Below, one piece after another: positions 1 to 44,582 of a stretch of 44,582 nt of DNA. The position numbers were made by a program, and so were the translations under genes. Under the pieces are notes generated by a model. It had not been told where the DNA came from and ran no database searches. It worked only from the letters and a program-made list of their open reading frames with translations. The stretch comes from a virus. The stretch spans positions 93,019-137,600 of the IMG/VR virus record IMGVR_UViG_3300018465_000004; one strand, given 5' to 3'. Each line of letters opens with the position of its first letter. Positions within the stretch are counted from its first letter, which is position 1.

Positions 1-522
1 CTCACCCGCCAGGTCGACGACCACACCCGCGCCGCCGCCGTCCTGACCTCCATCGGCGAACAACGCCAGGCAGCCGCCCAGGCCACCATCGAAACCCTGG
101 TCACCAAGGGCTTGCAGAGCATCTTCGGCGACGACCTGTCCTTCCACCTGGTACCTGTCGTGCGGGGGAACCGACCCGAAGTGGACTTCGTGGTCCGCTC
201 CACCCTCGACGGAGCTGCGGTCGACACCCCCGTCATGGACGCCCGCGGCGGCGGCCTGGCCGCCACCGTCGGCTTCCTCCTGCGCCTGGTCGTGCTGCTG
301 CTCTCACCGCACCGCCAGGACACGGTCCTGTTCCTGGACGAGACCTTCGCCCACGTCAGCGCCGAATACGAGCCGCGCCTGGCCGAGTTCCTGCGTGAGC
401 TGGTCGACAAGACCGGCGTGCAGGTCATCATGGTCACCCACTCCGACGCCTATGCCGAACTCGCCGACACCCGCTACCGGTTCCAGCTCGTCGACGGCAT
501 CACTCGGGTCGAGGCGGTATGA
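1..522 (+). CDS. SbcC/Rad50/gp46-like ABC-ATPase, C-terminal part (5'-truncated)
   Basis: Frame is open from base 1; degenerate signature (ARGGG), Walker B VLFLDE and H-loop MVTH. Confidence 0.8.
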   Translation, partial: LTRQVDDHTRAAAVLTSIGEQRQAAAQATIETLVTKGLQSIFGDDLSFHLVPVVRGNRPEVDFVVRSTLDGAAVDTPVMDARGGGLAATVGFLLRLVVLLLSPHRQDTVLFLDETFAHVSAEYEPRLAEFLRELVDKTGVQVIMVTHSDAYAELADTRYRFQLVDGITRVEAV

Positions 523-677
523 CCCCGCAGGAGATCCCCCAGCCGGTGGTCGACCTGCTCGACGAACGCGCCGGGCGCCGGCACAGCCGGGAGGGATCCG
601 TGCTGCGCACCCTCGCCGAGATCCTCACCCTCTACGACCGGCTCAGCGCCGAGGAAAACCCGCCACGCCGGCGGTAG
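519..677 (+). CDS. Hypothetical protein, 52 aa (MTPQEIPQPVVDLLDERAG...)
   Basis: ATGA overlap with the previous stop codon; GC3-biased codons; fills the gap up to thyX; below the ORF-track length cutoff. Confidence 0.65.
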   Translation: MTPQEIPQPVVDLLDERAGRRHSREGSVLRTLAEILTLYDRLSAEENPPRRR

Positions 678-685
678 GGGAAGGT

Positions 686-1516
686 GTGGACAGCGACTTC
701 CAGCCAACGGCACGGGTCATCGCCGACTCGATCTCACCTGCCGGGGTCCGGCTGACCACCATCGAGGTGACACTCCACCGGTTCGTGCTGGCCGAGCTGA
801 ACACCCACCGCGCCTTCAGCCGCAACTCGGCGTCCTCCCGGGCCATCCCGGTCTCCCGCATCCTCAACCGCGTCGCCGACCGGCCAGCGATCCCAGTGCG
901 CTTCCCCGCCGAACAGCGCGGCATGCAGGGCGGCACCGACATCGACGACCCGGTCAAGGCCCGCGAGATCTGGCTCGCCGCCCGCGATGCGGCAGTGGTC
1001 TACGCCGAACAGCTCATCTGCCTCGGCGTGCACAAGAGCGTGGTCAACCGGCTCCTCGAACCGTTCCTGCCGCACACCGTCATCATCTCGGCCACCGACT
1101 GGGACGGATTCTGGCGGCAGCGCTGCTCCGCGCTCGCGCAGGACGAGATCCTCGTCGCCGCCGAGGCGATGCAAGCTGCCCGCCAGGCGTCCACCCCCAG
1201 GCCCGTTCCGTACGGCGGGTGGCACCTTCCCTACCTGCAACCGGAGGATCAGCACGTCTCCAGGTGGGTACATCAGCGCCTGAGCGCCGCCCGCTGCGCC
1301 CGGGTCTCCTACCTCACCCACGACGGACGGCGCGACACCCAAGCCGACCTCGACCTGTACACCAGGCTCGTCGAGGCCGACCCGCCGCACGCCTCCCCGC
1401 TGGAACACCCCGCCACCCCGGCCCGCCCCGGCGCCGCCGTGCCCGGCAATTTCCGCGGCTGGCGTCAACTGCGCCACCTCGTTCTCAGCCGCGACACCGA
1501 GGCAAGCCATGGGTGA
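686..1516 (+). CDS. thyX: Flavin-dependent thymidylate synthase (phage Thy1/ThyX type)
   Basis: ThyX signature ELNTHRAFSRNSASSR, plus ARCARVSY and HASPLEH; GTG start at 686 after a purine-rich GGGGAAGG; the track's start at 395 overlaps other genes. Confidence 0.88.
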   Translation: MDSDFQPTARVIADSISPAGVRLTTIEVTLHRFVLAELNTHRAFSRNSASSRAIPVSRILNRVADRPAIPVRFPAEQRGMQGGTDIDDPVKAREIWLAARDAAVVYAEQLICLGVHKSVVNRLLEPFLPHTVIISATDWDGFWRQRCSALAQDEILVAAEAMQAARQASTPRPVPYGGWHLPYLQPEDQHVSRWVHQRLSAARCARVSYLTHDGRRDTQADLDLYTRLVEADPPHASPLEHPATPARPGAAVPGNFRGWRQLRHLVLSRDTEASHG

Positions 1517-1682
1517 CAACGACGTGCGCCCGATCGGCTACACATACATCGGGATCGACGGACGGCGCTACACCTTGCGCTACCACGGAACCCGGGGATG
1601 GAAGCGCCTCCGGCCCTGGCACAGGCGCTTCTGGGAAGTCATGCTCGGCCGGTACCAGATCAGAGATCACCGGTCGAAGTGA
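1509..1682 (+). CDS. Hypothetical basic protein, 57 aa (MGDNDVRPIGYTYIGIDGRRY...)
   Basis: ATG overlaps the end of thyX; its stop overlaps the GTG start of the radical SAM gene (GTGA). Confidence 0.6.
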   Translation: MGDNDVRPIGYTYIGIDGRRYTLRYHGTRGWKRLRPWHRRFWEVMLGRYQIRDHRSK

Positions 1683-4567
1683 CCAGCCGAAGCCCATCGC
1701 ACATCCAACGGTGGCTGGATGCCAACCTGCACCGCTTCGACCTGGGCGTGCAGTTCCTCGGCGACGAACCGAACGCCCGTGGCAAGTCCTGGGACGACGC
1801 CACCGTCCGGTGGTGCATGGTGGCGTCCTGGCCGTACGAGGCAGCCGCCGGCAACTCCTCCATCCCCGCGGTGTACACCAGCATCAACGACGCCGATCCC
1901 GGCTACCTGTGTGACCGGTTCTACCTGCCGGCCACGCCGCGGGACCTGCGGCTGCTGGAGAAGAACCAGATCCCCATCTTCGGGGTGGAGACCAAGCACC
2001 AGCTGGCCGACTTTGACGTCGTCGGCACCTCCATCTCCTATCCGGTGCTGTCGCTGTCGTTTCTGAAGATGCTCGCCATGTCCGACATCCCGATCCGCTG
2101 GCGTGACCGCGACGCCGCCCCCGGCAACTACCCGATGGTCATCGCCGGGGGACTGTCCTTCGGCGCCCCGGAAGTCCTCGCCCCGGTCGTCGACTGCTGG
2201 TGGCTGGGAGAAGTCGAGGACGAACCCGCAAACCCGGGCATCGGCGCCCTCTGCCAGCGCATCGCCGGCTTCAAAGCGACCGGGCGTTGGACCACCGACC
2301 GGATCGGCTGCTACGCCGAGCTGGCCCGCGAGTTCAACCACCTCTACTTCCCCCGCTTCGTCGAGGTGCACTACGGCGAGGAGGACCGCAGCCACGCCGG
2401 AGTCGGACCCCACCCGTCCAAGCAGGTCGTCGGCTACACCTCGAAGCTCGACGGAATGCGGATGCCCTTCACCAAGAGACATGTCCGCAATCTCGACGCG
2501 ATCGCCCCACTCACTGATCCGCCGCTGCTCTACGCGGACCCGGCAATGGGCTCCGGCGACCTCGAAGTCGCCCGCGGCTGTCCCGCCTGGTGCTCCTTCT
2601 GCGCACTCACCTACCGGCAGAAGCCCTACCGGCAGCGCAGCGTCGACTACGTCGTCGAATACGCGAAGAAATACGCCGCCAACATGGGCTCCGCCCGGAT
2701 GGCGCCGTTCTCGCCCGACTTCCCCATGCACACCGAGCGGAAGCGGCTCATCGCGGCGCTGCTGGAAAACGTCTCGGACGAGGTCGACGCCCCGTCGATG
2801 CGGGTGGATGACTTCATCGCCGACGACCAGTTCATTCTGCTCCAGGTGCACGGCGGCATGGACGCGGTGACTCTCGGCGTGGAAGGCAACAGCCAACGGA
2901 TGCGTGATCTGGTGGGCAAAGGCACCGCGGACGCCGACATCCGGGAAGCTGTCACCCGCGGGATCCGGGCCGGCATTAAGAAGTTCAAACTGTTCATGAT
3001 TAACAACCTTCCCGGGGAAAACGAAGGCGACGTATTTCGCATCCTCAACCTGGCGAAAGACCTCGCTGACATCCGCGAGAGCATGCACCAGCCGAACGTC
3101 CGGATCCAGTTCTCCTGGACACCGTTGATGATCGAAGCAAACACACCGATGCAGTGGTTCGCCGCACCCACCCAGTCCCGGATCCTCGGTGACGTGTGGG
3201 AGGAGTTCCGCGACTTGAAAATCGACTTCAAGCTAGGAGCCAAAGCAGAACCCAACAAGATGGCGTTCTTTCAGCTCTGCCAACGTGCATCCCGGCACGT
3301 GGGGGAGGCCCTCGTGGACGCGATGGAAGCCATCGATCAGGCGTGCTGGGGCGGTGTGCCGCGCAACTTCAAAGACATCATCGTCGAAAAGCTACACACC
3401 CACGGCTTTCGCAACGGATACAACGACTGCTTTGACGAGCGCAAAAAGAACGACATGTTCGGCTGGGAGTACATCGACCAGGGCATTTCGGTGGAGATGC
3501 TGTGGCAGACGTATGTCCAGATGCGTGAATTCATCACAAACACCGACTCCCACAGCTACGACCTCAACTTCGACACCGACTACCACGGCTCGGAATGGAT
3601 CGAACGCTGCGACACCAAATGCCACGGCAAGACCTGCGGAGCCTGCACCTACGCGGACCTGAAGATCCGCACCGGCTACCTGCGCGCAGCCCAACGCGAA
3701 CGCCATATCGACCTGTCCACCCTCGCCGTGGTCGACCAACGCAGCCAGGCCATGCGGGTCCGGGCCCGGCTGGCCAAACCGGCCGCCTACCGGTTCGTGG
3801 CCAACCCGCACTGGCGCCACGCGGTGCGCCGCGCCGCCTTCCGCGCACAGCAACAGCTCAACCTCACACACGGCATCGCCAAACGGTCCATCCGCTTCGC
3901 CTCGGATGAGATCAAGCACAAGGACTGGACCTACGGCACCGACTACCTCGAACTGGCCTTCACCCGCCGGCTGTCCGCCGACACGGTCCGGACCTTCCTG
4001 GTCGCCATGGACGCCGAACTCGGCCGCTGGATGGACATCACCGACTGGGTCCCGCACCCGGCCGGCTCCACCACCTTGACCGCCGACATCGACCTGTCGT
4101 TGTTCGAGCTGGAGGTCGACACCGAACCGGCCGCGGTCCTCAACCGGCTCGGGTGGTGGCGGGCCTGCGACCGCGTACCGATGCGCCTACGGGTCGAAGG
4201 CGGCTACTTCGCACCCACCTCGGAGCAGGTCAACGCCCACGACTTCGTCGACGACCTCTGGCTCGTGCGCGACGGCGCCAACGCCGTCCTTCGCATCCTC
4301 AGCCGCGGACGCCCCAACCCCTACCACCTCTATACCGCACTGATGGGCCGCCCGTCCTGGCTCGACGCCGCCAAGACCCCCGCCCGCCGGGTCGAGACCT
4401 TCCTCGCCGTGGACCGCCGCCAGCAGGACTTCCTTCGACCCAGCTGCCTGGACTGCTCCCTCCAGGTCCCCACCACGGTCCTTGACCGGCCCTACGACCC
4501 GCACCGCTGCCCACGCTGCCGTGACCAGCACGACGGCCAGATCCTCCAGGAGGCGACCTACCCATGA
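1679..4567 (+). CDS. Radical SAM protein (TIGR03960-like) fused to a TIGR03936/DUF2344-like domain and a C-terminal Zn ribbon
   Basis: CxxxCxxC in EVARGCPAWCSFC; FDVVGTSISY and GEVED motifs; Cys cluster CDTKCHGKTCGAC; RVRARLAK..RFV...RRAAFRA segment resembling DUF2344; terminal CLDC...CPRC. Confidence 0.85.
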   Translation: MTSRSPSHIQRWLDANLHRFDLGVQFLGDEPNARGKSWDDATVRWCMVASWPYEAAAGNSSIPAVYTSINDADPGYLCDRFYLPATPRDLRLLEKNQIPIFGVETKHQLADFDVVGTSISYPVLSLSFLKMLAMSDIPIRWRDRDAAPGNYPMVIAGGLSFGAPEVLAPVVDCWWLGEVEDEPANPGIGALCQRIAGFKATGRWTTDRIGCYAELAREFNHLYFPRFVEVHYGEEDRSHAGVGPHPSKQVVGYTSKLDGMRMPFTKRHVRNLDAIAPLTDPPLLYADPAMGSGDLEVARGCPAWCSFCALTYRQKPYRQRSVDYVVEYAKKYAANMGSARMAPFSPDFPMHTERKRLIAALLENVSDEVDAPSMRVDDFIADDQFILLQVHGGMDAVTLGVEGNSQRMRDLVGKGTADADIREAVTRGIRAGIKKFKLFMINNLPGENEGDVFRILNLAKDLADIRESMHQPNVRIQFSWTPLMIEANTPMQWFAAPTQSRILGDVWEEFRDLKIDFKLGAKAEPNKMAFFQLCQRASRHVGEALVDAMEAIDQACWGGVPRNFKDIIVEKLHTHGFRNGYNDCFDERKKNDMFGWEYIDQGISVEMLWQTYVQMREFITNTDSHSYDLNFDTDYHGSEWIERCDTKCHGKTCGACTYADLKIRTGYLRAAQRERHIDLSTLAVVDQRSQAMRVRARLAKPAAYRFVANPHWRHAVRRAAFRAQQQLNLTHGIAKRSIRFASDEIKHKDWTYGTDYLELAFTRRLSADTVRTFLVAMDAELGRWMDITDWVPHPAGSTTLTADIDLSLFELEVDTEPAAVLNRLGWWRACDRVPMRLRVEGGYFAPTSEQVNAHDFVDDLWLVRDGANAVLRILSRGRPNPYHLYTALMGRPSWLDAAKTPARRVETFLAVDRRQQDFLRPSCLDCSLQVPTTVLDRPYDPHRCPRCRDQHDGQILQEATYP

Positions 4568-4755
4568 CCGACACCGACCAGCCCGCGACCACCGGCGAGC
4601 AGCCCGCACCCGACGCCGGCAACACCGAAGACCTCTCCCAGCTCACCGAAGACCTCGACGACAACGACGACGTATACACGCGTCTCGAACAGGTCAGCCC
4701 GGACCTCATCTGCCTGCCCGCCGACACCGTGACCACCGATGAGTCGACAGCCTGA
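4564..4755 (+). CDS. Small acidic hypothetical protein
   Basis: ATGA overlap; AGGAGG RBS upstream. Confidence 0.65.
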   Translation: MTDTDQPATTGEQPAPDAGNTEDLSQLTEDLDDNDDVYTRLEQVSPDLICLPADTVTTDESTA

Positions 4756-5050
4756 CCAGGCAGCCTTGCGCCCCTGCGCCGATCCGGAGTGCCGGACCGG
4801 CGCAGGGCGGTCGATGGCCGAACCCGAGCAGGACGGCGAGCACTGCTACTACTCCTGCCCCACCTGCGGCTACTTGTTCGGCTTCTCCACCGCCCGGCTG
4901 TCGCTCACCGCGCAAAACGACGGGGCCTGCGCGGTAGGTGTACCTGAGGACGTACGCCGGGCCGCTTCGGCACCCATGCGCAACGTCCTCGCCGCGCAGG
5001 GACCCCTTCTGACGATCGGCAAGGTGCCTGATGACCGAACAGCTGCGTGA
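4739..5050 (+). CDS. Putative zinc-finger protein
   Basis: CADPEC...CPTCG cysteine pairs; overlaps both neighbouring genes. Confidence 0.6.
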   Translation: MSRQPDQAALRPCADPECRTGAGRSMAEPEQDGEHCYYSCPTCGYLFGFSTARLSLTAQNDGACAVGVPEDVRRAASAPMRNVLAAQGPLLTIGKVPDDRTAA

Positions 5051-5768
5051 CGGCTCCACAGTGGAAGACCCCCGCCTGGACCGGATCCCCGACCCGGACC
5101 AGCGGGACAGCCTCTACTCGATCATGGAAGTGATCGGCGGCCAGGAAAAGCCGGTCACCATCAACTGGGGCATCCCCGAGGGCGAGCCGGTCCTCAACCA
5201 GGGCCAGGAAGGCGCCTGCGTCGGCTTCGGCTGCACCAACGAGCTGCGGTTCAACCCGGTCCCGGTCGGCGGCCTGACCGCCACCTTCGCCCGCGAGACC
5301 GTCTACTGGCCAGCCCAGCGCGACGACCAGTGGCCCGGCGGCGCCTACCCCGGCGCGGAACCCCGCTACGAAGGAACCTCCGTACGAGCCGGCGTCAAGC
5401 AAATGGTCAAGCTCGGCTACGTCGGGGAGTACCGGTGGGCCAAAACCGAGCAGGAAATGGCCCTGGCCATGACCGTCGGCCCGCAGATCCTCGGCCTGGA
5501 CTGGTACCGGGGAATGCTCAAACCCAACAGCACCGGGTACCTGCGCCCCACCGGCCCCAAGGTCGGCGGCCACTGCTGCCTGGCGATCGGCCTGAAAGTC
5601 ACCGCCCCCGGCGACTCCGGCTACTACACCATCTACAACTCCTGGGGACCCAACTGGGGGAAGAACGGCACCGCCCGCATCTCCCGTGCCGACATGCGCC
5701 GGCTCATGACCTCAGGCGGCGAAGCCTGCATCATCACCCAACGCTTCAACCCCCCACAGCCCCGCTGA
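5031..5768 (+). CDS. Papain-like cysteine peptidase (C1A-like)
   Basis: NQGQEGACVGF (oxyanion Gln, catalytic Cys), GGHC (His) and YNSWGPNWGKNG (Asn). Confidence 0.88.
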   Translation: MTEQLRDGSTVEDPRLDRIPDPDQRDSLYSIMEVIGGQEKPVTINWGIPEGEPVLNQGQEGACVGFGCTNELRFNPVPVGGLTATFARETVYWPAQRDDQWPGGAYPGAEPRYEGTSVRAGVKQMVKLGYVGEYRWAKTEQEMALAMTVGPQILGLDWYRGMLKPNSTGYLRPTGPKVGGHCCLAIGLKVTAPGDSGYYTIYNSWGPNWGKNGTARISRADMRRLMTSGGEACIITQRFNPPQPR

Positions 5769-5797
5769 AACCCCCAGCCTGAAAGGTCGCCAACGCC

Positions 5798-6922
5798 GTG
5801 GAAAGTCTTGCCCTGAAGTACCGCCCCCGCACCTTCGACGACCTGGTCGGCCAACGCGCCGTCCAGGTCGTCCTGCGCCAGATGGTCGACAAGGGCCGGG
5901 TACCCCGAGCTATGACCTTCAGCGGAGGCCGCGGTACCGGCAAGACCACCACGCTTCGCATCCTCGCCGCCGCCCTCAACTGCGACACCCCACCCGGACC
6001 CTGCGGCCACTGCGTGCCCTGCAAGTCCACCTTCGACGGCACCAACCTCAACCTCGTCGAAATCGACGCCGCCTCCAACGGCCTGGTCGACGACATCCGT
6101 CAACTGCGCCAGCACGCCCTCTACGCCGTCGGGGGCGGCTGGCGCGTCATCGGACTCGACGAGGCCCAGTCGATCAGCACCGCCGGCTTCAACGCCCTGC
6201 TCAAGATGATCGAGGAGCCCCCGCCGGACACCGTCTTCGTGTTGCTCACCACCGAACCCGGCCGCATCCCCGACACCGTCGCCTCCCGCTGCACCCGGTT
6301 CACCTTCCGGCGCATCGCACCGGCCGACATCACCGAACGACTCACCCAGATCTGCACCGCCGAAGGCATCACCGTCGAGCCCGGCCTGCTCAGCCTCGTC
6401 GCCGAGCGCGCCGACGGAGCACTGCGCGACGCCGTCATGCTGCTCGACCAGATCACCCAGGTCGGCGTCAACACCGTCGAGCAGTTCGTCGACGTGATGG
6501 GGGAGACCGACCCCGGACCGGCACTGCTCGGCGCCATCCGCACCGGCAACCACGCCACCGCATTCGGCGCCCTGGCCGACACCCTCACCCGCACCGCCGA
6601 CCCCGCCACCATCGCCACCGCGCTGGCCGCCACCCTGCGCGACGTGTGCATCCTGCACGCCGCAGGGACCGTCAACGCCCAGGGCGAGGCCCTCAGCGCC
6701 CGCGAGCAGCTCGCCGCCGCCCTCGACACCCCCACCGCGGTCGCCGGCCTCAAGCTGCTCTGGGACCACAAGACAAAGATCCGGTCCGGGGACGACCCGC
6801 GCACCGGGCTCGACCTCCTCGTGGCCATGCTCGTCGACGCCCTCGCCCCCGCCCGGCCCACCGCGCCGGCCGCCAGCCCTGAACGTCGGCTCACCCTCGC
6901 CGAGATGGCCGCCCGCCGGTGA
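5798..6922 (+). CDS. dnaX: DNA polymerase III gamma/tau-like clamp-loader ATPase
   Basis: LALKYRPRTFDDLVGQ, Walker A GGRGTGKTT, Zn motif CGHCVPC, EIDAASN, DEAQ, SRC motif and GALRDA. Confidence 0.93.
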   Translation: MESLALKYRPRTFDDLVGQRAVQVVLRQMVDKGRVPRAMTFSGGRGTGKTTTLRILAAALNCDTPPGPCGHCVPCKSTFDGTNLNLVEIDAASNGLVDDIRQLRQHALYAVGGGWRVIGLDEAQSISTAGFNALLKMIEEPPPDTVFVLLTTEPGRIPDTVASRCTRFTFRRIAPADITERLTQICTAEGITVEPGLLSLVAERADGALRDAVMLLDQITQVGVNTVEQFVDVMGETDPGPALLGAIRTGNHATAFGALADTLTRTADPATIATALAATLRDVCILHAAGTVNAQGEALSAREQLAAALDTPTAVAGLKLLWDHKTKIRSGDDPRTGLDLLVAMLVDALAPARPTAPAASPERRLTLAEMAARR

Positions 6923-7635
6923 CCCGACTGTTCGTGCTTATCCCCAGCCGGCAGCGGCCCGGGTCGGTCGGTGCCATGGCCCGCGCCTTCGCCAACACCT
7001 GCACCGCCGACACCACCATGATCTGGTGCATCGACGGTGACCCCGACGAGGACGACTACCGGACCGCCGTCGAGGTCAGCCGGGCCACCTTCTACCCCGC
7101 CATGCGCATCCACCTCGGCCATGAACGGCGCCGCCTCGTCGGCACCCTCAACTTCTGGTCCGTCATGTACGCCAGCCGACCCGACCGGCCCTGCGCCATC
7201 GCCTACCTCGGCGACGACCACCGCCCGGCCACCTACGGCTGGGACTCCGCCTACCTTGCCGCCCTCAAGCTGCTGGGCGCCGGGATCGTCTACGGCGACG
7301 ACGGGCACCAGGGCGCCAACCTGCCAACCCAGATGGCGATGACCACCGACATCGTCCGGGCGCTGGGCTACCTCGCACCGCCGCCGCTGACCCACATGTA
7401 CTGCGACAACTTCTGGAAAGACCTCGGCGAGGGCGCGGGCTGTCTGCTCTACCTGCCCGACGTGAAGGTCACCCACCTGCACCCCGGCGCCGGCAAAGGC
7501 AGCTGGGACGCCTCCTACCACGAAAGCAACTCAGCCGGCAGCTACGCCACCGACAAGGCCGCCTACGAGCGGTACCGGGCCGAAGAACTGCCGCGGGCCG
7601 TCGACATCGTCAAGAACCTGCGGAGCAACCTGTGA
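6919..7635 (+). CDS. GT-A fold glycosyltransferase (GT2-like)
   Basis: VLIPSRQRP N-terminus, YLGDDH metal-binding motif, HMYCDN and C-terminal HLHP. Confidence 0.75.
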   Translation: MTRLFVLIPSRQRPGSVGAMARAFANTCTADTTMIWCIDGDPDEDDYRTAVEVSRATFYPAMRIHLGHERRRLVGTLNFWSVMYASRPDRPCAIAYLGDDHRPATYGWDSAYLAALKLLGAGIVYGDDGHQGANLPTQMAMTTDIVRALGYLAPPPLTHMYCDNFWKDLGEGAGCLLYLPDVKVTHLHPGAGKGSWDASYHESNSAGSYATDKAAYERYRAEELPRAVDIVKNLRSNL

Positions 7636-8243
7636 GAACCGTGCACCTGCCGCCGCACCAGGCGTGGACCTTCGCCCGGCTCCCGGCCGTCCTAGCCGAA
7701 CTCGGCATCGATCCGTTCGTGGTGGCCCACGTCGGCGCCCACCACGGCGAAGAGGTCGAGATATACCGCCAGTGTGGCTTCGGGCACTGCTACCTCTACG
7801 AACCCGATCCGCGGTCCTACGCGCTGTTGTGGGAACGTTTTCACGACGCTGACGATGTGACCGTCTCACCGTTGGCGGTCACTCCCGCCCCGGTCGGTCC
7901 TCAGTGGCTGCACCTGGCCGAGCGCAGCGTGTGGAGCGGCCTGCACCCGCACCCCACGGCCACCGGGCAGGCAGTCGAGGTTCAGACCGTAGCCATCGGC
8001 GAGCTGCTGGACGCCACCAACGTCCTGGTCCTGGACACCCAGGGCTCGGAGATGGAGCTGCTGCGCGCGGCCGACCTGGACAAGCTCGACCTGGTCATCG
8101 TGGAGACCAGCCGCCGCCCCGGCGACGGCGCCGCCCACTTCGTCGAGGCCACCGGCTACATGACCAGCCGGGGATGGCGGGCGATCGAGGAGTGGGTCCA
8201 CGACGGCTCCGGCTACACCGACACCGTGTTCGCACCCGCATGA
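7632..8243 (+). CDS. FkbM-family SAM-dependent methyltransferase
   Basis: HVGAHHGEE, YEP and LDTQGSE motifs. Confidence 0.85.
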   Translation: MRTVHLPPHQAWTFARLPAVLAELGIDPFVVAHVGAHHGEEVEIYRQCGFGHCYLYEPDPRSYALLWERFHDADDVTVSPLAVTPAPVGPQWLHLAERSVWSGLHPHPTATGQAVEVQTVAIGELLDATNVLVLDTQGSEMELLRAADLDKLDLVIVETSRRPGDGAAHFVEATGYMTSRGWRAIEEWVHDGSGYTDTVFAPA

Positions 8244-8950
8244 ACCGGCGGCTCGTCTTCACCGCCTACAACCGACCGCGCTACTTCTCCCCGGTGATGA
8301 CCACCTGGTGGAAGGTACGCGAATACGCGGACTGGCAGCCCCGGGTATTCCTCGAACCCGGCCCCGCCGAGCACACGATGACCCGCATCGCCACCACCTA
8401 CGGAGCCCAGGTACACCTCAACCCCCACCGGCGGGGTGTGCTGTCCAACCCCTGGCACGCCCTGGACACCGCGTTCACCGAAGGAGCGGACTTCGTCGTG
8501 CTCGCCGAGGACGACGTCATGGTCTCCGACGACGTCCTGGAGTACTTCACCTACGCCTCAGCAGCCTTCCGCACCGACCACGTCCTCGGAATCTGCGCCA
8601 ACTCCAACGCCACCACCTGTTCACCCGCCGACGAGGGACTGCTGCGCCGTACCAAGGCCATCAACCCACTCGTGTGGGGCACCTGGGCCGACCGGTGGAC
8701 CGGCGTGCTGCGCGACACCTGGGACCACAGCTACTCCTCTGGAACCCCTGACGCCCCACAGTCCGGGTGGGACTGGAACATCGCCCTTCGGGTGATCCAG
8801 GACTGGACCGTGATCGCCCCGTACGCCAGCCGCTCCACCCACATCGGCGAGTACGGCGGAACCCACTGCACCGTCGCCCAGTTCCCCGACACCGTCGCAC
8901 CCACCTTCAACCCGTGCCGCCCACGCACCACCTACCGCCTGGAGGACTGA
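8240..8950 (+). CDS. GT-A fold glycosyltransferase (GT2/GNT-I-like)
   Basis: ATG at 8240 (ATGA overlap); TAYNRPRY, VVLAEDD, WGTWADRW, WDW and SRSTHIG motifs. Confidence 0.82.
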   Translation: MNRRLVFTAYNRPRYFSPVMTTWWKVREYADWQPRVFLEPGPAEHTMTRIATTYGAQVHLNPHRRGVLSNPWHALDTAFTEGADFVVLAEDDVMVSDDVLEYFTYASAAFRTDHVLGICANSNATTCSPADEGLLRRTKAINPLVWGTWADRWTGVLRDTWDHSYSSGTPDAPQSGWDWNIALRVIQDWTVIAPYASRSTHIGEYGGTHCTVAQFPDTVAPTFNPCRPRTTYRLED

Positions 8951-9600
8951 TGAGGCCCGCCCCGAGCGACCCACCCGAGGTCGAAGCCCAGCTCTGGCGC
9001 GGCTTCACCGGCAACGTCGGCTGGGACATCGGCGCCAACTGCGGGCAGAGCCTGCCCACCATGACCAAACGGTTCCGGCACGTCGTGGCCTTCGAGCCGG
9101 CCGAGGAATGCTACGAGTACCTGGTCCCGTGGGTCGGGCGTGCCTCGCTGGCAAATGTGGTCATCAGCAACTACGCCCTGTCCGACGTGGACGGACAGAT
9201 CGAGCTCGCGGCCCTCCCCAGCAAGATCGACAGCGGGCAGCTGGTCACCCCGGGAACCCCCGGCATGGAATGGTCCCCGTGCGTCTGGTTCGACGCCGAC
9301 AACCGGGCTGTCGAGGCCCGCACCGCGGACTCCCTCCTGGAGGAGTTCAGCCCGCCGAACTTCCTGAAGATCGACGTCGAGGGCCACGAGCAGAAGGTGC
9401 TCGACGGCGCCCGTCAGCTCATCAGCGACTACCTGCCGGCGATGCTCGTCGAGTTCCACACCCCCCAGCTCGGCGAGTCCTGCCGGGCCACGCTGGTCGA
9501 CAACTACGGCTACCGCGTCGAGGTCGTCCGGCACCCGCACTACCTGCCGGGCAGCCCGATGTGGCACCAGCACGGCTGGCTTCGCGCCTTTCCGTCCTGA
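8950..9600 (+). CDS. FkbM-family SAM-dependent methyltransferase
   Basis: DIGANCG, AFEP and FLKIDVEGHE; TGATG overlap with a GGAGG RBS. Confidence 0.9.
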   Translation: MRPAPSDPPEVEAQLWRGFTGNVGWDIGANCGQSLPTMTKRFRHVVAFEPAEECYEYLVPWVGRASLANVVISNYALSDVDGQIELAALPSKIDSGQLVTPGTPGMEWSPCVWFDADNRAVEARTADSLLEEFSPPNFLKIDVEGHEQKVLDGARQLISDYLPAMLVEFHTPQLGESCRATLVDNYGYRVEVVRHPHYLPGSPMWHQHGWLRAFPS

Positions 9601-9606
9601 CCCCTT

Positions 9607-9613
9607 CCGATAA
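9607..9613 (+). promoter_or_regulatory. CCGATAA motif, putative late-promoter -10 element
   Basis: Recurrent motif at gene boundaries; lies in the hairpin CCTTCC-GATAA-GGAAGG. Confidence 0.5.
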
Positions 9614-9621
9614 GGAAGGAC

Positions 9622-10065
9622 ATGGCCGGAAACCTTGAGGAACTCGACGGCGCATTCGAGCTGCCGGCGAACGTCTCCGACCCGAAGATGCGCGAGTTGT
9701 ACGAGGTTCTCGTCGCCAAGATGCGGGCCGACGCCCGGCATCTGCCCATGAACACGGTGCAGCAGCTGCTCATCGAGCGGATTTGCTACAACTACATCGT
9801 CCTGCGCTCCAAGGAGGCCGGCGAGCTGGGCGGGTTCGGCTCCGCCAGCGTGCAGAAGGACTACAACACCTTCTGGCTGTCGATGACCTCAGAGTTCAAC
9901 AAGCTGCTCGGCAAGGTCGAGCCGCTGTCCGGGGCCGACAAGAAGGCGTTCCTGCGGGAGATGCAGCAGATCATCGTCAACACCGTCTCCACGGTGCCCG
10001 ACCCCAAGACCCGCAGCGGCCTGCTGGAGCGGTTCGCCGCTGCGTTCGAACACGCCGGAATCTAG
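9622..10065 (+). CDS. Helical hypothetical protein; candidate terminase small subunit
   Basis: Strong RBS; size and position upstream of terL; TerS function is positional inference only. Confidence 0.55.
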   Translation: MAGNLEELDGAFELPANVSDPKMRELYEVLVAKMRADARHLPMNTVQQLLIERICYNYIVLRSKEAGELGGFGSASVQKDYNTFWLSMTSEFNKLLGKVEPLSGADKKAFLREMQQIIVNTVSTVPDPKTRSGLLERFAAAFEHAGI

Positions 10066-10073
10066 GAGACCCG

Positions 10074-10328
10074 ATGGCCAACACCCCTACCCCCAAGACC
10101 CCCGAGCAGCCCAAGCAGGCCCCGGCCAAGGCGCCGGAGCCCGGCACCGACGCCGGTGAGATCCGGTACTTCTCCGGCACCATCACCAAGGTCGACGCCC
10201 AGGGCCGCACGGTGATGTCGGACCACCTCATGCCCGGCGAGCAGCTGCGGCGCGAGGTGACCAACCGGTACGAGGCGAGCCAGGGCGCCCGGCAGAAGTC
10301 GGAAGCCAAGCCGGACAAGGACAACTAG
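10074..10328 (+). CDS. Hypothetical protein, 84 aa
   Basis: AGGAG RBS before ATG at 10074; typical codon usage. Confidence 0.7.
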   Translation: MANTPTPKTPEQPKQAPAKAPEPGTDAGEIRYFSGTITKVDAQGRTVMSDHLMPGEQLRREVTNRYEASQGARQKSEAKPDKDN

Positions 10329-10379
10329 TCCACAGCGGACAGCCAGCGGCAGCCGGAATCCACAGTGAGAGACGGGGAC

Positions 10380-11201
10380 ATGGGGACGATCATCTTCGAC
10401 CGGGATGAGCTTGACCTCATCGTGTCCCTCGCCGGTTGCACGCTGAACAAGTCCCCCGGGAAGAACTGGGTCGAGGGCGCGGGCGGTCTGCCGGAGTACA
10501 TCTGCCGCATCGCCCGCGCCATCCATCGCACCGGAAAGACCGTCTCTCAGGCGATCGCCATCGCCGTGTCCCGGGTCAAAAAGTGGGCCGCCGGAGCCGA
10601 CGACGTCGATGCTGACACCCGGGCCAAGGCCGCCAAGGCACTGGCCCAGTGGGAAGCGCTCAAGGTGAAGAACAAGGCCAAGACGGCAGCCAAGAAGGTC
10701 GCCGGCAAGGCAAGTGGTGCCGGCGCGGACCGCGACACCGTGCGGGCCAGCTCCGTCGCCGGCCACGAGATCCTGTGCCTGGCCAAGACCGACTTCAACG
10801 TCGACAAGGTGAAGGCCGCGTTCGACAACCACACCCGCTCGGCCCGTAACGCCTGGCGCGCCGCAAACCCGAGCAGCAACTACGAGGACGGCCCGCCGTA
10901 CTTTTACGTTCGGGAGCAGTGGACCAATTACCTCATCGTCTCCACTGACGGGTATCGCAGTGACGGCAGGCTGTTCAAGGTCGGCTACACCGTCGACGCC
11001 AAGCAGAACGTCACCTTCGAAGAGCCGGTCGAGGTGACCACCAAGTACGTCGTCGTCCAGTCCAGCGACGTCGACGACACCGGCATCAGCGACGCCGACC
11101 TCCAGAAGGTGCTCGCCATGTCCGCCCCCGGCGACACCGCCGACCTGGACACCATCCTGCGGTTCGTCGGAAAGCCGGCTAGGCCGATACAGCCAGCGTG
11201 A
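10380..11201 (+). CDS. Phage hypothetical protein (NWVExxGGLPxYI domain)
   Basis: Clean ORF between the small genes and terL; start at 10380 or 10365. Confidence 0.75.
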   Translation: MGTIIFDRDELDLIVSLAGCTLNKSPGKNWVEGAGGLPEYICRIARAIHRTGKTVSQAIAIAVSRVKKWAAGADDVDADTRAKAAKALAQWEALKVKNKAKTAAKKVAGKASGAGADRDTVRASSVAGHEILCLAKTDFNVDKVKAAFDNHTRSARNAWRAANPSSNYEDGPPYFYVREQWTNYLIVSTDGYRSDGRLFKVGYTVDAKQNVTFEEPVEVTTKYVVVQSSDVDDTGISDADLQKVLAMSAPGDTADLDTILRFVGKPARPIQPA

Positions 11202-13099
11202 GCGATTTCGCAGCCTGGCTACGGCAGTCGGCGGACAAGGCCGGCGCCGAACTCGGCAGCATCTTCGCCGAGGAGCCGGTCAGCCTGACCATCTTCGTGC
11301 AGGACCGCGCCTACCTCGGCAACCCGCCACTGTCGCTGGTCCAGTACGAGGCCGTGCGGCACATCGAACGCATCTACTATCCCGACCTGTACCCGGTGAT
11401 GGCGCGCGAGTTCGAACCGGGCAAGCAGGCAGGCCGGTTCCACGTCGGCGCGGTCAGCAGCTGGCGCGACGAGCCGTACTGGTCAAGCCCGGTCCGGATG
11501 ACCAACTTCATCACCCTCCAGTGGGGCAAGGGCAGCGGCAAGGACCACGTCGCCCGGGTGGCCAGCATGCGCATCGCCTACCTGCTCGGCTGCCTGGAGT
11601 CGCCGCAGAACTACTACGGCATGCCCGAACAGGACACCATCCACCTGCTCAACGTGGCCAGCAGCTCGGCCCAGGCGCAGCAGGCGTTCTTCATGCCGAT
11701 CGTGCGGGCGGTGCGCCGGCCGGGCAACTGGTTCGGCGACAAGTGCGAACCCCGGCAGAACGTCGTGTCGTACAAGAAGAACATCGAGTCCATCTCCGGG
11801 CACTCCGATGCGGAGACCCAGGAGGGCCTCAACCTGATGCTCGCCATCGCGGATGAGATCGACGCCTTCAAGACGAAGAAGGAGACCGCCGCCCGTCGCG
11901 GCGCCACCGCCCGGGAACCCACCAAGAGCGCCGAAGGCATCCTCAACATGATGCGCACATCCGGCGCTACCCGGTTCCCCAAGGTGTTCAAGAACGTGCG
12001 GATCTCCTTCCCCCGTTATCTCGGGTCGACCATCCAACGTCTCACCGCCGAGGCCAAGGCCGACCTCAAAGCCAACGGCATCGATTCGCGGCACTACGTG
12101 TCCGGGCCGATGGCCACCTGGGAGGTCAACCCCCGCATCACCGGCAAGGAGGTCTTCGCCGGGGACTACAAGGACGACCCGTTGATGGCCAAGGCCAAAT
12201 TCGAGTGCAAACCGAGCCGGGCCATCAACCCCTACTTCCGCAACCACGCCGCCATCGACGCCTGCTTCCTGCCGATGACACACCTGCCCGTCGAGGTCAG
12301 CTACCGGCTCGAAGACGGCACCGGCCGCCCCGTCTGGGTGCCCCGCTACCGGTTCACCGACTCCTTCTTCCCGGTCCGCGGCGCGGCCTACGCCATGCAC
12401 GCCGACCTGGCCGTCACCGGCGACCGCGCCGGCATCGCCATGGCCCACGTGGTGCGCTGGAGCGAACACGAGATCGTCGCCGAAGACGAGGACGGCGCGC
12501 CACATCCGATCCGGGAAATGCGCCCCCACGTCAAGGTCGACTTCGTCATCTCCTACAGCTCCGACACCTCGGCCAACCCGCCCCGGGAGATCCAGATCCG
12601 GTGGGCCCGGCAGCTGTGCTTTGAGCTGATGAAGCGCGGCTTCAACATCCGCCGCTTCACCTTCGACGCCTTCGCCAGCACCGACAGCATGCAGATCCTG
12701 GAGACCAAGGGCATCGAGTCGGAACGGATGTCCACCGACCTGCACGAGGACCCCTGGCGCAACCTCGCCGACCTGGCCTACGAGGGCCGGCTCACCATCC
12801 CGGCACCGGCCCCCGCGGACCCGACCAACCCACCGGACTTCCTGCTGCGCGAGGAGCTGCTCAGCCTCACCCGGCTCCCCAACGGCCGCGTCGACCACCC
12901 CAGCGACGGCAGCAAGGACGAGGCCGACGCACTGGCCTGCGCCGTGCTTGGCGCGGTCATCCTGGGCGGCCAGGAGGAAACCGGCGGCGCCCGCGCCTAT
13001 CACAGCGCCGCGGAGATCAGCGTCGGGCGGGTCTTCGACCTCCCGGTCGGGGTCAACCCCAGCACGGTGTGGGAGACCGAGATCCCCTCACCCTTCTAG
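11198..13099 (+). CDS. terL: Terminase large subunit
   Basis: Walker A WGKGSGKD, Walker B AIADEID, RNase-H-like nuclease motifs HADLAVTGD and DHPSDGSKDEADA; lies directly upstream of the portal gene. Confidence 0.93.
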   Translation: MSDFAAWLRQSADKAGAELGSIFAEEPVSLTIFVQDRAYLGNPPLSLVQYEAVRHIERIYYPDLYPVMAREFEPGKQAGRFHVGAVSSWRDEPYWSSPVRMTNFITLQWGKGSGKDHVARVASMRIAYLLGCLESPQNYYGMPEQDTIHLLNVASSSAQAQQAFFMPIVRAVRRPGNWFGDKCEPRQNVVSYKKNIESISGHSDAETQEGLNLMLAIADEIDAFKTKKETAARRGATAREPTKSAEGILNMMRTSGATRFPKVFKNVRISFPRYLGSTIQRLTAEAKADLKANGIDSRHYVSGPMATWEVNPRITGKEVFAGDYKDDPLMAKAKFECKPSRAINPYFRNHAAIDACFLPMTHLPVEVSYRLEDGTGRPVWVPRYRFTDSFFPVRGAAYAMHADLAVTGDRAGIAMAHVVRWSEHEIVAEDEDGAPHPIREMRPHVKVDFVISYSSDTSANPPREIQIRWARQLCFELMKRGFNIRRFTFDAFASTDSMQILETKGIESERMSTDLHEDPWRNLADLAYEGRLTIPAPAPADPTNPPDFLLREELLSLTRLPNGRVDHPSDGSKDEADALACAVLGAVILGGQEETGGARAYHSAAEISVGRVFDLPVGVNPSTVWETEIPSPF

Positions 13100-13150
13100 C
13101 CGTCCGATATAGCCACGCAACGACAGGCCAGCGTCCGGAGGGGTTGACCG

Positions 13151-15202
13151 ATGACTTCGCCGGTGAAGAAGGCGCCACAGGGCCAGCGCGCCACCATGGC
13201 GAGCCCCAAGCCGGTCGCCGAGGTCGAGGTCGGAGTCAGCGCGCACCTGCCCTTCGTCACGCCCTACCGCAACCTGTGGGAGGCGCTGCGCGAGGAGGAC
13301 CACCTCACGGTCCGCCAGCTCGCCAGCATGCGCCGCACCGACGGGCAGGCCCGCGCCCTGTACCGGCTCATCGTGCTGCCGATCCGGGCCGCGTTGAAGA
13401 CCGCCACCTACCAGCCTGAGGACCACACCGACGGCGGGGAGGAGGAGGCTGAATTCATCGAGCAGATGTTCACCCTGCCGGCCAACGCGGGCGGCATGGA
13501 GGTGTCTTTCGGCCGGGTGATCGCCCAACTGCTGCTGGCCGTCTTCGACGGCTTCTCCGCCTTCGAGATGGTCTACTGGTCGCCCAAGTCCGGCCCGCTC
13601 AAGGGCAAGTGGACGATGAAGGAGATCGCCCACCGGCCGAGCGAGACCCTGACCTTCCTGCTCGACGACCGCGGCAAGTATGCCGGGCTGCGCCAGCAGA
13701 CCATGTTCCACGGCGAGTTCATCGACAAGAAGCTGCCCGCCGAGCACACGTTCTGGTACGCCGCCAACGAAGAGGAGCGGCCGTTCTACGGCGTGTCCTA
13801 CTTCCAGAGCGCCTGGTACCACTGGGACAAGAAGTTCAAGCTCTACGTCATCGCGCACATCGCCGCCCAACGCGCCGCGGTCGGCACCCGGGTCGGCAAG
13901 CTGCCCCCGAACCCGTCCGATGTGGACAAGCGCGAATTCAAGAAGGCCCTGGCCGACCTCGGCGTCGCGCAGTACATGACCATCCCGGACACCTACACGG
14001 TGGAAAGCCTCAAGGAAGCCGCCGGCTTCGACTTCCTGAGCTACATCAACCACCACAACTCCCAGATGTCCAAGTCCGTGCTCGCCGCGTTCTTCGACAA
14101 GGACCAGGGCGGCTCCGAACCCAAGCTCGTCGACTTCGGCGAGCAGAGCGACGCGCTGTTCATGCTGATGCTCCAGACTCTGATGTCGGAGATCGAAGAG
14201 GTCATCAACACCAAGGTCATCCCACGCTTCATCGACTGGAACTTCAGCTCCGGCAAGTACCCGGTCTTCCGCTTCGGCCAGCTCACCTCCGAACAGAAGG
14301 ACCGGATGTTCGAGCTGTTCAAGACCCTCGCCGTCGGTGGACAGTCGCTGACCATCCGGCCCGAGCTGGTGCACGAGCTGGAGAAGCAGGTCTCCGAGGA
14401 ACTCGGTCTGGAAATCGACTGGGAGACCATCGAGGAGGAGATGGACCGCGACGCGGAGGAAGCCGCCCAGCAGCAGCTCCTCCAGCAGGAGGCCGGACTC
14501 ATGCCCGGCGCCGACGGCGCACCCGGTGCCGGCGGTGGACCCCCGCAGGTCGACCCGTCGCTGCTGCCACCCGGCTTCACCCTGCTCACCAACCCCGACG
14601 ACGCCAACCTGGCCCTGACCGCGCTGGCCCGCGACCTGCTCGACGAGGCGTACCAGACCGTCGAGCTGGTCCGCGGCAGAACCATCAGCGGCATGCCCAA
14701 GCGGGTGCGCACCGCATCCGGTGCACGGTTCTACGGCGTGCCCATCGGCGCCCCGATCACCCGTGACATGGAGGAGCGCACCGCCTCGGCCGGGGTCGAA
14801 GGCAAGCCCTTCGGCGCTGGCGACATCCGCGACCCGAACGGCAAGAACAAGACCGGCCGGGCCACCCTCGGCGGCGGCCCCGGCGCCCCGGCCGCAAGCG
14901 TCGGCACCGTCAACGTCAAGCCGGCCACGCAGTCCAGCACCGTGCCCAAGCGCACCTACAGCCACCCCAACCAGCCCGGGGTGACCCTGCTCGACTTCGG
15001 CGACGGCACGGTGGCCATCCGCGACGCCAAGGGCCACATCTCCGCCCGGCAGCGCTTCGACATCACCTACTTCCGCAAGCTCGGCTGGAAGGTCGACGCC
15101 GCCTTCGCCGACGTGAAGACCGACGCCGACAAGGCCGAGGAAGAGAAGAAGGCGACCAAGAAGAGCACCCCGGCCAAGAAGACGACCCCGGCCAAGAAGT
15201 GA
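13151..15202 (+). CDS. Portal protein (DUF935/Mu gp29-like) with C-terminal extension
   Basis: GFSAFEMVY, PFYGVSYF and INHHNSQMSKSVL segments typical of DUF935; position after terL. Confidence 0.88.
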   Translation: MTSPVKKAPQGQRATMASPKPVAEVEVGVSAHLPFVTPYRNLWEALREEDHLTVRQLASMRRTDGQARALYRLIVLPIRAALKTATYQPEDHTDGGEEEAEFIEQMFTLPANAGGMEVSFGRVIAQLLLAVFDGFSAFEMVYWSPKSGPLKGKWTMKEIAHRPSETLTFLLDDRGKYAGLRQQTMFHGEFIDKKLPAEHTFWYAANEEERPFYGVSYFQSAWYHWDKKFKLYVIAHIAAQRAAVGTRVGKLPPNPSDVDKREFKKALADLGVAQYMTIPDTYTVESLKEAAGFDFLSYINHHNSQMSKSVLAAFFDKDQGGSEPKLVDFGEQSDALFMLMLQTLMSEIEEVINTKVIPRFIDWNFSSGKYPVFRFGQLTSEQKDRMFELFKTLAVGGQSLTIRPELVHELEKQVSEELGLEIDWETIEEEMDRDAEEAAQQQLLQQEAGLMPGADGAPGAGGGPPQVDPSLLPPGFTLLTNPDDANLALTALARDLLDEAYQTVELVRGRTISGMPKRVRTASGARFYGVPIGAPITRDMEERTASAGVEGKPFGAGDIRDPNGKNKTGRATLGGGPGAPAASVGTVNVKPATQSSTVPKRTYSHPNQPGVTLLDFGDGTVAIRDAKGHISARQRFDITYFRKLGWKVDAAFADVKTDADKAEEEKKATKKSTPAKKTTPAKK

Positions 15203-16179
15203 GCGCTGACAGCGCCGCCCTTCTCACCATCGAGGGGCGGCTGCGCCGCCAGCTCGGCCGAAGGCTGGAGCAGGCCGTCACCCACCTCGGCGGCTACCTG
15301 GGCAGCGTCATCAAGGCCAACCCCGCCTTGACCGGGCTGGAGCTGATGTCCCGGCCCGACGTGCACAAGGCGCTGCTGACCGCCCTGGGCGGCACCCAGT
15401 CCACGGTGGAGTCCACGATCCGGGCCGGATACGCTGCCGCCCGTTCCGTCGCCCGTGCCAGCGCCAGCCGGGAACTCGCCGCCCAGGACTACCAGGTCCC
15501 GACGGAGATCCCGGACCGCGACGCGTACCTCGTCGCGGTCCTCGCCGCCGTCGCCCTTGCCTTCTCCGCGGCCAGCGACGACATCCAGACCAGCGTGCGC
15601 ACCGCCTACGACGGCGCCACCGGCACCCTGGCCACCGCCGCCCGCATCCTCATCGTCCGCCAGGCCCTGCACCGGGCCGTACGCCGCCTCGGGGTGCGGG
15701 TCAACGCGTCCGCGGTGGTCGCACTCCACCGCGGACACACCGACGCCATGCTCGCCATCTACGACGCCTACCGCGCCGCACACCCCTCGCAGACCCTCTA
15801 CAAGACCTGGCAGACCGGCTCCGCCGACCCCTGCCCGGCCTGCCGCGCCCTCAACGGCCAGAGCGTCCCGGTCGACGCCGAGTTCGACCGCACCCTCACC
15901 GCCGACCCCACCCGGCCCCCACCTCCGGTGCACCGCGACCTGCTCGGGCCGCCCCGCCACCCCAACTGCCGCTGCCGCATCACCATCCACGCCAGCACGG
16001 CCAGCGCCGCCGTGCGCACACACACCACCGCGGCGGCCCCGCAACGCCTGCCGGCCAGTATGTCGGCCGCCGACGTGCGACGCCTGCCCATCGCCCGCTT
16101 CACCGCGCTGACCGCGTTCTTCACCGCCGCCGCCCGGCGCATCCGCACCCTGCTCCGAAAGGCCCGCGCCGGTGGCTGA
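15199..16179 (+). CDS. MuF-like minor head protein
   Basis: KTW...CPACRALNG and PPRHPNCRC signature motifs. Confidence 0.85.
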   Translation: MSADSAALLTIEGRLRRQLGRRLEQAVTHLGGYLGSVIKANPALTGLELMSRPDVHKALLTALGGTQSTVESTIRAGYAAARSVARASASRELAAQDYQVPTEIPDRDAYLVAVLAAVALAFSAASDDIQTSVRTAYDGATGTLATAARILIVRQALHRAVRRLGVRVNASAVVALHRGHTDAMLAIYDAYRAAHPSQTLYKTWQTGSADPCPACRALNGQSVPVDAEFDRTLTADPTRPPPPVHRDLLGPPRHPNCRCRITIHASTASAAVRTHTTAAAPQRLPASMSAADVRRLPIARFTALTAFFTAAARRIRTLLRKARAGG

Positions 16180-16399
16180 ACCCACCCGCATCCGCTACCG
16201 CGGGGACGGACCCGAAGTGATGGCCGAGGCCCTCATCGCGTTGCTACGCCTGGCCCGCGCCGGCAGCGATGACTTCACCTTCGGCCCGCTCGTGCTTGCC
16301 GAGCTGGAGCGCGACGGCCTCGAAATCGGCGGTCCCGACCTCGGCGGCGTCATCAACGCCCTCGCACTCGTCCCCGGCCTCGCCCAGGTGGAGGAGTAG
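16172..16399 (+). CDS. Hypothetical protein, 75 aa
   Basis: Overlaps the MuF stop; typical codon usage. Confidence 0.65.
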   Translation: MAEPTRIRYRGDGPEVMAEALIALLRLARAGSDDFTFGPLVLAELERDGLEIGGPDLGGVINALALVPGLAQVEE

Positions 16400-16404
16400 C
16401 AGAG

Positions 16405-16460
16405 CGGCTACTCGGGGTGTCCCAACTGTAGGTACAGGTGGCAGACACACCGGGTAGCTG
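16405..16460. promoter_or_regulatory. Long imperfect stem-loop upstream of the kinase gene RBS
   Basis: CGGCTACTCGG/CCGGGTAGCTG, GTGTC/GACAC, CCA/TGG and CTGT/ACAG form nested pairings. Confidence 0.55.
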
Positions 16461-16481
16461 AGAGGGACGGCGTTGGCAAGT

Positions 16482-19400
16482 ATGGACAGCGGTCTGGTCG
16501 ACGAGTTCGCCACCTTCACGTGGAAGCTCAACTCGTCATCGAACACGTCACTGCACTGGTTCGGCGATCCCGTGCCCGACGCCGCCCTCATCACCCTCGC
16601 CCAGCAATCCACCGACACGGTGGTGACGCCGGCCGAGGTGACGTATACGGCCTCCTTCGGGGACCTCGTCACGCTGGCGGAGACGGCGGAGAAACTTCCA
16701 GATCCCGAACCGGCCACTGTGGAGCCCGCCCCGGCACCCGGTGACGACACCCCGATCCTCATCGGCACCCTCACGCTGACCCGGGCCCAGGTCCAGGAAG
16801 CCATCGATCTGCTCACCGCCAACAAATCCAACTGGGTCGTCGTCCCGTTGCAGAAGATCGGGCACCCGCTCGCCGAGCACAGCTGGGAACTGGCCAACCG
16901 GGAGAACGCCTACGACCCGGCGATCCCCACCCCGAAAGGCCGCCACGCACTCGTCCAGCACCTCACCAAGGCACTGACCGGAAGCCACCTCGGCCCGTTC
17001 GCCCTGGACGCCAACCGGTACGCCATCGCACCGGTACCTGATCCGGGCGACCTCATGTATTGGGGCGTCGACGCCTACCGCGACTACATCGGCAAGGTCG
17101 CCGCCGCGATCGGCAACGGCAAGATCGTGGGCCGAGGTGCCAGCCGGCTCAGCCCCAACAAGCTCGTCGAGTGGGTCCACGCCTGGCTGCGCGGCGATAT
17201 GAAGGCCGTCTACGACCTCGAAATCGACACCGGCGTCATGGGCAGCCCGCACCACCCCGGCGCACCCGGAAACCCGGCCACCCACCGCATCGTCTGGCAG
17301 CCCGCGATCCCCGGAGAGATCCCGGCCGGCATCCGCATCCCTGGCATCTGGAAGAGCCCGGAAGGGTCCTGGACCAACGCCATGGTCGACAACTACCTGG
17401 TCCGCGCCAAGGCGAAGAACCCGCAGTACATGTCCATGTCCCAACGCAGCCGTTGGGTCAAGGCTCACCTTGCCGGACGCAAGTACGACGTCGACCAGAT
17501 CTCCCGCAAGGTGCACCCGCATCAGGGCAACTTCTACCGGAGTCACGCCCCGGTGCTCAGCCCCGACATGCCGCCCTCACAGTGGGACACCTGGCGGAAC
17601 TACGTCGACGATCACGTCGGCGTTGAGGTGTGGCACACCCTGGCCCTGGAGACCTTCGCCGCCGACCACGGCATCACCCTGCCCTTCTTCCACGCCGCCC
17701 AGGTCGCGCTCGTCGCACCCGCGGTCGAGAAGTTGCGCACCGCCGAGCACATCTCCCGCCAGCAGCTCACCTTCACCGCGGCATCGGACCAGCCCGACCT
17801 CGCCGGATTCCACCGCAAGGTTGTGCTCGTCGATCAGCACAAACGCCGTTGGGTCTTCAAGCCGGCACCCAAACCCGACGCGAAGTTCCGCCCCGAGGTC
17901 GAACACGAGGCGCACGTCCTGGCCCGGCTGCTCGGATACCAGACCGCGGTCAGCCACCTGATCACCCACGACGGGCAGTACGGCCAGGCCCAGGCCATGC
18001 TCCCGGTCACCGGAAGCCTGCTCGGTACCACCGGCGCCAAGTTCGCCGACCTCAGCCGCCGCCAGCTCATAGCCATCGCCAAAGAGCACCTGCTCGACTG
18101 GCTGCTCGACAACGACGACACCCACGCCGACAACATCGTGCTCTGCGCCGACGGGTCGGTCATCGGCATCGACAAAGGCCGCGCCTGGCGCTACGTCGGC
18201 GGCTGGGACGGCCTGTCCGCCGACAAGAAGGCCAACACCAACTGCAAGCTCATCTACACCGACCTGTACGCCGCCATCGCCGCCCACCACCTCGACCGGG
18301 CCGTGGTGGACGCGATGTACCACGCCGTCATCGGCCAGGCCACCCGAATGCAGCGGCTGCCGGACGCCGTCCTGGGCGAGATCCTGCACCGCGCCCAGGC
18401 GAACCGGCCGCATTTCAAGCCGTCCTTCTACCAGAAAGAGATCGCCACCGCCCCCACCAACGCGGAGGAACTCGTCGCCCAGATCACCGCCCGGAAGAAC
18501 AACCTCGTCGCCGACATGCAGCTGCTCTGGCAGCGCATCTACACCGCCGCCGGGTGGGAGCGGCCGGAAACCCCTGCACACAATCTCGGCCCCAACCCGC
18601 AGGGCCACCCGATCCACGCCGGCCTGGACAACCCCGACCTGCACGATCTGGTCCCACAGACCAAGAGCTACGGAACTCCGACGTTCATCGCGGGTGAGCA
18701 CATCGAGGAGGCGCACATCCTGCTGTGGCGCGAACAGCACCCGCACTCCGGCTACGCCATCCGCGGCCAGTTCAAAATCCGACCCGGACAGGTCTACGAG
18801 GCGGTCCGCAAGTGGTGCGCCGAGCAGATCAAGACGGCCCTGGCCAAGACCGGCCAGGTCCAGGTCCCCGGCGAGGCCGCCGCCTACGCGGCCATCATCG
18901 CCGCTGCCAAGACGGTCTCCTTCCACCACCAGGTCGGCGACACGGAGTACAACCGGGCCAAGATGGACCAGCTCAACGCCTACAACCACATACTGACCAC
19001 CGTCCGGGACGACGCACGCAAGGGGCTCACCGGCGGCGACCCGGGCGGGCTCTGCGAAGCCCAGATCGAGATGTGCAACCTCTACCTCGGCTACATCCAG
19101 GCGATCTACGAGCGGCTTGTCGCCAAGCTGCAAATCAGCCAGGAAGGCGACTTCCCCCGCTACAAGTGGACCCCCGGCCCCAAAACCGTGACCAAACCCG
19201 GCTACACCGTCGCCAAGCTCCCACTCACCCGGGCTGCTGCCAACCTCCGGATGACCCCCGAGTTCGACCAGGACGGGGAGCTTGCCCTCAGCGGGGACGT
19301 GCTGAAGTCCGACGCCAACTGCACCAACGGCCAGCTGGGGCAGATGTACCTGACGACGTTGGTAACCGGCGAACAGATCGAGTTCCGCGGCGACGCCGAC

Positions 19401-20426
19401 ACCGACACCCCGTTGACCTGCCAGGGCACCGTCCAGTTCACCATCCCCGACGCCAAGGACATGCCGGCCGCCCTTACCCGCATCCGCACCCAGCTGACCG
19501 CGATGGGCTGCCCACTCGTCCCGGCGACCCGCGCCGACCTGGAGCTGTTCTACTGGCGCCACCTGGCCCACATCCTTGCCGACCGTGCCGACAGCCGGCG
19601 AGACGCGCCGCCGTGCAACCGGCGGGCCGCGGACTGGGCAAGGTTCGTCGAGTTCTGGAAGCGGGCCGACAGCAACAAGCCAGACGAGATCGCCCGCTGG
19701 CGGCACGCCTTCGCCGCGCTCACCTCACCCGCGCAGATCGCCACGTTCGTCGACTCCGGCGGACACCTGCCCCGCTTCCAGCACCTGGACCTGCGAGCCC
19801 CGCACCAGCCCTGCGGCAAGCCCCACTGGATGCGATTCGACGTCACCGACGCCGACCTCAGGGAACGCCCAATGCTCGGAGCCAACTTCCGCAACGGCCC
19901 CGAACTGGTACTCACGGCCGGAGCGGCGATGAGCACCGAGACCCGGATCCGGACCCTGGCCATCTGGAAACCCGGCCAGTCCAGCGCAGAGGATCTCAAC
20001 TGCGGCAGCGGCTCATTCGTCTTCCTCCGCAACGGGATGGAACGCTGGAACGACCCCGCCAGCATCTACTTCCATCCCCGGGTCCTGGCCCGCACCACCA
20101 CCTACACCTTCGGCGGGGACTTCTACGGCCGGCTCAGCTCCCGGCGCGAGTGCGGCCTGTTCGCCTTCGACCGGCACGCCGCACACGTCGAATGCGGCAA
20201 CGAGACCATGGTCAAGGACGCCATCGGACTCCTTGACGACATCGAGCTGATGGTGTTCAAGGGCGCCGCAACCAGGGACGCCTGGGTCGCCCGGCTGGCC
20301 AAGCTGGGAATCACCGAGATCCGCGGCCTGCCGGTCGCCCTGCGCTGCATCACCCGGTCCACGGGCCGGGCAGCTCGCGATGAGGTGTGCGGCCTCATCC
20401 GCGCCACCTACGATCAGGGGTGGTGA
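16482..20426 (+). CDS. Large multidomain protein with a HipA/PI3-PI4-kinase-like domain
   Basis: WVFKP (Lys), helix-C Glu (PEVEHEA), catalytic loop DWLLDNDDTHADN and IDKG (DFG equivalent); start at 16482 (ATG) or 16473 (TTG). Confidence 0.8.
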   Translation: MDSGLVDEFATFTWKLNSSSNTSLHWFGDPVPDAALITLAQQSTDTVVTPAEVTYTASFGDLVTLAETAEKLPDPEPATVEPAPAPGDDTPILIGTLTLTRAQVQEAIDLLTANKSNWVVVPLQKIGHPLAEHSWELANRENAYDPAIPTPKGRHALVQHLTKALTGSHLGPFALDANRYAIAPVPDPGDLMYWGVDAYRDYIGKVAAAIGNGKIVGRGASRLSPNKLVEWVHAWLRGDMKAVYDLEIDTGVMGSPHHPGAPGNPATHRIVWQPAIPGEIPAGIRIPGIWKSPEGSWTNAMVDNYLVRAKAKNPQYMSMSQRSRWVKAHLAGRKYDVDQISRKVHPHQGNFYRSHAPVLSPDMPPSQWDTWRNYVDDHVGVEVWHTLALETFAADHGITLPFFHAAQVALVAPAVEKLRTAEHISRQQLTFTAASDQPDLAGFHRKVVLVDQHKRRWVFKPAPKPDAKFRPEVEHEAHVLARLLGYQTAVSHLITHDGQYGQAQAMLPVTGSLLGTTGAKFADLSRRQLIAIAKEHLLDWLLDNDDTHADNIVLCADGSVIGIDKGRAWRYVGGWDGLSADKKANTNCKLIYTDLYAAIAAHHLDRAVVDAMYHAVIGQATRMQRLPDAVLGEILHRAQANRPHFKPSFYQKEIATAPTNAEELVAQITARKNNLVADMQLLWQRIYTAAGWERPETPAHNLGPNPQGHPIHAGLDNPDLHDLVPQTKSYGTPTFIAGEHIEEAHILLWREQHPHSGYAIRGQFKIRPGQVYEAVRKWCAEQIKTALAKTGQVQVPGEAAAYAAIIAAAKTVSFHHQVGDTEYNRAKMDQLNAYNHILTTVRDDARKGLTGGDPGGLCEAQIEMCNLYLGYIQAIYERLVAKLQISQEGDFPRYKWTPGPKTVTKPGYTVAKLPLTRAAANLRMTPEFDQDGELALSGDVLKSDANCTNGQLGQMYLTTLVTGEQIEFRGDADTDTPLTCQGTVQFTIPDAKDMPAALTRIRTQLTAMGCPLVPATRADLELFYWRHLAHILADRADSRRDAPPCNRRAADWARFVEFWKRADSNKPDEIARWRHAFAALTSPAQIATFVDSGGHLPRFQHLDLRAPHQPCGKPHWMRFDVTDADLRERPMLGANFRNGPELVLTAGAAMSTETRIRTLAIWKPGQSSAEDLNCGSGSFVFLRNGMERWNDPASIYFHPRVLARTTTYTFGGDFYGRLSSRRECGLFAFDRHAAHVECGNETMVKDAIGLLDDIELMVFKGAATRDAWVARLAKLGITEIRGLPVALRCITRSTGRAARDEVCGLIRATYDQGW

Positions 20427-20716
20427 TACCGGTGCTGCTCCACCTCGTCCCGCCCGCCGGCCCCGTCGGGGCCTGGCGGGCGGTCGACGACACCTTGCAC
20501 TGCTACTACCCCGACGAGCACGCCGGGCACGAGCCGACCGCCCGTGCCATCCTCAACCTGCGCGGCACGCAGGTGCCCTGGCCGGTGTGGTTCGAACGCC
20601 TCGCCGAGCGGGCCGGCTACACCGCCGACTTCGCCCTGATGAGCGCCCCGGCCGACAAACCGTTGAAGGCCCTCCTTGGCGAGGCCGTCGCCCTCTGGAC
20701 GGCCCGCAACAGCTGA
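20423..20716 (+). CDS. Hypothetical protein, 97 aa, translationally coupled to the kinase gene
   Basis: GTGA overlap at 20423-20426. Confidence 0.65.
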   Translation: MIPVLLHLVPPAGPVGAWRAVDDTLHCYYPDEHAGHEPTARAILNLRGTQVPWPVWFERLAERAGYTADFALMSAPADKPLKALLGEAVALWTARNS

Positions 20717-20773
20717 TCCACCTCCCACCCAGGCACTGACCGATAAAGGTCAGTGTTTGGGAGGTGGAAGCAG

Positions 20774-21910
20774 ATGCCAGACGAGCTGGTCATCGTCCCG
20801 TCCGACGGTGACGGTTATGTCGAACTCGCCCGTACCAAGCAGGGCAGGCTTTTCCGCAAGCACATCCTCAACAAGGGTGCTCTGCGCCACCCCACCACCG
20901 GGTCGACGATTACCATCGACGACACCTTCGTCGACACCCTCAAGACGAACTTCGCCAACGGGGTTTGCGACATCGTCCAGGTGCCGCTGGCGAACGACAA
21001 GAACGAGCACACCGAGGACCCGACCCGCAACATCGGCGAGGTCATCGGAATCGAAGCCACCGCCGACAAGGTGTACGCGCTCATCGACGCCCGCGATGCC
21101 GACGCTGCGGGCAAGCTCGGAAAGACGCTGCTGGGCGCATCGGCGATGATGCACCTGGACTACACCGACACCAAGACCGGTGAAAAGGTCGGCCCCACCC
21201 TGCTGCACACCTGCGTCACCAACAGGCCCTACGTCACCGGCTTGGAGGACTATCAGGAGATCGTCGCAGCTTCTTCCGATAGTTCACACGGAGCGGTACT
21301 GCTCACCACTGACGTGATCGAAGTCGCAGCAGTGGATGACACAAAGCCCGTTGAGGAGACCACGGACATGGGTGACGAGTCGAAGACTGCGCAGCCGACG
21401 GCCACGCCCAGTCTCGAAGACCTCCTGACGACTCTCAAGAACGACCACAACATCGACGTGACCGCGCTTCAGGCCGCGGCAGCGCAGGCGGACCAAGCGG
21501 CGACGCTTTCCAAGACGCTCGTCGACGCGCTCACCAACGCCGGTGTGGTCAAGCTGTCCAATGAGGAGAAGGAGACGGTCTCCACCGAGACTGTCGTCGG
21601 CGCGGTCGCCACGCTCGCGGAGAACAACGTCGCGCTCACCAGCCGGGTCCAGAAGCTGGAGCGGCAGGACGCTGAGCACGCGGTGCAGACCCTCATCGAC
21701 GCGGGCCGGATCCTGCCGGCGGAGAAGGAAGCCCGGGTCGAGCTGAAGCTGACCAGCCCGGCGATGTTCGACCGGCTCCTGCCGGCCGAGCCGATCGTGA
21801 AGCTCAACAACGCGTCCGGGGTCACCCCGCCGGAAGACACCGCGCACGTCAAGGACATCGACGCCGAGGTCGCCCGGCTCAGCGCTCTCCTCAAGGAGAA
21901 CGCGAAGTAA
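20774..21910 (+). CDS. Capsid maturation protease (Mu gpI-like) with a C-terminal scaffold region
   Basis: GPTLLHTCVTNRPYV motif; helical Ala/Glu-rich C-terminus; GGAGGT RBS before ATG 20774. Confidence 0.82.
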   Translation: MPDELVIVPSDGDGYVELARTKQGRLFRKHILNKGALRHPTTGSTITIDDTFVDTLKTNFANGVCDIVQVPLANDKNEHTEDPTRNIGEVIGIEATADKVYALIDARDADAAGKLGKTLLGASAMMHLDYTDTKTGEKVGPTLLHTCVTNRPYVTGLEDYQEIVAASSDSSHGAVLLTTDVIEVAAVDDTKPVEETTDMGDESKTAQPTATPSLEDLLTTLKNDHNIDVTALQAAAAQADQAATLSKTLVDALTNAGVVKLSNEEKETVSTETVVGAVATLAENNVALTSRVQKLERQDAEHAVQTLIDAGRILPAEKEARVELKLTSPAMFDRLLPAEPIVKLNNASGVTPPEDTAHVKDIDAEVARLSALLKENAK

Positions 21911-21955
21911 CCGTCGTCTCCCCACCCCGGATAGACGCTTCGAAAGGCTGAGGAA

Positions 21956-22351
21956 ATGGCGAACGCCTACCAGGTCATCCCGACCCCCGGTTACACCAAG
22001 GGCCCGGACTACACCGACCCGGAGATCCTGTACTCGGCGGTCGGCTACCGCCAGTACGGCGTGACCCTTGCCGGCGGCCAGGGCATCATCCCGGCCGGCA
22101 CCGTGCTGGGCCAGCAGACCGCCAACAAGAAGTACTACGTCTACAACAACGCCGGGGCTGGCGGCATCGCCACCGCGCGGGGCATCCTGCGCCGGGCGGT
22201 GGACACCGGCGCGGCGGGCTCGCCGGACCAGCAGGGCAACATCCTGGTCTCCGGCATGCTCAAGCTCAGCCTGCTCTCCGGTGCCGACGCGGCAGCCATC
22301 ACCGACTTCGGTGCGGTTGTCGACAGCGTCCGGGGTACCTTCAAGTTCTGA
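21956..22351 (+). CDS. Head decoration protein (lambda gpD-like)
   Basis: GVTLAGGQGIIPAGTVLG motif; position between protease and capsid genes. Confidence 0.78.
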   Translation: MANAYQVIPTPGYTKGPDYTDPEILYSAVGYRQYGVTLAGGQGIIPAGTVLGQQTANKKYYVYNNAGAGGIATARGILRRAVDTGAAGSPDQQGNILVSGMLKLSLLSGADAAAITDFGAVVDSVRGTFKF

Positions 22352-22361
22352 TTCACCTCCC

Positions 22362-22398
22362 GAAAAGGACCGCGTCGCTCAGCCGCGCGGTCCTTTTC
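22362..22398 (+). terminator. Intrinsic terminator-like inverted repeat
   Basis: Perfect 13-bp arms GAAAAGGACCGCG / CGCGGTCCTTTTC immediately after the decoration gene. Confidence 0.75.
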
Positions 22399-22432
22399 CT
22401 GTCTCACGCGCACGGCACCGATGTAGCTGGCG

Positions 22433-23296
22433 ATGAACACGGACCCTGGGCTGCTGACACCCGAACGCGTCTCCCGGCTCGATGACCTCATCGCGGAAGC
22501 CGGCCAGATCCTGGAGACGGCGATCGAGACCCACGTCTACGCCGACCGGCGGACGGTCGCAGCTATCTGCTGCCTGTTCTCCGGCGGCAACGACTCCACG
22601 GTCTTGACCCACCTTTTCCGGAACCGGGCCGATTACGCCGTTCACATCAACACCGGCATCGGAATCGAACAGACCCGGCAGTACGTCAGGGATACCTGCA
22701 TCGCGTTCGGACTGCCGCTGATCGAGGAGCATCCGCCGCCGGGCAGCACATACCGGGAGATCGTCCTAGACCGCGGCTTCCCCGGACCCGCCCACCACTG
22801 GAAGATGTACACCCGGCTCAAGGAACGTGGCCTGGAGAAGGTCCGCACCCGGTTGGTCCCCAACCCCTACCGGCAGCGGGTCGTCTTCCTGGCCGGGCGC
22901 CGCCGCGACGAGTCCCACCGCCGCGCCGCAGTTCCCGAGCAGGGCCGAAAGCGGTCCATGGTGTGGGTTTCCCCGCTGGTCAACTGGACCAAGCTCGATA
23001 TCAACACCTACCGCCTGCTCCATGACCTTCCGCGCAATGAGGTGTCTGACCTGCTTCACATGAGCGGCGAGTGCTTGTGCGGCGCCTTCGCCAAGAAGGG
23101 CGAGCTGGACGAGATCGGTGACTGGTTTCCCGACGTCCGCAAGCAGATCGAGGAGCTTCAGGAGGAGGTCCGGGCCGCCGGACACCTCGAACAGCGATGC
23201 CAGTGGGGATGGGGCGCCTACCGAGATGGCGGGCCGCGTTCCAAGTCCGGACTGATGTGTTCGACCTGCGAATGGGCCGCCGACGCTCGGCAATGA
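22433..23296 (+). CDS. PAPS-reductase-family (PP-loop) protein
   Basis: FSGGNDS PP-loop, GRRRDES, SPLVNWT, SGECLCG and C-terminal CSTC. Confidence 0.88.
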   Translation: MNTDPGLLTPERVSRLDDLIAEAGQILETAIETHVYADRRTVAAICCLFSGGNDSTVLTHLFRNRADYAVHINTGIGIEQTRQYVRDTCIAFGLPLIEEHPPPGSTYREIVLDRGFPGPAHHWKMYTRLKERGLEKVRTRLVPNPYRQRVVFLAGRRRDESHRRAAVPEQGRKRSMVWVSPLVNWTKLDINTYRLLHDLPRNEVSDLLHMSGECLCGAFAKKGELDEIGDWFPDVRKQIEELQEEVRAAGHLEQRCQWGWGAYRDGGPRSKSGLMCSTCEWAADARQ

Positions 23297-23431
23297 GGCT
23301 CTTCAGCGGGGTTGCCGTGAATTGAGTCCGATGAAACAACGCGAAGGCCAGTCGGGTGATCCCCCAGGGGAGATGCAGGCCGGGCTCCAGTTCTCGGAGT
23401 CGCTGATCCGGAGCAGTCCAAAGGAGATGCT

Positions 23432-24442
23432 GTGCCCGACATCAGCCTTCTCGAACCCATGGTCCTGCGGGGCGTGGTCGAGAAGTTCGTCGCTCCCGAG
23501 TCGCTGGTGATGCTCGGGCGCGTACCGAAGACCTCGTGGCCTTTCCCGTCCGTCACCTGGGATGTCATCCGTGGCTCGCGGATGGTCGCCAAGCCCAACG
23601 TCCCGAACTCCGAAGCGCACATCGTGCCCCGGCTCGGCCGGTCGCAGGAAAGCGCTGCGTTCGTCTACCTGCGTGAGAAGAAGGTCTTCGAGCCCACCAC
23701 GCTGCACTGGCTGCGGACTCCGGGCGAGATCGCCTCGACCAACGCGGAGAAGGCCGTCATGCGCGAGGTCGCCGACCTCAACCAGCGCCTGGACAACTTC
23801 GCGGAGTTCACCATCTGGGGCGCCATGAAGGGCGAGCTGGTCCTCGACTACCCCGATGTGCAGACGACGGTGGACTACCAGCTACCGGCAAGCCACAAGC
23901 CCGACCCGGGCACCGGCTGGGACACCGCCACCCCGCAGCAGATCGTCTCCGACATCCGCGCGTGGAAGCGGCTGATCGCCCGCGACGGCCGGGTCCCGGC
24001 CCGGGAGGCGTTCGCCACCGAGCTGACCCTCAGCTACATCTTCGACGCCTTCGCCACCACCGGCGCGGCCAACTTCCCCGGCGGTCAGCTGCTGTCCGAC
24101 CGGATGAAGGACAACTACTACGCGCAGGGCACCCTGCCGGGCTTCATGGGCCTGGAGTGGAAGACCGTCGAGACCGTCTACGACGACGACCTCGGTGTGT
24201 CCACCCTGTTCGTCCCGGACAACGCCCTGTTCATCGGCAACTACACCGACCAGCGGCCGATCGAGCTGATGGTCGGCCCGACCGCGGACGACGAGGCACC
24301 CTCGGGCTTCACCGGCAAGTTCTCGAAGACCTGGAAGGACAAGGACCCGTCGGCGCGGCAGTTCCTGATCGAGTGGAACATCCTGCCGGTGGTCACCCGC
24401 CCCGAGCAGATGGTCTACGTGGACGACGTCACCTCCACCTGA
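23432..24442 (+). CDS. Major capsid protein (lambda gpE-like HK97 fold)
   Basis: 336 aa; AAGGAG RBS; highly biased codons; typical C-terminus (WKDKDPSARQFLIEWNILPV); position. Confidence 0.9.
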   Translation: MPDISLLEPMVLRGVVEKFVAPESLVMLGRVPKTSWPFPSVTWDVIRGSRMVAKPNVPNSEAHIVPRLGRSQESAAFVYLREKKVFEPTTLHWLRTPGEIASTNAEKAVMREVADLNQRLDNFAEFTIWGAMKGELVLDYPDVQTTVDYQLPASHKPDPGTGWDTATPQQIVSDIRAWKRLIARDGRVPAREAFATELTLSYIFDAFATTGAANFPGGQLLSDRMKDNYYAQGTLPGFMGLEWKTVETVYDDDLGVSTLFVPDNALFIGNYTDQRPIELMVGPTADDEAPSGFTGKFSKTWKDKDPSARQFLIEWNILPVVTRPEQMVYVDDVTST

Positions 24443-24452
24443 TCCAGCCTCA

Positions 24453-24486
24453 CAGGAGGGCCAGCCCGCGCGGGCTGGCCCTCCTG
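24453..24486 (+). terminator. Perfect 34-bp palindrome after the capsid gene (terminator-like)
   Basis: CAGGAGGGCCAGCCCGC/GCGGGCTGGCCCTCCTG. Confidence 0.8.
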
Positions 24487-24533
24487 CCGTTTCCGGCGGC
24501 CGATTAGCCAAGCCTGAAAGGTGGTGGCCCTTT

Positions 24534-25184
24534 ATGCCCAGACGTCCCCGTGAACCCCGAGCCGGCGCTCCTGAAGTCGTCGACGTGCTCGCCCAGGTTG
24601 TGCCCGTTCCTGCGCCGGTGGAGCTTCCCCCGGTCGTCGAGATCCCGACCTTCGAGCTGCTTCCGGACGACCCCGCCCCGGCCCCGCGGCCGGCGCCGGA
24701 ATCGACACTGACCCCGGAGCAGCGGCGCATCCGCGACCTGGAGAACCAGCTCGCTGTCGAGCGTGGCCGGAAGGATCCTGAGCCGGAGTTGGAAGAGCCG
24801 GCCGAACCCGGTGCGCAGGGCAACATCCTGATCCACTTCGTCGCTGAGGGCTTCACCGCCCTCGGCATGGTCTGGCGCCGCGGTCAGGAGCTGGAATTCG
24901 TCCCCGGTTCGCCGGCCTACCGGGACACCTGCGACCGGTTCGGCCGTAGCTGGCTGGAACTGCGCGACAACGAGCAGGCCCAGGTCGAGCGGTTCAAGGA
25001 AGTGAAGTTCCGCTCCGGTCCGTGGCTCGGCAAGTCGTACGCCGAGGTTGCCTCGGCCCACTTCGAACGGCTCAAGCCGCTCCAGGATGGACAGTCGCTG
25101 GCCCCGACCGAGCAGGAGCTACGCCAGGCCGCGCTTGCCGAAGCCCGGCGCAACCGGGCAGCGCCGAGACTGCCGGTGCACTGA
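24534..25184 (+). CDS. Hypothetical head-region protein with a Pro-rich N-terminus
   Basis: Clean ORF directly after the capsid gene. Confidence 0.7.
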   Translation: MPRRPREPRAGAPEVVDVLAQVVPVPAPVELPPVVEIPTFELLPDDPAPAPRPAPESTLTPEQRRIRDLENQLAVERGRKDPEPELEEPAEPGAQGNILIHFVAEGFTALGMVWRRGQELEFVPGSPAYRDTCDRFGRSWLELRDNEQAQVERFKEVKFRSGPWLGKSYAEVASAHFERLKPLQDGQSLAPTEQELRQAALAEARRNRAAPRLPVH

Positions 25185-25230
25185 GCACGAGGGCGGCGAG
25201 TGCCCGGATGGTCGATCCGATGAATAGACC

Positions 25231-25629
25231 GTGCCTATCCGACGGATCTCGCCGCCCACGCCCGGCGATTCCGGGCCGGTAGGCGCCGGCGCGCCCACCA
25301 CCCTCAGCGCCCCTGCGGACATCGCCACCGGCCGTGGCCCCACCTACGAGTGGGAAACCTTCATGATCGACGCGCTGGAACGCATCGACGCCCTGGAGCA
25401 GGGCGGCGGAGGTGGCGGAAGCCCCGGCACCGGAGCGTCCTACCTGCACGTACAGGCCAGTCCCGCGGCCACCTGGACCGTCACCCACAACCTCGACACC
25501 AAGCCCGTCGTGGCGGTGGTCTCCACCGGCGGAGTCCTGCTGTTCGCCGAGATCAGCTACCCCAACGACAACACCACCGTGATCACCTTCGGCCAGCCAT
25601 ACGCCGGCTCGGCCTACTTCAGGGGATAA
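25231..25629 (+). CDS. Putative head-fibre or structural protein
   Basis: Gly linker and a TVTHNL...NTTVITF beta module shared with the next gene. Confidence 0.65.
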   Translation: MPIRRISPPTPGDSGPVGAGAPTTLSAPADIATGRGPTYEWETFMIDALERIDALEQGGGGGGSPGTGASYLHVQASPAATWTVTHNLDTKPVVAVVSTGGVLLFAEISYPNDNTTVITFGQPYAGSAYFRG

Positions 25630-25638
25630 GGACCGTCG

Positions 25639-26427
25639 ATGGCGATCAAGTTCACCCAGACCGTCGACTTCGACAACCAGCGGTTGACCGCGGTCGGGTC
25701 CCCGTCGGCGGCCACCGATGCCGCCAACAAGTCCTACGTGGACGCCGCCCTCATCGGGCAGGACTGGAAGGCCAGCGTCCGCGCCGCCTCCACCGCCAAC
25801 CTCACCCTGACCGCGCCGGGCTCGACCATCGACGGCGTGTCCATGGTCTCCGGCGACCGGTTCCTCGCCAAGGACCAGTCCACCGGCGGGCAGAACGGCA
25901 TCTACGTCTGGAACGGCGCCGCCAGCGCAGCCACCCGAGCCACCGACGCCGACACCGTCGCCGAGTTCAACACCGGCGCGACCACCTCGGTCGAGGAAGG
26001 CTCGGTCAACGCCGGCAAGACCTTCCTGCTCATCACCCCCGGCCCGATCACCCTGGGCACCACTGCGCTGACCTTCACCCAGGCTGCCGGGTCGTCGAGC
26101 TACCTCGGCGGCGCCGGGCTGACCCTGACCGGCTCCACCTTCGCCGTGGGCGCCGGCACCGGTGTGACCGTCAACGCCGACGACGTGGCCATCGACCCCA
26201 ACGTCGTCGTGCGCAAGTACGCCACCAACGTCGGCAACGGCTCGTCGACCTCCATCACCGTCACCCACAACCTGGCCACCCGCGACGTGATCGTGCAGGT
26301 CTACACCAACGCCACACCCTGGGACACCGTCATCTGCGAAGTGCAGCGCCCCGATACCAACACGGTGACCCTCATCTTCGGCACGGCACCGGCCTCGGGC
26401 GCCTACCGGGCGGTGGTGCACGCGTGA
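25639..26427 (+). CDS. Putative fibre protein
   Basis: DAANKSYVD trimer-neck motif; DWKASVRAASTANL...DRFLAKDQ...QNGIY fibre domain; TVTHNL module. Confidence 0.75.
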   Translation: MAIKFTQTVDFDNQRLTAVGSPSAATDAANKSYVDAALIGQDWKASVRAASTANLTLTAPGSTIDGVSMVSGDRFLAKDQSTGGQNGIYVWNGAASAATRATDADTVAEFNTGATTSVEEGSVNAGKTFLLITPGPITLGTTALTFTQAAGSSSYLGGAGLTLTGSTFAVGAGTGVTVNADDVAIDPNVVVRKYATNVGNGSSTSITVTHNLATRDVIVQVYTNATPWDTVICEVQRPDTNTVTLIFGTAPASGAYRAVVHA

Positions 26428-27476
26428 GCCAGAAGATCCTGGTACCGCTGGACCTCGGCGGGCAACGGCTGACCAACATCGGCGCGCCGACCACCTCCAC
26501 CGACGCCGCCACCCGCTCCTATGTGGACTCCACCAGTGTCGGGCGGTACCGAGGCAACTGGACCTCCGGAACACCCGCTGACGGTCTCGGCGCCTATGTG
26601 ACGTCCGACATCGCCACCTACCAGGGCACCACCTACCGCGCCAACAGCACCCCGGACGCCGGGGTGTCCCCGGCCAACAACCTGGACTGGGACATCATCG
26701 CCCAGGGCGGAGCGGACGGGGTCAACGGCACCAACGGCGTCAGTTTCACCTACCAGGGCGAATGGATCAGCGGCACCCCGTACCTGATCGGTCAATGGGT
26801 CACCTACTCCGGCGACCTGTACTACTGCAACGGCAACATCGCCAACGCCACCGCGGCCCCCAACATCGACGTCGGTTGGAACCTCGGCATGGAAGGCGGC
26901 GGGGGAGGAGGCGTCTCCCCGGGCCAGGTGCCGCTCGCCTCGATCCGCGCCAGCGGCTACCTGTTCACGCAGTGCGCCGGAAGCCAGGGCAACAGCACCG
27001 CGGTTGGCGTCGGTGTGCAGGTGGCCAGTCCGCTGTACATCCCCGATGACACCACCGCCGACCGGTTCTGCTTGCAGATCATCACACTTGCCGCATCCGC
27101 GTTGTGGAGACTCGGCATCTACGCCGACACCGGCGCCCCGACCCACTACCCAGGCGCTCTGGTGTACGAGGCCGGCACCGTCGACGGCAGCACCTCAGGG
27201 GTCAAGGAGATCACGCCCGGCACCCCGCCGGACCTGCCGGCCGGGGTCTACTGGATCTGCGGCAAGGTCGAAGGTGCCTACGCGGCAGCCAGAGGCACCT
27301 CCGGGCCGGTATGGGGCGTGGTCCCCTCAGGCAACAGCTCCAGCAACGATGTGGCCGCCGGTTACATCTGCACCGGTTCCGGTTCCTCGCTACTGAGCAC
27401 GTGGCCATCGTGGGGTACCTCCGGCACCGGAACCGTCGGCGCCGCACCCCGCGTCGGGATCCGGGTGACCGGCTGA
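26424..27476 (+). CDS. Putative fibre protein with carbohydrate-binding-like (YxxGxxVTY) repeats
   Basis: GTGA overlap; DAATRSYVD neck; YRGNW..YVTSDIATYQG and YQGEW..YLIGQWVTYSG repeats. Confidence 0.7.
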   Translation: MSQKILVPLDLGGQRLTNIGAPTTSTDAATRSYVDSTSVGRYRGNWTSGTPADGLGAYVTSDIATYQGTTYRANSTPDAGVSPANNLDWDIIAQGGADGVNGTNGVSFTYQGEWISGTPYLIGQWVTYSGDLYYCNGNIANATAAPNIDVGWNLGMEGGGGGGVSPGQVPLASIRASGYLFTQCAGSQGNSTAVGVGVQVASPLYIPDDTTADRFCLQIITLAASALWRLGIYADTGAPTHYPGALVYEAGTVDGSTSGVKEITPGTPPDLPAGVYWICGKVEGAYAAARGTSGPVWGVVPSGNSSSNDVAAGYICTGSGSSLLSTWPSWGTSGTGTVGAAPRVGIRVTG

Positions 27477-28480
27477 TGGTCCGCTCGTACGGCTCGTTGC
27501 TGGCGTACAACGCCTACACACCCGAGACCTACGACGACGCCGTCGCCGCCCGTGCCGCGTACGAAGCCGGGCAGCCGGCCACCTTCAGCCTGGACAAGAA
27601 GTACCCGCTGATCGCCTGCTGCGGCGACATGGTCTCCGACCCCGACCTGAACGACAACCGCGACCAGCTCGAAGGATCGGCGATCGCGGCGCGCTTCAAA
27701 AGCGTCAGCGATCTCGTCGTCAACAGCAACTGCACCTTCTTCTGCTGCCTGGGCGACAACGTGTACGAGGACGGGCAGCTCGCCAACTACCTCTACGGGT
27801 ACGCCAACACCTTCGGCCGGGTCGACGACAAGTGCCTGCCCATTCCCGGCAACCACGAGTATCAGACCCCGGAGGGCGCGGACTACTACGAGTACTTCGG
27901 GCACAAGGCCGGTGTCCCCGGGCGCGGCTACTACGCGGTGAACATCGCCAACTGGCGCTGGTACAGCCTGAACTCAAACTCGGCCGGAATGGTCGCCGCC
28001 GGCTCGGTACAGGCGTTGTGGTTCGAGGCTGACATGGCCGCCCACGCCGACCGCCCCAAAGTCGTGGCGTGGCACCATCCACGCTGGACCGACGGAGCCA
28101 CCGGAGCGGTCGCCGACGACAACAACTACGACCACCTCTGGCAGCTGATGTACGCCGACGGGAACGTCCAGGTCGCCCTCGCCGGGCACGACCACAACTA
28201 CCAACGGTGGGACACCATCAAGTCAGCCGGCACCGGCGCCAACCCGGCCACCGTGGCGGACGGAATCACCCAGTTCGTCGTCGGGTGCGGCGGGCACAAC
28301 TTCTTCAACCTCATCCCGCTGCGCAACACGGGCGGACCCGGTAACGCCAACCGGTCCACCTACGGCCACGACCGGGCATTCGGCGTCTTGTTCCTGCGCC
28401 TCGGGCCGACCAGCTGGGACTGGATGTTCAAGGGCATCGACGGCACCGTGCACGACGAAGGCAACCGCGCCATCCACTGA
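27476..28480 (+). CDS. Calcineurin-like metallophosphoesterase (purple acid phosphatase type)
   Basis: Motifs GD, GDNVY, GNHE, WHHP and GHDHNY; TGATG overlap. Confidence 0.9.
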   Translation: MVRSYGSLLAYNAYTPETYDDAVAARAAYEAGQPATFSLDKKYPLIACCGDMVSDPDLNDNRDQLEGSAIAARFKSVSDLVVNSNCTFFCCLGDNVYEDGQLANYLYGYANTFGRVDDKCLPIPGNHEYQTPEGADYYEYFGHKAGVPGRGYYAVNIANWRWYSLNSNSAGMVAAGSVQALWFEADMAAHADRPKVVAWHHPRWTDGATGAVADDNNYDHLWQLMYADGNVQVALAGHDHNYQRWDTIKSAGTGANPATVADGITQFVVGCGGHNFFNLIPLRNTGGPGNANRSTYGHDRAFGVLFLRLGPTSWDWMFKGIDGTVHDEGNRAIH

Positions 28481-28517
28481 CCACCGATAAGACACAGGGA
28501 GAGGCGGTGGCCCTGCG

Positions 28518-29042
28518 ATGTTGCCTGTTCCGACCGTTGCCTACCTGGCGCAATTCACCGGGCGCGACGAAGCATCCTTCACCGCCTTCGCCGACCAGGC
28601 CCTGATCCAGTCCACCCTGCTGTTCTCCGTCACCACCAACCTCGACGAGTACCCGGACGACGAAGACCTCCAGCAGCTGGGCATCAACGCCATCCTCGAA
28701 ATGGCAGACCGGATCTACCTCGAACAGCCCTACGCCGCTGCCGTTGCCTCGCCGTTCCAGTCCGAGTCGATCGGCTCCTACAGCTACGCCAAGGGCAGCT
28801 ACGCCGCCAAGGCCAAGGACAAGGAACGCACCGGACTGTTCTGGTGGGACCTCGCCGTCGACCAGCTCAGCCTCATCGAGCGCAGCCTGGTCGCCTCCGG
28901 CGGCATCGACGTCTTCGAGCACGACTCGATGTACACCACCGGCGACGACGACCGGATCGTGCTCAGCCCCAGCGACCTGGCCCAGCTCGACCGGGCCGGC
29001 GGCTACGTCAACGCCGAACTCAACCCCCGCCCCCGGCTGTGA
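28518..29042 (+). CDS. Head-to-tail adaptor
   Basis: QSESIGSYSY motif; position. Confidence 0.75.
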   Translation: MLPVPTVAYLAQFTGRDEASFTAFADQALIQSTLLFSVTTNLDEYPDDEDLQQLGINAILEMADRIYLEQPYAAAVASPFQSESIGSYSYAKGSYAAKAKDKERTGLFWWDLAVDQLSLIERSLVASGGIDVFEHDSMYTTGDDDRIVLSPSDLAQLDRAGGYVNAELNPRPRL

Positions 29043-29045
29043 CCC

Positions 29046-29441
29046 GTGCGCCATCTCTACAACAGCCGGGCCGAGATCCTACGAATCCAGGGCACCTTCA
29101 CCAACGGCGCCCTCACCCAGAGCTGGACCGTCGCCGGGGAGATGGACTGCCGCATCGACCTGGTCTTCACCCGCCCCGGCAAAGACCAGCCGATGCCCAT
29201 CGTCGCCGGCCGCGCCCCTGACCGGATCGGGGTCGTCTTCTTCGACGTCGGCGTCGACGCCCGCGCAGGCGACCGCATCCGCCCGCTCACCGGACCGGTC
29301 ACCGGCACCTTCGAGCTGCGCGTCGTCCCCGACCCCGCGGTCGGCTTCGCCGCCGCCCACCACCTGGAGGCCCAGGTCGTCGAAGTCAGCCAGCGGCTGA
29401 GCGGAGTCTTCCCCGGCGCCCAGCCAGAGGAGGGTCCATGA
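29046..29441 (+). CDS. Head-to-tail stopper (closure protein)
   Basis: AGDRI...HHLE beta-rich pattern; position. Confidence 0.7.
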   Translation: MRHLYNSRAEILRIQGTFTNGALTQSWTVAGEMDCRIDLVFTRPGKDQPMPIVAGRAPDRIGVVFFDVGVDARAGDRIRPLTGPVTGTFELRVVPDPAVGFAAAHHLEAQVVEVSQRLSGVFPGAQPEEGP

Positions 29442-29854
29442 GCTTCCAGATCCGCATCGACGTCGACACCTCCGAGGTCGACCGGGACCTGCTGCGCGTC
29501 GGTGAAGGCCCCGACATGCGGCACCGACGCCGCTTCGACGCCACCCTCACCAAGCAGTTCCAGGACACCCAACTGCGGGTCCACGTCATCACCGGCTCGC
29601 TCAAGGCATCCGGGCGCTTCCGCAGCAACGGCCGCCTCGGCGGCGGCTGGGAAGGCACCATCGTCTACGGCCAATGGCCGCTGGCCTCCGCACCGGTACC
29701 CGGCCCACCGCGTAACCCCATGCACTACGCCCGGTACGAGTACGAGAAGCCGACCGACGAGCGGTACGACCACAACTTCTTCCGCGGCATCCTCGACGGC
29801 GACGACGGTTACGTCGACACCATCCTGGACTTCCTACGCGGAGGCCCGTCGTGA
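29438..29854 (+). CDS. Neck / tail-completion protein (HK97 gp10-like)
   Basis: VHVITGSLKAS and YARYE motifs; position. Confidence 0.65.
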   Translation: MSFQIRIDVDTSEVDRDLLRVGEGPDMRHRRRFDATLTKQFQDTQLRVHVITGSLKASGRFRSNGRLGGGWEGTIVYGQWPLASAPVPGPPRNPMHYARYEYEKPTDERYDHNFFRGILDGDDGYVDTILDFLRGGPS

Positions 29855-30336
29855 CCGCCCCGGTGACCGCGGACAGCCTCGTCCAGGGCGCGGCCATCTA
29901 CCTGTTGGCCATCCCCGAGGTCGTGGCCGTCCTCGGCGTCACCCCGGAGGGCTCGCCCTGGCTGTTCCAGAACAGCCTGAAGGTCAACGTCGAAGGCACC
30001 AGCGGCAATGCCGCCGTCATCAGCTACGGCGGGGGCTGGTCCGGCGGCAACGAGCACAACACCCTGAACTTCCCCCGGCTGTCGGTGGAACTGTGGGTCG
30101 ACCCGATCCGTGATGCCGACAAGAACGTCACCGACCCGGACGAGTCCTTCCGCCGTCTCGACGCCGTCTACAAAGTCTTCGACCGCGTCCTGCACCGCGC
30201 CCAGGGCGGCACCCAGATGTGGGGTGCGGTACGGACCCTGTCCAGCCTGCGGCAGAGCGAGCCGCTGATGTACGCCGTGCCCGACGGCGACGGCCTGCTG
30301 CGCGGGCAGGTCTATTACGCGGTTGAAGAAGGCTGA
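29851..30336 (+). CDS. Tail terminator protein
   Basis: PRLSVELW motif; size and position. Confidence 0.65.
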   Translation: MTAPVTADSLVQGAAIYLLAIPEVVAVLGVTPEGSPWLFQNSLKVNVEGTSGNAAVISYGGGWSGGNEHNTLNFPRLSVELWVDPIRDADKNVTDPDESFRRLDAVYKVFDRVLHRAQGGTQMWGAVRTLSSLRQSEPLMYAVPDGDGLLRGQVYYAVEEG

Positions 30337-30363
30337 CCACACACCGGACGCCCTGGAGCGCAT

Positions 30364-31500
30364 GTGAAGATCCTCATCAAGGCCCCGTTCAACCCGTACA
30401 GCGGCTACGGCAACGACGGCATCGGCATCACCCGGGCGCTGTGTAACGCGGGCCTGGACGTCTACCTCGACCCCAGCCACGTCTCCCCGCCCCTTCCCGC
30501 CGACGTCGCCGACCTGCTCACCAAGCGGCTGGAAGCCCCGTTCGACCTGCTCATCCACCACGTCGACCCGGCCCAGCTCGGTATCAGCCCCGAAGCCCGC
30601 CGCGCCGCACACACCACTGTCGGCTGGACCATGTGGGAATACTCCTCACTGGACAACCTCAAGGGTCGCTCCACCCTGCGCAAGCGGCTGCGTACCTTCG
30701 ACATGCTGCTCGGCTACGACACCGTCACCAGCGAAGCCTTCGCCCCATACCTCGGCCCCAACACTGCCGGCGGCACCTTGCAGGGCGGGTTCTGGCCCGA
30801 GGACTGGCAGCCGGTCGCCCGGGACTGGCACGGGCCACGCTTCGGGTTCTGCATGGTCGGCCAGCTCCACCAACGCAAAGACCCGTTCGTGGCCATCCAA
30901 GCCTTCCGCGACCTGAAAGAGGAGTACCCGGAGGAGTTCGAGCCCGCCGAGCTGCATCTGAAGACCAACGTGCCCGGCCTGCACAAGGCGATGGAGCAGT
31001 GGGTGCCAAAGTTGCGGGTGCACTACTCGACCTGGCCCAGCGACGTCCTCAAGGACTTCTACGCCGCCCAGCACGTCCTGCTCGCCCCCAGCCGGGGCGA
31101 AGGAAAGAACGTCCCGGCGCTGGAGTTCATGTCCACCGGCGGGGCAGTGATCGCCACCAACTGGGGCGGCCACACCCAGTGGCTGTCATCCAGTTACGCC
31201 TACCCACTGGACTACATCCTCGCCGCGGAGGCCCCCACCACGCCTGAGTGCTGCTCCGCCCGCGCCAGCAAGGACCACCTCAAGGCGTTGATGCTGCACA
31301 CCTTCCGCAACCGCGCCGAAGTCGCCCGCAAGGCCGACCTCGCCGCCCAGATCATCCCGTCGATGTGCAACTGGAACGCCGTCATCGACCGGTTGTTCCT
31401 CAAGCTCAACGAACTCGTCCCCATCCGCGGCGCCCATCTGCTGCACGCATACCGGCGCAACCGGGAACGCGTCGAAGACGGGATCACCGTCCTTGCCTAA
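30364..31500 (+). CDS. GT-B fold glycosyltransferase (GT4-like)
   Basis: SGYGN, TMWE, RKD and PSRGEGKNVPALEFMSTG (E-x7-E) motifs. Confidence 0.9.
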   Translation: MKILIKAPFNPYSGYGNDGIGITRALCNAGLDVYLDPSHVSPPLPADVADLLTKRLEAPFDLLIHHVDPAQLGISPEARRAAHTTVGWTMWEYSSLDNLKGRSTLRKRLRTFDMLLGYDTVTSEAFAPYLGPNTAGGTLQGGFWPEDWQPVARDWHGPRFGFCMVGQLHQRKDPFVAIQAFRDLKEEYPEEFEPAELHLKTNVPGLHKAMEQWVPKLRVHYSTWPSDVLKDFYAAQHVLLAPSRGEGKNVPALEFMSTGGAVIATNWGGHTQWLSSSYAYPLDYILAAEAPTTPECCSARASKDHLKALMLHTFRNRAEVARKADLAAQIIPSMCNWNAVIDRLFLKLNELVPIRGAHLLHAYRRNRERVEDGITVLA

Positions 31501-31723
31501 CATCGTCGAGGTTCGCTGCCCGCTCGGCCCGCAGCGGTTGTTCACCAAGCTGCGGCTCGGTCTGGAAACCCACCGCTACATCCAACCGGACAACCTCATC
31601 GAGTTCTCCTGTAGCGATTGCGCCCGCCGCCACCTCCGCGAACACCAGCAACTGGCGCGCGTTTTCCACCGCTACAACTTCGTCGGCGAGCTGATCGCCA
31701 CCCTGGTCGTGCCGCGAGGGTAG
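31493..31723 (+). CDS. Small Cys-containing protein (Mu Com-like zinc-ribbon candidate)
   Basis: EVRCP..RLF.KL...IEFSCSDC. Confidence 0.55.
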   Translation: MPNIVEVRCPLGPQRLFTKLRLGLETHRYIQPDNLIEFSCSDCARRHLREHQQLARVFHRYNFVGELIATLVVPRG

Positions 31724-31784
31724 GCCCGCTCTCATACCGATTAGACACACGACGCCGTCTGCCGGTTGAAAAGGGTGTGGCTTC

Positions 31785-32345
31785 GTGACTAGCAAGGTTG
31801 TTGAGGGCTTTTCGCTCTCGCACGCTGCGATCCTTGACGGCACCACCGGTGCTGAGGAGGTCGACGGCGACATCTACGGCGTCCGGTCCGGCACCCTCGC
31901 CGCGGACACCGGCAACTACGACAACACCGGCGACGACGCGGTCCTCAGCTCGTGGGTGTGGCTGAACTTCGCCACCGTCACCGTGCAGGCCGGCTACGTG
32001 CCCTTCGACACCGTCGCGCTGCTTTCCGGCGCCGTCGTCACCTCCTCCGGCACCGGCCTGAACGACTACTACTCCCTGCCGCTGTGGGACGAGGCGTCGA
32101 TCAACCAGCCGCCACGGCCGATGCTCATCCGCGTCCCCGCCAGGGACAAGGACGGCCTCATCCGGACGCTGGACTTCGTCCTCTACAAGGTCCAGTTCGG
32201 CCCGATGAGCTTCGACGGCCCGTCCTACAAGTCCGGTCTGCTCCTCAACTACTCGGGCCGCGCCGTCGTGTCCGACAAGGACGAGACCGGCGCAACCCTC
32301 GACAAGAAGGCGATCGGCCGCCTCATCAACCGCCCGGCTGTCTAA
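31785..32345 (+). CDS. Major tail (tube) protein
   Basis: Position before chaperone and tape measure genes; beta-rich 186 aa. Confidence 0.75.
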   Translation: MTSKVVEGFSLSHAAILDGTTGAEEVDGDIYGVRSGTLAADTGNYDNTGDDAVLSSWVWLNFATVTVQAGYVPFDTVALLSGAVVTSSGTGLNDYYSLPLWDEASINQPPRPMLIRVPARDKDGLIRTLDFVLYKVQFGPMSFDGPSYKSGLLLNYSGRAVVSDKDETGATLDKKAIGRLINRPAV

Positions 32346-32393
32346 CCACGCCCGGCAACACCCAACACCGCCCAGGAGCCCAGGAGGCGATAG

Positions 32394-33095
32394 ATGGCGA
32401 ACGAAATCGACGTGCTCGACCCGGTCCCGACCACGGTCACCCTGTCCACCGGGACCGTGGTCGAGATCGAGCATCTCAAGGCCCGGCAGTTCTTCAAGTT
32501 CCTGCGCATCATCACCCGCGGCGCGTTGCCCGCGATGCAGGACATGTCGGTCTTCAAGCTCGACGGCGAACAGGACGCCAAGGAGTTCGCCGGCCGGCTC
32601 ATCTCGCTGATGCTGCTGAGCATCCCCGAGGCTGAAGACGAAGCCATCGAATTCATCCAGAGCATGTGCAAGCCCTACGGGCTCATCGAGCGGCGCGGCG
32701 GCAGCAAGCTCAACAAGCAGGACGTCGAACGCAACACCGAGCTGTGGACCCGGGTCATCACCGACCTGGACAATCCCGAGCTTGACGACCTGGTCACCGT
32801 CGTGGAGGCCATCGTCAAGCGGGAAGCCGCAGACATCCAGGCACTGGGAAAACGCCTCAGCGCGATGTTCAAGCTCGCGGAGAAGACGGGCCAGATCCCC
32901 AGCCCATCCCAGAGCCGGACGTCCCCGGCCGGGAACTCCTCGGCGGACTATCCCGCGCCTACGACCTCCTCGCCAGCGAGTACGGATGGACCGACGCCAT
33001 CTGCGGAGACCTCACCCTCCGCCGGCTACGTCAGTGTGTCGCCGCCATTCGGGAGCGACGTCACTACGACAAGTGGGACCGCGATCAATGGCTGA
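32394..33095 (+). CDS. Tail assembly chaperone (gpG-like, zero frame)
   Basis: AGGAGG RBS; position; slippery site at 32846. Confidence 0.8.
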   Translation: MANEIDVLDPVPTTVTLSTGTVVEIEHLKARQFFKFLRIITRGALPAMQDMSVFKLDGEQDAKEFAGRLISLMLLSIPEAEDEAIEFIQSMCKPYGLIERRGGSKLNKQDVERNTELWTRVITDLDNPELDDLVTVVEAIVKREAADIQALGKRLSAMFKLAEKTGQIPSPSQSRTSPAGNSSADYPAPTTSSPASTDGPTPSAETSPSAGYVSVSPPFGSDVTTTSGTAING

Positions 33096-33313
33096 TCTGG
33101 CAGACCCGCACGATCTCCACCTTCGTGGCGGCCACCGTGCCGGTTGAGTCAGCTGGATCCGGCAGCCCACTGCTTCAGCAGGCCCAGCGCATCGGCCTAC
33201 CCGATGAAGAACCCGAGCAGCAGAAGAAGGCGTCGGTCATCGATCCGCAACGCGGCTCCTTCGAAGCCTTCATGGGCAGCTTCGGCAGCCCCCGACGGTG
33301 GGCCGGGACCTAA
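32846..33313 (+). CDS. gpT-like -1 frame extension of the tail assembly chaperone (gpGT = 32394..33313)
   Basis: G GGA AAA slippery heptamer in phase; the -1 frame is open to TAA 33313 and reads ...YDLLASEYGWTDAICGDLTLRRL... Confidence 0.8.
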   Translation, partial: GKTPQRDVQARGEDGPDPQPIPEPDVPGRELLGGLSRAYDLLASEYGWTDAICGDLTLRRLRQCVAAIRERRHYDKWDRDQWLIWQTRTISTFVAATVPVESAGSGSPLLQQAQRIGLPDEEPEQQKKASVIDPQRGSFEAFMGSFGSPRRWAGT

Positions 33314-33331
33314 CCCGAGAGGAGGTCGGCG

Positions 33332-36300
33332 GTGGCGGACAGAGTCCAACGGGTCATCTATCGCGTCATCATCGACACCTCAACCCTGGCCGCAGACGCG
33401 GCCAGGGCCAGGGCCATCATCCAGGCGCTGCGCGACGAGGAGAACCGTCAGCCGACCCGCAACACCACGGCGAGCCGGCTCAGCGAGGATCTCAACCGCG
33501 CCCGCAAGGAACTCAAAGCCCTCCAGGACGAAGACAACCGCTACACCGCCCAGGCGGTACGCAACGCCGAGCAGATCCGCAACGCGCGCAAGAAGATCGC
33601 CGACGCTGAGCGGGACATCGCCGCCCAGCGCTCCCGTGCCGTCAGCACCGGTGGGGACACCGACGTACCTGGCGCCGCCGGTGCCGGCCGGACCCCGAGC
33701 CGTGGCGGGGTAGAGCGCAACTACCACCCGCAGCTCAACACCATCATCGTCCAGCTCCAGCGGCTCAACTCCACACTGGACCGCTTCGGCCGCGCCGGGC
33801 AGCTCGGTGGCACAGCCGGCGGGGTTGCCCGGGAGCTGCCCCGGGCGGCCGAGTCCGCCGGGGAGGAACGACGGCGTCCCGCTGCGGCCCCTGCGCGCGC
33901 CTCAGACCAGACCGCCCGGCCAGCCCGGATGCCCCGGCGTCCGGAGGAGCGGCTGCCCGTTCCAACGCCGGAGCAGGACCGTCCCAAGCCACCGGTCCCG
34001 CCACGGCCGCCCATTGAGCCGATCGGGAGCTTCCAGCAACTCACCATCCCCGGGCTGAAGCGCGCCGACCTGCATGACGCCTCGCAGCGGATCTTCCTGC
34101 AACGGGAGGCCCTGCGCACCGAGGCGGAGGACGCCGAGAACCGGATCCGCGCCAACGCTGCGGCGCGAGCGGCAGCCGGCCGTGACGATCAGTCCCGCCC
34201 AAAGCCGCCCCGGATCACCCAACCCGGGTTGTTCTCGGTTGACGAGGCTGACCCCGAGGGAGCCGCCCAGCGCCGGGAACGCCGTGCCGCAGCCAGAGAC
34301 AGAGCACGCGTGGCCCGTGCCATCACGGAGGCACTCACCGCCGCACGGGAGGCGGCGGACCTAGCACGAGCCGAAACCCGCGACGACTCGCAGCGCGATC
34401 CCTTCTCCGGTGTCCGGCCGGATGACCTGCGCGACGTCCCGACCTCGCCCGAATTCCGGCGGCAGGCCGTCACCGACGCTGAAGCCGACCGCCGGGAGCG
34501 CAAGCGGGTAGAGGCGGAGCGCAAAGCCCACCAGCGCCGCCTGGACCTCGCGCACCGGGAGGCGCTGGCCTTCGAGCGCGCCGAGCAGCGTCGTGCCGAG
34601 GCAGCCGAACGTGCCGCGCAACGCGGGGCAGCAGCGGCCGAGCGTGCCGCGCAACGCAAAGCAGCCGCCGAAGAGAAGGCGGAACAGCGCGCAATCGCTG
34701 CTGCGAAGAAGGAACTGGAAGCCCAGGAGCGGGCGACCAGGAAAGCCGCCGAGGCCCAGGAGCGTGCCGACCGGCGGGCTCAGGCAGCTGAGGAACGGGC
34801 CGCCGAGGCGCGGGCGCGGATCAGAGCGCAGGAAGAACGGGCGGTTGAGGCCGCAGCACGGCGCCGCTACGAGAGCCAGCAACGTGAGATTGAACGCGCC
34901 CGGCTGGCTCACCTTCAGGCGATCGCCGACGACCAGGGGCAGTCGCTGTTCGGGCGTCGCGGTGTCCGAGCTGCTGACTTCCGGCCGAACCTGCCAACCG
35001 ACGATGACGGCCGGACCCTCCCGCTGGCCGCCTCACCGGGTCGGGTTTCCCGTGACGAACTTCGGGCCCGCAACGAACGGCGCGCGGCTGAGGAGCGGGA
35101 GCGTCGTGCCCGCCGGTTCCTCGGCGACACAACGGGCGGAGCGGAAACCCACCAGGAACAGGGCGACCTGCTCGACGTCCTCCGCGAGGTCGAGGAAGAG
35201 ACGGGCCGGATCGCCCAGACCCGTCGGCATCACACGGCGGCGGTCCGCGACGAGAACCGGGAACTCTCCGGCCAGCTCAACCTGCTAGACGAGCTGGCGC
35301 GGGTTCAGCGCGGCTTCAGACGCCCCGACTCGGATCCATGGCCGACCCGGACCTGGACCCCGGGCACCGACCAGGACCAGATGAACCGGCTTACCGCCGC
35401 GATGGACCGGGTCCGGGCCGCCACCAACCGCGCGACCGTCGCGCAACGGGACCACAACCGCACCCGGACCTACGCCGCCCAGCAGGTCGCCCAGCAGACC
35501 GCGGCACTGAACACCAGCACCCAGAGCGTCAACACCAACACCACCAGCACCAACAACAACACCCAGAGCCAGGTCAACAACCAGCGTGCGATCGCGCGGG
35601 CCGCCCAGGCGGCGCGTACCCGCGCCGCGCGGATCGCCCAGGCGCTGCGCCGCCGTGCGACGCCCGGCGCCCCAGGGCAGCCCGGCCCCAGCCCGCTCAG
35701 CCGAGCAGCCCGCGGAGCGGTCTCCGGCGTCCAGGGTCTCGCCTCGGGTATCGGCGCAGTCGCGAATGCGTTGACCGCCTCCTCGCTTGGCCGCTGGCGG
35801 TACTGGCAGGTCTTGCTGGCCGCGATCCTGGCCATCCTGGTCCTGCTCATTCCCCTGGTGGTTTCCGCAACTGCCGCCATCGGCGCCCTCGCTTCGGCAG
35901 GCGTGGTCGCCTTTGCTGGCCTGGCGGTCTTTGCCCTGGCCGCCGTCGGAAACGTCAAGAAGCTCACCGAGGCCATCAAGGAGGCCCAACGCACCGGCGC
36001 TAGGCTGCCCGCTCAGTACCAGGCAGCCGGGAGGGCGTTCGACGGACTCAGCGACGCCTACCGGAAGTTCCAGGCCGAGACCCGCCAGCCGGTCTTCGGA
36101 ACGCTCATCGACGCGATGGGCATCGCCACCCGGATGCTGCCCCGCCTCGTCCCCATCGCCGCCGCGGTCGGAGCCGGGATCCGCCAGGCCCTCGGGGTAC
36201 TCGACGACGCCTTCAGCAGCGGCGGGTTCGACGAGTTCCTCGCCCTCATCAGCCGCACAGCGCCCGGCGTCATCGTTTCGCTGACCCGCTCCGTTGCCAG

Positions 36301-38974
36301 CTTCTCGGCCGGATTCGCGGAACTGTTCGCCGCTTTCGAGCCGTACTTCGACTGGGTCCTCACCGGCCTGGAGAACATGGCCGATGGGTTCCGACGGTGG
36401 GCGGCGAGCCTGGAGACCTCGGATGCATTCCGGGAGTTCATGGACTACGCCAAGCGCGAAGGACCGCGCGTCCTGGAGACCGTTGGCGCGCTGGTGAGCC
36501 TCATCATCGACCTCGGAAAGGCACTGGCGCCGGCCGGTGAGTTCGGCCTGTTCCTGATCCGGGTGTTCGCCGAGCTGCTCGACGCCATCCCGACCGACGC
36601 CCTTCAGGCCGTCACCATCATTCTCACCGGATGGCTTGCCCTGCGCGGCGCGGTACTGATCCTCAACCTGCTCGCCGCCGGACTGGCCCTGGTTGGCCGG
36701 GCAGCCCTGGCCATGCGCCTCAACATCGCCGCAGCGGCGGTGTCGATGGTCGGGCTGTCCGTTGGCGCCCATCGAGCACGGACGGGCCTGACGGCGCTGC
36801 AAGTCACTGCGGCAGCCACCCGAGCCGCGATGATCGGCCTGGGCCTCATCGCGGTCGGCCTGCTCGCTGTGTGGTCGGCGATGAGCGAGTCGCAGGCCCG
36901 TGCGCGGCGCGCCACCGAAGAGCACAGAGACGCCGTGATCGGGCTGGCACACGAGCTTCAAGCCAGTGACGGCGTAGCCACCAACCAGCTGCGGCAGGAG
37001 AAGCTGCGCGGATTCGCCACCAACAAGGTCGAGCCACGCACGGGCTGGCTGCCGTGGAACCGCGACAAGAACCTCGCATTCCAGAAGGACTCCACGACCG
37101 TCCTGGAAGAGTCCAAGATTGCCGGCGTCGACACCGGAACCCTCATCGAGGGAGCTGTCGGCGACGACAAGGCACGAAACGACGCCATCGCTAAGTGGCA
37201 GGCGTTCATCGCCAAGCTCAAGGAAGAGCGCGACAAGGCGATGCCGAACAGCGTGCGACGCAACGAGCTGACAGGCCAGATCGCCGAATCCCAGCGGGCA
37301 CTGGACGCCTACAAGAACCAGACCGCGTCGGCGAAGGATCTGGCCGAGGCCAACGCCGACCTCGACGCGGCGACCTCGCGGACAGCGGACGGGATGGACG
37401 CCGAGGCCGCCGCTGCTGAGCGGCTACGCAAGACCCTTGACCAGCTCACCGAGACCACCAAGGAGCAGGACCGCATCCAGGCCGCCATCGACGCCCGGCA
37501 GCGCTATCTGGACCTGGTGGAGCAGCAATCCGACGCGGAACGCGATCTGGGCCGATTGAAGGAGGACGTAGCCCTCAACAATGAGCGCGCGCTTCTGCGC
37601 GAGGAGCGGGCTGAGCTGAACCTTGTTGAGGCCCAGCGCCGCGCCAAGGAAAGCCAGGAGGCCGTCAACCGCGCCCGCGAAACAGCTGCTCTCAAATTGG
37701 AGGAATACCGCGACCGGCTCCGCGATGTGGCCCTCAATGAGGAGCAGGCGTCCATCTCTCTCGCACGGGCTGAGGAGAATTTGCGCCGGGTCATGAACGA
37801 CCCCGGCTCCAGCCAGCTCGACCGTCGACAGGCCCTTCTTGATCTTCAAAGAGCCAAGAACGACTGGACGGACCAGCTTGAAGAAAACCAGCTCACCCGC
37901 ATCGATGCTGGTCGCGCGATTGACAAGGGGGTCGAGGGCAGCGACGAGGTATTGCAAGCGATCCGCGACCGTGACCAGGCGACCCGCGATCTGCGGGACG
38001 CTGAGCGGGAGCTGAAAGACGCCCAACGCGACCGGATCCGGACCGAGCAGGACGGCAAAGAGGCCCTCGAAGACGCCCAACGCGAGTTCGGCGAGCTGGC
38101 CACCGAGGTCTCCAAGGCTCGTGAGCAGGTCGAGAAGCTGACGGCTGCGGCCAACCTGACCCCCGCCAGCCTCGACGCGATGATCAAGAAGCACCAGGAG
38201 CTGCGCGACCAGCTGGCCAAGGAACTGTCCACCAAGGGACTGGACGACTTCGAGGCCAGGCTCAAGACGCTGCTGAAGTACCAGCGCGCCACCCAGCTCG
38301 TCGCCAGCAACCCGAACATGACCATTGACCAGGCACTGAAGGCCGCCGAAAAGGAGTTCAACGCCGAAGCCCGGCGTCGCTCCGAGTTCGAGCGCCGCAC
38401 CGGCGAGGCATACGCCTCCGGCGGCCCGGTCCGTGGGCGCGGCACCGGGACATCCGACGAAATCCCCGCCTGGTTGTCAGCGGGCGAACACGTATGGACC
38501 GCCGCCGAAACCGTAGCCATCGGCGGGCACCGTGTTGTCGAGACCCTCCGGGGCGCCGCCAAGGCCGGCAAGTTCACCGAGAAGGACGTCATGTCCTTCT
38601 TCTCCGGGGCCGCGCAGACCTTCGCCACTGGCGGGTACCAGGGCAAGCCGCTGTCCGGAGGCCAGTACTTCGACCCCGCCACCGGGAAGTGGAAGTGGGC
38701 TCCCGGCGCCCGCGGCATCGGGCACTTCGAAGCGGCGCAACTGTCCAAGCGGTACATCCCGGAGATCCCCACCGGCGGCCTCACCGACACCGCCCGCGGC
38801 ACGTACCAGCCCACCATCTCCGCCGGCTCGGTTAAGCAGAGCTACGCCGGCACCAGTGCCGGCGGGGGCGGGATGTCCATCGGTCAGATCACCATCAACA
38901 ACCCCGTCGTCGAGCCGGCCGGCGAGTCGCTCTACCGCGCTGTCCGCAAGCTCACCTTCGAGTACGAGAGCTGA
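33332..38974 (+). CDS. Tape measure protein
   Basis: 1880 aa; helical and Ala-rich with hydrophobic segments; C-terminal YASGGPVRGRGTGTSDEIPAWLSAGEHV motif. Confidence 0.93.
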   Translation: MADRVQRVIYRVIIDTSTLAADAARARAIIQALRDEENRQPTRNTTASRLSEDLNRARKELKALQDEDNRYTAQAVRNAEQIRNARKKIADAERDIAAQRSRAVSTGGDTDVPGAAGAGRTPSRGGVERNYHPQLNTIIVQLQRLNSTLDRFGRAGQLGGTAGGVARELPRAAESAGEERRRPAAAPARASDQTARPARMPRRPEERLPVPTPEQDRPKPPVPPRPPIEPIGSFQQLTIPGLKRADLHDASQRIFLQREALRTEAEDAENRIRANAAARAAAGRDDQSRPKPPRITQPGLFSVDEADPEGAAQRRERRAAARDRARVARAITEALTAAREAADLARAETRDDSQRDPFSGVRPDDLRDVPTSPEFRRQAVTDAEADRRERKRVEAERKAHQRRLDLAHREALAFERAEQRRAEAAERAAQRGAAAAERAAQRKAAAEEKAEQRAIAAAKKELEAQERATRKAAEAQERADRRAQAAEERAAEARARIRAQEERAVEAAARRRYESQQREIERARLAHLQAIADDQGQSLFGRRGVRAADFRPNLPTDDDGRTLPLAASPGRVSRDELRARNERRAAEERERRARRFLGDTTGGAETHQEQGDLLDVLREVEEETGRIAQTRRHHTAAVRDENRELSGQLNLLDELARVQRGFRRPDSDPWPTRTWTPGTDQDQMNRLTAAMDRVRAATNRATVAQRDHNRTRTYAAQQVAQQTAALNTSTQSVNTNTTSTNNNTQSQVNNQRAIARAAQAARTRAARIAQALRRRATPGAPGQPGPSPLSRAARGAVSGVQGLASGIGAVANALTASSLGRWRYWQVLLAAILAILVLLIPLVVSATAAIGALASAGVVAFAGLAVFALAAVGNVKKLTEAIKEAQRTGARLPAQYQAAGRAFDGLSDAYRKFQAETRQPVFGTLIDAMGIATRMLPRLVPIAAAVGAGIRQALGVLDDAFSSGGFDEFLALISRTAPGVIVSLTRSVASFSAGFAELFAAFEPYFDWVLTGLENMADGFRRWAASLETSDAFREFMDYAKREGPRVLETVGALVSLIIDLGKALAPAGEFGLFLIRVFAELLDAIPTDALQAVTIILTGWLALRGAVLILNLLAAGLALVGRAALAMRLNIAAAAVSMVGLSVGAHRARTGLTALQVTAAATRAAMIGLGLIAVGLLAVWSAMSESQARARRATEEHRDAVIGLAHELQASDGVATNQLRQEKLRGFATNKVEPRTGWLPWNRDKNLAFQKDSTTVLEESKIAGVDTGTLIEGAVGDDKARNDAIAKWQAFIAKLKEERDKAMPNSVRRNELTGQIAESQRALDAYKNQTASAKDLAEANADLDAATSRTADGMDAEAAAAERLRKTLDQLTETTKEQDRIQAAIDARQRYLDLVEQQSDAERDLGRLKEDVALNNERALLREERAELNLVEAQRRAKESQEAVNRARETAALKLEEYRDRLRDVALNEEQASISLARAEENLRRVMNDPGSSQLDRRQALLDLQRAKNDWTDQLEENQLTRIDAGRAIDKGVEGSDEVLQAIRDRDQATRDLRDAERELKDAQRDRIRTEQDGKEALEDAQREFGELATEVSKAREQVEKLTAAANLTPASLDAMIKKHQELRDQLAKELSTKGLDDFEARLKTLLKYQRATQLVASNPNMTIDQALKAAEKEFNAEARRRSEFERRTGEAYASGGPVRGRGTGTSDEIPAWLSAGEHVWTAAETVAIGGHRVVETLRGAAKAGKFTEKDVMSFFSGAAQTFATGGYQGKPLSGGQYFDPATGKWKWAPGARGIGHFEAAQLSKRYIPEIPTGGLTDTARGTYQPTISAGSVKQSYAGTSAGGGGMSIGQITINNPVVEPAGESLYRAVRKLTFEYES

Positions 38975-38979
38975 CCGGG

Positions 38980-39852
38980 ATGGCCAACAACACCGACGAA
39001 TACTGGGAGATCGACGGGGTCTCCCTGCACCAGTACGGCTGGAGCGTGTCGACCCTGTCCGGCACCCGCTTGTCCGTACCGCCACTGCGCGGTGCCGACC
39101 GGCAGTTCGCCTTCGTCGCGGGGGAGGAGTTCCGACCCAAGGTCCCCGGCCCGAAGGTCATCACCCTCAACATGTGGCTCACCGGCTCAGACCCCGCCAC
39201 CGGCATACCCGCTGAGGATCAGCGCCGCGCATGGAACGACAACTGGCAGCGGCTGCGCACGCTCATGTGGACCCCGACCCGGCAGTTCACGCTGACGCGG
39301 CGTTTGTTGCTGTCCGATGAGGACGGCGACCCCTACGTCCAGACCACCACCACGCTTGGCCAGTACCTGGGAGGGCTCGAACCGGGTATGACCGGTCGGA
39401 CCCGGGCCACCTTCTCGGTCGACGTCAAGCTGACCCACCCGTTCTTCTACGGCACCCAGCAGACCCACACGATCGACGTCGACGAGACCGCCACCATCAC
39501 CAACCCGGGCGACACCCAGACCTGGGCCAGGCACGTCTATGTCGACCTGGTCGGCCCGTTGGAGAACGCCACGCTGACCAACAGCACCCCGGCCCCGGAC
39601 GTCAGCGTCAGCTACAGCGGTGATGTGAACGACGGGCAGACCGTCACCCTCGATGTCTGGCAGTTCTCTGCCATGGCCGCCGTCGACGAGCCGTCCATCC
39701 CCGAGATCGACAGCCGCAACCGGATCGGACAGATCAGCCACTCCGGCGCCCGGGAGTTCTTCGGGCTGCTCAAAGGCGCCAACAGCATCACCCTGACCGC
39801 CGACTCCGGGACCGGACACGCCGAGCTGCGTTTCCGCCCGCCCTACCTGTAG
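38980..39852 (+). CDS. Distal tail (Dit-like) minor tail protein
   Basis: Follows the tape measure gene; ITNPGD...LVGP..N and LLKGANSI patterns. Confidence 0.75.
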   Translation: MANNTDEYWEIDGVSLHQYGWSVSTLSGTRLSVPPLRGADRQFAFVAGEEFRPKVPGPKVITLNMWLTGSDPATGIPAEDQRRAWNDNWQRLRTLMWTPTRQFTLTRRLLLSDEDGDPYVQTTTTLGQYLGGLEPGMTGRTRATFSVDVKLTHPFFYGTQQTHTIDVDETATITNPGDTQTWARHVYVDLVGPLENATLTNSTPAPDVSVSYSGDVNDGQTVTLDVWQFSAMAAVDEPSIPEIDSRNRIGQISHSGAREFFGLLKGANSITLTADSGTGHAELRFRPPYL

Positions 39853-39860
39853 GAGTTGGC

Positions 39861-40244
39861 GTGGCTGAGCTGACCGACACCCTGGAGTTCTGGCACCCGC
39901 AACGCGACGAGAAGCTCGACGAGAACTACTTCCCGTGGGGCGTCGCCGTCCCGGGCTCCAGCGCCGACCGGGTCTTCCGCGTCCGCAACCTCTCCCACAC
40001 CTACACCGCGGTCGACGTCGTCGTCAGCCTCCAGGAAATGGGCATCGCCGAACCCACCCTGTCGGTGGCCGCCCAGCACTACCTGTCGGTCGACGGACGC
40101 ACCTTCGCCGCCACCGCGGCGCTCGGCAGTCTCGCACCCCGCGCGGTCTCCGACCGGATCACCCTGCGCCGGGTCACCGCGCTGGACGCCGACCCCGGCT
40201 TCGGCGACTTCCAACTCCTCGCCCACCCCACCGAGTGGAACTGA
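39861..40244 (+). CDS. Minor tail protein
   Basis: AGGAG RBS; position. Confidence 0.6.
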   Translation: MAELTDTLEFWHPQRDEKLDENYFPWGVAVPGSSADRVFRVRNLSHTYTAVDVVVSLQEMGIAEPTLSVAAQHYLSVDGRTFAATAALGSLAPRAVSDRITLRRVTALDADPGFGDFQLLAHPTEWN

Positions 40245-40257
40245 GAAAGGAACCGAC

Positions 40258-40692
40258 GTGGCCGTCACCGCCACGCCCTACGGGCAGTCGTTCAAAAGCC
40301 TCGGCCTTGGAAGGTTCGACTTCACGACGCACACCTTCAAGCTGCTGCTCACCACCTCCAGCTACACCCCGACCTTCGACCTCGACGAGTTCCGCGACGA
40401 TGTCACCAACGAGGTCACCGGCACCGGCTACACCGCCGGAGGAGCGACGCTGGCCGGGCTGAGCTGGGTCTACGACGCCGCCAACGACCGGTGCCAGCTC
40501 AGCTGTGACCCGGTCACCTGGACCTCGGCGACCTTCACGGCCCGGCGAGGGGTCATCTACCGCTCAACCGGAACCGCTGCCACCGACCCGCTGCTGTCCT
40601 GGGTGGACTTCGGCGCCAACGCCAGCCCGTCCGGGATCGACTTCACCCTCACCTTCCCGAACGGCATCTACCGGCTCAAGCTGCCCGCCTAA
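40258..40692 (+). CDS. Minor tail protein
   Basis: FKLLL...NEVTGTGYTAGG motif common in phage minor tail proteins. Confidence 0.7.
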   Translation: MAVTATPYGQSFKSLGLGRFDFTTHTFKLLLTTSSYTPTFDLDEFRDDVTNEVTGTGYTAGGATLAGLSWVYDAANDRCQLSCDPVTWTSATFTARRGVIYRSTGTAATDPLLSWVDFGANASPSGIDFTLTFPNGIYRLKLPA

Positions 40693-40708
40693 AGAGACCG
40701 GGGGCGCG

Positions 40709-42127
40709 ATGACCACGAAATTCAACACCGCCGCCGGTGCGCCCGGGGAAGGTGTCGCAGCATCCACGGCCAACACCGGCGGTGCATCGGGTGACGCTTT
40801 CGATCATCTTTACCTCACCGACGGCAGTGTCGTCTTCACCGAGGCGCTCGGCGTGTGGAGTTACCACCACACCACCGACATTGGCGGGTGGGCAGCCACC
40901 CAGTACGCCTTCGCCGACACCGTTCGCGCCGCCGGACGCTTCGACGTCTACCTCACTGCCTATCCCGATGAGGAGGCCGGCTTCCCTGCTGGCTCGATGA
41001 ACCTGGCCACCGTTTACACCGAAGAGGGCCAGTGCGACATCTACGTTCTCAACGACGGTCGAGTCCTGCTCACCGACAGCGAGAGCGACACGGTCGCCCT
41101 GTCCACCGAAGTTCTGCCGTTGAGCCAGTGGGCGGCAGTCGAGTGGGACCTGGTCTTCGACGCTGTCGGCACCTATGAGCTGCGGATATACACCGATGCG
41201 GCCGGCAGCGTCGATGAGACCCTGTCCGGACCTGAGACCTGGTCCCGTGGCGCGGACACCATGCACAGCACCGCGTTCGGGACCGCTGCCGCAGGCGAGG
41301 AGGTCTCCTACTACCTGCGCAACGTCGGCGCCTCGGACAGCGAGATCCCGGCCAGGCCGCCGGATGCGTTCGTCATCCCGCCCGCCCTGGTCGACGTCGA
41401 GACGCCAGCGCCGCTGGTCGGGGTCGCGGTCCCGGTCGTCAACGTGGACGTCGTCGTCTTCGCTCCGAAGCTCATCGACGCGAGCGTCGCCCTGGTCGCA
41501 CCGGCCGACGACTACCTGCTGCCGACAGTGCTGCCCACCTTCACCATCACCGTCGCCAGCGACACCCCGGCATTGACCGCGCAGATCCAGTACGACACCG
41601 ACGAGGACTTCACCGCGCCGACCACCCTCACCGTCGCCGTACCCGCAGGGCTGTCGGTCAACCGGGCATCGGTCAAGGCGAGCGTCGCGTTGGATGACGA
41701 CACCACCTACTTTTGGCGCGCCCGCGCCGTCAACGACTTCGACGTTGCGGACTGGACCCCACCGTTCACGTTCGCGACGTCCACATTCGACGGTGACGCC
41801 CTCGCCGGCGGGAGCTGGACGGTCAGCACCGACACGGTGCCCTACCCGCACGTCTGGTTCCTCTACCCCGCCCGCGGCCGGGTCGGAGATCTGGTTACCG
41901 CGGTGGGCACCGGGCTCGGCCCCACCGTTGTCACGGCCACCGTCGGCGGGGCTGACGCGCCGGTCGACAGCTTCACCTCTGTCGCCGCCGACGGGGACGC
42001 CTACACCGCCGACCGGATCATCAGCGCCGACACCGGCCGGGCCAGCCCCGACCACCAGCGCGTCGTCTTCGAGATCCCAGCCGACGCCGTGTCACCCGGC
42101 GGAGTCGTCTACCTGGACGGGAGCTGA
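40709..42127 (+). CDS. Minor tail protein with beta-sandwich, Fn3 and IPT-like domains
   Basis: TTYFWRARA (Fn3-like) and P.RG.VGD.VTAVGTGLG (IPT-like); ATG at 40709. Confidence 0.7.
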   Translation: MTTKFNTAAGAPGEGVAASTANTGGASGDAFDHLYLTDGSVVFTEALGVWSYHHTTDIGGWAATQYAFADTVRAAGRFDVYLTAYPDEEAGFPAGSMNLATVYTEEGQCDIYVLNDGRVLLTDSESDTVALSTEVLPLSQWAAVEWDLVFDAVGTYELRIYTDAAGSVDETLSGPETWSRGADTMHSTAFGTAAAGEEVSYYLRNVGASDSEIPARPPDAFVIPPALVDVETPAPLVGVAVPVVNVDVVVFAPKLIDASVALVAPADDYLLPTVLPTFTITVASDTPALTAQIQYDTDEDFTAPTTLTVAVPAGLSVNRASVKASVALDDDTTYFWRARAVNDFDVADWTPPFTFATSTFDGDALAGGSWTVSTDTVPYPHVWFLYPARGRVGDLVTAVGTGLGPTVVTATVGGADAPVDSFTSVAADGDAYTADRIISADTGRASPDHQRVVFEIPADAVSPGGVVYLDGS

Positions 42128-42130
42128 GCC

Positions 42131-43894
42131 GTGGCACTGTCCAACGGGCTGTACCTCGAAGTCATCGACACCACCCCGCTGCAAAACGTGGGTTGGGAAG
42201 TGCAGGTGGTGTCCACCGCGGACTTCGGCAAACTGTGCACCGGGCAGTCCTACGCCCCGCTGACCATCATCTCCCGCTTCGTCGAAGTCACCATCAGCCC
42301 CGAGATCAGCGGACTCGGCGCCGGCTCCATCACCCTGGACCTCGACGACGACCTGTGGACCCACGACCTGACCGACGGCTCCCCAGCCCGCACCCTGCTG
42401 GAGTACGAGCACCTGTGGCAGGTGTACCAGAACGGGGCGTTGCGCTGGGCGTTCCTCGGCCAGTCCATCGAGGACACCGTCCTGCCCTCCGACGAAGGCC
42501 AGATGCGGGCGGTGGTGATCTCCGGCAAAGGCCCCGGCGACGTGCTGCGCGACGGCCGGGTGATGACCCCGTACTACCCCTACGCCGCACCGCTCAACTC
42601 CACCGACCCGTCGTTCTACGAGTTCCGCCGCATCACCGTCATGGGCGCCTGGCTCTACCTGCTCGCCGAGGCACGCAAGCGCGGCACCCTCCAGTTCATC
42701 TGCCACAGCTTCGACAGGGACCGCGACACCGGCGGCGAGGAGTGGGAAGACAAGCCGCTCCCGATCCCGGACCCGACCTACGTCACCGACGTCCTCCAGG
42801 CCGACGTCAACTTCTTCCCCGACTCCTACGACCTGTCCGACGCGGCCGAGGCCAAGCTCGCCGGCATCTGCGGCGAGTTCAACCACATGCCCGCCCCGCA
42901 GCTGACCATCGTCGGGCACACCGACAGCACCAACACCCACGCCTACAACCAGACCCTGTCGGAGAACCGGGCCAATGCGGTAGCAAACTTCATCCGCGGA
43001 ATCGTCCCGCAGGTCGTCATGAACGTCTCCGGCCGCGGTGAAACCCAGCCCATCGCCACCAACGCCACCGCCCGCGGCCGGGAGTACAACCGGCGGGTCA
43101 CCCTGCGGTATCCGACCGGGCCGAAGCCACCGGTCGAGCCCTACATCGACATGTCAGGCATGCTCGGCATCAACCTGCTCGACCTGCTGGAGGAGTGGAC
43201 CGGCGGCGACGTCGACCAGCCGGCCCCGATCCGGGCCGAGTGGATGATGCGACCCAACTTCGTCCTGGACATCCGCCGCCTCTTCGGCCAGCGCCGCGAC
43301 CGGCAGGTGGTGTTCTACGAGGGCTCCCTGGCCACGGTGTCCAAGCAGCGCTCCCGGCAGCGTTCCGACATCGCCAACCTGATCGCCGTCCAGGACACCC
43401 TGGGCAACTACGCCATCGTCGGTGACACCGCCTCCAAGGCGCGGTGGCGGCAACGGGAGCACTACAGCCGACCGACCGGCACCTTCAGCCCGGAGTCCCT
43501 GACCGCCATCGCCCAGACGATCATGTACCGCGACAAGGACGAACGGGCCACCTGGACCATCAAGGTCGCCCCGGACGCCGAAGGCCGCCGGGTCTTCGAG
43601 GACTACAACCTCGGCGACTGGGTCGGCATCAGCCGCTACCTCGGCGGCCAACCCAACCTGGTCGAGCGGTTCCGGGTGATGGCCATCTCGCTTCGGGTCG
43701 ACGCGGACAACAACGAAGACCTCGAACTGAGCCTGCAAACCAACGCCGAGTTCTACCTGCAACGGCTGCGGATGCGCCTGACCTCGATCCTCAACCACAA
43801 GACTGGCGTCGAGGTGTTCGTCCAGGACGTCGCACCGCCCAACGCGAAGGTCGGCGACCTGTGGACGCTGGCCGCCGATGACATGTACGCCTGA
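42131..43894 (+). CDS. Tail-tip/hub (Tal, ReqiPepy6 gp37-like) protein with an inserted OmpA-C-like domain
   Basis: GAGSITL N-terminus and DYNLGDWV C-terminal hub motifs; internal IVGHTDS...YNQTLSENRANAV...GRGETQPIATN...NRRV. Confidence 0.85.
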   Translation: MALSNGLYLEVIDTTPLQNVGWEVQVVSTADFGKLCTGQSYAPLTIISRFVEVTISPEISGLGAGSITLDLDDDLWTHDLTDGSPARTLLEYEHLWQVYQNGALRWAFLGQSIEDTVLPSDEGQMRAVVISGKGPGDVLRDGRVMTPYYPYAAPLNSTDPSFYEFRRITVMGAWLYLLAEARKRGTLQFICHSFDRDRDTGGEEWEDKPLPIPDPTYVTDVLQADVNFFPDSYDLSDAAEAKLAGICGEFNHMPAPQLTIVGHTDSTNTHAYNQTLSENRANAVANFIRGIVPQVVMNVSGRGETQPIATNATARGREYNRRVTLRYPTGPKPPVEPYIDMSGMLGINLLDLLEEWTGGDVDQPAPIRAEWMMRPNFVLDIRRLFGQRRDRQVVFYEGSLATVSKQRSRQRSDIANLIAVQDTLGNYAIVGDTASKARWRQREHYSRPTGTFSPESLTAIAQTIMYRDKDERATWTIKVAPDAEGRRVFEDYNLGDWVGISRYLGGQPNLVERFRVMAISLRVDADNNEDLELSLQTNAEFYLQRLRMRLTSILNHKTGVEVFVQDVAPPNAKVGDLWTLAADDMYA

Positions 43895-43903
43895 GGAGGT
43901 GCC

Positions 43904-44101
43904 ATGACCTCGCCGTACAACCCGTCCCTGCTGCACGCCCGGCTGCCGGTCGGGTTCCGCCTGGTCGGCACCGCGGCGCAGCCCCTGATGATCCGCGCCT
44001 ACGAGGGATGGCGGGTCTACCCGGGAAGCACCGTGCCGGTCAGGCAGAAGATGCCCGACGGGAGCTGGCTGGACGTGCTGTGGACACCCTCAGTGGGCTG
44101 A
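43904..44101 (+). CDS. Hypothetical protein, 65 aa
   Basis: GAGGAGGT RBS. Confidence 0.7.
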   Translation: MTSPYNPSLLHARLPVGFRLVGTAAQPLMIRAYEGWRVYPGSTVPVRQKMPDGSWLDVLWTPSVG

Positions 44102-44582
44102 GCACCGTCGTCATCAACCTGGCCCGCCGCCCGGACCGGCTGGCCGCCTTCCACACCCGCTGGCGGGCCACCGGGGTCAACCGCACCCCGACCGTCTACC
44201 CCGCCATCGATACCGGCGACGAGGCCGGCTGCCTCGCCAGCCACCTTGCCGTCCTGATGACCTACCCCGGGCCGCTGCTCGTCCTGGAGGACGACTGCTG
44301 CTTCAGCCCGGACTTCACCCTCGACCTGCACCCACCCGCCGACTGGAACGTCCTGTGGCTGGGCGGTCAGCACCGCCTCGTCCCCACCCCCGTCGACGAC
44401 GTCTGGGCCAGACCGAGGTACCTGCTACGCACCCACGCCTACATCACCCGGTACCCCGACCAGCTCGCCGAGGCGCTGCGCACCCACACCCCACCGCGGC
44501 TGGACCCCTACCTGGCGCAGCTTCCGATTCCACAGTACGTGCTCAGGCAGCACACCGCCGGGCAGGTATCCGGCCGCAGCGA
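44080..44582 (+). CDS. Glycosyltransferase family 25-like (3'-truncated)
   Basis: Absent from the ORF track because no stop lies in the window: VINLARRPDR, GCLASH, LVLEDD, WNVLWLG and THAY motifs. Confidence 0.85.
   Translation, partial: MDTLSGLSTVVINLARRPDRLAAFHTRWRATGVNRTPTVYPAIDTGDEAGCLASHLAVLMTYPGPLLVLEDDCCFSPDFTLDLHPPADWNVLWLGGQHRLVPTPVDDVWARPRYLLRTHAYITRYPDQLAEALRTHTPPRLDPYLAQLPIPQYVLRQHTAGQVSGRS

Follow-up and report, generated by a model that had tools for sequence, protein, structure and literature searches.

A phage-lineage TIGR03960/TIGR03936 radical SAM enzyme with a predicted sliding-clamp-docking tail

The radical SAM gene and its neighbours

The window analysed here is a stretch of 44,582 nt (positions 93,019 to 137,600 of IMG/VR record IMGVR_UViG_3300018465_000004) from an uncultured phage, described as having a 138-kb genome and high-GC bacterial hosts. 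Near its start lies a single intact gene for a phage-lineage form of the TIGR03960 radical SAM/TIGR03936 (DUF2344) enzyme (Table 1). The enclosing open reading frame spans 1598–4567. The GTG at 1679 overlaps the stop codon of a 57-aa upstream ORF (GTGA), and initiation there gives an N-terminus that agrees with the consensus of 35 homologues; the database holds an identical protein, likewise called at 962 aa. The first-pass annotation had named five sequence features (a radical SAM motif, a second Cys cluster, a C-terminal domain, a terminal ribbon and a thyX neighbour), all of which we found at the positions it gave. It was also right about the architecture, in which a TIGR03960-like radical SAM part is joined to a DUF2344-like domain and, beyond that, to an additional Zn ribbon.

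Table 1. Features of the radical SAM gene and its surroundings (positions in the window unless indicated).
Feature	Position	Strand	Remarks
ABC/SbcC-type ATPase gene (212 aa), 3ʹ part	1–522	+	conserved upstream neighbour
ThyX-like gene	395–1516	+	Pfam Thy1 E 1e-6; PHROG 85 E 1e-64
Radical SAM gene, complete CDS, 962 aa + stop	1679–4567	+	GTG start; coupled to stop of upstream ORF
N-terminal Rossmann-like ("B12-binding-like") domain	1679–2443	+	PF19864 and Foldseek
Radical SAM core	2564–3538	+	PF04055 at aa 296–458; barrel extends to aa ~620
C301xxxC305xxC308, ligands (by motif) of the SAM-cleaving [4Fe-4S] cluster	2579–2602	+	invariant
C644-x3-C648-x4-C653-x2-C656, probable auxiliary Fe-S or metal site	3608–3646	+	invariant
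DUF2344/TIGR03936-like domain, predicted TruA-type pseudouridine-synthase fold	3749–4405	+	aa ~691–909
Q915-Q-D917-F918-L919, beta-clamp-binding-like pentapeptide	4421–4435	+	conservation and predicted interface
C-terminal Zn ribbon, C923xxC926-x17-C944xxC947	4445–4519	+	Cys conservation
Small Cys-rich protein, 103 aa	4739–5050	+	frequent between radical SAM gene and clamp loader
Clamp-loader (DNA pol III gamma/tau-like) gene	5798–6922	+	conserved downstream neighbour
Sliding-clamp gene	L032:15703–16902 (outside window)		directly before ATPase gene

Besides the clamp and clamp-loader genes, the surrounding block includes SbcC/SbcD-like genes and a PD-(D/E)XK nuclease gene. Gene order is conserved, running from the sliding clamp through a small ATPase, the radical SAM gene and a small Zn protein to the clamp loader, and more than 20 IMG/VR phage contigs have the radical SAM gene placed between those for the clamp and its loader. 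The adjacency to thyX is real in this phage but is not conserved, being found at two of 25 related loci. Some related phages (L086, L087, L094/L095) share the clamp and loader but have no copy of the radical SAM gene. Hence, the enzyme is not needed for replication itself, and these relatives represent natural controls for studying it.

A megablast search of GenBank phages with positions 1–12000 of the window returned no near-identical phage, and tblastn gave only six weak matches. The best two of these are in fact bacterial DNA. MT836750 is a Faecalibacterium-like fragment that carries YlqF along with TIGR03960 and TIGR03936; the other match, to "Microcystis phage MaAM05", is to the beginning of that record, where trpS, mqnC and ispG are found. 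Among prophage copies in GTDB species genomes there was a single distant match, in Geobacteraceae, at 28% identity; hence, the host is not readable from prophages. The listing for the gene showed neither sequencing runs nor an RNA holder.

Domain architecture and family relationships

The N-terminal two thirds of the protein are those of a radical SAM enzyme. Pfam PF19864 (Radical_SAM_N2) spans aa 64–181 (nt 1868–2221; E 6e-24), and the PF04055 score, 58.1 bits, exceeds the gathering cut-off of 29.5, which places the protein in the radical SAM superfamily. The CxxxCxxC motif noted earlier from nt 2579 is intact, and its three cysteines are invariant among 36 homologues. The second Cys cluster (CDTKCHGKTCGAC) was also correctly recognized. 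A four-Cys cluster (C-x4/5-C-x2-C-x2-C) is in the same place in eight of the nine cellular fused proteins that we read, with three Cys detected in the ninth; a split gut-bacterial protein also has three Cys there. The match to TIGR03960 covers profile positions 4–579 of 605 (E 1.1e-55), and the protein has the TIGR03960 arrangement of PF19864 N-domain, radical SAM core and Cys cluster beyond the barrel. The score, however, is 189.3 bits, below the curated cut-off of 462.3; ten further phage-type members score 127–364 bits and a true cellular member 986.5. Thus, the likeness to TIGR03960 proposed earlier holds as homology over nearly the whole profile but not as membership, and the phage protein is a full-length homologue outside curated TIGR03960.

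Foldseek aligned the full model to the class-B radical SAM enzymes MgmA, OxsB, TsrM and TokK. In the same comparison, the N-terminal domain and the core were similar to class-B radical SAM methylases and to MiaB (E 3e-10 to 2e-4), and a PDB profile search matched 9ccb (MgmA; E 1.3e-5). The cobalamin domain PF02310 gave a weak match in one of 36 homologues (E 0.09). AprD4, which is among the structural matches, is a B12-domain enzyme not known to contain cobalamin. The likeness of the modelled N-domain to MgmA, OxsB, TsrM and TokK is one of fold.

The predicted start of the C-terminal domain, at aa ~691–692 (nt ~3749–3752), agrees with the ~3752 of the first-pass annotation. Direct HMM searches of the phage protein, at E up to 0.1–1, gave no match to TIGR03936 (cut-off 71.9 bits) or PF10105 (cut-off 23.8 bits); PF10105 was matched at E up to 1 by seven of 36 close homologues, at best with E 6.5e-5. 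When the profile of the phage domain was aligned with canonical TIGR03936 profiles using hhalign, homology was significant (Prob 95.9–96.0%, E 4–6e-9, 182–210 columns). Significance was reached only against TIGR03936 profiles; alignments to a single TIGR03936 sequence (E 0.022) and to a TruA profile (E 0.39) were not significant. The assignment of this domain as DUF2344-like therefore stands by profile–profile homology but not by direct HMMER match. Feature matches in the ESM Atlas, which are a lead only, were all to DUF2344 clusters (score 0.83).

The model of the C-terminal domain (pLDDT 88.5) bears out the pseudouridine-synthase-like fold that the first-pass annotation had raised, at the level of predicted structure. 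VIA-align superposed aa ~691–939 on TruA (1vs3_B) with Z 12.1 and an rmsd of 2.9 Å over 187 aa; Pus1, Pus3 and Pus10 have Z above 10, and among the Foldseek matches TruA, Pus1 and Pus3 have E-values between 3e-5 and 1e-4. Pfam treats DUF2344 as part of a split pseudouridine-synthase domain (PMC7955657). When canonical TIGR03936 is aligned with TruA (E 1.2e-6), the catalytic Asp of TruA corresponds to Pro. In the phage domain, the RTDxGVH catalytic loop of TruA appears to be absent, the corresponding loop is longer and aligns ambiguously (T751 or near I745), and no Asp is conserved family-wide. Profile alignments give no support to D743 as the catalytic residue; it is invariant in the near clade only, and remoter phage homologues have A, S, G or E instead. 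The sequence evidence leans towards absence of the TruA catalytic Asp from the phage domain.

The phage-type branch comprises 136 clusters at 50% identity and is viral wherever context could be read. In a phylogenetic tree, the clade that holds the phage protein is tight, with a support of 100 and a stem length of 0.71, and it sits among other divergent fused proteins, apart from the cellular clade. The last homology search for cellular copies, actinobacterial chromosomal ones included, returned only Desulfobacterota, Bacillota and Pseudomonadota members; among the cellular sequences sampled, the phage copy is divergent, as proposed, and does not nest. A scan of IMG/VR with an alignment of the most divergent fused proteins (the P0228 group) gave only two weak matches. 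Relatives of the phage protein carry inteins at six or more sites, cluster cysteines included, and the CxxxCxxC motif is the commonest insertion site. Insertions of this kind point to a functional gene whose sites are strongly conserved.

The family pair is widespread on bacterial chromosomes, as the first-pass annotation stated: 40 of the 41 Desulfobacterota genomes sampled have TIGR03936, which mostly forms part of an open frame of ~800–930 aa together with the radical SAM part. Hence, the fusion is normal in cells and is not, as had been suggested, a special feature of the phage. In four of five genomes checked, an RNase G-type gene immediately follows the cellular homologue, and a gut-bacterial homologue adjoins YlqF; these neighbours point to RNA rather than DNA. 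Searching the literature for DUF2344, TIGR03960, TIGR03936, PF10105, PF19864 and the family names, we found no functional study and no paper assigning a reaction, in line with the orphan status claimed earlier. What sets the phage branch apart is its divergence, its position between clamp and clamp loader, the added QQDFL peptide and Zn ribbon, and the inteins in relatives.

The C-terminal tail and the sliding clamp

The terminal CxxC...CxxC ribbon reported by the first-pass annotation is confirmed, with each Cys at least 90% conserved. The clamp-binding-like QQDFL peptide immediately ahead of it had been overlooked. In the homologue alignment, D917 is invariant and F918 is at least 90% conserved. 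A QQDFL-type motif is present in 92 of 145 ribbon-bearing relatives and is missing in part of the family (L014, L017, L018, L025). The ribbon is absent from all ten cellular open frames read, and these likewise lack the peptide.

A predicted complex of the phage clamp dimer with the 58-aa tail scored 0.65, whereas the best of three controls scored 0.00. Of 80 solved complexes, 58 attain this mark, as do two of 110 mismatched pairs; the prediction used alignments of our own, which are outside the calibration of the scoring tool. At least 82% of the contacts are shared between runs, with partner pLDDT of at least 71. At the predicted interface, tail residues 10–16 (RQQDFLR) meet clamp residues 167–172, 234–240, 315, 340–345 and 359–363, which we take, from E. 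coli beta, to be the canonical peptide pocket. In the predicted complex, the peptide occupies the cleft formed by domains II and III of the clamp and touches the clamp's C-terminal residues. Thus, the tail is predicted to dock in the peptide pocket of the phage's own beta sliding clamp. Because complexes of clamps with peptides are textbook cases, the docking predicted here may stem from resemblance to structures already solved and not from genuine binding. In the models, the motif region has a fairly high pLDDT (~83–84), and hence the peptide may be packed rather than free.

Possible functions and comparison with known systems

What might such an enzyme do? The first-pass annotation had suggested a phage nucleic-acid (tRNA, rRNA or DNA) or nucleotide modification, and both the placement among nucleic-acid genes and the TruA-like fold are consistent with the former. 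We tentatively propose, putting the chance at a little under even, that the protein is a clamp-tethered nucleic-acid-modifying enzyme that acts on phage DNA or primer RNA/DNA at the replication fork. We infer that both Cys sites hold clusters: a [4Fe-4S] cluster on C301, C305 and C308 would cleave SAM to yield a 5ʹ-deoxyadenosyl radical, and the four-Cys site at aa 644–656 would hold an auxiliary cluster. The TruA-shaped C-domain, which probably no longer makes pseudouridine, would bind nucleic acid, presumably DNA rather than RNA, and offer one nucleotide to the radical SAM active site. The phage-specific tail would dock the enzyme on the phage clamp, so that it acts at or just behind the fork. 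The likeliest outcome would be that a base or sugar is covalently modified, for example by C-methylation or some other alkylation. A bolder form of this proposal, which we consider possible but rather doubtful, is that the protein is the first radical SAM enzyme tethered to a sliding clamp and installs an undescribed radical-derived mark on new phage DNA, for example against host restriction. If so, the near-universal TIGR03960/DUF2344 family would employ a pseudouridine-synthase fold, itself no longer active, to hold out a flipped nucleotide to the radical SAM site.

An alternative explanation is that the phage enzyme does the cellular TIGR03960/TIGR03936 job, namely radical SAM modification of host or phage RNA (tRNA, rRNA or other structured RNA), and that its position in the replication block reflects only middle-gene timing. 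This has perhaps a one-in-three standing at best. The TruA-type fold handles RNA, the top structural matches of the C-domain include tRNA-bound TruA and Pus3, the tRNA enzyme MiaB is among the structural neighbours of the core, and the cellular copies adjoin RNase G and YlqF. The phage also carries genes for tRNA-Leu(UAA) and tRNA-Met, but these are far from the radical SAM gene (~8 kb and 38 kb upstream); moreover, the phage-type branch alone has gained the clamp-binding-like motif and the Zn ribbon, and synteny with clamp and clamp loader is conserved. Predicted docking, the other genes of the block (SbcC/SbcD-like, PD-(D/E)XK nuclease, clamp and loader) and the accessory nature of the gene, missing in some relatives, would also suit a clamp-recruited repair or lesion-processing enzyme that reverses a lesion or host-imposed DNA mark at the fork rather than installing one, by analogy with spore photoproduct lyase, a radical SAM DNA repair enzyme. 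A few relatives match zinc fingers of Fpg/IleRS and XPA, at E ~0.05, which is not significant. We regard repair as improbable: likeness to spore photoproduct lyase stops at the superfamily level, the nearest structural neighbours are methylases and methylthiotransferases, and the cellular family is housekeeping-like and RNA-linked.

A substrate other than nucleic acid, such as a protein (e.g. a replisome or clamp-associated one), a small molecule or a cofactor, would make the TruA-like domain a scaffold only. The closest solved relatives of the core (MgmA, TsrM, OxsB, TokK, CysS and AprD4) act on proteins, peptides and small molecules, and the pseudouridine-synthase catalytic Asp appears not to be conserved. 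We nonetheless give this explanation little credence, given that the TruA-like domain retains a conserved Arg/Lys set (R695, R717, R718, K735, R736 and R904) and that the context in cells and phages alike is nucleic-acid metabolism. That the gene is a recently captured or decaying host gene with no phage-specific role is largely refuted and, in our view, very improbable. The ESM Atlas matches name Actinomycetota most often, but the TIGR03960 score lies far from that of a true cellular member, the tight clade stands apart from cellular sequences, more than 120 homologues at 48–78% identity occur on contigs of up to ~140 kb, and the motifs are invariant in the homologue alignment.

If a clamp-tethered enzyme does modify DNA at the fork, phage DNA modification would gain a new chemistry, and sliding clamps a further class of client; if RNA is modified, the enzyme would give the first assay handle on the cellular family. 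The TIGR03960/TIGR03936 pair occurs in most genomes of whole bacterial phyla, and the virus-type branch offers a way into the function of this orphan pair as a simpler study system: one polypeptide, few possible substrates and a predicted partner, the phage clamp. The many intein insertion sites, some within the Fe-S motif, are also useful for intein biology.

The cellular TIGR03960 and TIGR03936/DUF2344 proteins have the same order of parts as the phage protein (PF19864 N-domain, CxxxCxxC core, four-Cys cluster, DUF2344), with homology over the full length of both profiles. In contrast, the phage protein is far under both curated cut-offs and is ~100 aa longer, with the QQDFL peptide and Zn ribbon; its gene lies between clamp and clamp loader, whereas cellular copies lie upstream of RNase G, and its relatives often carry inteins. 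TruA, Pus1 and Pus3 (PDB 1vs3, 2nqp, 4iqm, 8okd) share the modelled fold of the C-domain, but sequence identity to the TruA family is only ~10% and the RTDxGVH loop appears to be missing.

Class-B radical SAM enzymes and the MiaB/MtaB group (9ccb; OxsB, 5ul3; TsrM, 6wte; TokK, 7kdy; MiaB, 7mjx) share a Rossmann-like N-domain followed by the barrel. MiaB also has a nucleic-acid-type domain after the core and a second Cys cluster, as does the phage protein. However, the auxiliary Cys cluster of MiaB is in the N-domain, whereas that of the phage protein is beyond the barrel, and the appended domain is TRAM in MiaB and TruA-like in the phage protein. Among bacterial beta-clamp binders, Pol III alpha, Pol IV, UmuC, MutS and Hda carry QL[SD]LF-type motifs. 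Like the phage protein, for which binding is predicted, such binders have a Q-x-[DS]-[FLM]-[FL] pentapeptide near the C-terminus; in the phage protein, however, the motif is internal, immediately ahead of the Zn ribbon. We know of no other radical SAM enzyme with a clamp-binding motif.

Domain composition of the radical SAM protein

The virus record is 137.6 kb long with 68% GC, and the window, its final 44.6 kb, encodes Mu-like portal, MuF, protease and HK97-type capsid genes. The GTG start of the gene under study overlaps the stop of an upstream 57-aa ORF. A consensus drawn from 35 homologues agrees with the first residues of the 962-aa product; a database entry with 100% identity is likewise 962 aa long. 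Every motif listed in the first-pass annotation was found in the protein and is conserved (see table). The second Cys cluster, on sequence comparison, is a family feature: C-x4/5-C-x2-C-x2-C stands at the equivalent place in 8 of 9 cellular fused proteins, with three Cys detected in the ninth.

Features of the gene under study and other loci mentioned in the text (L030 and L032 are parts of the same phage record upstream of the window; L087 and L094 are loci of related phages)
Feature	Position	Strand	Remark
Open reading frame	window 1598..4567	+	GTG start at 1679
PF19864 (Radical_SAM_N2)	aa 64-181		Pfam match
PF04055	aa 296-458		Pfam match
TIGR03960	aa 17-615		profile positions 4-579 of 605
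C301xxxC305xxC308	from nt 2579	+	conserved
C644/C648/C653/C656		+	second Cys cluster, conserved
Q915-Q-D917-F918-L919			pre-ribbon peptide, directly before ribbon
C923xxC926...C944xxC947		+	terminal ribbon, conserved
Cys-rich protein, 103 aa	window 4739-5050		PCADPEC ... CYYSCPTCGY
Papain-family (C1) cysteine peptidase	window 5031-5768		Pfam E 2e-7; phrog_16701 E 2e-36
PAPS-reductase-domain gene	window 22433-23296		PF01507, E 4e-16
SbcC/Rad50-like ATPase, apparently split	window 1-522; genome 87301-88236 (L032:11301-12236)		
tRNA-Leu(UAA)	L030:18543-18617 (genome ~56543)		
tRNA-Met(CAU)	L032:10308-10382 (genome ~86308)		
Clamp-loader gap	L087:6747-9958		small genes only
Clamp-loader gap	L094:4589-7388		small genes only

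The proposed kinship with TIGR03960 held in extent but not in score: the NCBIfam profile is matched over nearly its full length (E 1e-55), but at 189 bits, below the curated cut-off of 462. For comparison, 986 bits are reached by a genuine cellular member and 127–364 by 10 phage-type proteins scanned, none of which matched TIGR03936. The AlphaFold model of the full-length protein (pLDDT 85.8, pTM 0.86) is closest to the class-B radical SAM enzymes MgmA, OxsB, TsrM, CysS, TokK and AprD4, followed by MiaB/MtaB. These predicted structural likenesses suggest methylation, alkylation or methylthiolation as the chemistry.

Direct HMM searches of the window protein gave no match to TIGR03936 or PF10105, although the C-terminal domain had been described as resembling this family; 7 of 36 close homologues matched PF10105 at E up to 1 (best 6.5e-5). 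The resemblance was borne out by profile-profile comparison. The phage profile (alignment A2, the C-terminal 300 residues from 21 IMG/VR loci) aligned with canonical TIGR03936 profiles (alignments A3 and A9, from Desulfobacterota, Faecalibacterium and other bacteria) at Prob 96% and E 4-6e-9 over 182–210 columns, essentially the entire domain. Among 1.84 billion representatives, the C-domain profile found only 136 clusters (50% identity); full-length matches are mostly about 850–1050 aa, and inteins make some longer.

The suggestion of a pseudouridine-synthase-like fold was also upheld. The AlphaFold model of the C-terminal domain (pLDDT 88.5) has a TruA-type pseudouridine-synthase fold (Foldseek E 3e-5). 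In VIA-align, Thermus thermophilus TruA superimposes with Z 12.1 and rmsd 2.9 A over 187 residues, and E. coli TruA, Pus10, Pus1 and Pus3 each give Z above 10. This agrees with the weak cross-matching of real TruA genes by the TIGR03936 HMM, and with the treatment of DUF2344 in Pfam as one half of a pseudouridine-synthase domain (PMC7955657). Canonical TIGR03936 aligns with TruA at E 1.2e-6 and has Pro where TruA has its catalytic Asp; in the phage domain the loop in this region is longer, the alignment there is ambiguous, and no Asp is conserved family-wide. Because of the Pro and the lack of a family-wide Asp, the domain most probably serves for binding and presentation rather than as an active pseudouridine synthase.

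Replication neighbourhood and the C-terminal tail

The first-pass annotation had placed the gene beside thyX, but ThyX-like genes occur at only 2 of 25 related loci, so this adjacency is not characteristic. The order beta sliding clamp, 212-aa ABC/SbcC-like ATPase, radical SAM gene and clamp loader is shared by over 20 IMG/VR contigs (35–152 kb), often with a small Cys-rich protein before the loader. The window's Cys-rich protein, which has no family match, recurs in this position at about 15 of 25 loci and could be a partner of the radical SAM protein. A papain-family peptidase gene also lies within this phage's replication block, and some relatives only share it. The most constant upstream neighbour is the 212-aa ORF. 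The SbcC/Rad50-like ATPase appears to be split into a Walker-A half of 311 aa and a C-terminal half of 212 aa (phrog_15167 and phrog_77), with SbcD-like, PD-(D/E)XK nuclease and sliding-clamp genes between them.

Elsewhere, the PAPS-reductase-domain gene is embedded in the head module, with the protease/scaffold genes on one side of it and the major capsid gene on the other. The phage also encodes two tRNAs; tRNA-Leu(UAA) reads TTA, a codon that is rare in high-GC actinomycetes (bldA-like).

Sixteen phages found via the clamp loader carry the radical SAM gene between clamp and loader, and several with equally related loaders (43–46% identity) lack it. In L087 and L094/L095, loci with similar clamp and clamp-loader genes, unrelated small ORFs replace it, making these phages natural "minus" controls. 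As judged from gene content, the gene is not core: it is widespread, strongly conserved where present and, since equally related loaders occur without it, dispensable for replication.

The ribbon is present in 145 of 188 long phage-type proteins, and in 92 of these 145 it is directly preceded by Q-x-[DSN]-[FLMW]-[FL]. Complex prediction with proteins of the same genome paired a dimer of the clamp encoded at L032:15703-16902 (alignment A4) with the protein's last 58 residues, aa 905-962 (alignment A5), and scored 0.65 (best of three controls 0.00); since clamp-peptide complexes abound among solved structures, this score shows that the tail resembles a clamp-binding motif and is no proof that it binds. 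Of 80 solved complexes, 58 attain the score mark used, as do 2 of 110 mismatched pairs. Contacts agreed in at least 82% between runs, with partner pLDDT at least 71. The predicted interface centres on RQQDFLR and clamp residues 167-172, 234-240, 315, 340-345 and 359-363, which we take to correspond to the canonical peptide-binding cleft of E. coli beta. In five distant homologues (L014, L017, L018, L020, L025) the C-terminus lacks QxDFL; their ribbon is instead followed by another conserved sequence common to them, EGKVIAALAG.GVLQV, which may serve for docking in its place.

Candidate functions and relation to cellular homologues

We tentatively favour a clamp-tethered radical SAM enzyme working at the fork, where its probably dead TruA-like domain would present one nucleotide, either from DNA or from primer RNA/DNA. 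The dispensability of the gene suits a role in modification or protection. RNA modification, the same job that the cellular family probably performs, is a less probable but serious competitor. Clamp-recruited DNA repair, which would draw on the same predicted docking, is unlikely, and a substrate other than nucleic acid is improbable to a similar degree.

That the gene is recently captured or decaying is essentially excluded. It had been called a divergent phage copy, and a tree built without actinobacterial chromosomal copies places the window protein in a tight clade inside a divergent group (support 100, stem length 0.71), with the sampled cellular sequences in a separate clade (support 99–100).

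The gene's relatives form a hot spot for inteins, which occupy six or more sites: mostly C305/C308 in CxxxCxxC, otherwise C653 in the second cluster and positions near aa 60, 175, 345, 404-430 and 520. Two or three inteins are found in some homologues, with lengths up to 2062 aa; intein-bearing homologues include P0004, P0007, P0071, P0089, P0124 and P0129.

Two GenBank "phage" records, L034 (MT836750.1) and L035 (MW495066.1), contain bacterial-looking DNA at the matched places. MT836750 encodes YlqF, a ribosome GTPase, alongside TIGR03960 and TIGR03936 proteins; the TIGR03936 protein has gut-metagenome matches of up to 100% identity, and one relative, at 78%, bears the name Faecalibacterium. 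In "Microcystis phage MaAM05", trpS, mqnC and ispG stand at the start.

The gene is a variant of a known, functionally orphan family; our literature search found no paper that describes it. Fusion is common to both forms, being ordinary in cellular TIGR03960/TIGR03936 proteins too: TIGR03936 occurs in 40 of 41 Desulfobacterota genomes, mostly within open frames of about 800–930 aa. The terminal CxxC pair is absent from all 10 open frames of cellular homologues examined. In 4 of 5 genomes checked, an RNase G-type gene directly follows the cellular fused gene, and YlqF is near the cellular gene pair in a gut bacterium, whereas phage-type copies sit between clamp and clamp loader. What distinguishes the phage-type form from its cellular counterparts is its divergence, extra tail, gene context and inteins.

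Follow-up and report, generated by a model that had tools for sequence, protein, structure and literature searches.

A head-operon protein of an uncultured phage as a probable two-enzyme capsid cargo related to MuF-anchored polyvalent proteins

The window analysed here, a stretch of 44,582 nucleotides from an uncultured phage of ~138 kb (record of 137.6 kb), contains among its head genes a large gene, P0002, whose product is probably a head cargo protein with two enzymes and a minimal version of the MuF-anchored "polyvalent" proteins in which the anchor is split off. The 1314-aa product combines an atypical kinase domain with a C-terminal domain tentatively assigned to the ADP-ribosyltransferases (ARTs). 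The protein is best read as an effector delivered by the virion, a view backed by relatives that have MuF and this cassette in one polypeptide, and both gene context and these fusions suggest that the protein would be packaged and injected. Polyvalent proteins and head-packaged ARTs provide the precedent (PMC5512222, PMC9503650).

Gene Context and Start Site

The open reading frame of the large gene can begin at TTG 16473 or ATG 16482 on the + strand and stops at 20424-20426. The public gene call begins at ATG 16482, and a purine run, GAGAGGGA, lies 13-20 nt 5' of this codon. A sequence-only reading of the same DNA had described a ~1310-aa ORF between MuF and the prohead protease in a head morphogenesis operon, and this description was correct in both respects: MuF and a Mu gpI-like protease flank the gene (Table 1), and in a synteny survey, with homologue gene contexts drawn solely from IMG/VR loci, the order terL-portal-MuF-gene-protease-decoration-MCP was kept in all 13 of the 13 related loci. 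The MuF gene is taken to supply, as a gene of its own, the anchor for the large protein, the same MuF type being fused N-terminally to the cassette in six giant relatives. The 75-aa ORF that follows it has counterparts at the same position in L004 and L006 (59-68% identity) and no family match in Pfam, PHROG or NCBIfam. Glycosyltransferases and a PAPS reductase are other virion-modifying enzymes of the same phage.

Table 1. Genes of the head region and modules of the 1314-aa protein, in window coordinates
Feature	Position	Strand	Basis or remark
Terminase gene	11198-13099	+	
Mu-type portal gene	13151-15202	+	
MuF (head morphogenesis), 326 aa	15199..16179	+	Pfam Phage_Mu_F E 4e-6; PHROG head-morphogenesis families
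75-aa ORF between MuF and large gene	16172..16399	+	
Large gene P0002, 1314 aa	16482..20426	+	ORF and public gene call
Pro/Ala-rich variable N-terminal leader, residues 1-95	16482..16766	+	Unalignable in A1
Conserved N-terminal domain, residues ~96-423, mostly helical	16767..17750	+	A1 alignment; AF2 pLDDT ~90
Atypical protein-kinase-like domain, residues 424-695	17751..18566	+	
Middle region: beta 700-770, four-helix bundle 771-885, beta 905-1012	18579..19517	+	AF2 pLDDT 87
Helical linker domain, residues 1013-1094	19518..19763	+	Invariant DLELFYWR motif
C-terminal alpha/beta domain, residues 1095-1314; probable DarT-like ADP-ribosyltransferase fold (tentative)	19764..20423	+	
Small gene, ~97 aa	20423..20716	+	GTG start; motif PVGxWR...YYP
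Mu gpI-like prohead protease/scaffold gene	20753..21910	+	Downstream unit boundary; Pfam Mu-like_Pro E 1.6e-5; PHROG head maturation protease
Decoration protein gene	21956-22351	+	
PAPS reductase gene	between decoration and major head protein genes		
Major head protein gene	23432-24442		

Kinase Domain

The domain at residues 424-695 belongs firmly to the PI3/4K-HipA-CtkA atypical branch of the protein-kinase-like superfamily, with intact catalytic residues and a predicted kinase activity. All of the motifs that had been read as intact at ~17800-18200 were found, namely WVFKP (residues 457-461, nt 17850-17864), E474 (nt 17901-17903), DWLLDNDDTHADN (residues 539-551, nt 18096-18134) and IDKG (residues 563-566, nt 18168-18179), together with a loop G442-x-H-x-K446. 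By motif position, which is how the roles of ATP-binding Lys, helix-C Glu, catalytic loop and Mg Asp were assigned, K460 and E474 are followed by the catalytic loop D546-T-H-A-D-N551 and the Mg-binding D564, and K460, E474, D546-N551 and D564 are kept in 128-138 of 143 representatives (90-97%). The expected kinase fold was likewise recovered, since Foldseek returned 307 PDB matches at E<=1e-3, of which the best 50 are all kinases, and the protein shows the bilobal architecture. A word-based search with the kinase region returned family members only, and the long flanking regions that had been noted on both sides of the kinase are indeed unannotated.

The bilobal fold, the G-x-x-x-K loop, the D-x-H-x-x-N motif and the Mg-binding Asp are shared with HipA/HipT, PI4KIIalpha, CtkA and actin-fragmin kinase. 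HipA_C (PF07804) is the sole Pfam family matched repeatedly across the family, in 18 of 20 members with a best E of 3.5e-7, whereas the 1314-aa protein alone stays below the gathering cut-off of 30.5 (18.9 bits, E 1.2e-3), its match spanning profile positions 3-62 only. Moreover, unlike HipA, it has neither the HipA N-terminal domain nor a HipB-type partner, as no match to HipA_N or HTH was obtained in the protein or its neighbours, and unlike the HipA/PI3/PI4-type kinases in general, its kinase is embedded in a large head-operon protein. The kinase clade of the polyvalent proteins is described as lacking, by loss, the C-terminal subdomain and as stemming mainly from Verrucomicrobia-Chlamydia and Bacteroidetes prophages (PMC5512222), while the window kinase has retained its C-lobe and is similar to PI4K, CtkA and HipA.

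C-Terminal Domain

In describing a multidomain kinase protein, the sequence-only reading was right about the kinase and missed the most conserved module, the C-terminal domain with a probable DarT-like ART fold, which may be the main enzyme. Its conserved residues are R1118, D1120, R1155, R1157, S1167, D1171, R1183, D1213, G1216 and E1241, the last of which (nt 20202-20204) is invariant (166/166) and starts a predicted strand. Among the 50 matches listed in each of two VIA lists, DarT1 (8baq) and DarTG (7omu) were the sole matches of this domain, and all other rows listed in both were helical-bundle matches. The DarT match covers residues ~1119-1301 and ~80% of the DarT chain and is the best structural match of this region (PMC11543638); the window domain also has, in resemblance to DarT, an Arg-rich, Ser/Asp loop, and its invariant Glu at a strand start may be a further similarity. 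In BFVD, the domain matches baculovirus ORF32 and giant-virus proteins with a probability of ~0.9. A baculovirus ORF28 family, in which ORF32 might be included, has been described as DarT-related (PMC9503650). The modelled structure thus points tentatively to a DarT-like ART fold, in which E1241 would be one candidate among the acidic residues for the catalytic Glu and a possible counterpart of DarT E152.

The domain differs from DarT in having no sequence-profile similarity to it: the Pfam DarT profile PF14487 gave no match at E<=10 anywhere in the record and none for 12 C-terminal domain sequences, and Pfam and PADLOC at E<=10 returned nothing consistent. It also differs in lacking an antidote, no Macro or NADAR partner being matched in the 137.6-kb record, and in never occurring free-standing, the only short matches being fragments on contigs <2 kb. 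ESM Atlas gave no usable match for the domain.

Remaining Modules

The leader (residues 1-95) is replaced in relatives by N-terminal extensions of up to ~3000 aa. The conserved N-terminal domain carries the motifs HPGxP and W.PAV.GE.PAG and has no family or fold match among the matches listed, all of which were taken by the kinase. An NlpC/P60 or CHAP identity for this domain was rejected, as the ESM Atlas leads of 0.76-0.78 are at noise level and the family-consensus Cys is absent from the window protein. The modules of the middle region are retained in relatives; its four-helix bundle gave generic helical matches only, among the matches listed, and a DnaK substrate-binding domain was too weak a candidate (Foldseek E ~1e-2, TM ~0.2). 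Neither the N- nor the C-terminal domain has an entry in Pfam, NCBIfam, PHROGs or PADLOC, the 1314-aa protein as a whole has nothing in NCBIfam or PHROGs, and a PDB sequence search gave no match for the protein, the family profile or the C-terminal profile.

These large, conserved, non-enzymatic modules (N-terminal domain, beta segments, four-helix bundle), together with a cassette that is fixed in >2000 clusters and a constant place beside MuF and the protease, would also suit a mainly structural internal head or ejection protein of the inner-body or conduit type, with enzyme-like domains that are secondary or serve DNA ejection. Such a role is decidedly unlikely: no positions are better conserved than the active-site residues of the two enzyme-like domains, which argues that catalysis is under selection, and no transmembrane or pore-like features were seen in the protein.

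Relatives and MuF Fusions

At least 2076 protein clusters (1265 at E<=1e-10) contain the C-terminal domain, mostly in giants of 2000-4200 aa, and the same order of seven modules recurs in nearly all full-length relatives. ORFs of 2348-4231 aa occupy five of the related loci (L005, L008, L009, L011 and L015), and their N-terminal extensions contain no Pfam domain. Six listed giants have an N-terminal MuF domain of the family's own type (E 1e-20 to 1e-35); in one of the giants, P0042, Pfam Phage_Mu_F scores above its cut-off, another MuF-bearing giant, P0070, has a NUDIX domain, and P0140 contains ADPrib_exo_Tox (Alt/VIP2-type ART). No MuF domain was found inside the 2348-aa protein of L005, a locus that has no separate MuF gene. 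A scan of genome contigs gave no relative, and the cassette is carried by no cultured phage.

The MuF, Nudix and Alt/VIP2-type ART domains of the giant relatives therefore identify the window gene as a split, minimal member of a very large, widespread and unstudied family of giant phage head proteins of the MuF polyvalent kind, which probably travel in the capsid and enter the host by injection. The earlier view of it as free-standing survives in that the gene is separate from MuF; its novelty does not, as it is the minimal member of this family. With the polyvalent proteins of Iyer, Burroughs, Anand, de Souza and Aravind (2017, PMC5512222), the window protein shares a large multidomain build, a virion/packaging gene context, at least two effector-type domains (kinase, firm; ART-like, tentative) and relatives with MuF, Nudix and Alt/VIP2-type ART, as in the MuF-fused effectors. 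Unlike them, it has its MuF anchor in a separate gene, and the domains of its family come as a cassette of fixed order and are not shuffled.

[quoted passage not shown]

The fusions also bear on whether the protein is packaged at all. A late cytoplasmic, non-packaged enzyme could modify capsid or scaffold proteins, phage DNA that is yet to be packaged or the host as it dies (e.g., in a superinfection block), and co-transcription of the large gene with late genes (no + strand terminator-like site was found between 13000 and 22374) as well as the other virion-modifying enzymes of the phage are in line with this. Benler et al. read a HipA-family kinase between portal and MCP genes in just this way, as a late, non-packaged function of the head module (PMC8008677). 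However, fusion of the same cassette to MuF is difficult to account for unless the protein physically associates with the head, and Nudix and Alt/VIP2-type ART domains in relatives are typical of injected cargo, which leaves a cytoplasmic enzyme unlikely.

Proposed Role during Infection

As a virion-delivered effector, the 1314-aa protein would be made late, with the head genes, because the genes from terminase to decoration form a single unbroken + strand block, and it might enter the procapsid via the portal/MuF vertex, as suggested by the relatives in which this cassette is joined to MuF. By analogy, it would exit with the DNA at infection. Once inside the new host, the atypical kinase may phosphorylate a host target, and the C-terminal domain (tentatively an ART, with invariant E1241, D1213 and R1155) may use NAD+ to ADP-ribosylate host DNA or protein, with host takeover or counter-defence as the possible result. 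T4 Alt, N4 virion RNA polymerase and P1 DarB act before phage gene expression. They are large capsid-carried enzymes delivered with the DNA (PMC5512222), which the window protein resembles by proposed mechanism only, with no sequence or fold relation shown and with putative packaging. The strong conservation of the whole cassette over thousands of clusters is equally compatible with a core function of the phage and with an "effector".

A further-reaching proposal, which we consider unlikely, is that the kinase and DarT-like cassette forms an obligate capsid-carried two-enzyme machine of a very large uncultured-phage clade (45-70% GC), in which the ART-like domain would ADP-ribosylate nucleic acid and the kinase would control it or disable host defence. 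The target could then be host DNA, with a halt of replication, or the phage's own entering DNA as a shield, and the protein would stand for a new class of phage enzymes that are injected and modify DNA.

Should the virion-delivered reading hold, the capsids of thousands of uncultured phage lineages would contain this one, unstudied pair of enzymes, the idea of injected enzymes known from T4 Alt, N4 RNA polymerase and P1 DarB would be extended to a new kinase type, and a DarT-like transferase would possibly be used by phage, not against phage. The 1314-aa protein, as the smallest complete form, is the construct best suited in practice to expression, structure determination and activity work.

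Small Downstream Gene

The GTG start of the small gene overlaps the TGA stop of the large gene (GTGA at 20423-20426), and its product is a candidate chaperone or immunity partner, which might, speculatively, keep the large protein inactive or aid its loading in the producing cell. An immunity protein at this site would be expected of a MuF-type polymorphic toxin for inter-bacterial competition, and the MuF locus and the small overlapping ORF do resemble the systems of Jamet et al. (2017, PMC5576092). The polymorphic-toxin behaviour that the sequence-only reading had associated with MuF loci nevertheless failed to appear, as the C-terminus is conserved and no swapping of C-terminal domains is seen between close relatives. 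What varies in relatives is the N-terminal extension, and the 1314-aa polypeptide has no MuF domain. Moreover, the small-gene families are not constant partners, the PVGxWR type being missing in L003 and the FPxG type in the window, L004 and L007. A polymorphic toxin is accordingly scarcely probable.

The small gene gave no PHROG match. An ATG ORF at 20380-20739 was rejected as the gene, having no homologue and lying outside the conserved frame. Homologues in that conserved frame are present at the same site in L004, L005, L007, L008, L009 and L013, and a diverged, related family is found in L010, L011, L014 and L015.

Genomic Context of the Kinase Gene

The large gene lying between the MuF and Mu gpI-like protease genes is carried by the window, which covers bases 93019-137600 of a 137.6-kb IMG/VR virus record judged complete by CheckV; the GC content is ~68%. 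It is a single ORF with the purine-rich GAGAGGGA upstream of its start. On the + strand, the genes for a large terminase, a Mu-type portal, MuF, a 75-aa ORF, the large gene and a small ORF are followed by those for the Mu gpI-like protease, a decoration protein, a PAPS-reductase insert and the major head protein. Since a consensus scan found no + strand terminator-like site from 13000 to 22374, the gene is most simply assigned to the late head transcript. The sequence-only reading, which had described a kinase protein within the head operon, is confirmed both in this position and in its kinase motifs, every one of which was found in the protein. Relatives carry one or two small genes directly after the large gene, of the families PVGxWR and FPxG, neither of which is constant among them, and the small gene product is possibly a chaperone or immunity protein.

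Coordinates of features in the window and in related loci
Feature	Sequence	Position	Strand	Observation
Portal protein gene	Window	13151-15202	+	~250-aa C-terminal extension past the Mu portal domain; weak PHROG 'RNA ligase' match at residues 514-538
75-aa ORF	Window	16172-16399	+	Between MuF and large gene; 59-68% identity kept in related loci L004 and L006; no family match
Large gene	Window	TTG 16473 or ATG 16482; stop 20424-20426	+	Public gene call: ATG start, 1314 aa (P0002)
Small downstream gene	Window	20387-20716 (conserved frame)	+	Likely GTG start at 20423, overlapping the TGA stop of the large gene (GTGA)
ATG ORF	Window	20380-20739		Longest there (119 aa); rejected as the small gene: no homologue, other frame conserved
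Terminator-like site	Window	22374-22391		Immediately upstream of the PAPS-reductase-family gene
PAPS-reductase-family gene	Window	22433-23296	+	Separates decoration and major head protein genes
Giant gene (2348 aa)	L005 (46% GC)	4365-13474		Directly after portal gene; MuF gene or domain undetected in this locus
Endolysin/amidase-type gene	L008	14274-15509		PHROG endolysin, E 1.5e-33; between giant gene and prohead protease in this one distant relative
gp195 (2030-aa hypothetical protein)	L017 (Mycobacterium phage Phrappuccino)	26358-32450		Kinase module, local HMM E 1.9e-24; other cassette modules absent; tail/lysis region, not head module

Kinase Domain

The predicted structure shows a kinase fold. 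Residues 80-720 were modelled with AF2 from a 20-sequence alignment at a mean pLDDT of 88.6, and the model gave 307 Foldseek matches in the PDB at E<=1e-3, the best 50 of which were kinases throughout (PI3K, PI4K, HipA, CtkA, LepB and eukaryotic protein kinases). VIA-align, searched against 48,161 representative chains, placed all its kinase matches on model residues 345-614, corresponding to protein residues 424-693. The HipA_C match is sub-threshold in the window protein alone (E 1.2e-3). Of 20 homologues, 18 also match this family, the strongest at E 3.5e-7, and PI3_PI4_kinase and Fam20C were matched once each. The active site looks competent, with K460 kept in 133, E474 in 128, D546 in 134, N551 in 132 and D564 in 138 of 143 divergent representatives. 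HipA and CtkA act on protein and PI4K on lipid, and either type of substrate is conceivable here; the protein does not qualify as a HipA toxin.

A Fixed Cassette in Larger Proteins

Module borders were drawn from the family alignment together with another AF2 model, which covers residues 700-1314 (pLDDT 87.3). The protein begins with a leader that varies, followed by a conserved N-terminal domain and the kinase; next come two beta segments with a four-helix bundle between them, and then a helical linker that leads to the C-terminal alpha/beta domain. Searched against 1.84 billion proteins, a C-terminal domain profile made from the window and 11 IMG/VR loci matched 2076 cluster representatives at E<=1e-3 (1265 at E<=1e-10), and the top 150 were mostly proteins of 2000-4200 aa that carry the domain at their C-terminal end. 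Local HMMs for each module revealed the same order (N-terminal domain, kinase, middle, helical linker, C-terminal domain) in nearly all full-length matches, and the window gene is therefore the short form of a fixed ~1100-aa cassette, the variable part among relatives being the N-terminal extension. This fixed combination of an atypical kinase and a DarT-like domain is unrecognised by any domain library. The C-terminal domain is not always terminal in the giant relatives, because P0140 (residues 3813-4193), P0047, P0053 and P0084 have a further 200-500 residues beyond it.

C-Terminal Domain

Conservation is highest in the C-terminal domain: D1213, G1216 and E1241 are invariant across 166 sequences, of which 164 retain R1155 and 162 retain D1171, with R1118 and S1167 each present in 160. 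It had no sequence match in Pfam, PADLOC, NCBIfam, PHROGs or PDB sequences, and the Pfam DarT model had none in the record. In structure searches, the helical bundle accounts for most matches listed, and DarT1 and DarTG alone among the listed VIA matches align with the C-terminal domain; the ART effector SopF was a weak Foldseek match (E 0.12). Several viral proteins in BFVD, 170-350 aa long, match the domain at a probability of about 0.9, among them a betabaculovirus ORF32 and proteins from mimivirus, tupanvirus and a mycobacteriophage. A baculovirus ORF28 family has been described as DarT-related by Iyer et al. (PMC9503650). As with the catalytic Glu of ARTs, which opens a strand, E1241 is the first residue of a predicted strand. 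Moreover, the spacing R1155...S1167-S1168...D1171 resembles, by eye and with no superposition, the NAD+-binding residues R35...N48-D49...R52/D54 of DarT1 (PMC11543638). With moderate confidence, the domain is taken to have an ART fold. No Macro or NADAR gene was found within the phage genome.

Probable Association with the Phage Head

The gene is directly upstream of the protease in all 13 related IMG/VR loci (GC 46% to 70%), with portal and MuF upstream wherever the flank reaches. When representative giants were searched with an HMM from the separate MuF genes of this family, six showed an N-terminal MuF domain (E 1e-20 to 1e-35) with the whole cassette behind it; in P0042, Phage_Mu_F is above the Pfam cut-off, and P0070 also has a NUDIX domain (Pfam). 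A different giant, P0140, has an Alt/VIP2-type ADPrib_exo_Tox domain at its N-terminus. The kinase module alone is present in the middle of the MuF(VG15)-ART fusions that McProf-like Mycobacteroides prophages encode, and at the N-terminus of Phrappuccino gp195, adjoining a virion structural protein gene. Mainly because of the fusions in relatives, we infer that the window protein may act at the portal vertex together with MuF and be carried in the capsid, in line with the concept of polyvalent proteins (PMC5512222) and with head-packaged ARTs (PMC9503650).

The proposal of a virion-delivered effector is partly supported. Carriage as polyvalent, MuF-anchored cargo fits, while the HipA toxin and polymorphic toxin identities do not stand; the latter is ruled out by a MuF domain that has a gene of its own and by a C-terminus that does not vary. 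In the way it works, the protein seems closest to polyvalent head cargo anchored by MuF, differing from known examples as a variant with the fixed atypical-kinase and DarT-like cassette.

Follow-up and report, generated by a model that had tools for sequence, protein, structure and literature searches.

An OmpA-like domain inserted between the two halves of the tail hub protein of an uncultured siphovirus-type phage

Here, we describe a phage baseplate hub protein in which a complete OmpA_C-like domain is inserted between the N- and C-terminal halves of the hub. The gene is found in a window of 44,582 nucleotides (positions 93,019 to 137,600 of IMG/VR record IMGVR_UViG_3300018465_000004), which belongs to an uncultured, high-GC, siphovirus-type phage of about 138 kb. 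Judged from its sequence, the inserted module probably binds stem peptides of the host cell wall, anchoring the tail tip during infection. To our knowledge, the way in which siphophages commit to infection on thick Gram-positive or actinobacterial walls is poorly understood, and the tail-tip modules known to us are carbohydrate binders or hydrolases.

The hub gene, its segments and the genes that precede it are the following (aa, amino acid residues).

33332 to 38974, plus strand: tape measure protein (TMP), 1880 aa; matches PHROG tape measure families (best E 3e-23).
38980 to 39852, plus strand: distal tail protein (Dit), 290 aa; 31% identical end to end to Magritte gp37 (E 2e-42) and matching phrog_7455 tail protein.
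39861 to 40244, plus strand: 127-aa tail-tip protein; syntenic, 125 aa in relatives L122 and L124.
40258 to 40692, plus strand: 144-aa tail-tip protein; phrog_644 (E 3e-34), with syntenic genes of 140-145 aa in relatives.
40709 to 42127, plus strand: 472-aa variable protein directly upstream of the hub, a candidate receptor-binding protein.
42131 to 43894, plus strand: baseplate hub protein (gp27/Mu gp44/Sipho_Gp37-like), 587 aa, with an internal OmpA-like domain; based on the ORF, AF2 model and fold matches.
42131 to 42745, plus strand: hub N-half, aa 1-205; aligns to aa 5-190 of the OmpA-less relative L081, with N-half HMM matches in 161 homologues.
42746 to 42790, plus strand: linker 1, aa 206-220, Pro-rich (KPLPIPDP at aa 208-215); 37% mean pairwise identity.
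42791 to 43111, plus strand: OmpA_C-like peptidoglycan-binding domain, aa 221-327, with putative ligand residues D265 and R280; based on PF00691, fold and motif alignment.
43112 to 43165, plus strand: linker 2, aa 328-345, Pro-rich (PTGPKPPVEP at aa 328-337); 23% identity, the least conserved segment.
43166 to 43765, plus strand: hub C-half, aa 346-545; aligns to aa 202-403 of the L081 protein, and the C-terminal part of PF14594 matches here in homologues.
43766 to 43894, plus strand: short C-terminal tail, aa 546-587 and stop, ending in a conserved EP..A..GDLWT (alignment).

The 587-aa product is encoded by an uninterrupted reading frame, and this is the single hub gene in the 137.6 kb genome. 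TMP is followed downstream by Dit, then by three small or variable genes and finally by the hub. Magritte gp37, to which the Dit aligns, carries PF22768 (SPP1_Dit). No family match was obtained for the 127-aa tail-tip protein in Pfam, PHROGs or NCBIfam. For the 472-aa protein, a search of 5.8 billion proteins gave a single, distant homologue. The C-terminal ~220 aa of the 472-aa protein are conserved, with 40% identity to the L122 protein, and its N-terminal part is variable. A fibre-like 708-aa protein is also encoded in the genome. Pfam detects no lysin domain in the hub or in the TMP, and the candidate lysin of the genome carries PG_binding_1.

By fold, the protein is a tail hub of the gp27/Mu gp44/Gp37 type. 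The AF2 monomer model of the 587-aa hub has a pLDDT of 92.5 and a pTM of 0.83. When compared with solved structures, this model matches the MuSo2 protein (3cdd) with a Z-score of 20.8, Mu gp44 (1wru) with 19.3 and the Tal of 80alpha (6v8i_AE) with 18.2, followed by 8zdo_s (Z 17.7) and 9d93_Oa (Z 15.3); the NF5 Tal and the hubs of Douge and Bxb1 are also within the range of Z 15-21. The fold alignments span both halves of the hub, from aa 18 to aa 550 of the model, and comprise about 280-330 residues at a sequence identity of only 7-14%. The PF14594 profile scores 14.8 bits in the query, below the gathering score of 26.2, because the insert of ~140 aa splits the profile. It passes the threshold in homologues P0012, P0014 and P0024, and the OmpA-less relatives L083 and P0093 match the whole profile (positions 8-368 and 1-368, respectively). 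The best BFVD matches of the hub are actinophage proteins annotated as 'minor tail' or 'Gp37-like'. The preliminary description had placed the domain inside a Tal/gp37-like protein. The second part of this name stands, for a gp27/Mu gp44/Gp37-like hub encoded downstream of TMP and Dit. The first does not hold in the strict sense of Tal, which implies an attached peptidoglycan hydrolase domain: no hydrolase family was found in the hub by Pfam, PHROGs or NCBIfam, and since the protein is without a lysin domain, 'hub' is the better name. No fibre or lysin extension is present on its C-terminus either, and the protein stops about 40 aa past the hub core. Only 21-32 residues follow the core in the OmpA-bearing hubs, as compared with 100-1900 in many relatives.

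The inserted segment belongs to the OmpA_C-like family, as had been noticed from the sequence alone. PF00691 matches aa 228-321 (E 2e-15, 57.4 bits against a gathering score of 27.2) over profile positions 2-98 of 98, which is practically the whole domain and far beyond chance. A family profile matches 78 solved OmpA-C/Pal/MotB/YfiB/TssL chains, the best being OprF 5u1h (E 1e-25), and ArfA/Rv0899 of M. tuberculosis is among these solved relatives. In the model, the insert aligns to the peptidoglycan-binding domain of A. baumannii OmpA (3td3) with a Z-score of 17.6 and an RMSD of 2.2 Å over 118 aa, and to Pal (4g4v) with a Z-score of 16.6 and an RMSD of 2.0 Å. Foldseek gives TMt values of 0.77-0.82 to 3td3, 3td4 and 3td5, of which the last two are the DAP- and pentapeptide-bound forms. 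In the residue-level alignment to OprF the motifs GHTDS..AYNQ.LSE.RANAV and G.GE.QPIA.N.TA.GR..NRRV are intact, and the insert itself reads GHTD...LSENRA and GR..NRRV. The Asp of GHTD and the Arg of NRA, which had been proposed as ligand residues, are D265 and R280; both align with the OprF motif. We take them to be the equivalents of D271 and R286 of AbOmpA, which contact the carboxylate and amine of DAP in solved complexes. The Pro-rich brackets pointed out in the preliminary description are present in the translation and are poorly conserved. No second OmpA module is encoded in the 137.6 kb genome.

Sequence comparison shows that the OmpA-like domain is a true insertion between the hub halves. 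Segments aa 3-205 and aa 346-557 of the query align to aa 5-190 and aa 202-403 of the OmpA-less relative. A survey of 161 homologues found the two halves joined directly or by up to 25 aa in 121 of them, while 37 have an insert of 126-139 aa at the junction, which is always OmpA, and 5 have other inserts. In a FastTree phylogeny, 32 of the 33 non-redundant OmpA-bearing hubs form one clade; there is a single main origin of the insert. The outlier, P0105, was considered as a second independent acquisition and is read instead as a divergent member, since it has the module at the same site and keeps the motif HTD...SRA. The OmpA-bearing clade spans 38-57% identity. Within it, mean pairwise identity is highest in the insert (53%), lower in the two hub halves (46-48%) and lowest in the linkers (23-37%), and R280 is kept in 27 of 27 members and D265 in 26. 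At this inter-half junction, P0092, a sister-lineage hub from the same type of phage, has PG_binding_1. A second hot-spot in the hub family, distinct from this junction, holds CBM_4_9, ConA-like lectin and NlpC/P60 inserts, which agrees with the earlier remark that insertions in Tal are usually hydrolases or carbohydrate-binding modules. The cellular OmpA domains closest to the insert by score are mostly from Pseudomonadota, with Actinomycetota close behind. We claim no donor, because the 112-column tree of OmpA domains does not separate the candidates.

The host is probably an actinobacterium, since the genome encodes Lsr2. Relatives also encode Lsr2 or DUF397, and DUF397 in a relative presumably points to filamentous monoderm actinomycetes. 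A WhiB motif was not found in the genome. The nearest isolate is the Microbacterium phage Magritte, whose hub is collinear with that of the query and has no room for the insert; Microbacterium is a genus without DAP. The lysin of Magritte is composed of four PG_binding_1 modules, Amidase_2 and VanY, and a comparison of endolysins is uninformative on the host. Many of the relatives of the portal protein are from Gordonia, Corynebacterium and Rhodococcus phages.

The mechanism that we propose is based on these features. The complete OmpA_C-like domain is held between the hub halves by two flexible Pro-rich linkers. As in all solved hubs, the protein is expected to form a trimer, which would display three OmpA-like modules at the tail tip. 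Through its conserved Asp265/Arg280 pocket, each module would bind stem peptides of the diaminopimelate type that are not cross-linked in the host wall. The tail tip would in this way be fixed and oriented, on or in the peptidoglycan, while adsorption becomes irreversible and the tape measure protein and DNA are ejected. The hypervariable 472-aa neighbour and fibre proteins would then account for host-specific recognition. We infer the role as a peptidoglycan receptor or anchor from the conservation of the module and from the parallel PG_binding_1 insert in the sister lineage. Flagellar stators and type VI secretion systems are anchored to the sacculus by OmpA-type modules, and a stem-peptide-binding module of this type on a hub would suggest that the tail tip is likewise fixed to the sacculus by direct mechanical means. 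Several points speak against an anchor. Binding by OmpA-like domains is weak and requires free DAP groups, which are partly substituted in LL-DAP/Gly walls of the Streptomyces type. The ligand pocket could be occluded by contacts with the hub, and the wall of a mycolate (diderm) host would be reachable only after penetration. Nor does Pfam detect a lysin domain, in the hub or in the TMP, that would breach the wall.

The module might instead be the primary receptor binder that determines host range, with the peptidoglycan chemotype as receptor and the module swapped (OmpA, PG_binding_1 or none) to fit the wall. This would agree with the two different peptidoglycan-binding modules found at one hub site in sister lineages, with the lack of a C-terminal fibre or receptor-binding extension in OmpA-bearing hubs and with the absence of the insert from the hub of Magritte, although the last correlation is based on one isolate. 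We consider it unlikely: the module is the most conserved part across a clade of 38-57% identity, unlike fast-evolving receptor-binding proteins, stem-peptide chemistry is common to many genera and would confer little specificity, and both the hypervariable protein directly upstream of the hub and the fibre-like 708-aa protein argue against it. Perhaps the tail hub reads stem-peptide chemistry in this group of actinophages of ~135 kb, the junction being a socket at which an OmpA-like module, PG_binding_1 or no module is exchanged according to the wall chemotype; we are doubtful of this broader proposal, under which the tail tip would sense peptidoglycan type and this type would help to determine host range. 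The PG_binding_1 insert of the sister lineage also points to peptidoglycan as the shared ligand, and so weighs against an OmpA fold that was kept without peptidoglycan binding, whether for docking or oligomerisation of baseplate proteins or for binding another anionic wall polymer. OmpA-like domains do dimerise and act as protein-interaction modules, a pTM of 0.83 speaks for a domain that is rather fixed relative to the hub, and three small conserved proteins of unassigned role are encoded between Dit and the hub. However, the invariant residues are those that contact DAP in solved complexes, and Pro-rich linkers with little conservation are what a tethered module would have. We regard this alternative as rather improbable.

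Nor do we give much credence to a diderm host, either a mycolate actinobacterium or a Gram-negative bacterium, in which a Pal/MotB/TssL-like module would fix the tail tip to peptidoglycan once the outer layer has been crossed. The Pseudomonadota among the best-scoring cellular OmpA domains, the M. tuberculosis ArfA/Rv0899 structure and the Gordonia, Corynebacterium and Rhodococcus phages among the portal relatives are in its favour, but the donor signal is unsettled on 112 columns, Lsr2 speaks against Gram-negative bacteria, the nearest isolate has a monoderm host (Microbacterium), and DUF397 presumably indicates monoderm hosts. Nothing except the metagenomic origin of the sequence would suggest an assembly chimera or an annotation artefact. 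It is effectively refuted: at least 27 distinct full-length proteins share the architecture, they come from independent assemblies (JGI, NCBI, ENA and Logan) and their synteny is conserved; in addition, the reading frame is uninterrupted and neither GC nor GC3 shows a break at the insert. The reading that we prefer is that the module anchors the tail tip to the wall.

The preliminary description had regarded the arrangement as apparently undescribed, and no equivalent was found in phage records, BFVD, bacterial species genomes or the searchable literature. A megablast search with 24.6 kb as the query found no match among 50,697 phage records, and tblastn of the hub against phage records gave only OmpA-domain matches, which came from phages infecting Gram-negative bacteria and from bacterial records present as contaminants. 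Prophage copies were sought in 185k bacterial species genomes, with OmpA-domain matches only and no full-length hub with OmpA, and none of the Sipho_Gp37 members in INPHARED and BFVD carries an OmpA module. The searchable literature holds no description of an OmpA-type domain within a phage tail hub, its OmpA-like papers dealing with T6SS, flagellar or unrelated subjects; the papers on the hubs of Douge and of the Claus/Corndog/Mysterious mycobacteriophages make no mention of an OmpA-like or other peptidoglycan-binding insert. Inserted binding modules in hubs and Tals are already known, and the OmpA-type version is apparently undescribed.

Mu gp44, the MuSo2 43 kDa protein, T4 gp27, the N-domain of 80alpha Tal and the baseplate hub proteins of Douge and Bxb1 share with the query the fold of both halves, the place downstream of TMP and Dit and the expected tube-closing trimer, while no OmpA-like or peptidoglycan-binding insert has been reported in them. 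The PF14594 Sipho_Gp37 (ReqiPepy6 Gp37-like) minor tail proteins of actinophages are homologous to the query hub; unlike it, their catalogued members are without the OmpA module. Virion-associated hydrolases and endolysins with PG_binding_1, LysM or SH3b also combine a phage protein with a non-catalytic peptidoglycan-binding module, but the query hub has no catalytic domain and its OmpA-type module is internal to a structural fold. The inter-half junction marks a defined position for grafts in the scaffold of the hub, and the module could serve as a probe of wall chemotype. The 'evolved' Tal and Dit of lactococcal and streptococcal siphophages carry inserted carbohydrate-binding modules (PMC7533335). 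The principle of a binding module grafted inside a conserved baseplate scaffold fold is shared, whereas the query module is of the OmpA_C-like type (stem-peptide binders) and is located at the inter-half junction, not at the hot-spot of the carbohydrate-binding modules. The same domain, with the same motif residues, is found in T6SS TagL/TssL, MotB/PomB/MotY, Pal, YfiB, OprF-C and ArfA, and TagL has a job comparable to the one proposed here, namely fixing a force-generating or injecting machine to the sacculus (PMC8253398). These envelope anchors act within the producing cell, from the periplasmic side, whereas the hub module is on the virion and would engage the wall of the target cell.

An OmpA-like domain is located in the middle of the only hub protein of the phage genome, which is also the only protein of that genome carrying an OmpA module. 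It is bracketed by two proline-rich segments.

42131-43894, + strand: hub protein, 587 amino acids
42791-43111, + strand: OmpA-like domain, residues 221-327 of the hub, from translation
Residues 208-215 of the hub, + strand: proline-rich flank KPLPIPDP, from translation
Residues 328-337 of the hub, + strand: proline-rich flank PTGPKPPVEP, from translation

The open reading frame reads identically to the translation quoted in the preliminary description, with both Pro-rich linkers, and the OmpA C-terminal domain claimed there was recovered by a search with Pfam PF00691 (E 2e-15, 57.4 bits, cut-off 27.2 bits), the match covering nearly the whole profile (positions 2-98 of 98). The top NCBIfam domain-level models for the hub are YiaD, PA1041-anchor, YfiB, TssL and Pal. 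The family profile matched 78 solved chains of the OmpA-C, Pal, MotB, YfiB and TssL types, including Rv0899/ArfA of M. tuberculosis, with the C-terminal domain of OprF (5u1h) as the best match (E 1e-25). A residue alignment with OprF shows that the motifs GHTDS..AYNQ.LSE.RANAV and G.GE.QPIA.N.TA.GR..NRRV are both intact in the insert. In the AlphaFold2 model, hub residues ~211-331 superpose on peptidoglycan-binding OmpA-like domains (Foldseek and VIA-align), with Z 17.6 and a root mean square deviation of 2.2 Å over 118 residues for AbOmpA-PD (3td3), and Z 16.6 and 2.0 Å for Pal (4g4v). The presence of the domain is confirmed, far above chance.

The AlphaFold2 model of the hub, computed from an 89-sequence alignment, has a pLDDT of 92.5 and a pTM of 0.83. 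Residues ~18-205 and ~346-550 form a single central-hub fold of the gp27/Mu gp44/VgrG type, on which Foldseek and VIA-align agree. It aligned with MuSo2 (3cdd, Z 20.8), the monocin tip (Z 20.2), Mu gp44 (Z 19.3), the Tal proteins of 80alpha (Z 18.2) and NF5 (Z 17.7), the hub of mycobacteriophage Douge (Z 17.7) and the tail tip of mycobacteriophage Bxb1 (Z 15.3). PF14594 (Sipho_Gp37) is sub-threshold in this hub, at 14.8 bits; the C-terminal third of close homologues does exceed the threshold, and relatives lacking OmpA match the whole profile (positions 8-368 in L083 and 1-368 in P0093). Pfam, PHROG and NCBIfam searches revealed no hydrolase domain in the hub, which is therefore a baseplate hub and not a "lysin" in the strict sense of Tal. 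The motif V.I.D.EP..A..GDLWT closes every OmpA-bearing hub (here residues ~561-587, window 43811-43891). Gp38 of Microbacterium phage Magritte has a similar GDLW motif at residue ~845 and continues for a further 600 residues, whereas the OmpA-bearing hubs stop at the motif; they appear to be truncated exactly where a fibre-like extension would start.

Residues 5-190 and 202-403 of the OmpA-less relative L081 align to residues 3-205 and 346-557 of the hub, so that ~140 residues stand in place of an 11-residue link. Homologues came from a word-indexed search and from an exhaustive search, done without a profile, across 1.84 billion representatives. Both hub halves are present in 161 proteins; the junction between them measures 0-25 residues in 121, and 37 have an insert of 126-139 residues, which is OmpA in every case, so the survey upheld the claim of an insertion into a tail hub. 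Five of the 161 carry other inserts of 68-263 residues at this junction. When the tree was built from the hub core without the insert, one clade took in 32 of the 33 OmpA-bearing hubs (99% local support); the outlier, P0105, carries its module in the same position and retains HTD...SRA. Mean pairwise identity is highest in the insert (53%), compared with 46-48% in the hub halves and 23-37% in the linkers. R280, G262, H263 and N273 are invariant, and D265, which with R280 forms the putative ligand pair, is found in 26 of 27 sequences. No break in GC or GC3 was seen at the insert, so it was acquired long ago. The architecture is rare, with ~28 clusters at 90% identity and ~12 at 50%, all metagenomic, several of them on 135-138 kb contigs; source labels, where any exist, are automatic ("hypothetical protein" or "OmpA-like peptidoglycan-associated protein", for example). 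The evidence supports the structural interpretation: the OmpA-like domain is a true insertion, gained essentially once and held under selection.

The window is the final 44.6 kb of one 137.6 kb virus contig (C1) and holds a structural module of siphovirus type.

13151-15202: portal
16473-20426: 1,317-residue frame of the head module, no Pfam or PHROG match
23432-24442: major head protein
25350-28480: fibre-like 708-residue protein, then calcineurin-like metallophosphoesterase, within the structural module (phrog_26419; PF00149, E 5e-11)
30364-31500: glycosyltransferase in the tail gene block (phrog_2170, E 4e-28)
32394-33095: tail assembly chaperone
33332-38974: tape measure protein (TMP), 1,880 residues
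38980-39852: distal tail protein (Dit), 31% identical end to end with Magritte gp37
40709-42127: 472-residue protein directly upstream of the hub
44008-44582: last frame, running off the window and the contig end
Elsewhere on the contig, C1:50022-50816 (L132:2023-2817): candidate endolysin of 264 residues, with an unassigned N-terminal ~200 residues and a C-terminal PG_binding_1 domain

Magritte gp37 contains an SPP1_Dit domain. Dit is followed by genes for proteins of 127, 144 (phrog_644) and 472 residues, and then the hub. The 472-residue protein is nearly an orphan (one distant match among 5.8 billion proteins), and has a variable N-terminal part and a conserved C-terminal ~220 residues, FN3/IPT-like by eye; these features fit a candidate receptor-binding protein. 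Relatives have proteins of 415 and 706 residues in this slot. The fibre-like protein gives a weak CBM_5_12 signal at residues 471-494. Magritte has a hypothetical protein of 1,991 residues, gp17, at the position of the 1,317-residue frame, and a glycosyltransferase at the position of the one in the window, between tail terminator and major tail protein. Tape measures of relatives are far larger (3,551 and 3,926 residues in L122 and L124), which suggests very long tails in parts of the group. Genes for an SNF2 helicase, a sigma factor and DnaB, which come after the hub in relatives, lie at the contig start (C1:1021-2676), so the contig appears to be a near-complete genome in permuted form, though one with no detected terminal repeat.

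An actinobacterial host is very probable. Among the phage's genes is one for a nucleoid protein of the Lsr2 type (C1:9122-9514, L130; PF11774, E 8e-24, and PF23359), and one relative has both DUF397 and Lsr2. Base composition is 68% GC, with 86% GC3. Magritte (133 kb) is the nearest isolate, with a 50% identical portal and common overall synteny. A tRNA-Leu(UAA) is located at C1:56543-56617, yet TTA accounts for none of 4,963 codons in the seven structural genes counted.

Other modules occupy graft sites in related hubs. P0092 (L129:2401-4635), one of the five hubs with non-OmpA junction inserts, comes from the same type of phage, in which the hub gene is followed by SNF2, sigma and DnaB in that order. 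It has DUF7910 and PG_binding_1 (PF01471, residues 291-346) at the junction that OmpA occupies here, and thus a second, unrelated peptidoglycan-binding module at one graft site. A second insertion hot-spot lies in the N-terminal half (residues ~150-165, window 42575-42625), where L085, P0141, P0198 and P0228 have inserts of 150-450 residues: CBM_4_9, a ConA-like lectin (Laminin_G_3) or an NlpC/P60 endopeptidase. These agree with the preliminary description, in which the usual Tal inserts were hydrolases or carbohydrate-binding modules.

Hubs are trimers beneath the Dit hexamer, and OmpA-like domains bind diaminopimelate of non-cross-linked stem peptides through a conserved Asp/Arg pair. The hub fold, the tethered module with its intact ligand motif and the position in the tail-tip gene set are structural facts in hand. 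Because hubs are trimeric and OmpA-like domains bind peptidoglycan, three such modules would be displayed at the tail tip. Most likely, by analogy, they would anchor the tip to the surface or the interior of the sacculus and orient it there while the phage adsorbs irreversibly and ejects TMP and DNA. That a sister lineage has PG_binding_1 in this position speaks for peptidoglycan as the ligand, and the high conservation of the module, against a hypervariable 472-residue neighbour, points to a generic wall anchor rather than a specificity determinant. Pfam detected no wall-degrading domain in the hub or TMP; given its candidate endolysin, the phage would use PG_binding_1 there and OmpA on the hub. 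We infer that a peptidoglycan-anchor function of the insert is plausible. MotB, Pal and TssL/TagL, through which envelope machines are fixed to the wall, offer a parallel (PMC8253398).

The preliminary description knew of no earlier account of this architecture, and our searches are in agreement. The 50,697 phage records gave matches to unrelated OmpA proteins only; neither they nor 185k bacterial species genomes, nor the papers on solved mycobacteriophage hubs, yielded a virion hub with an OmpA_C-like module, and full-text literature searches found no published account. BFVD contained no hub with OmpA; its best matches, actinophage minor tail and Gp37-like hubs, covered the hub part only, with TMq of at most 0.52. 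The scaffold itself belongs to a well-known hub family, and binding modules grafted into Tal or Dit scaffolds are established in phages of lactic acid bacteria (PMC7533335). The OmpA-bearing hub, known from uncultured phages, is an extension of this design principle.
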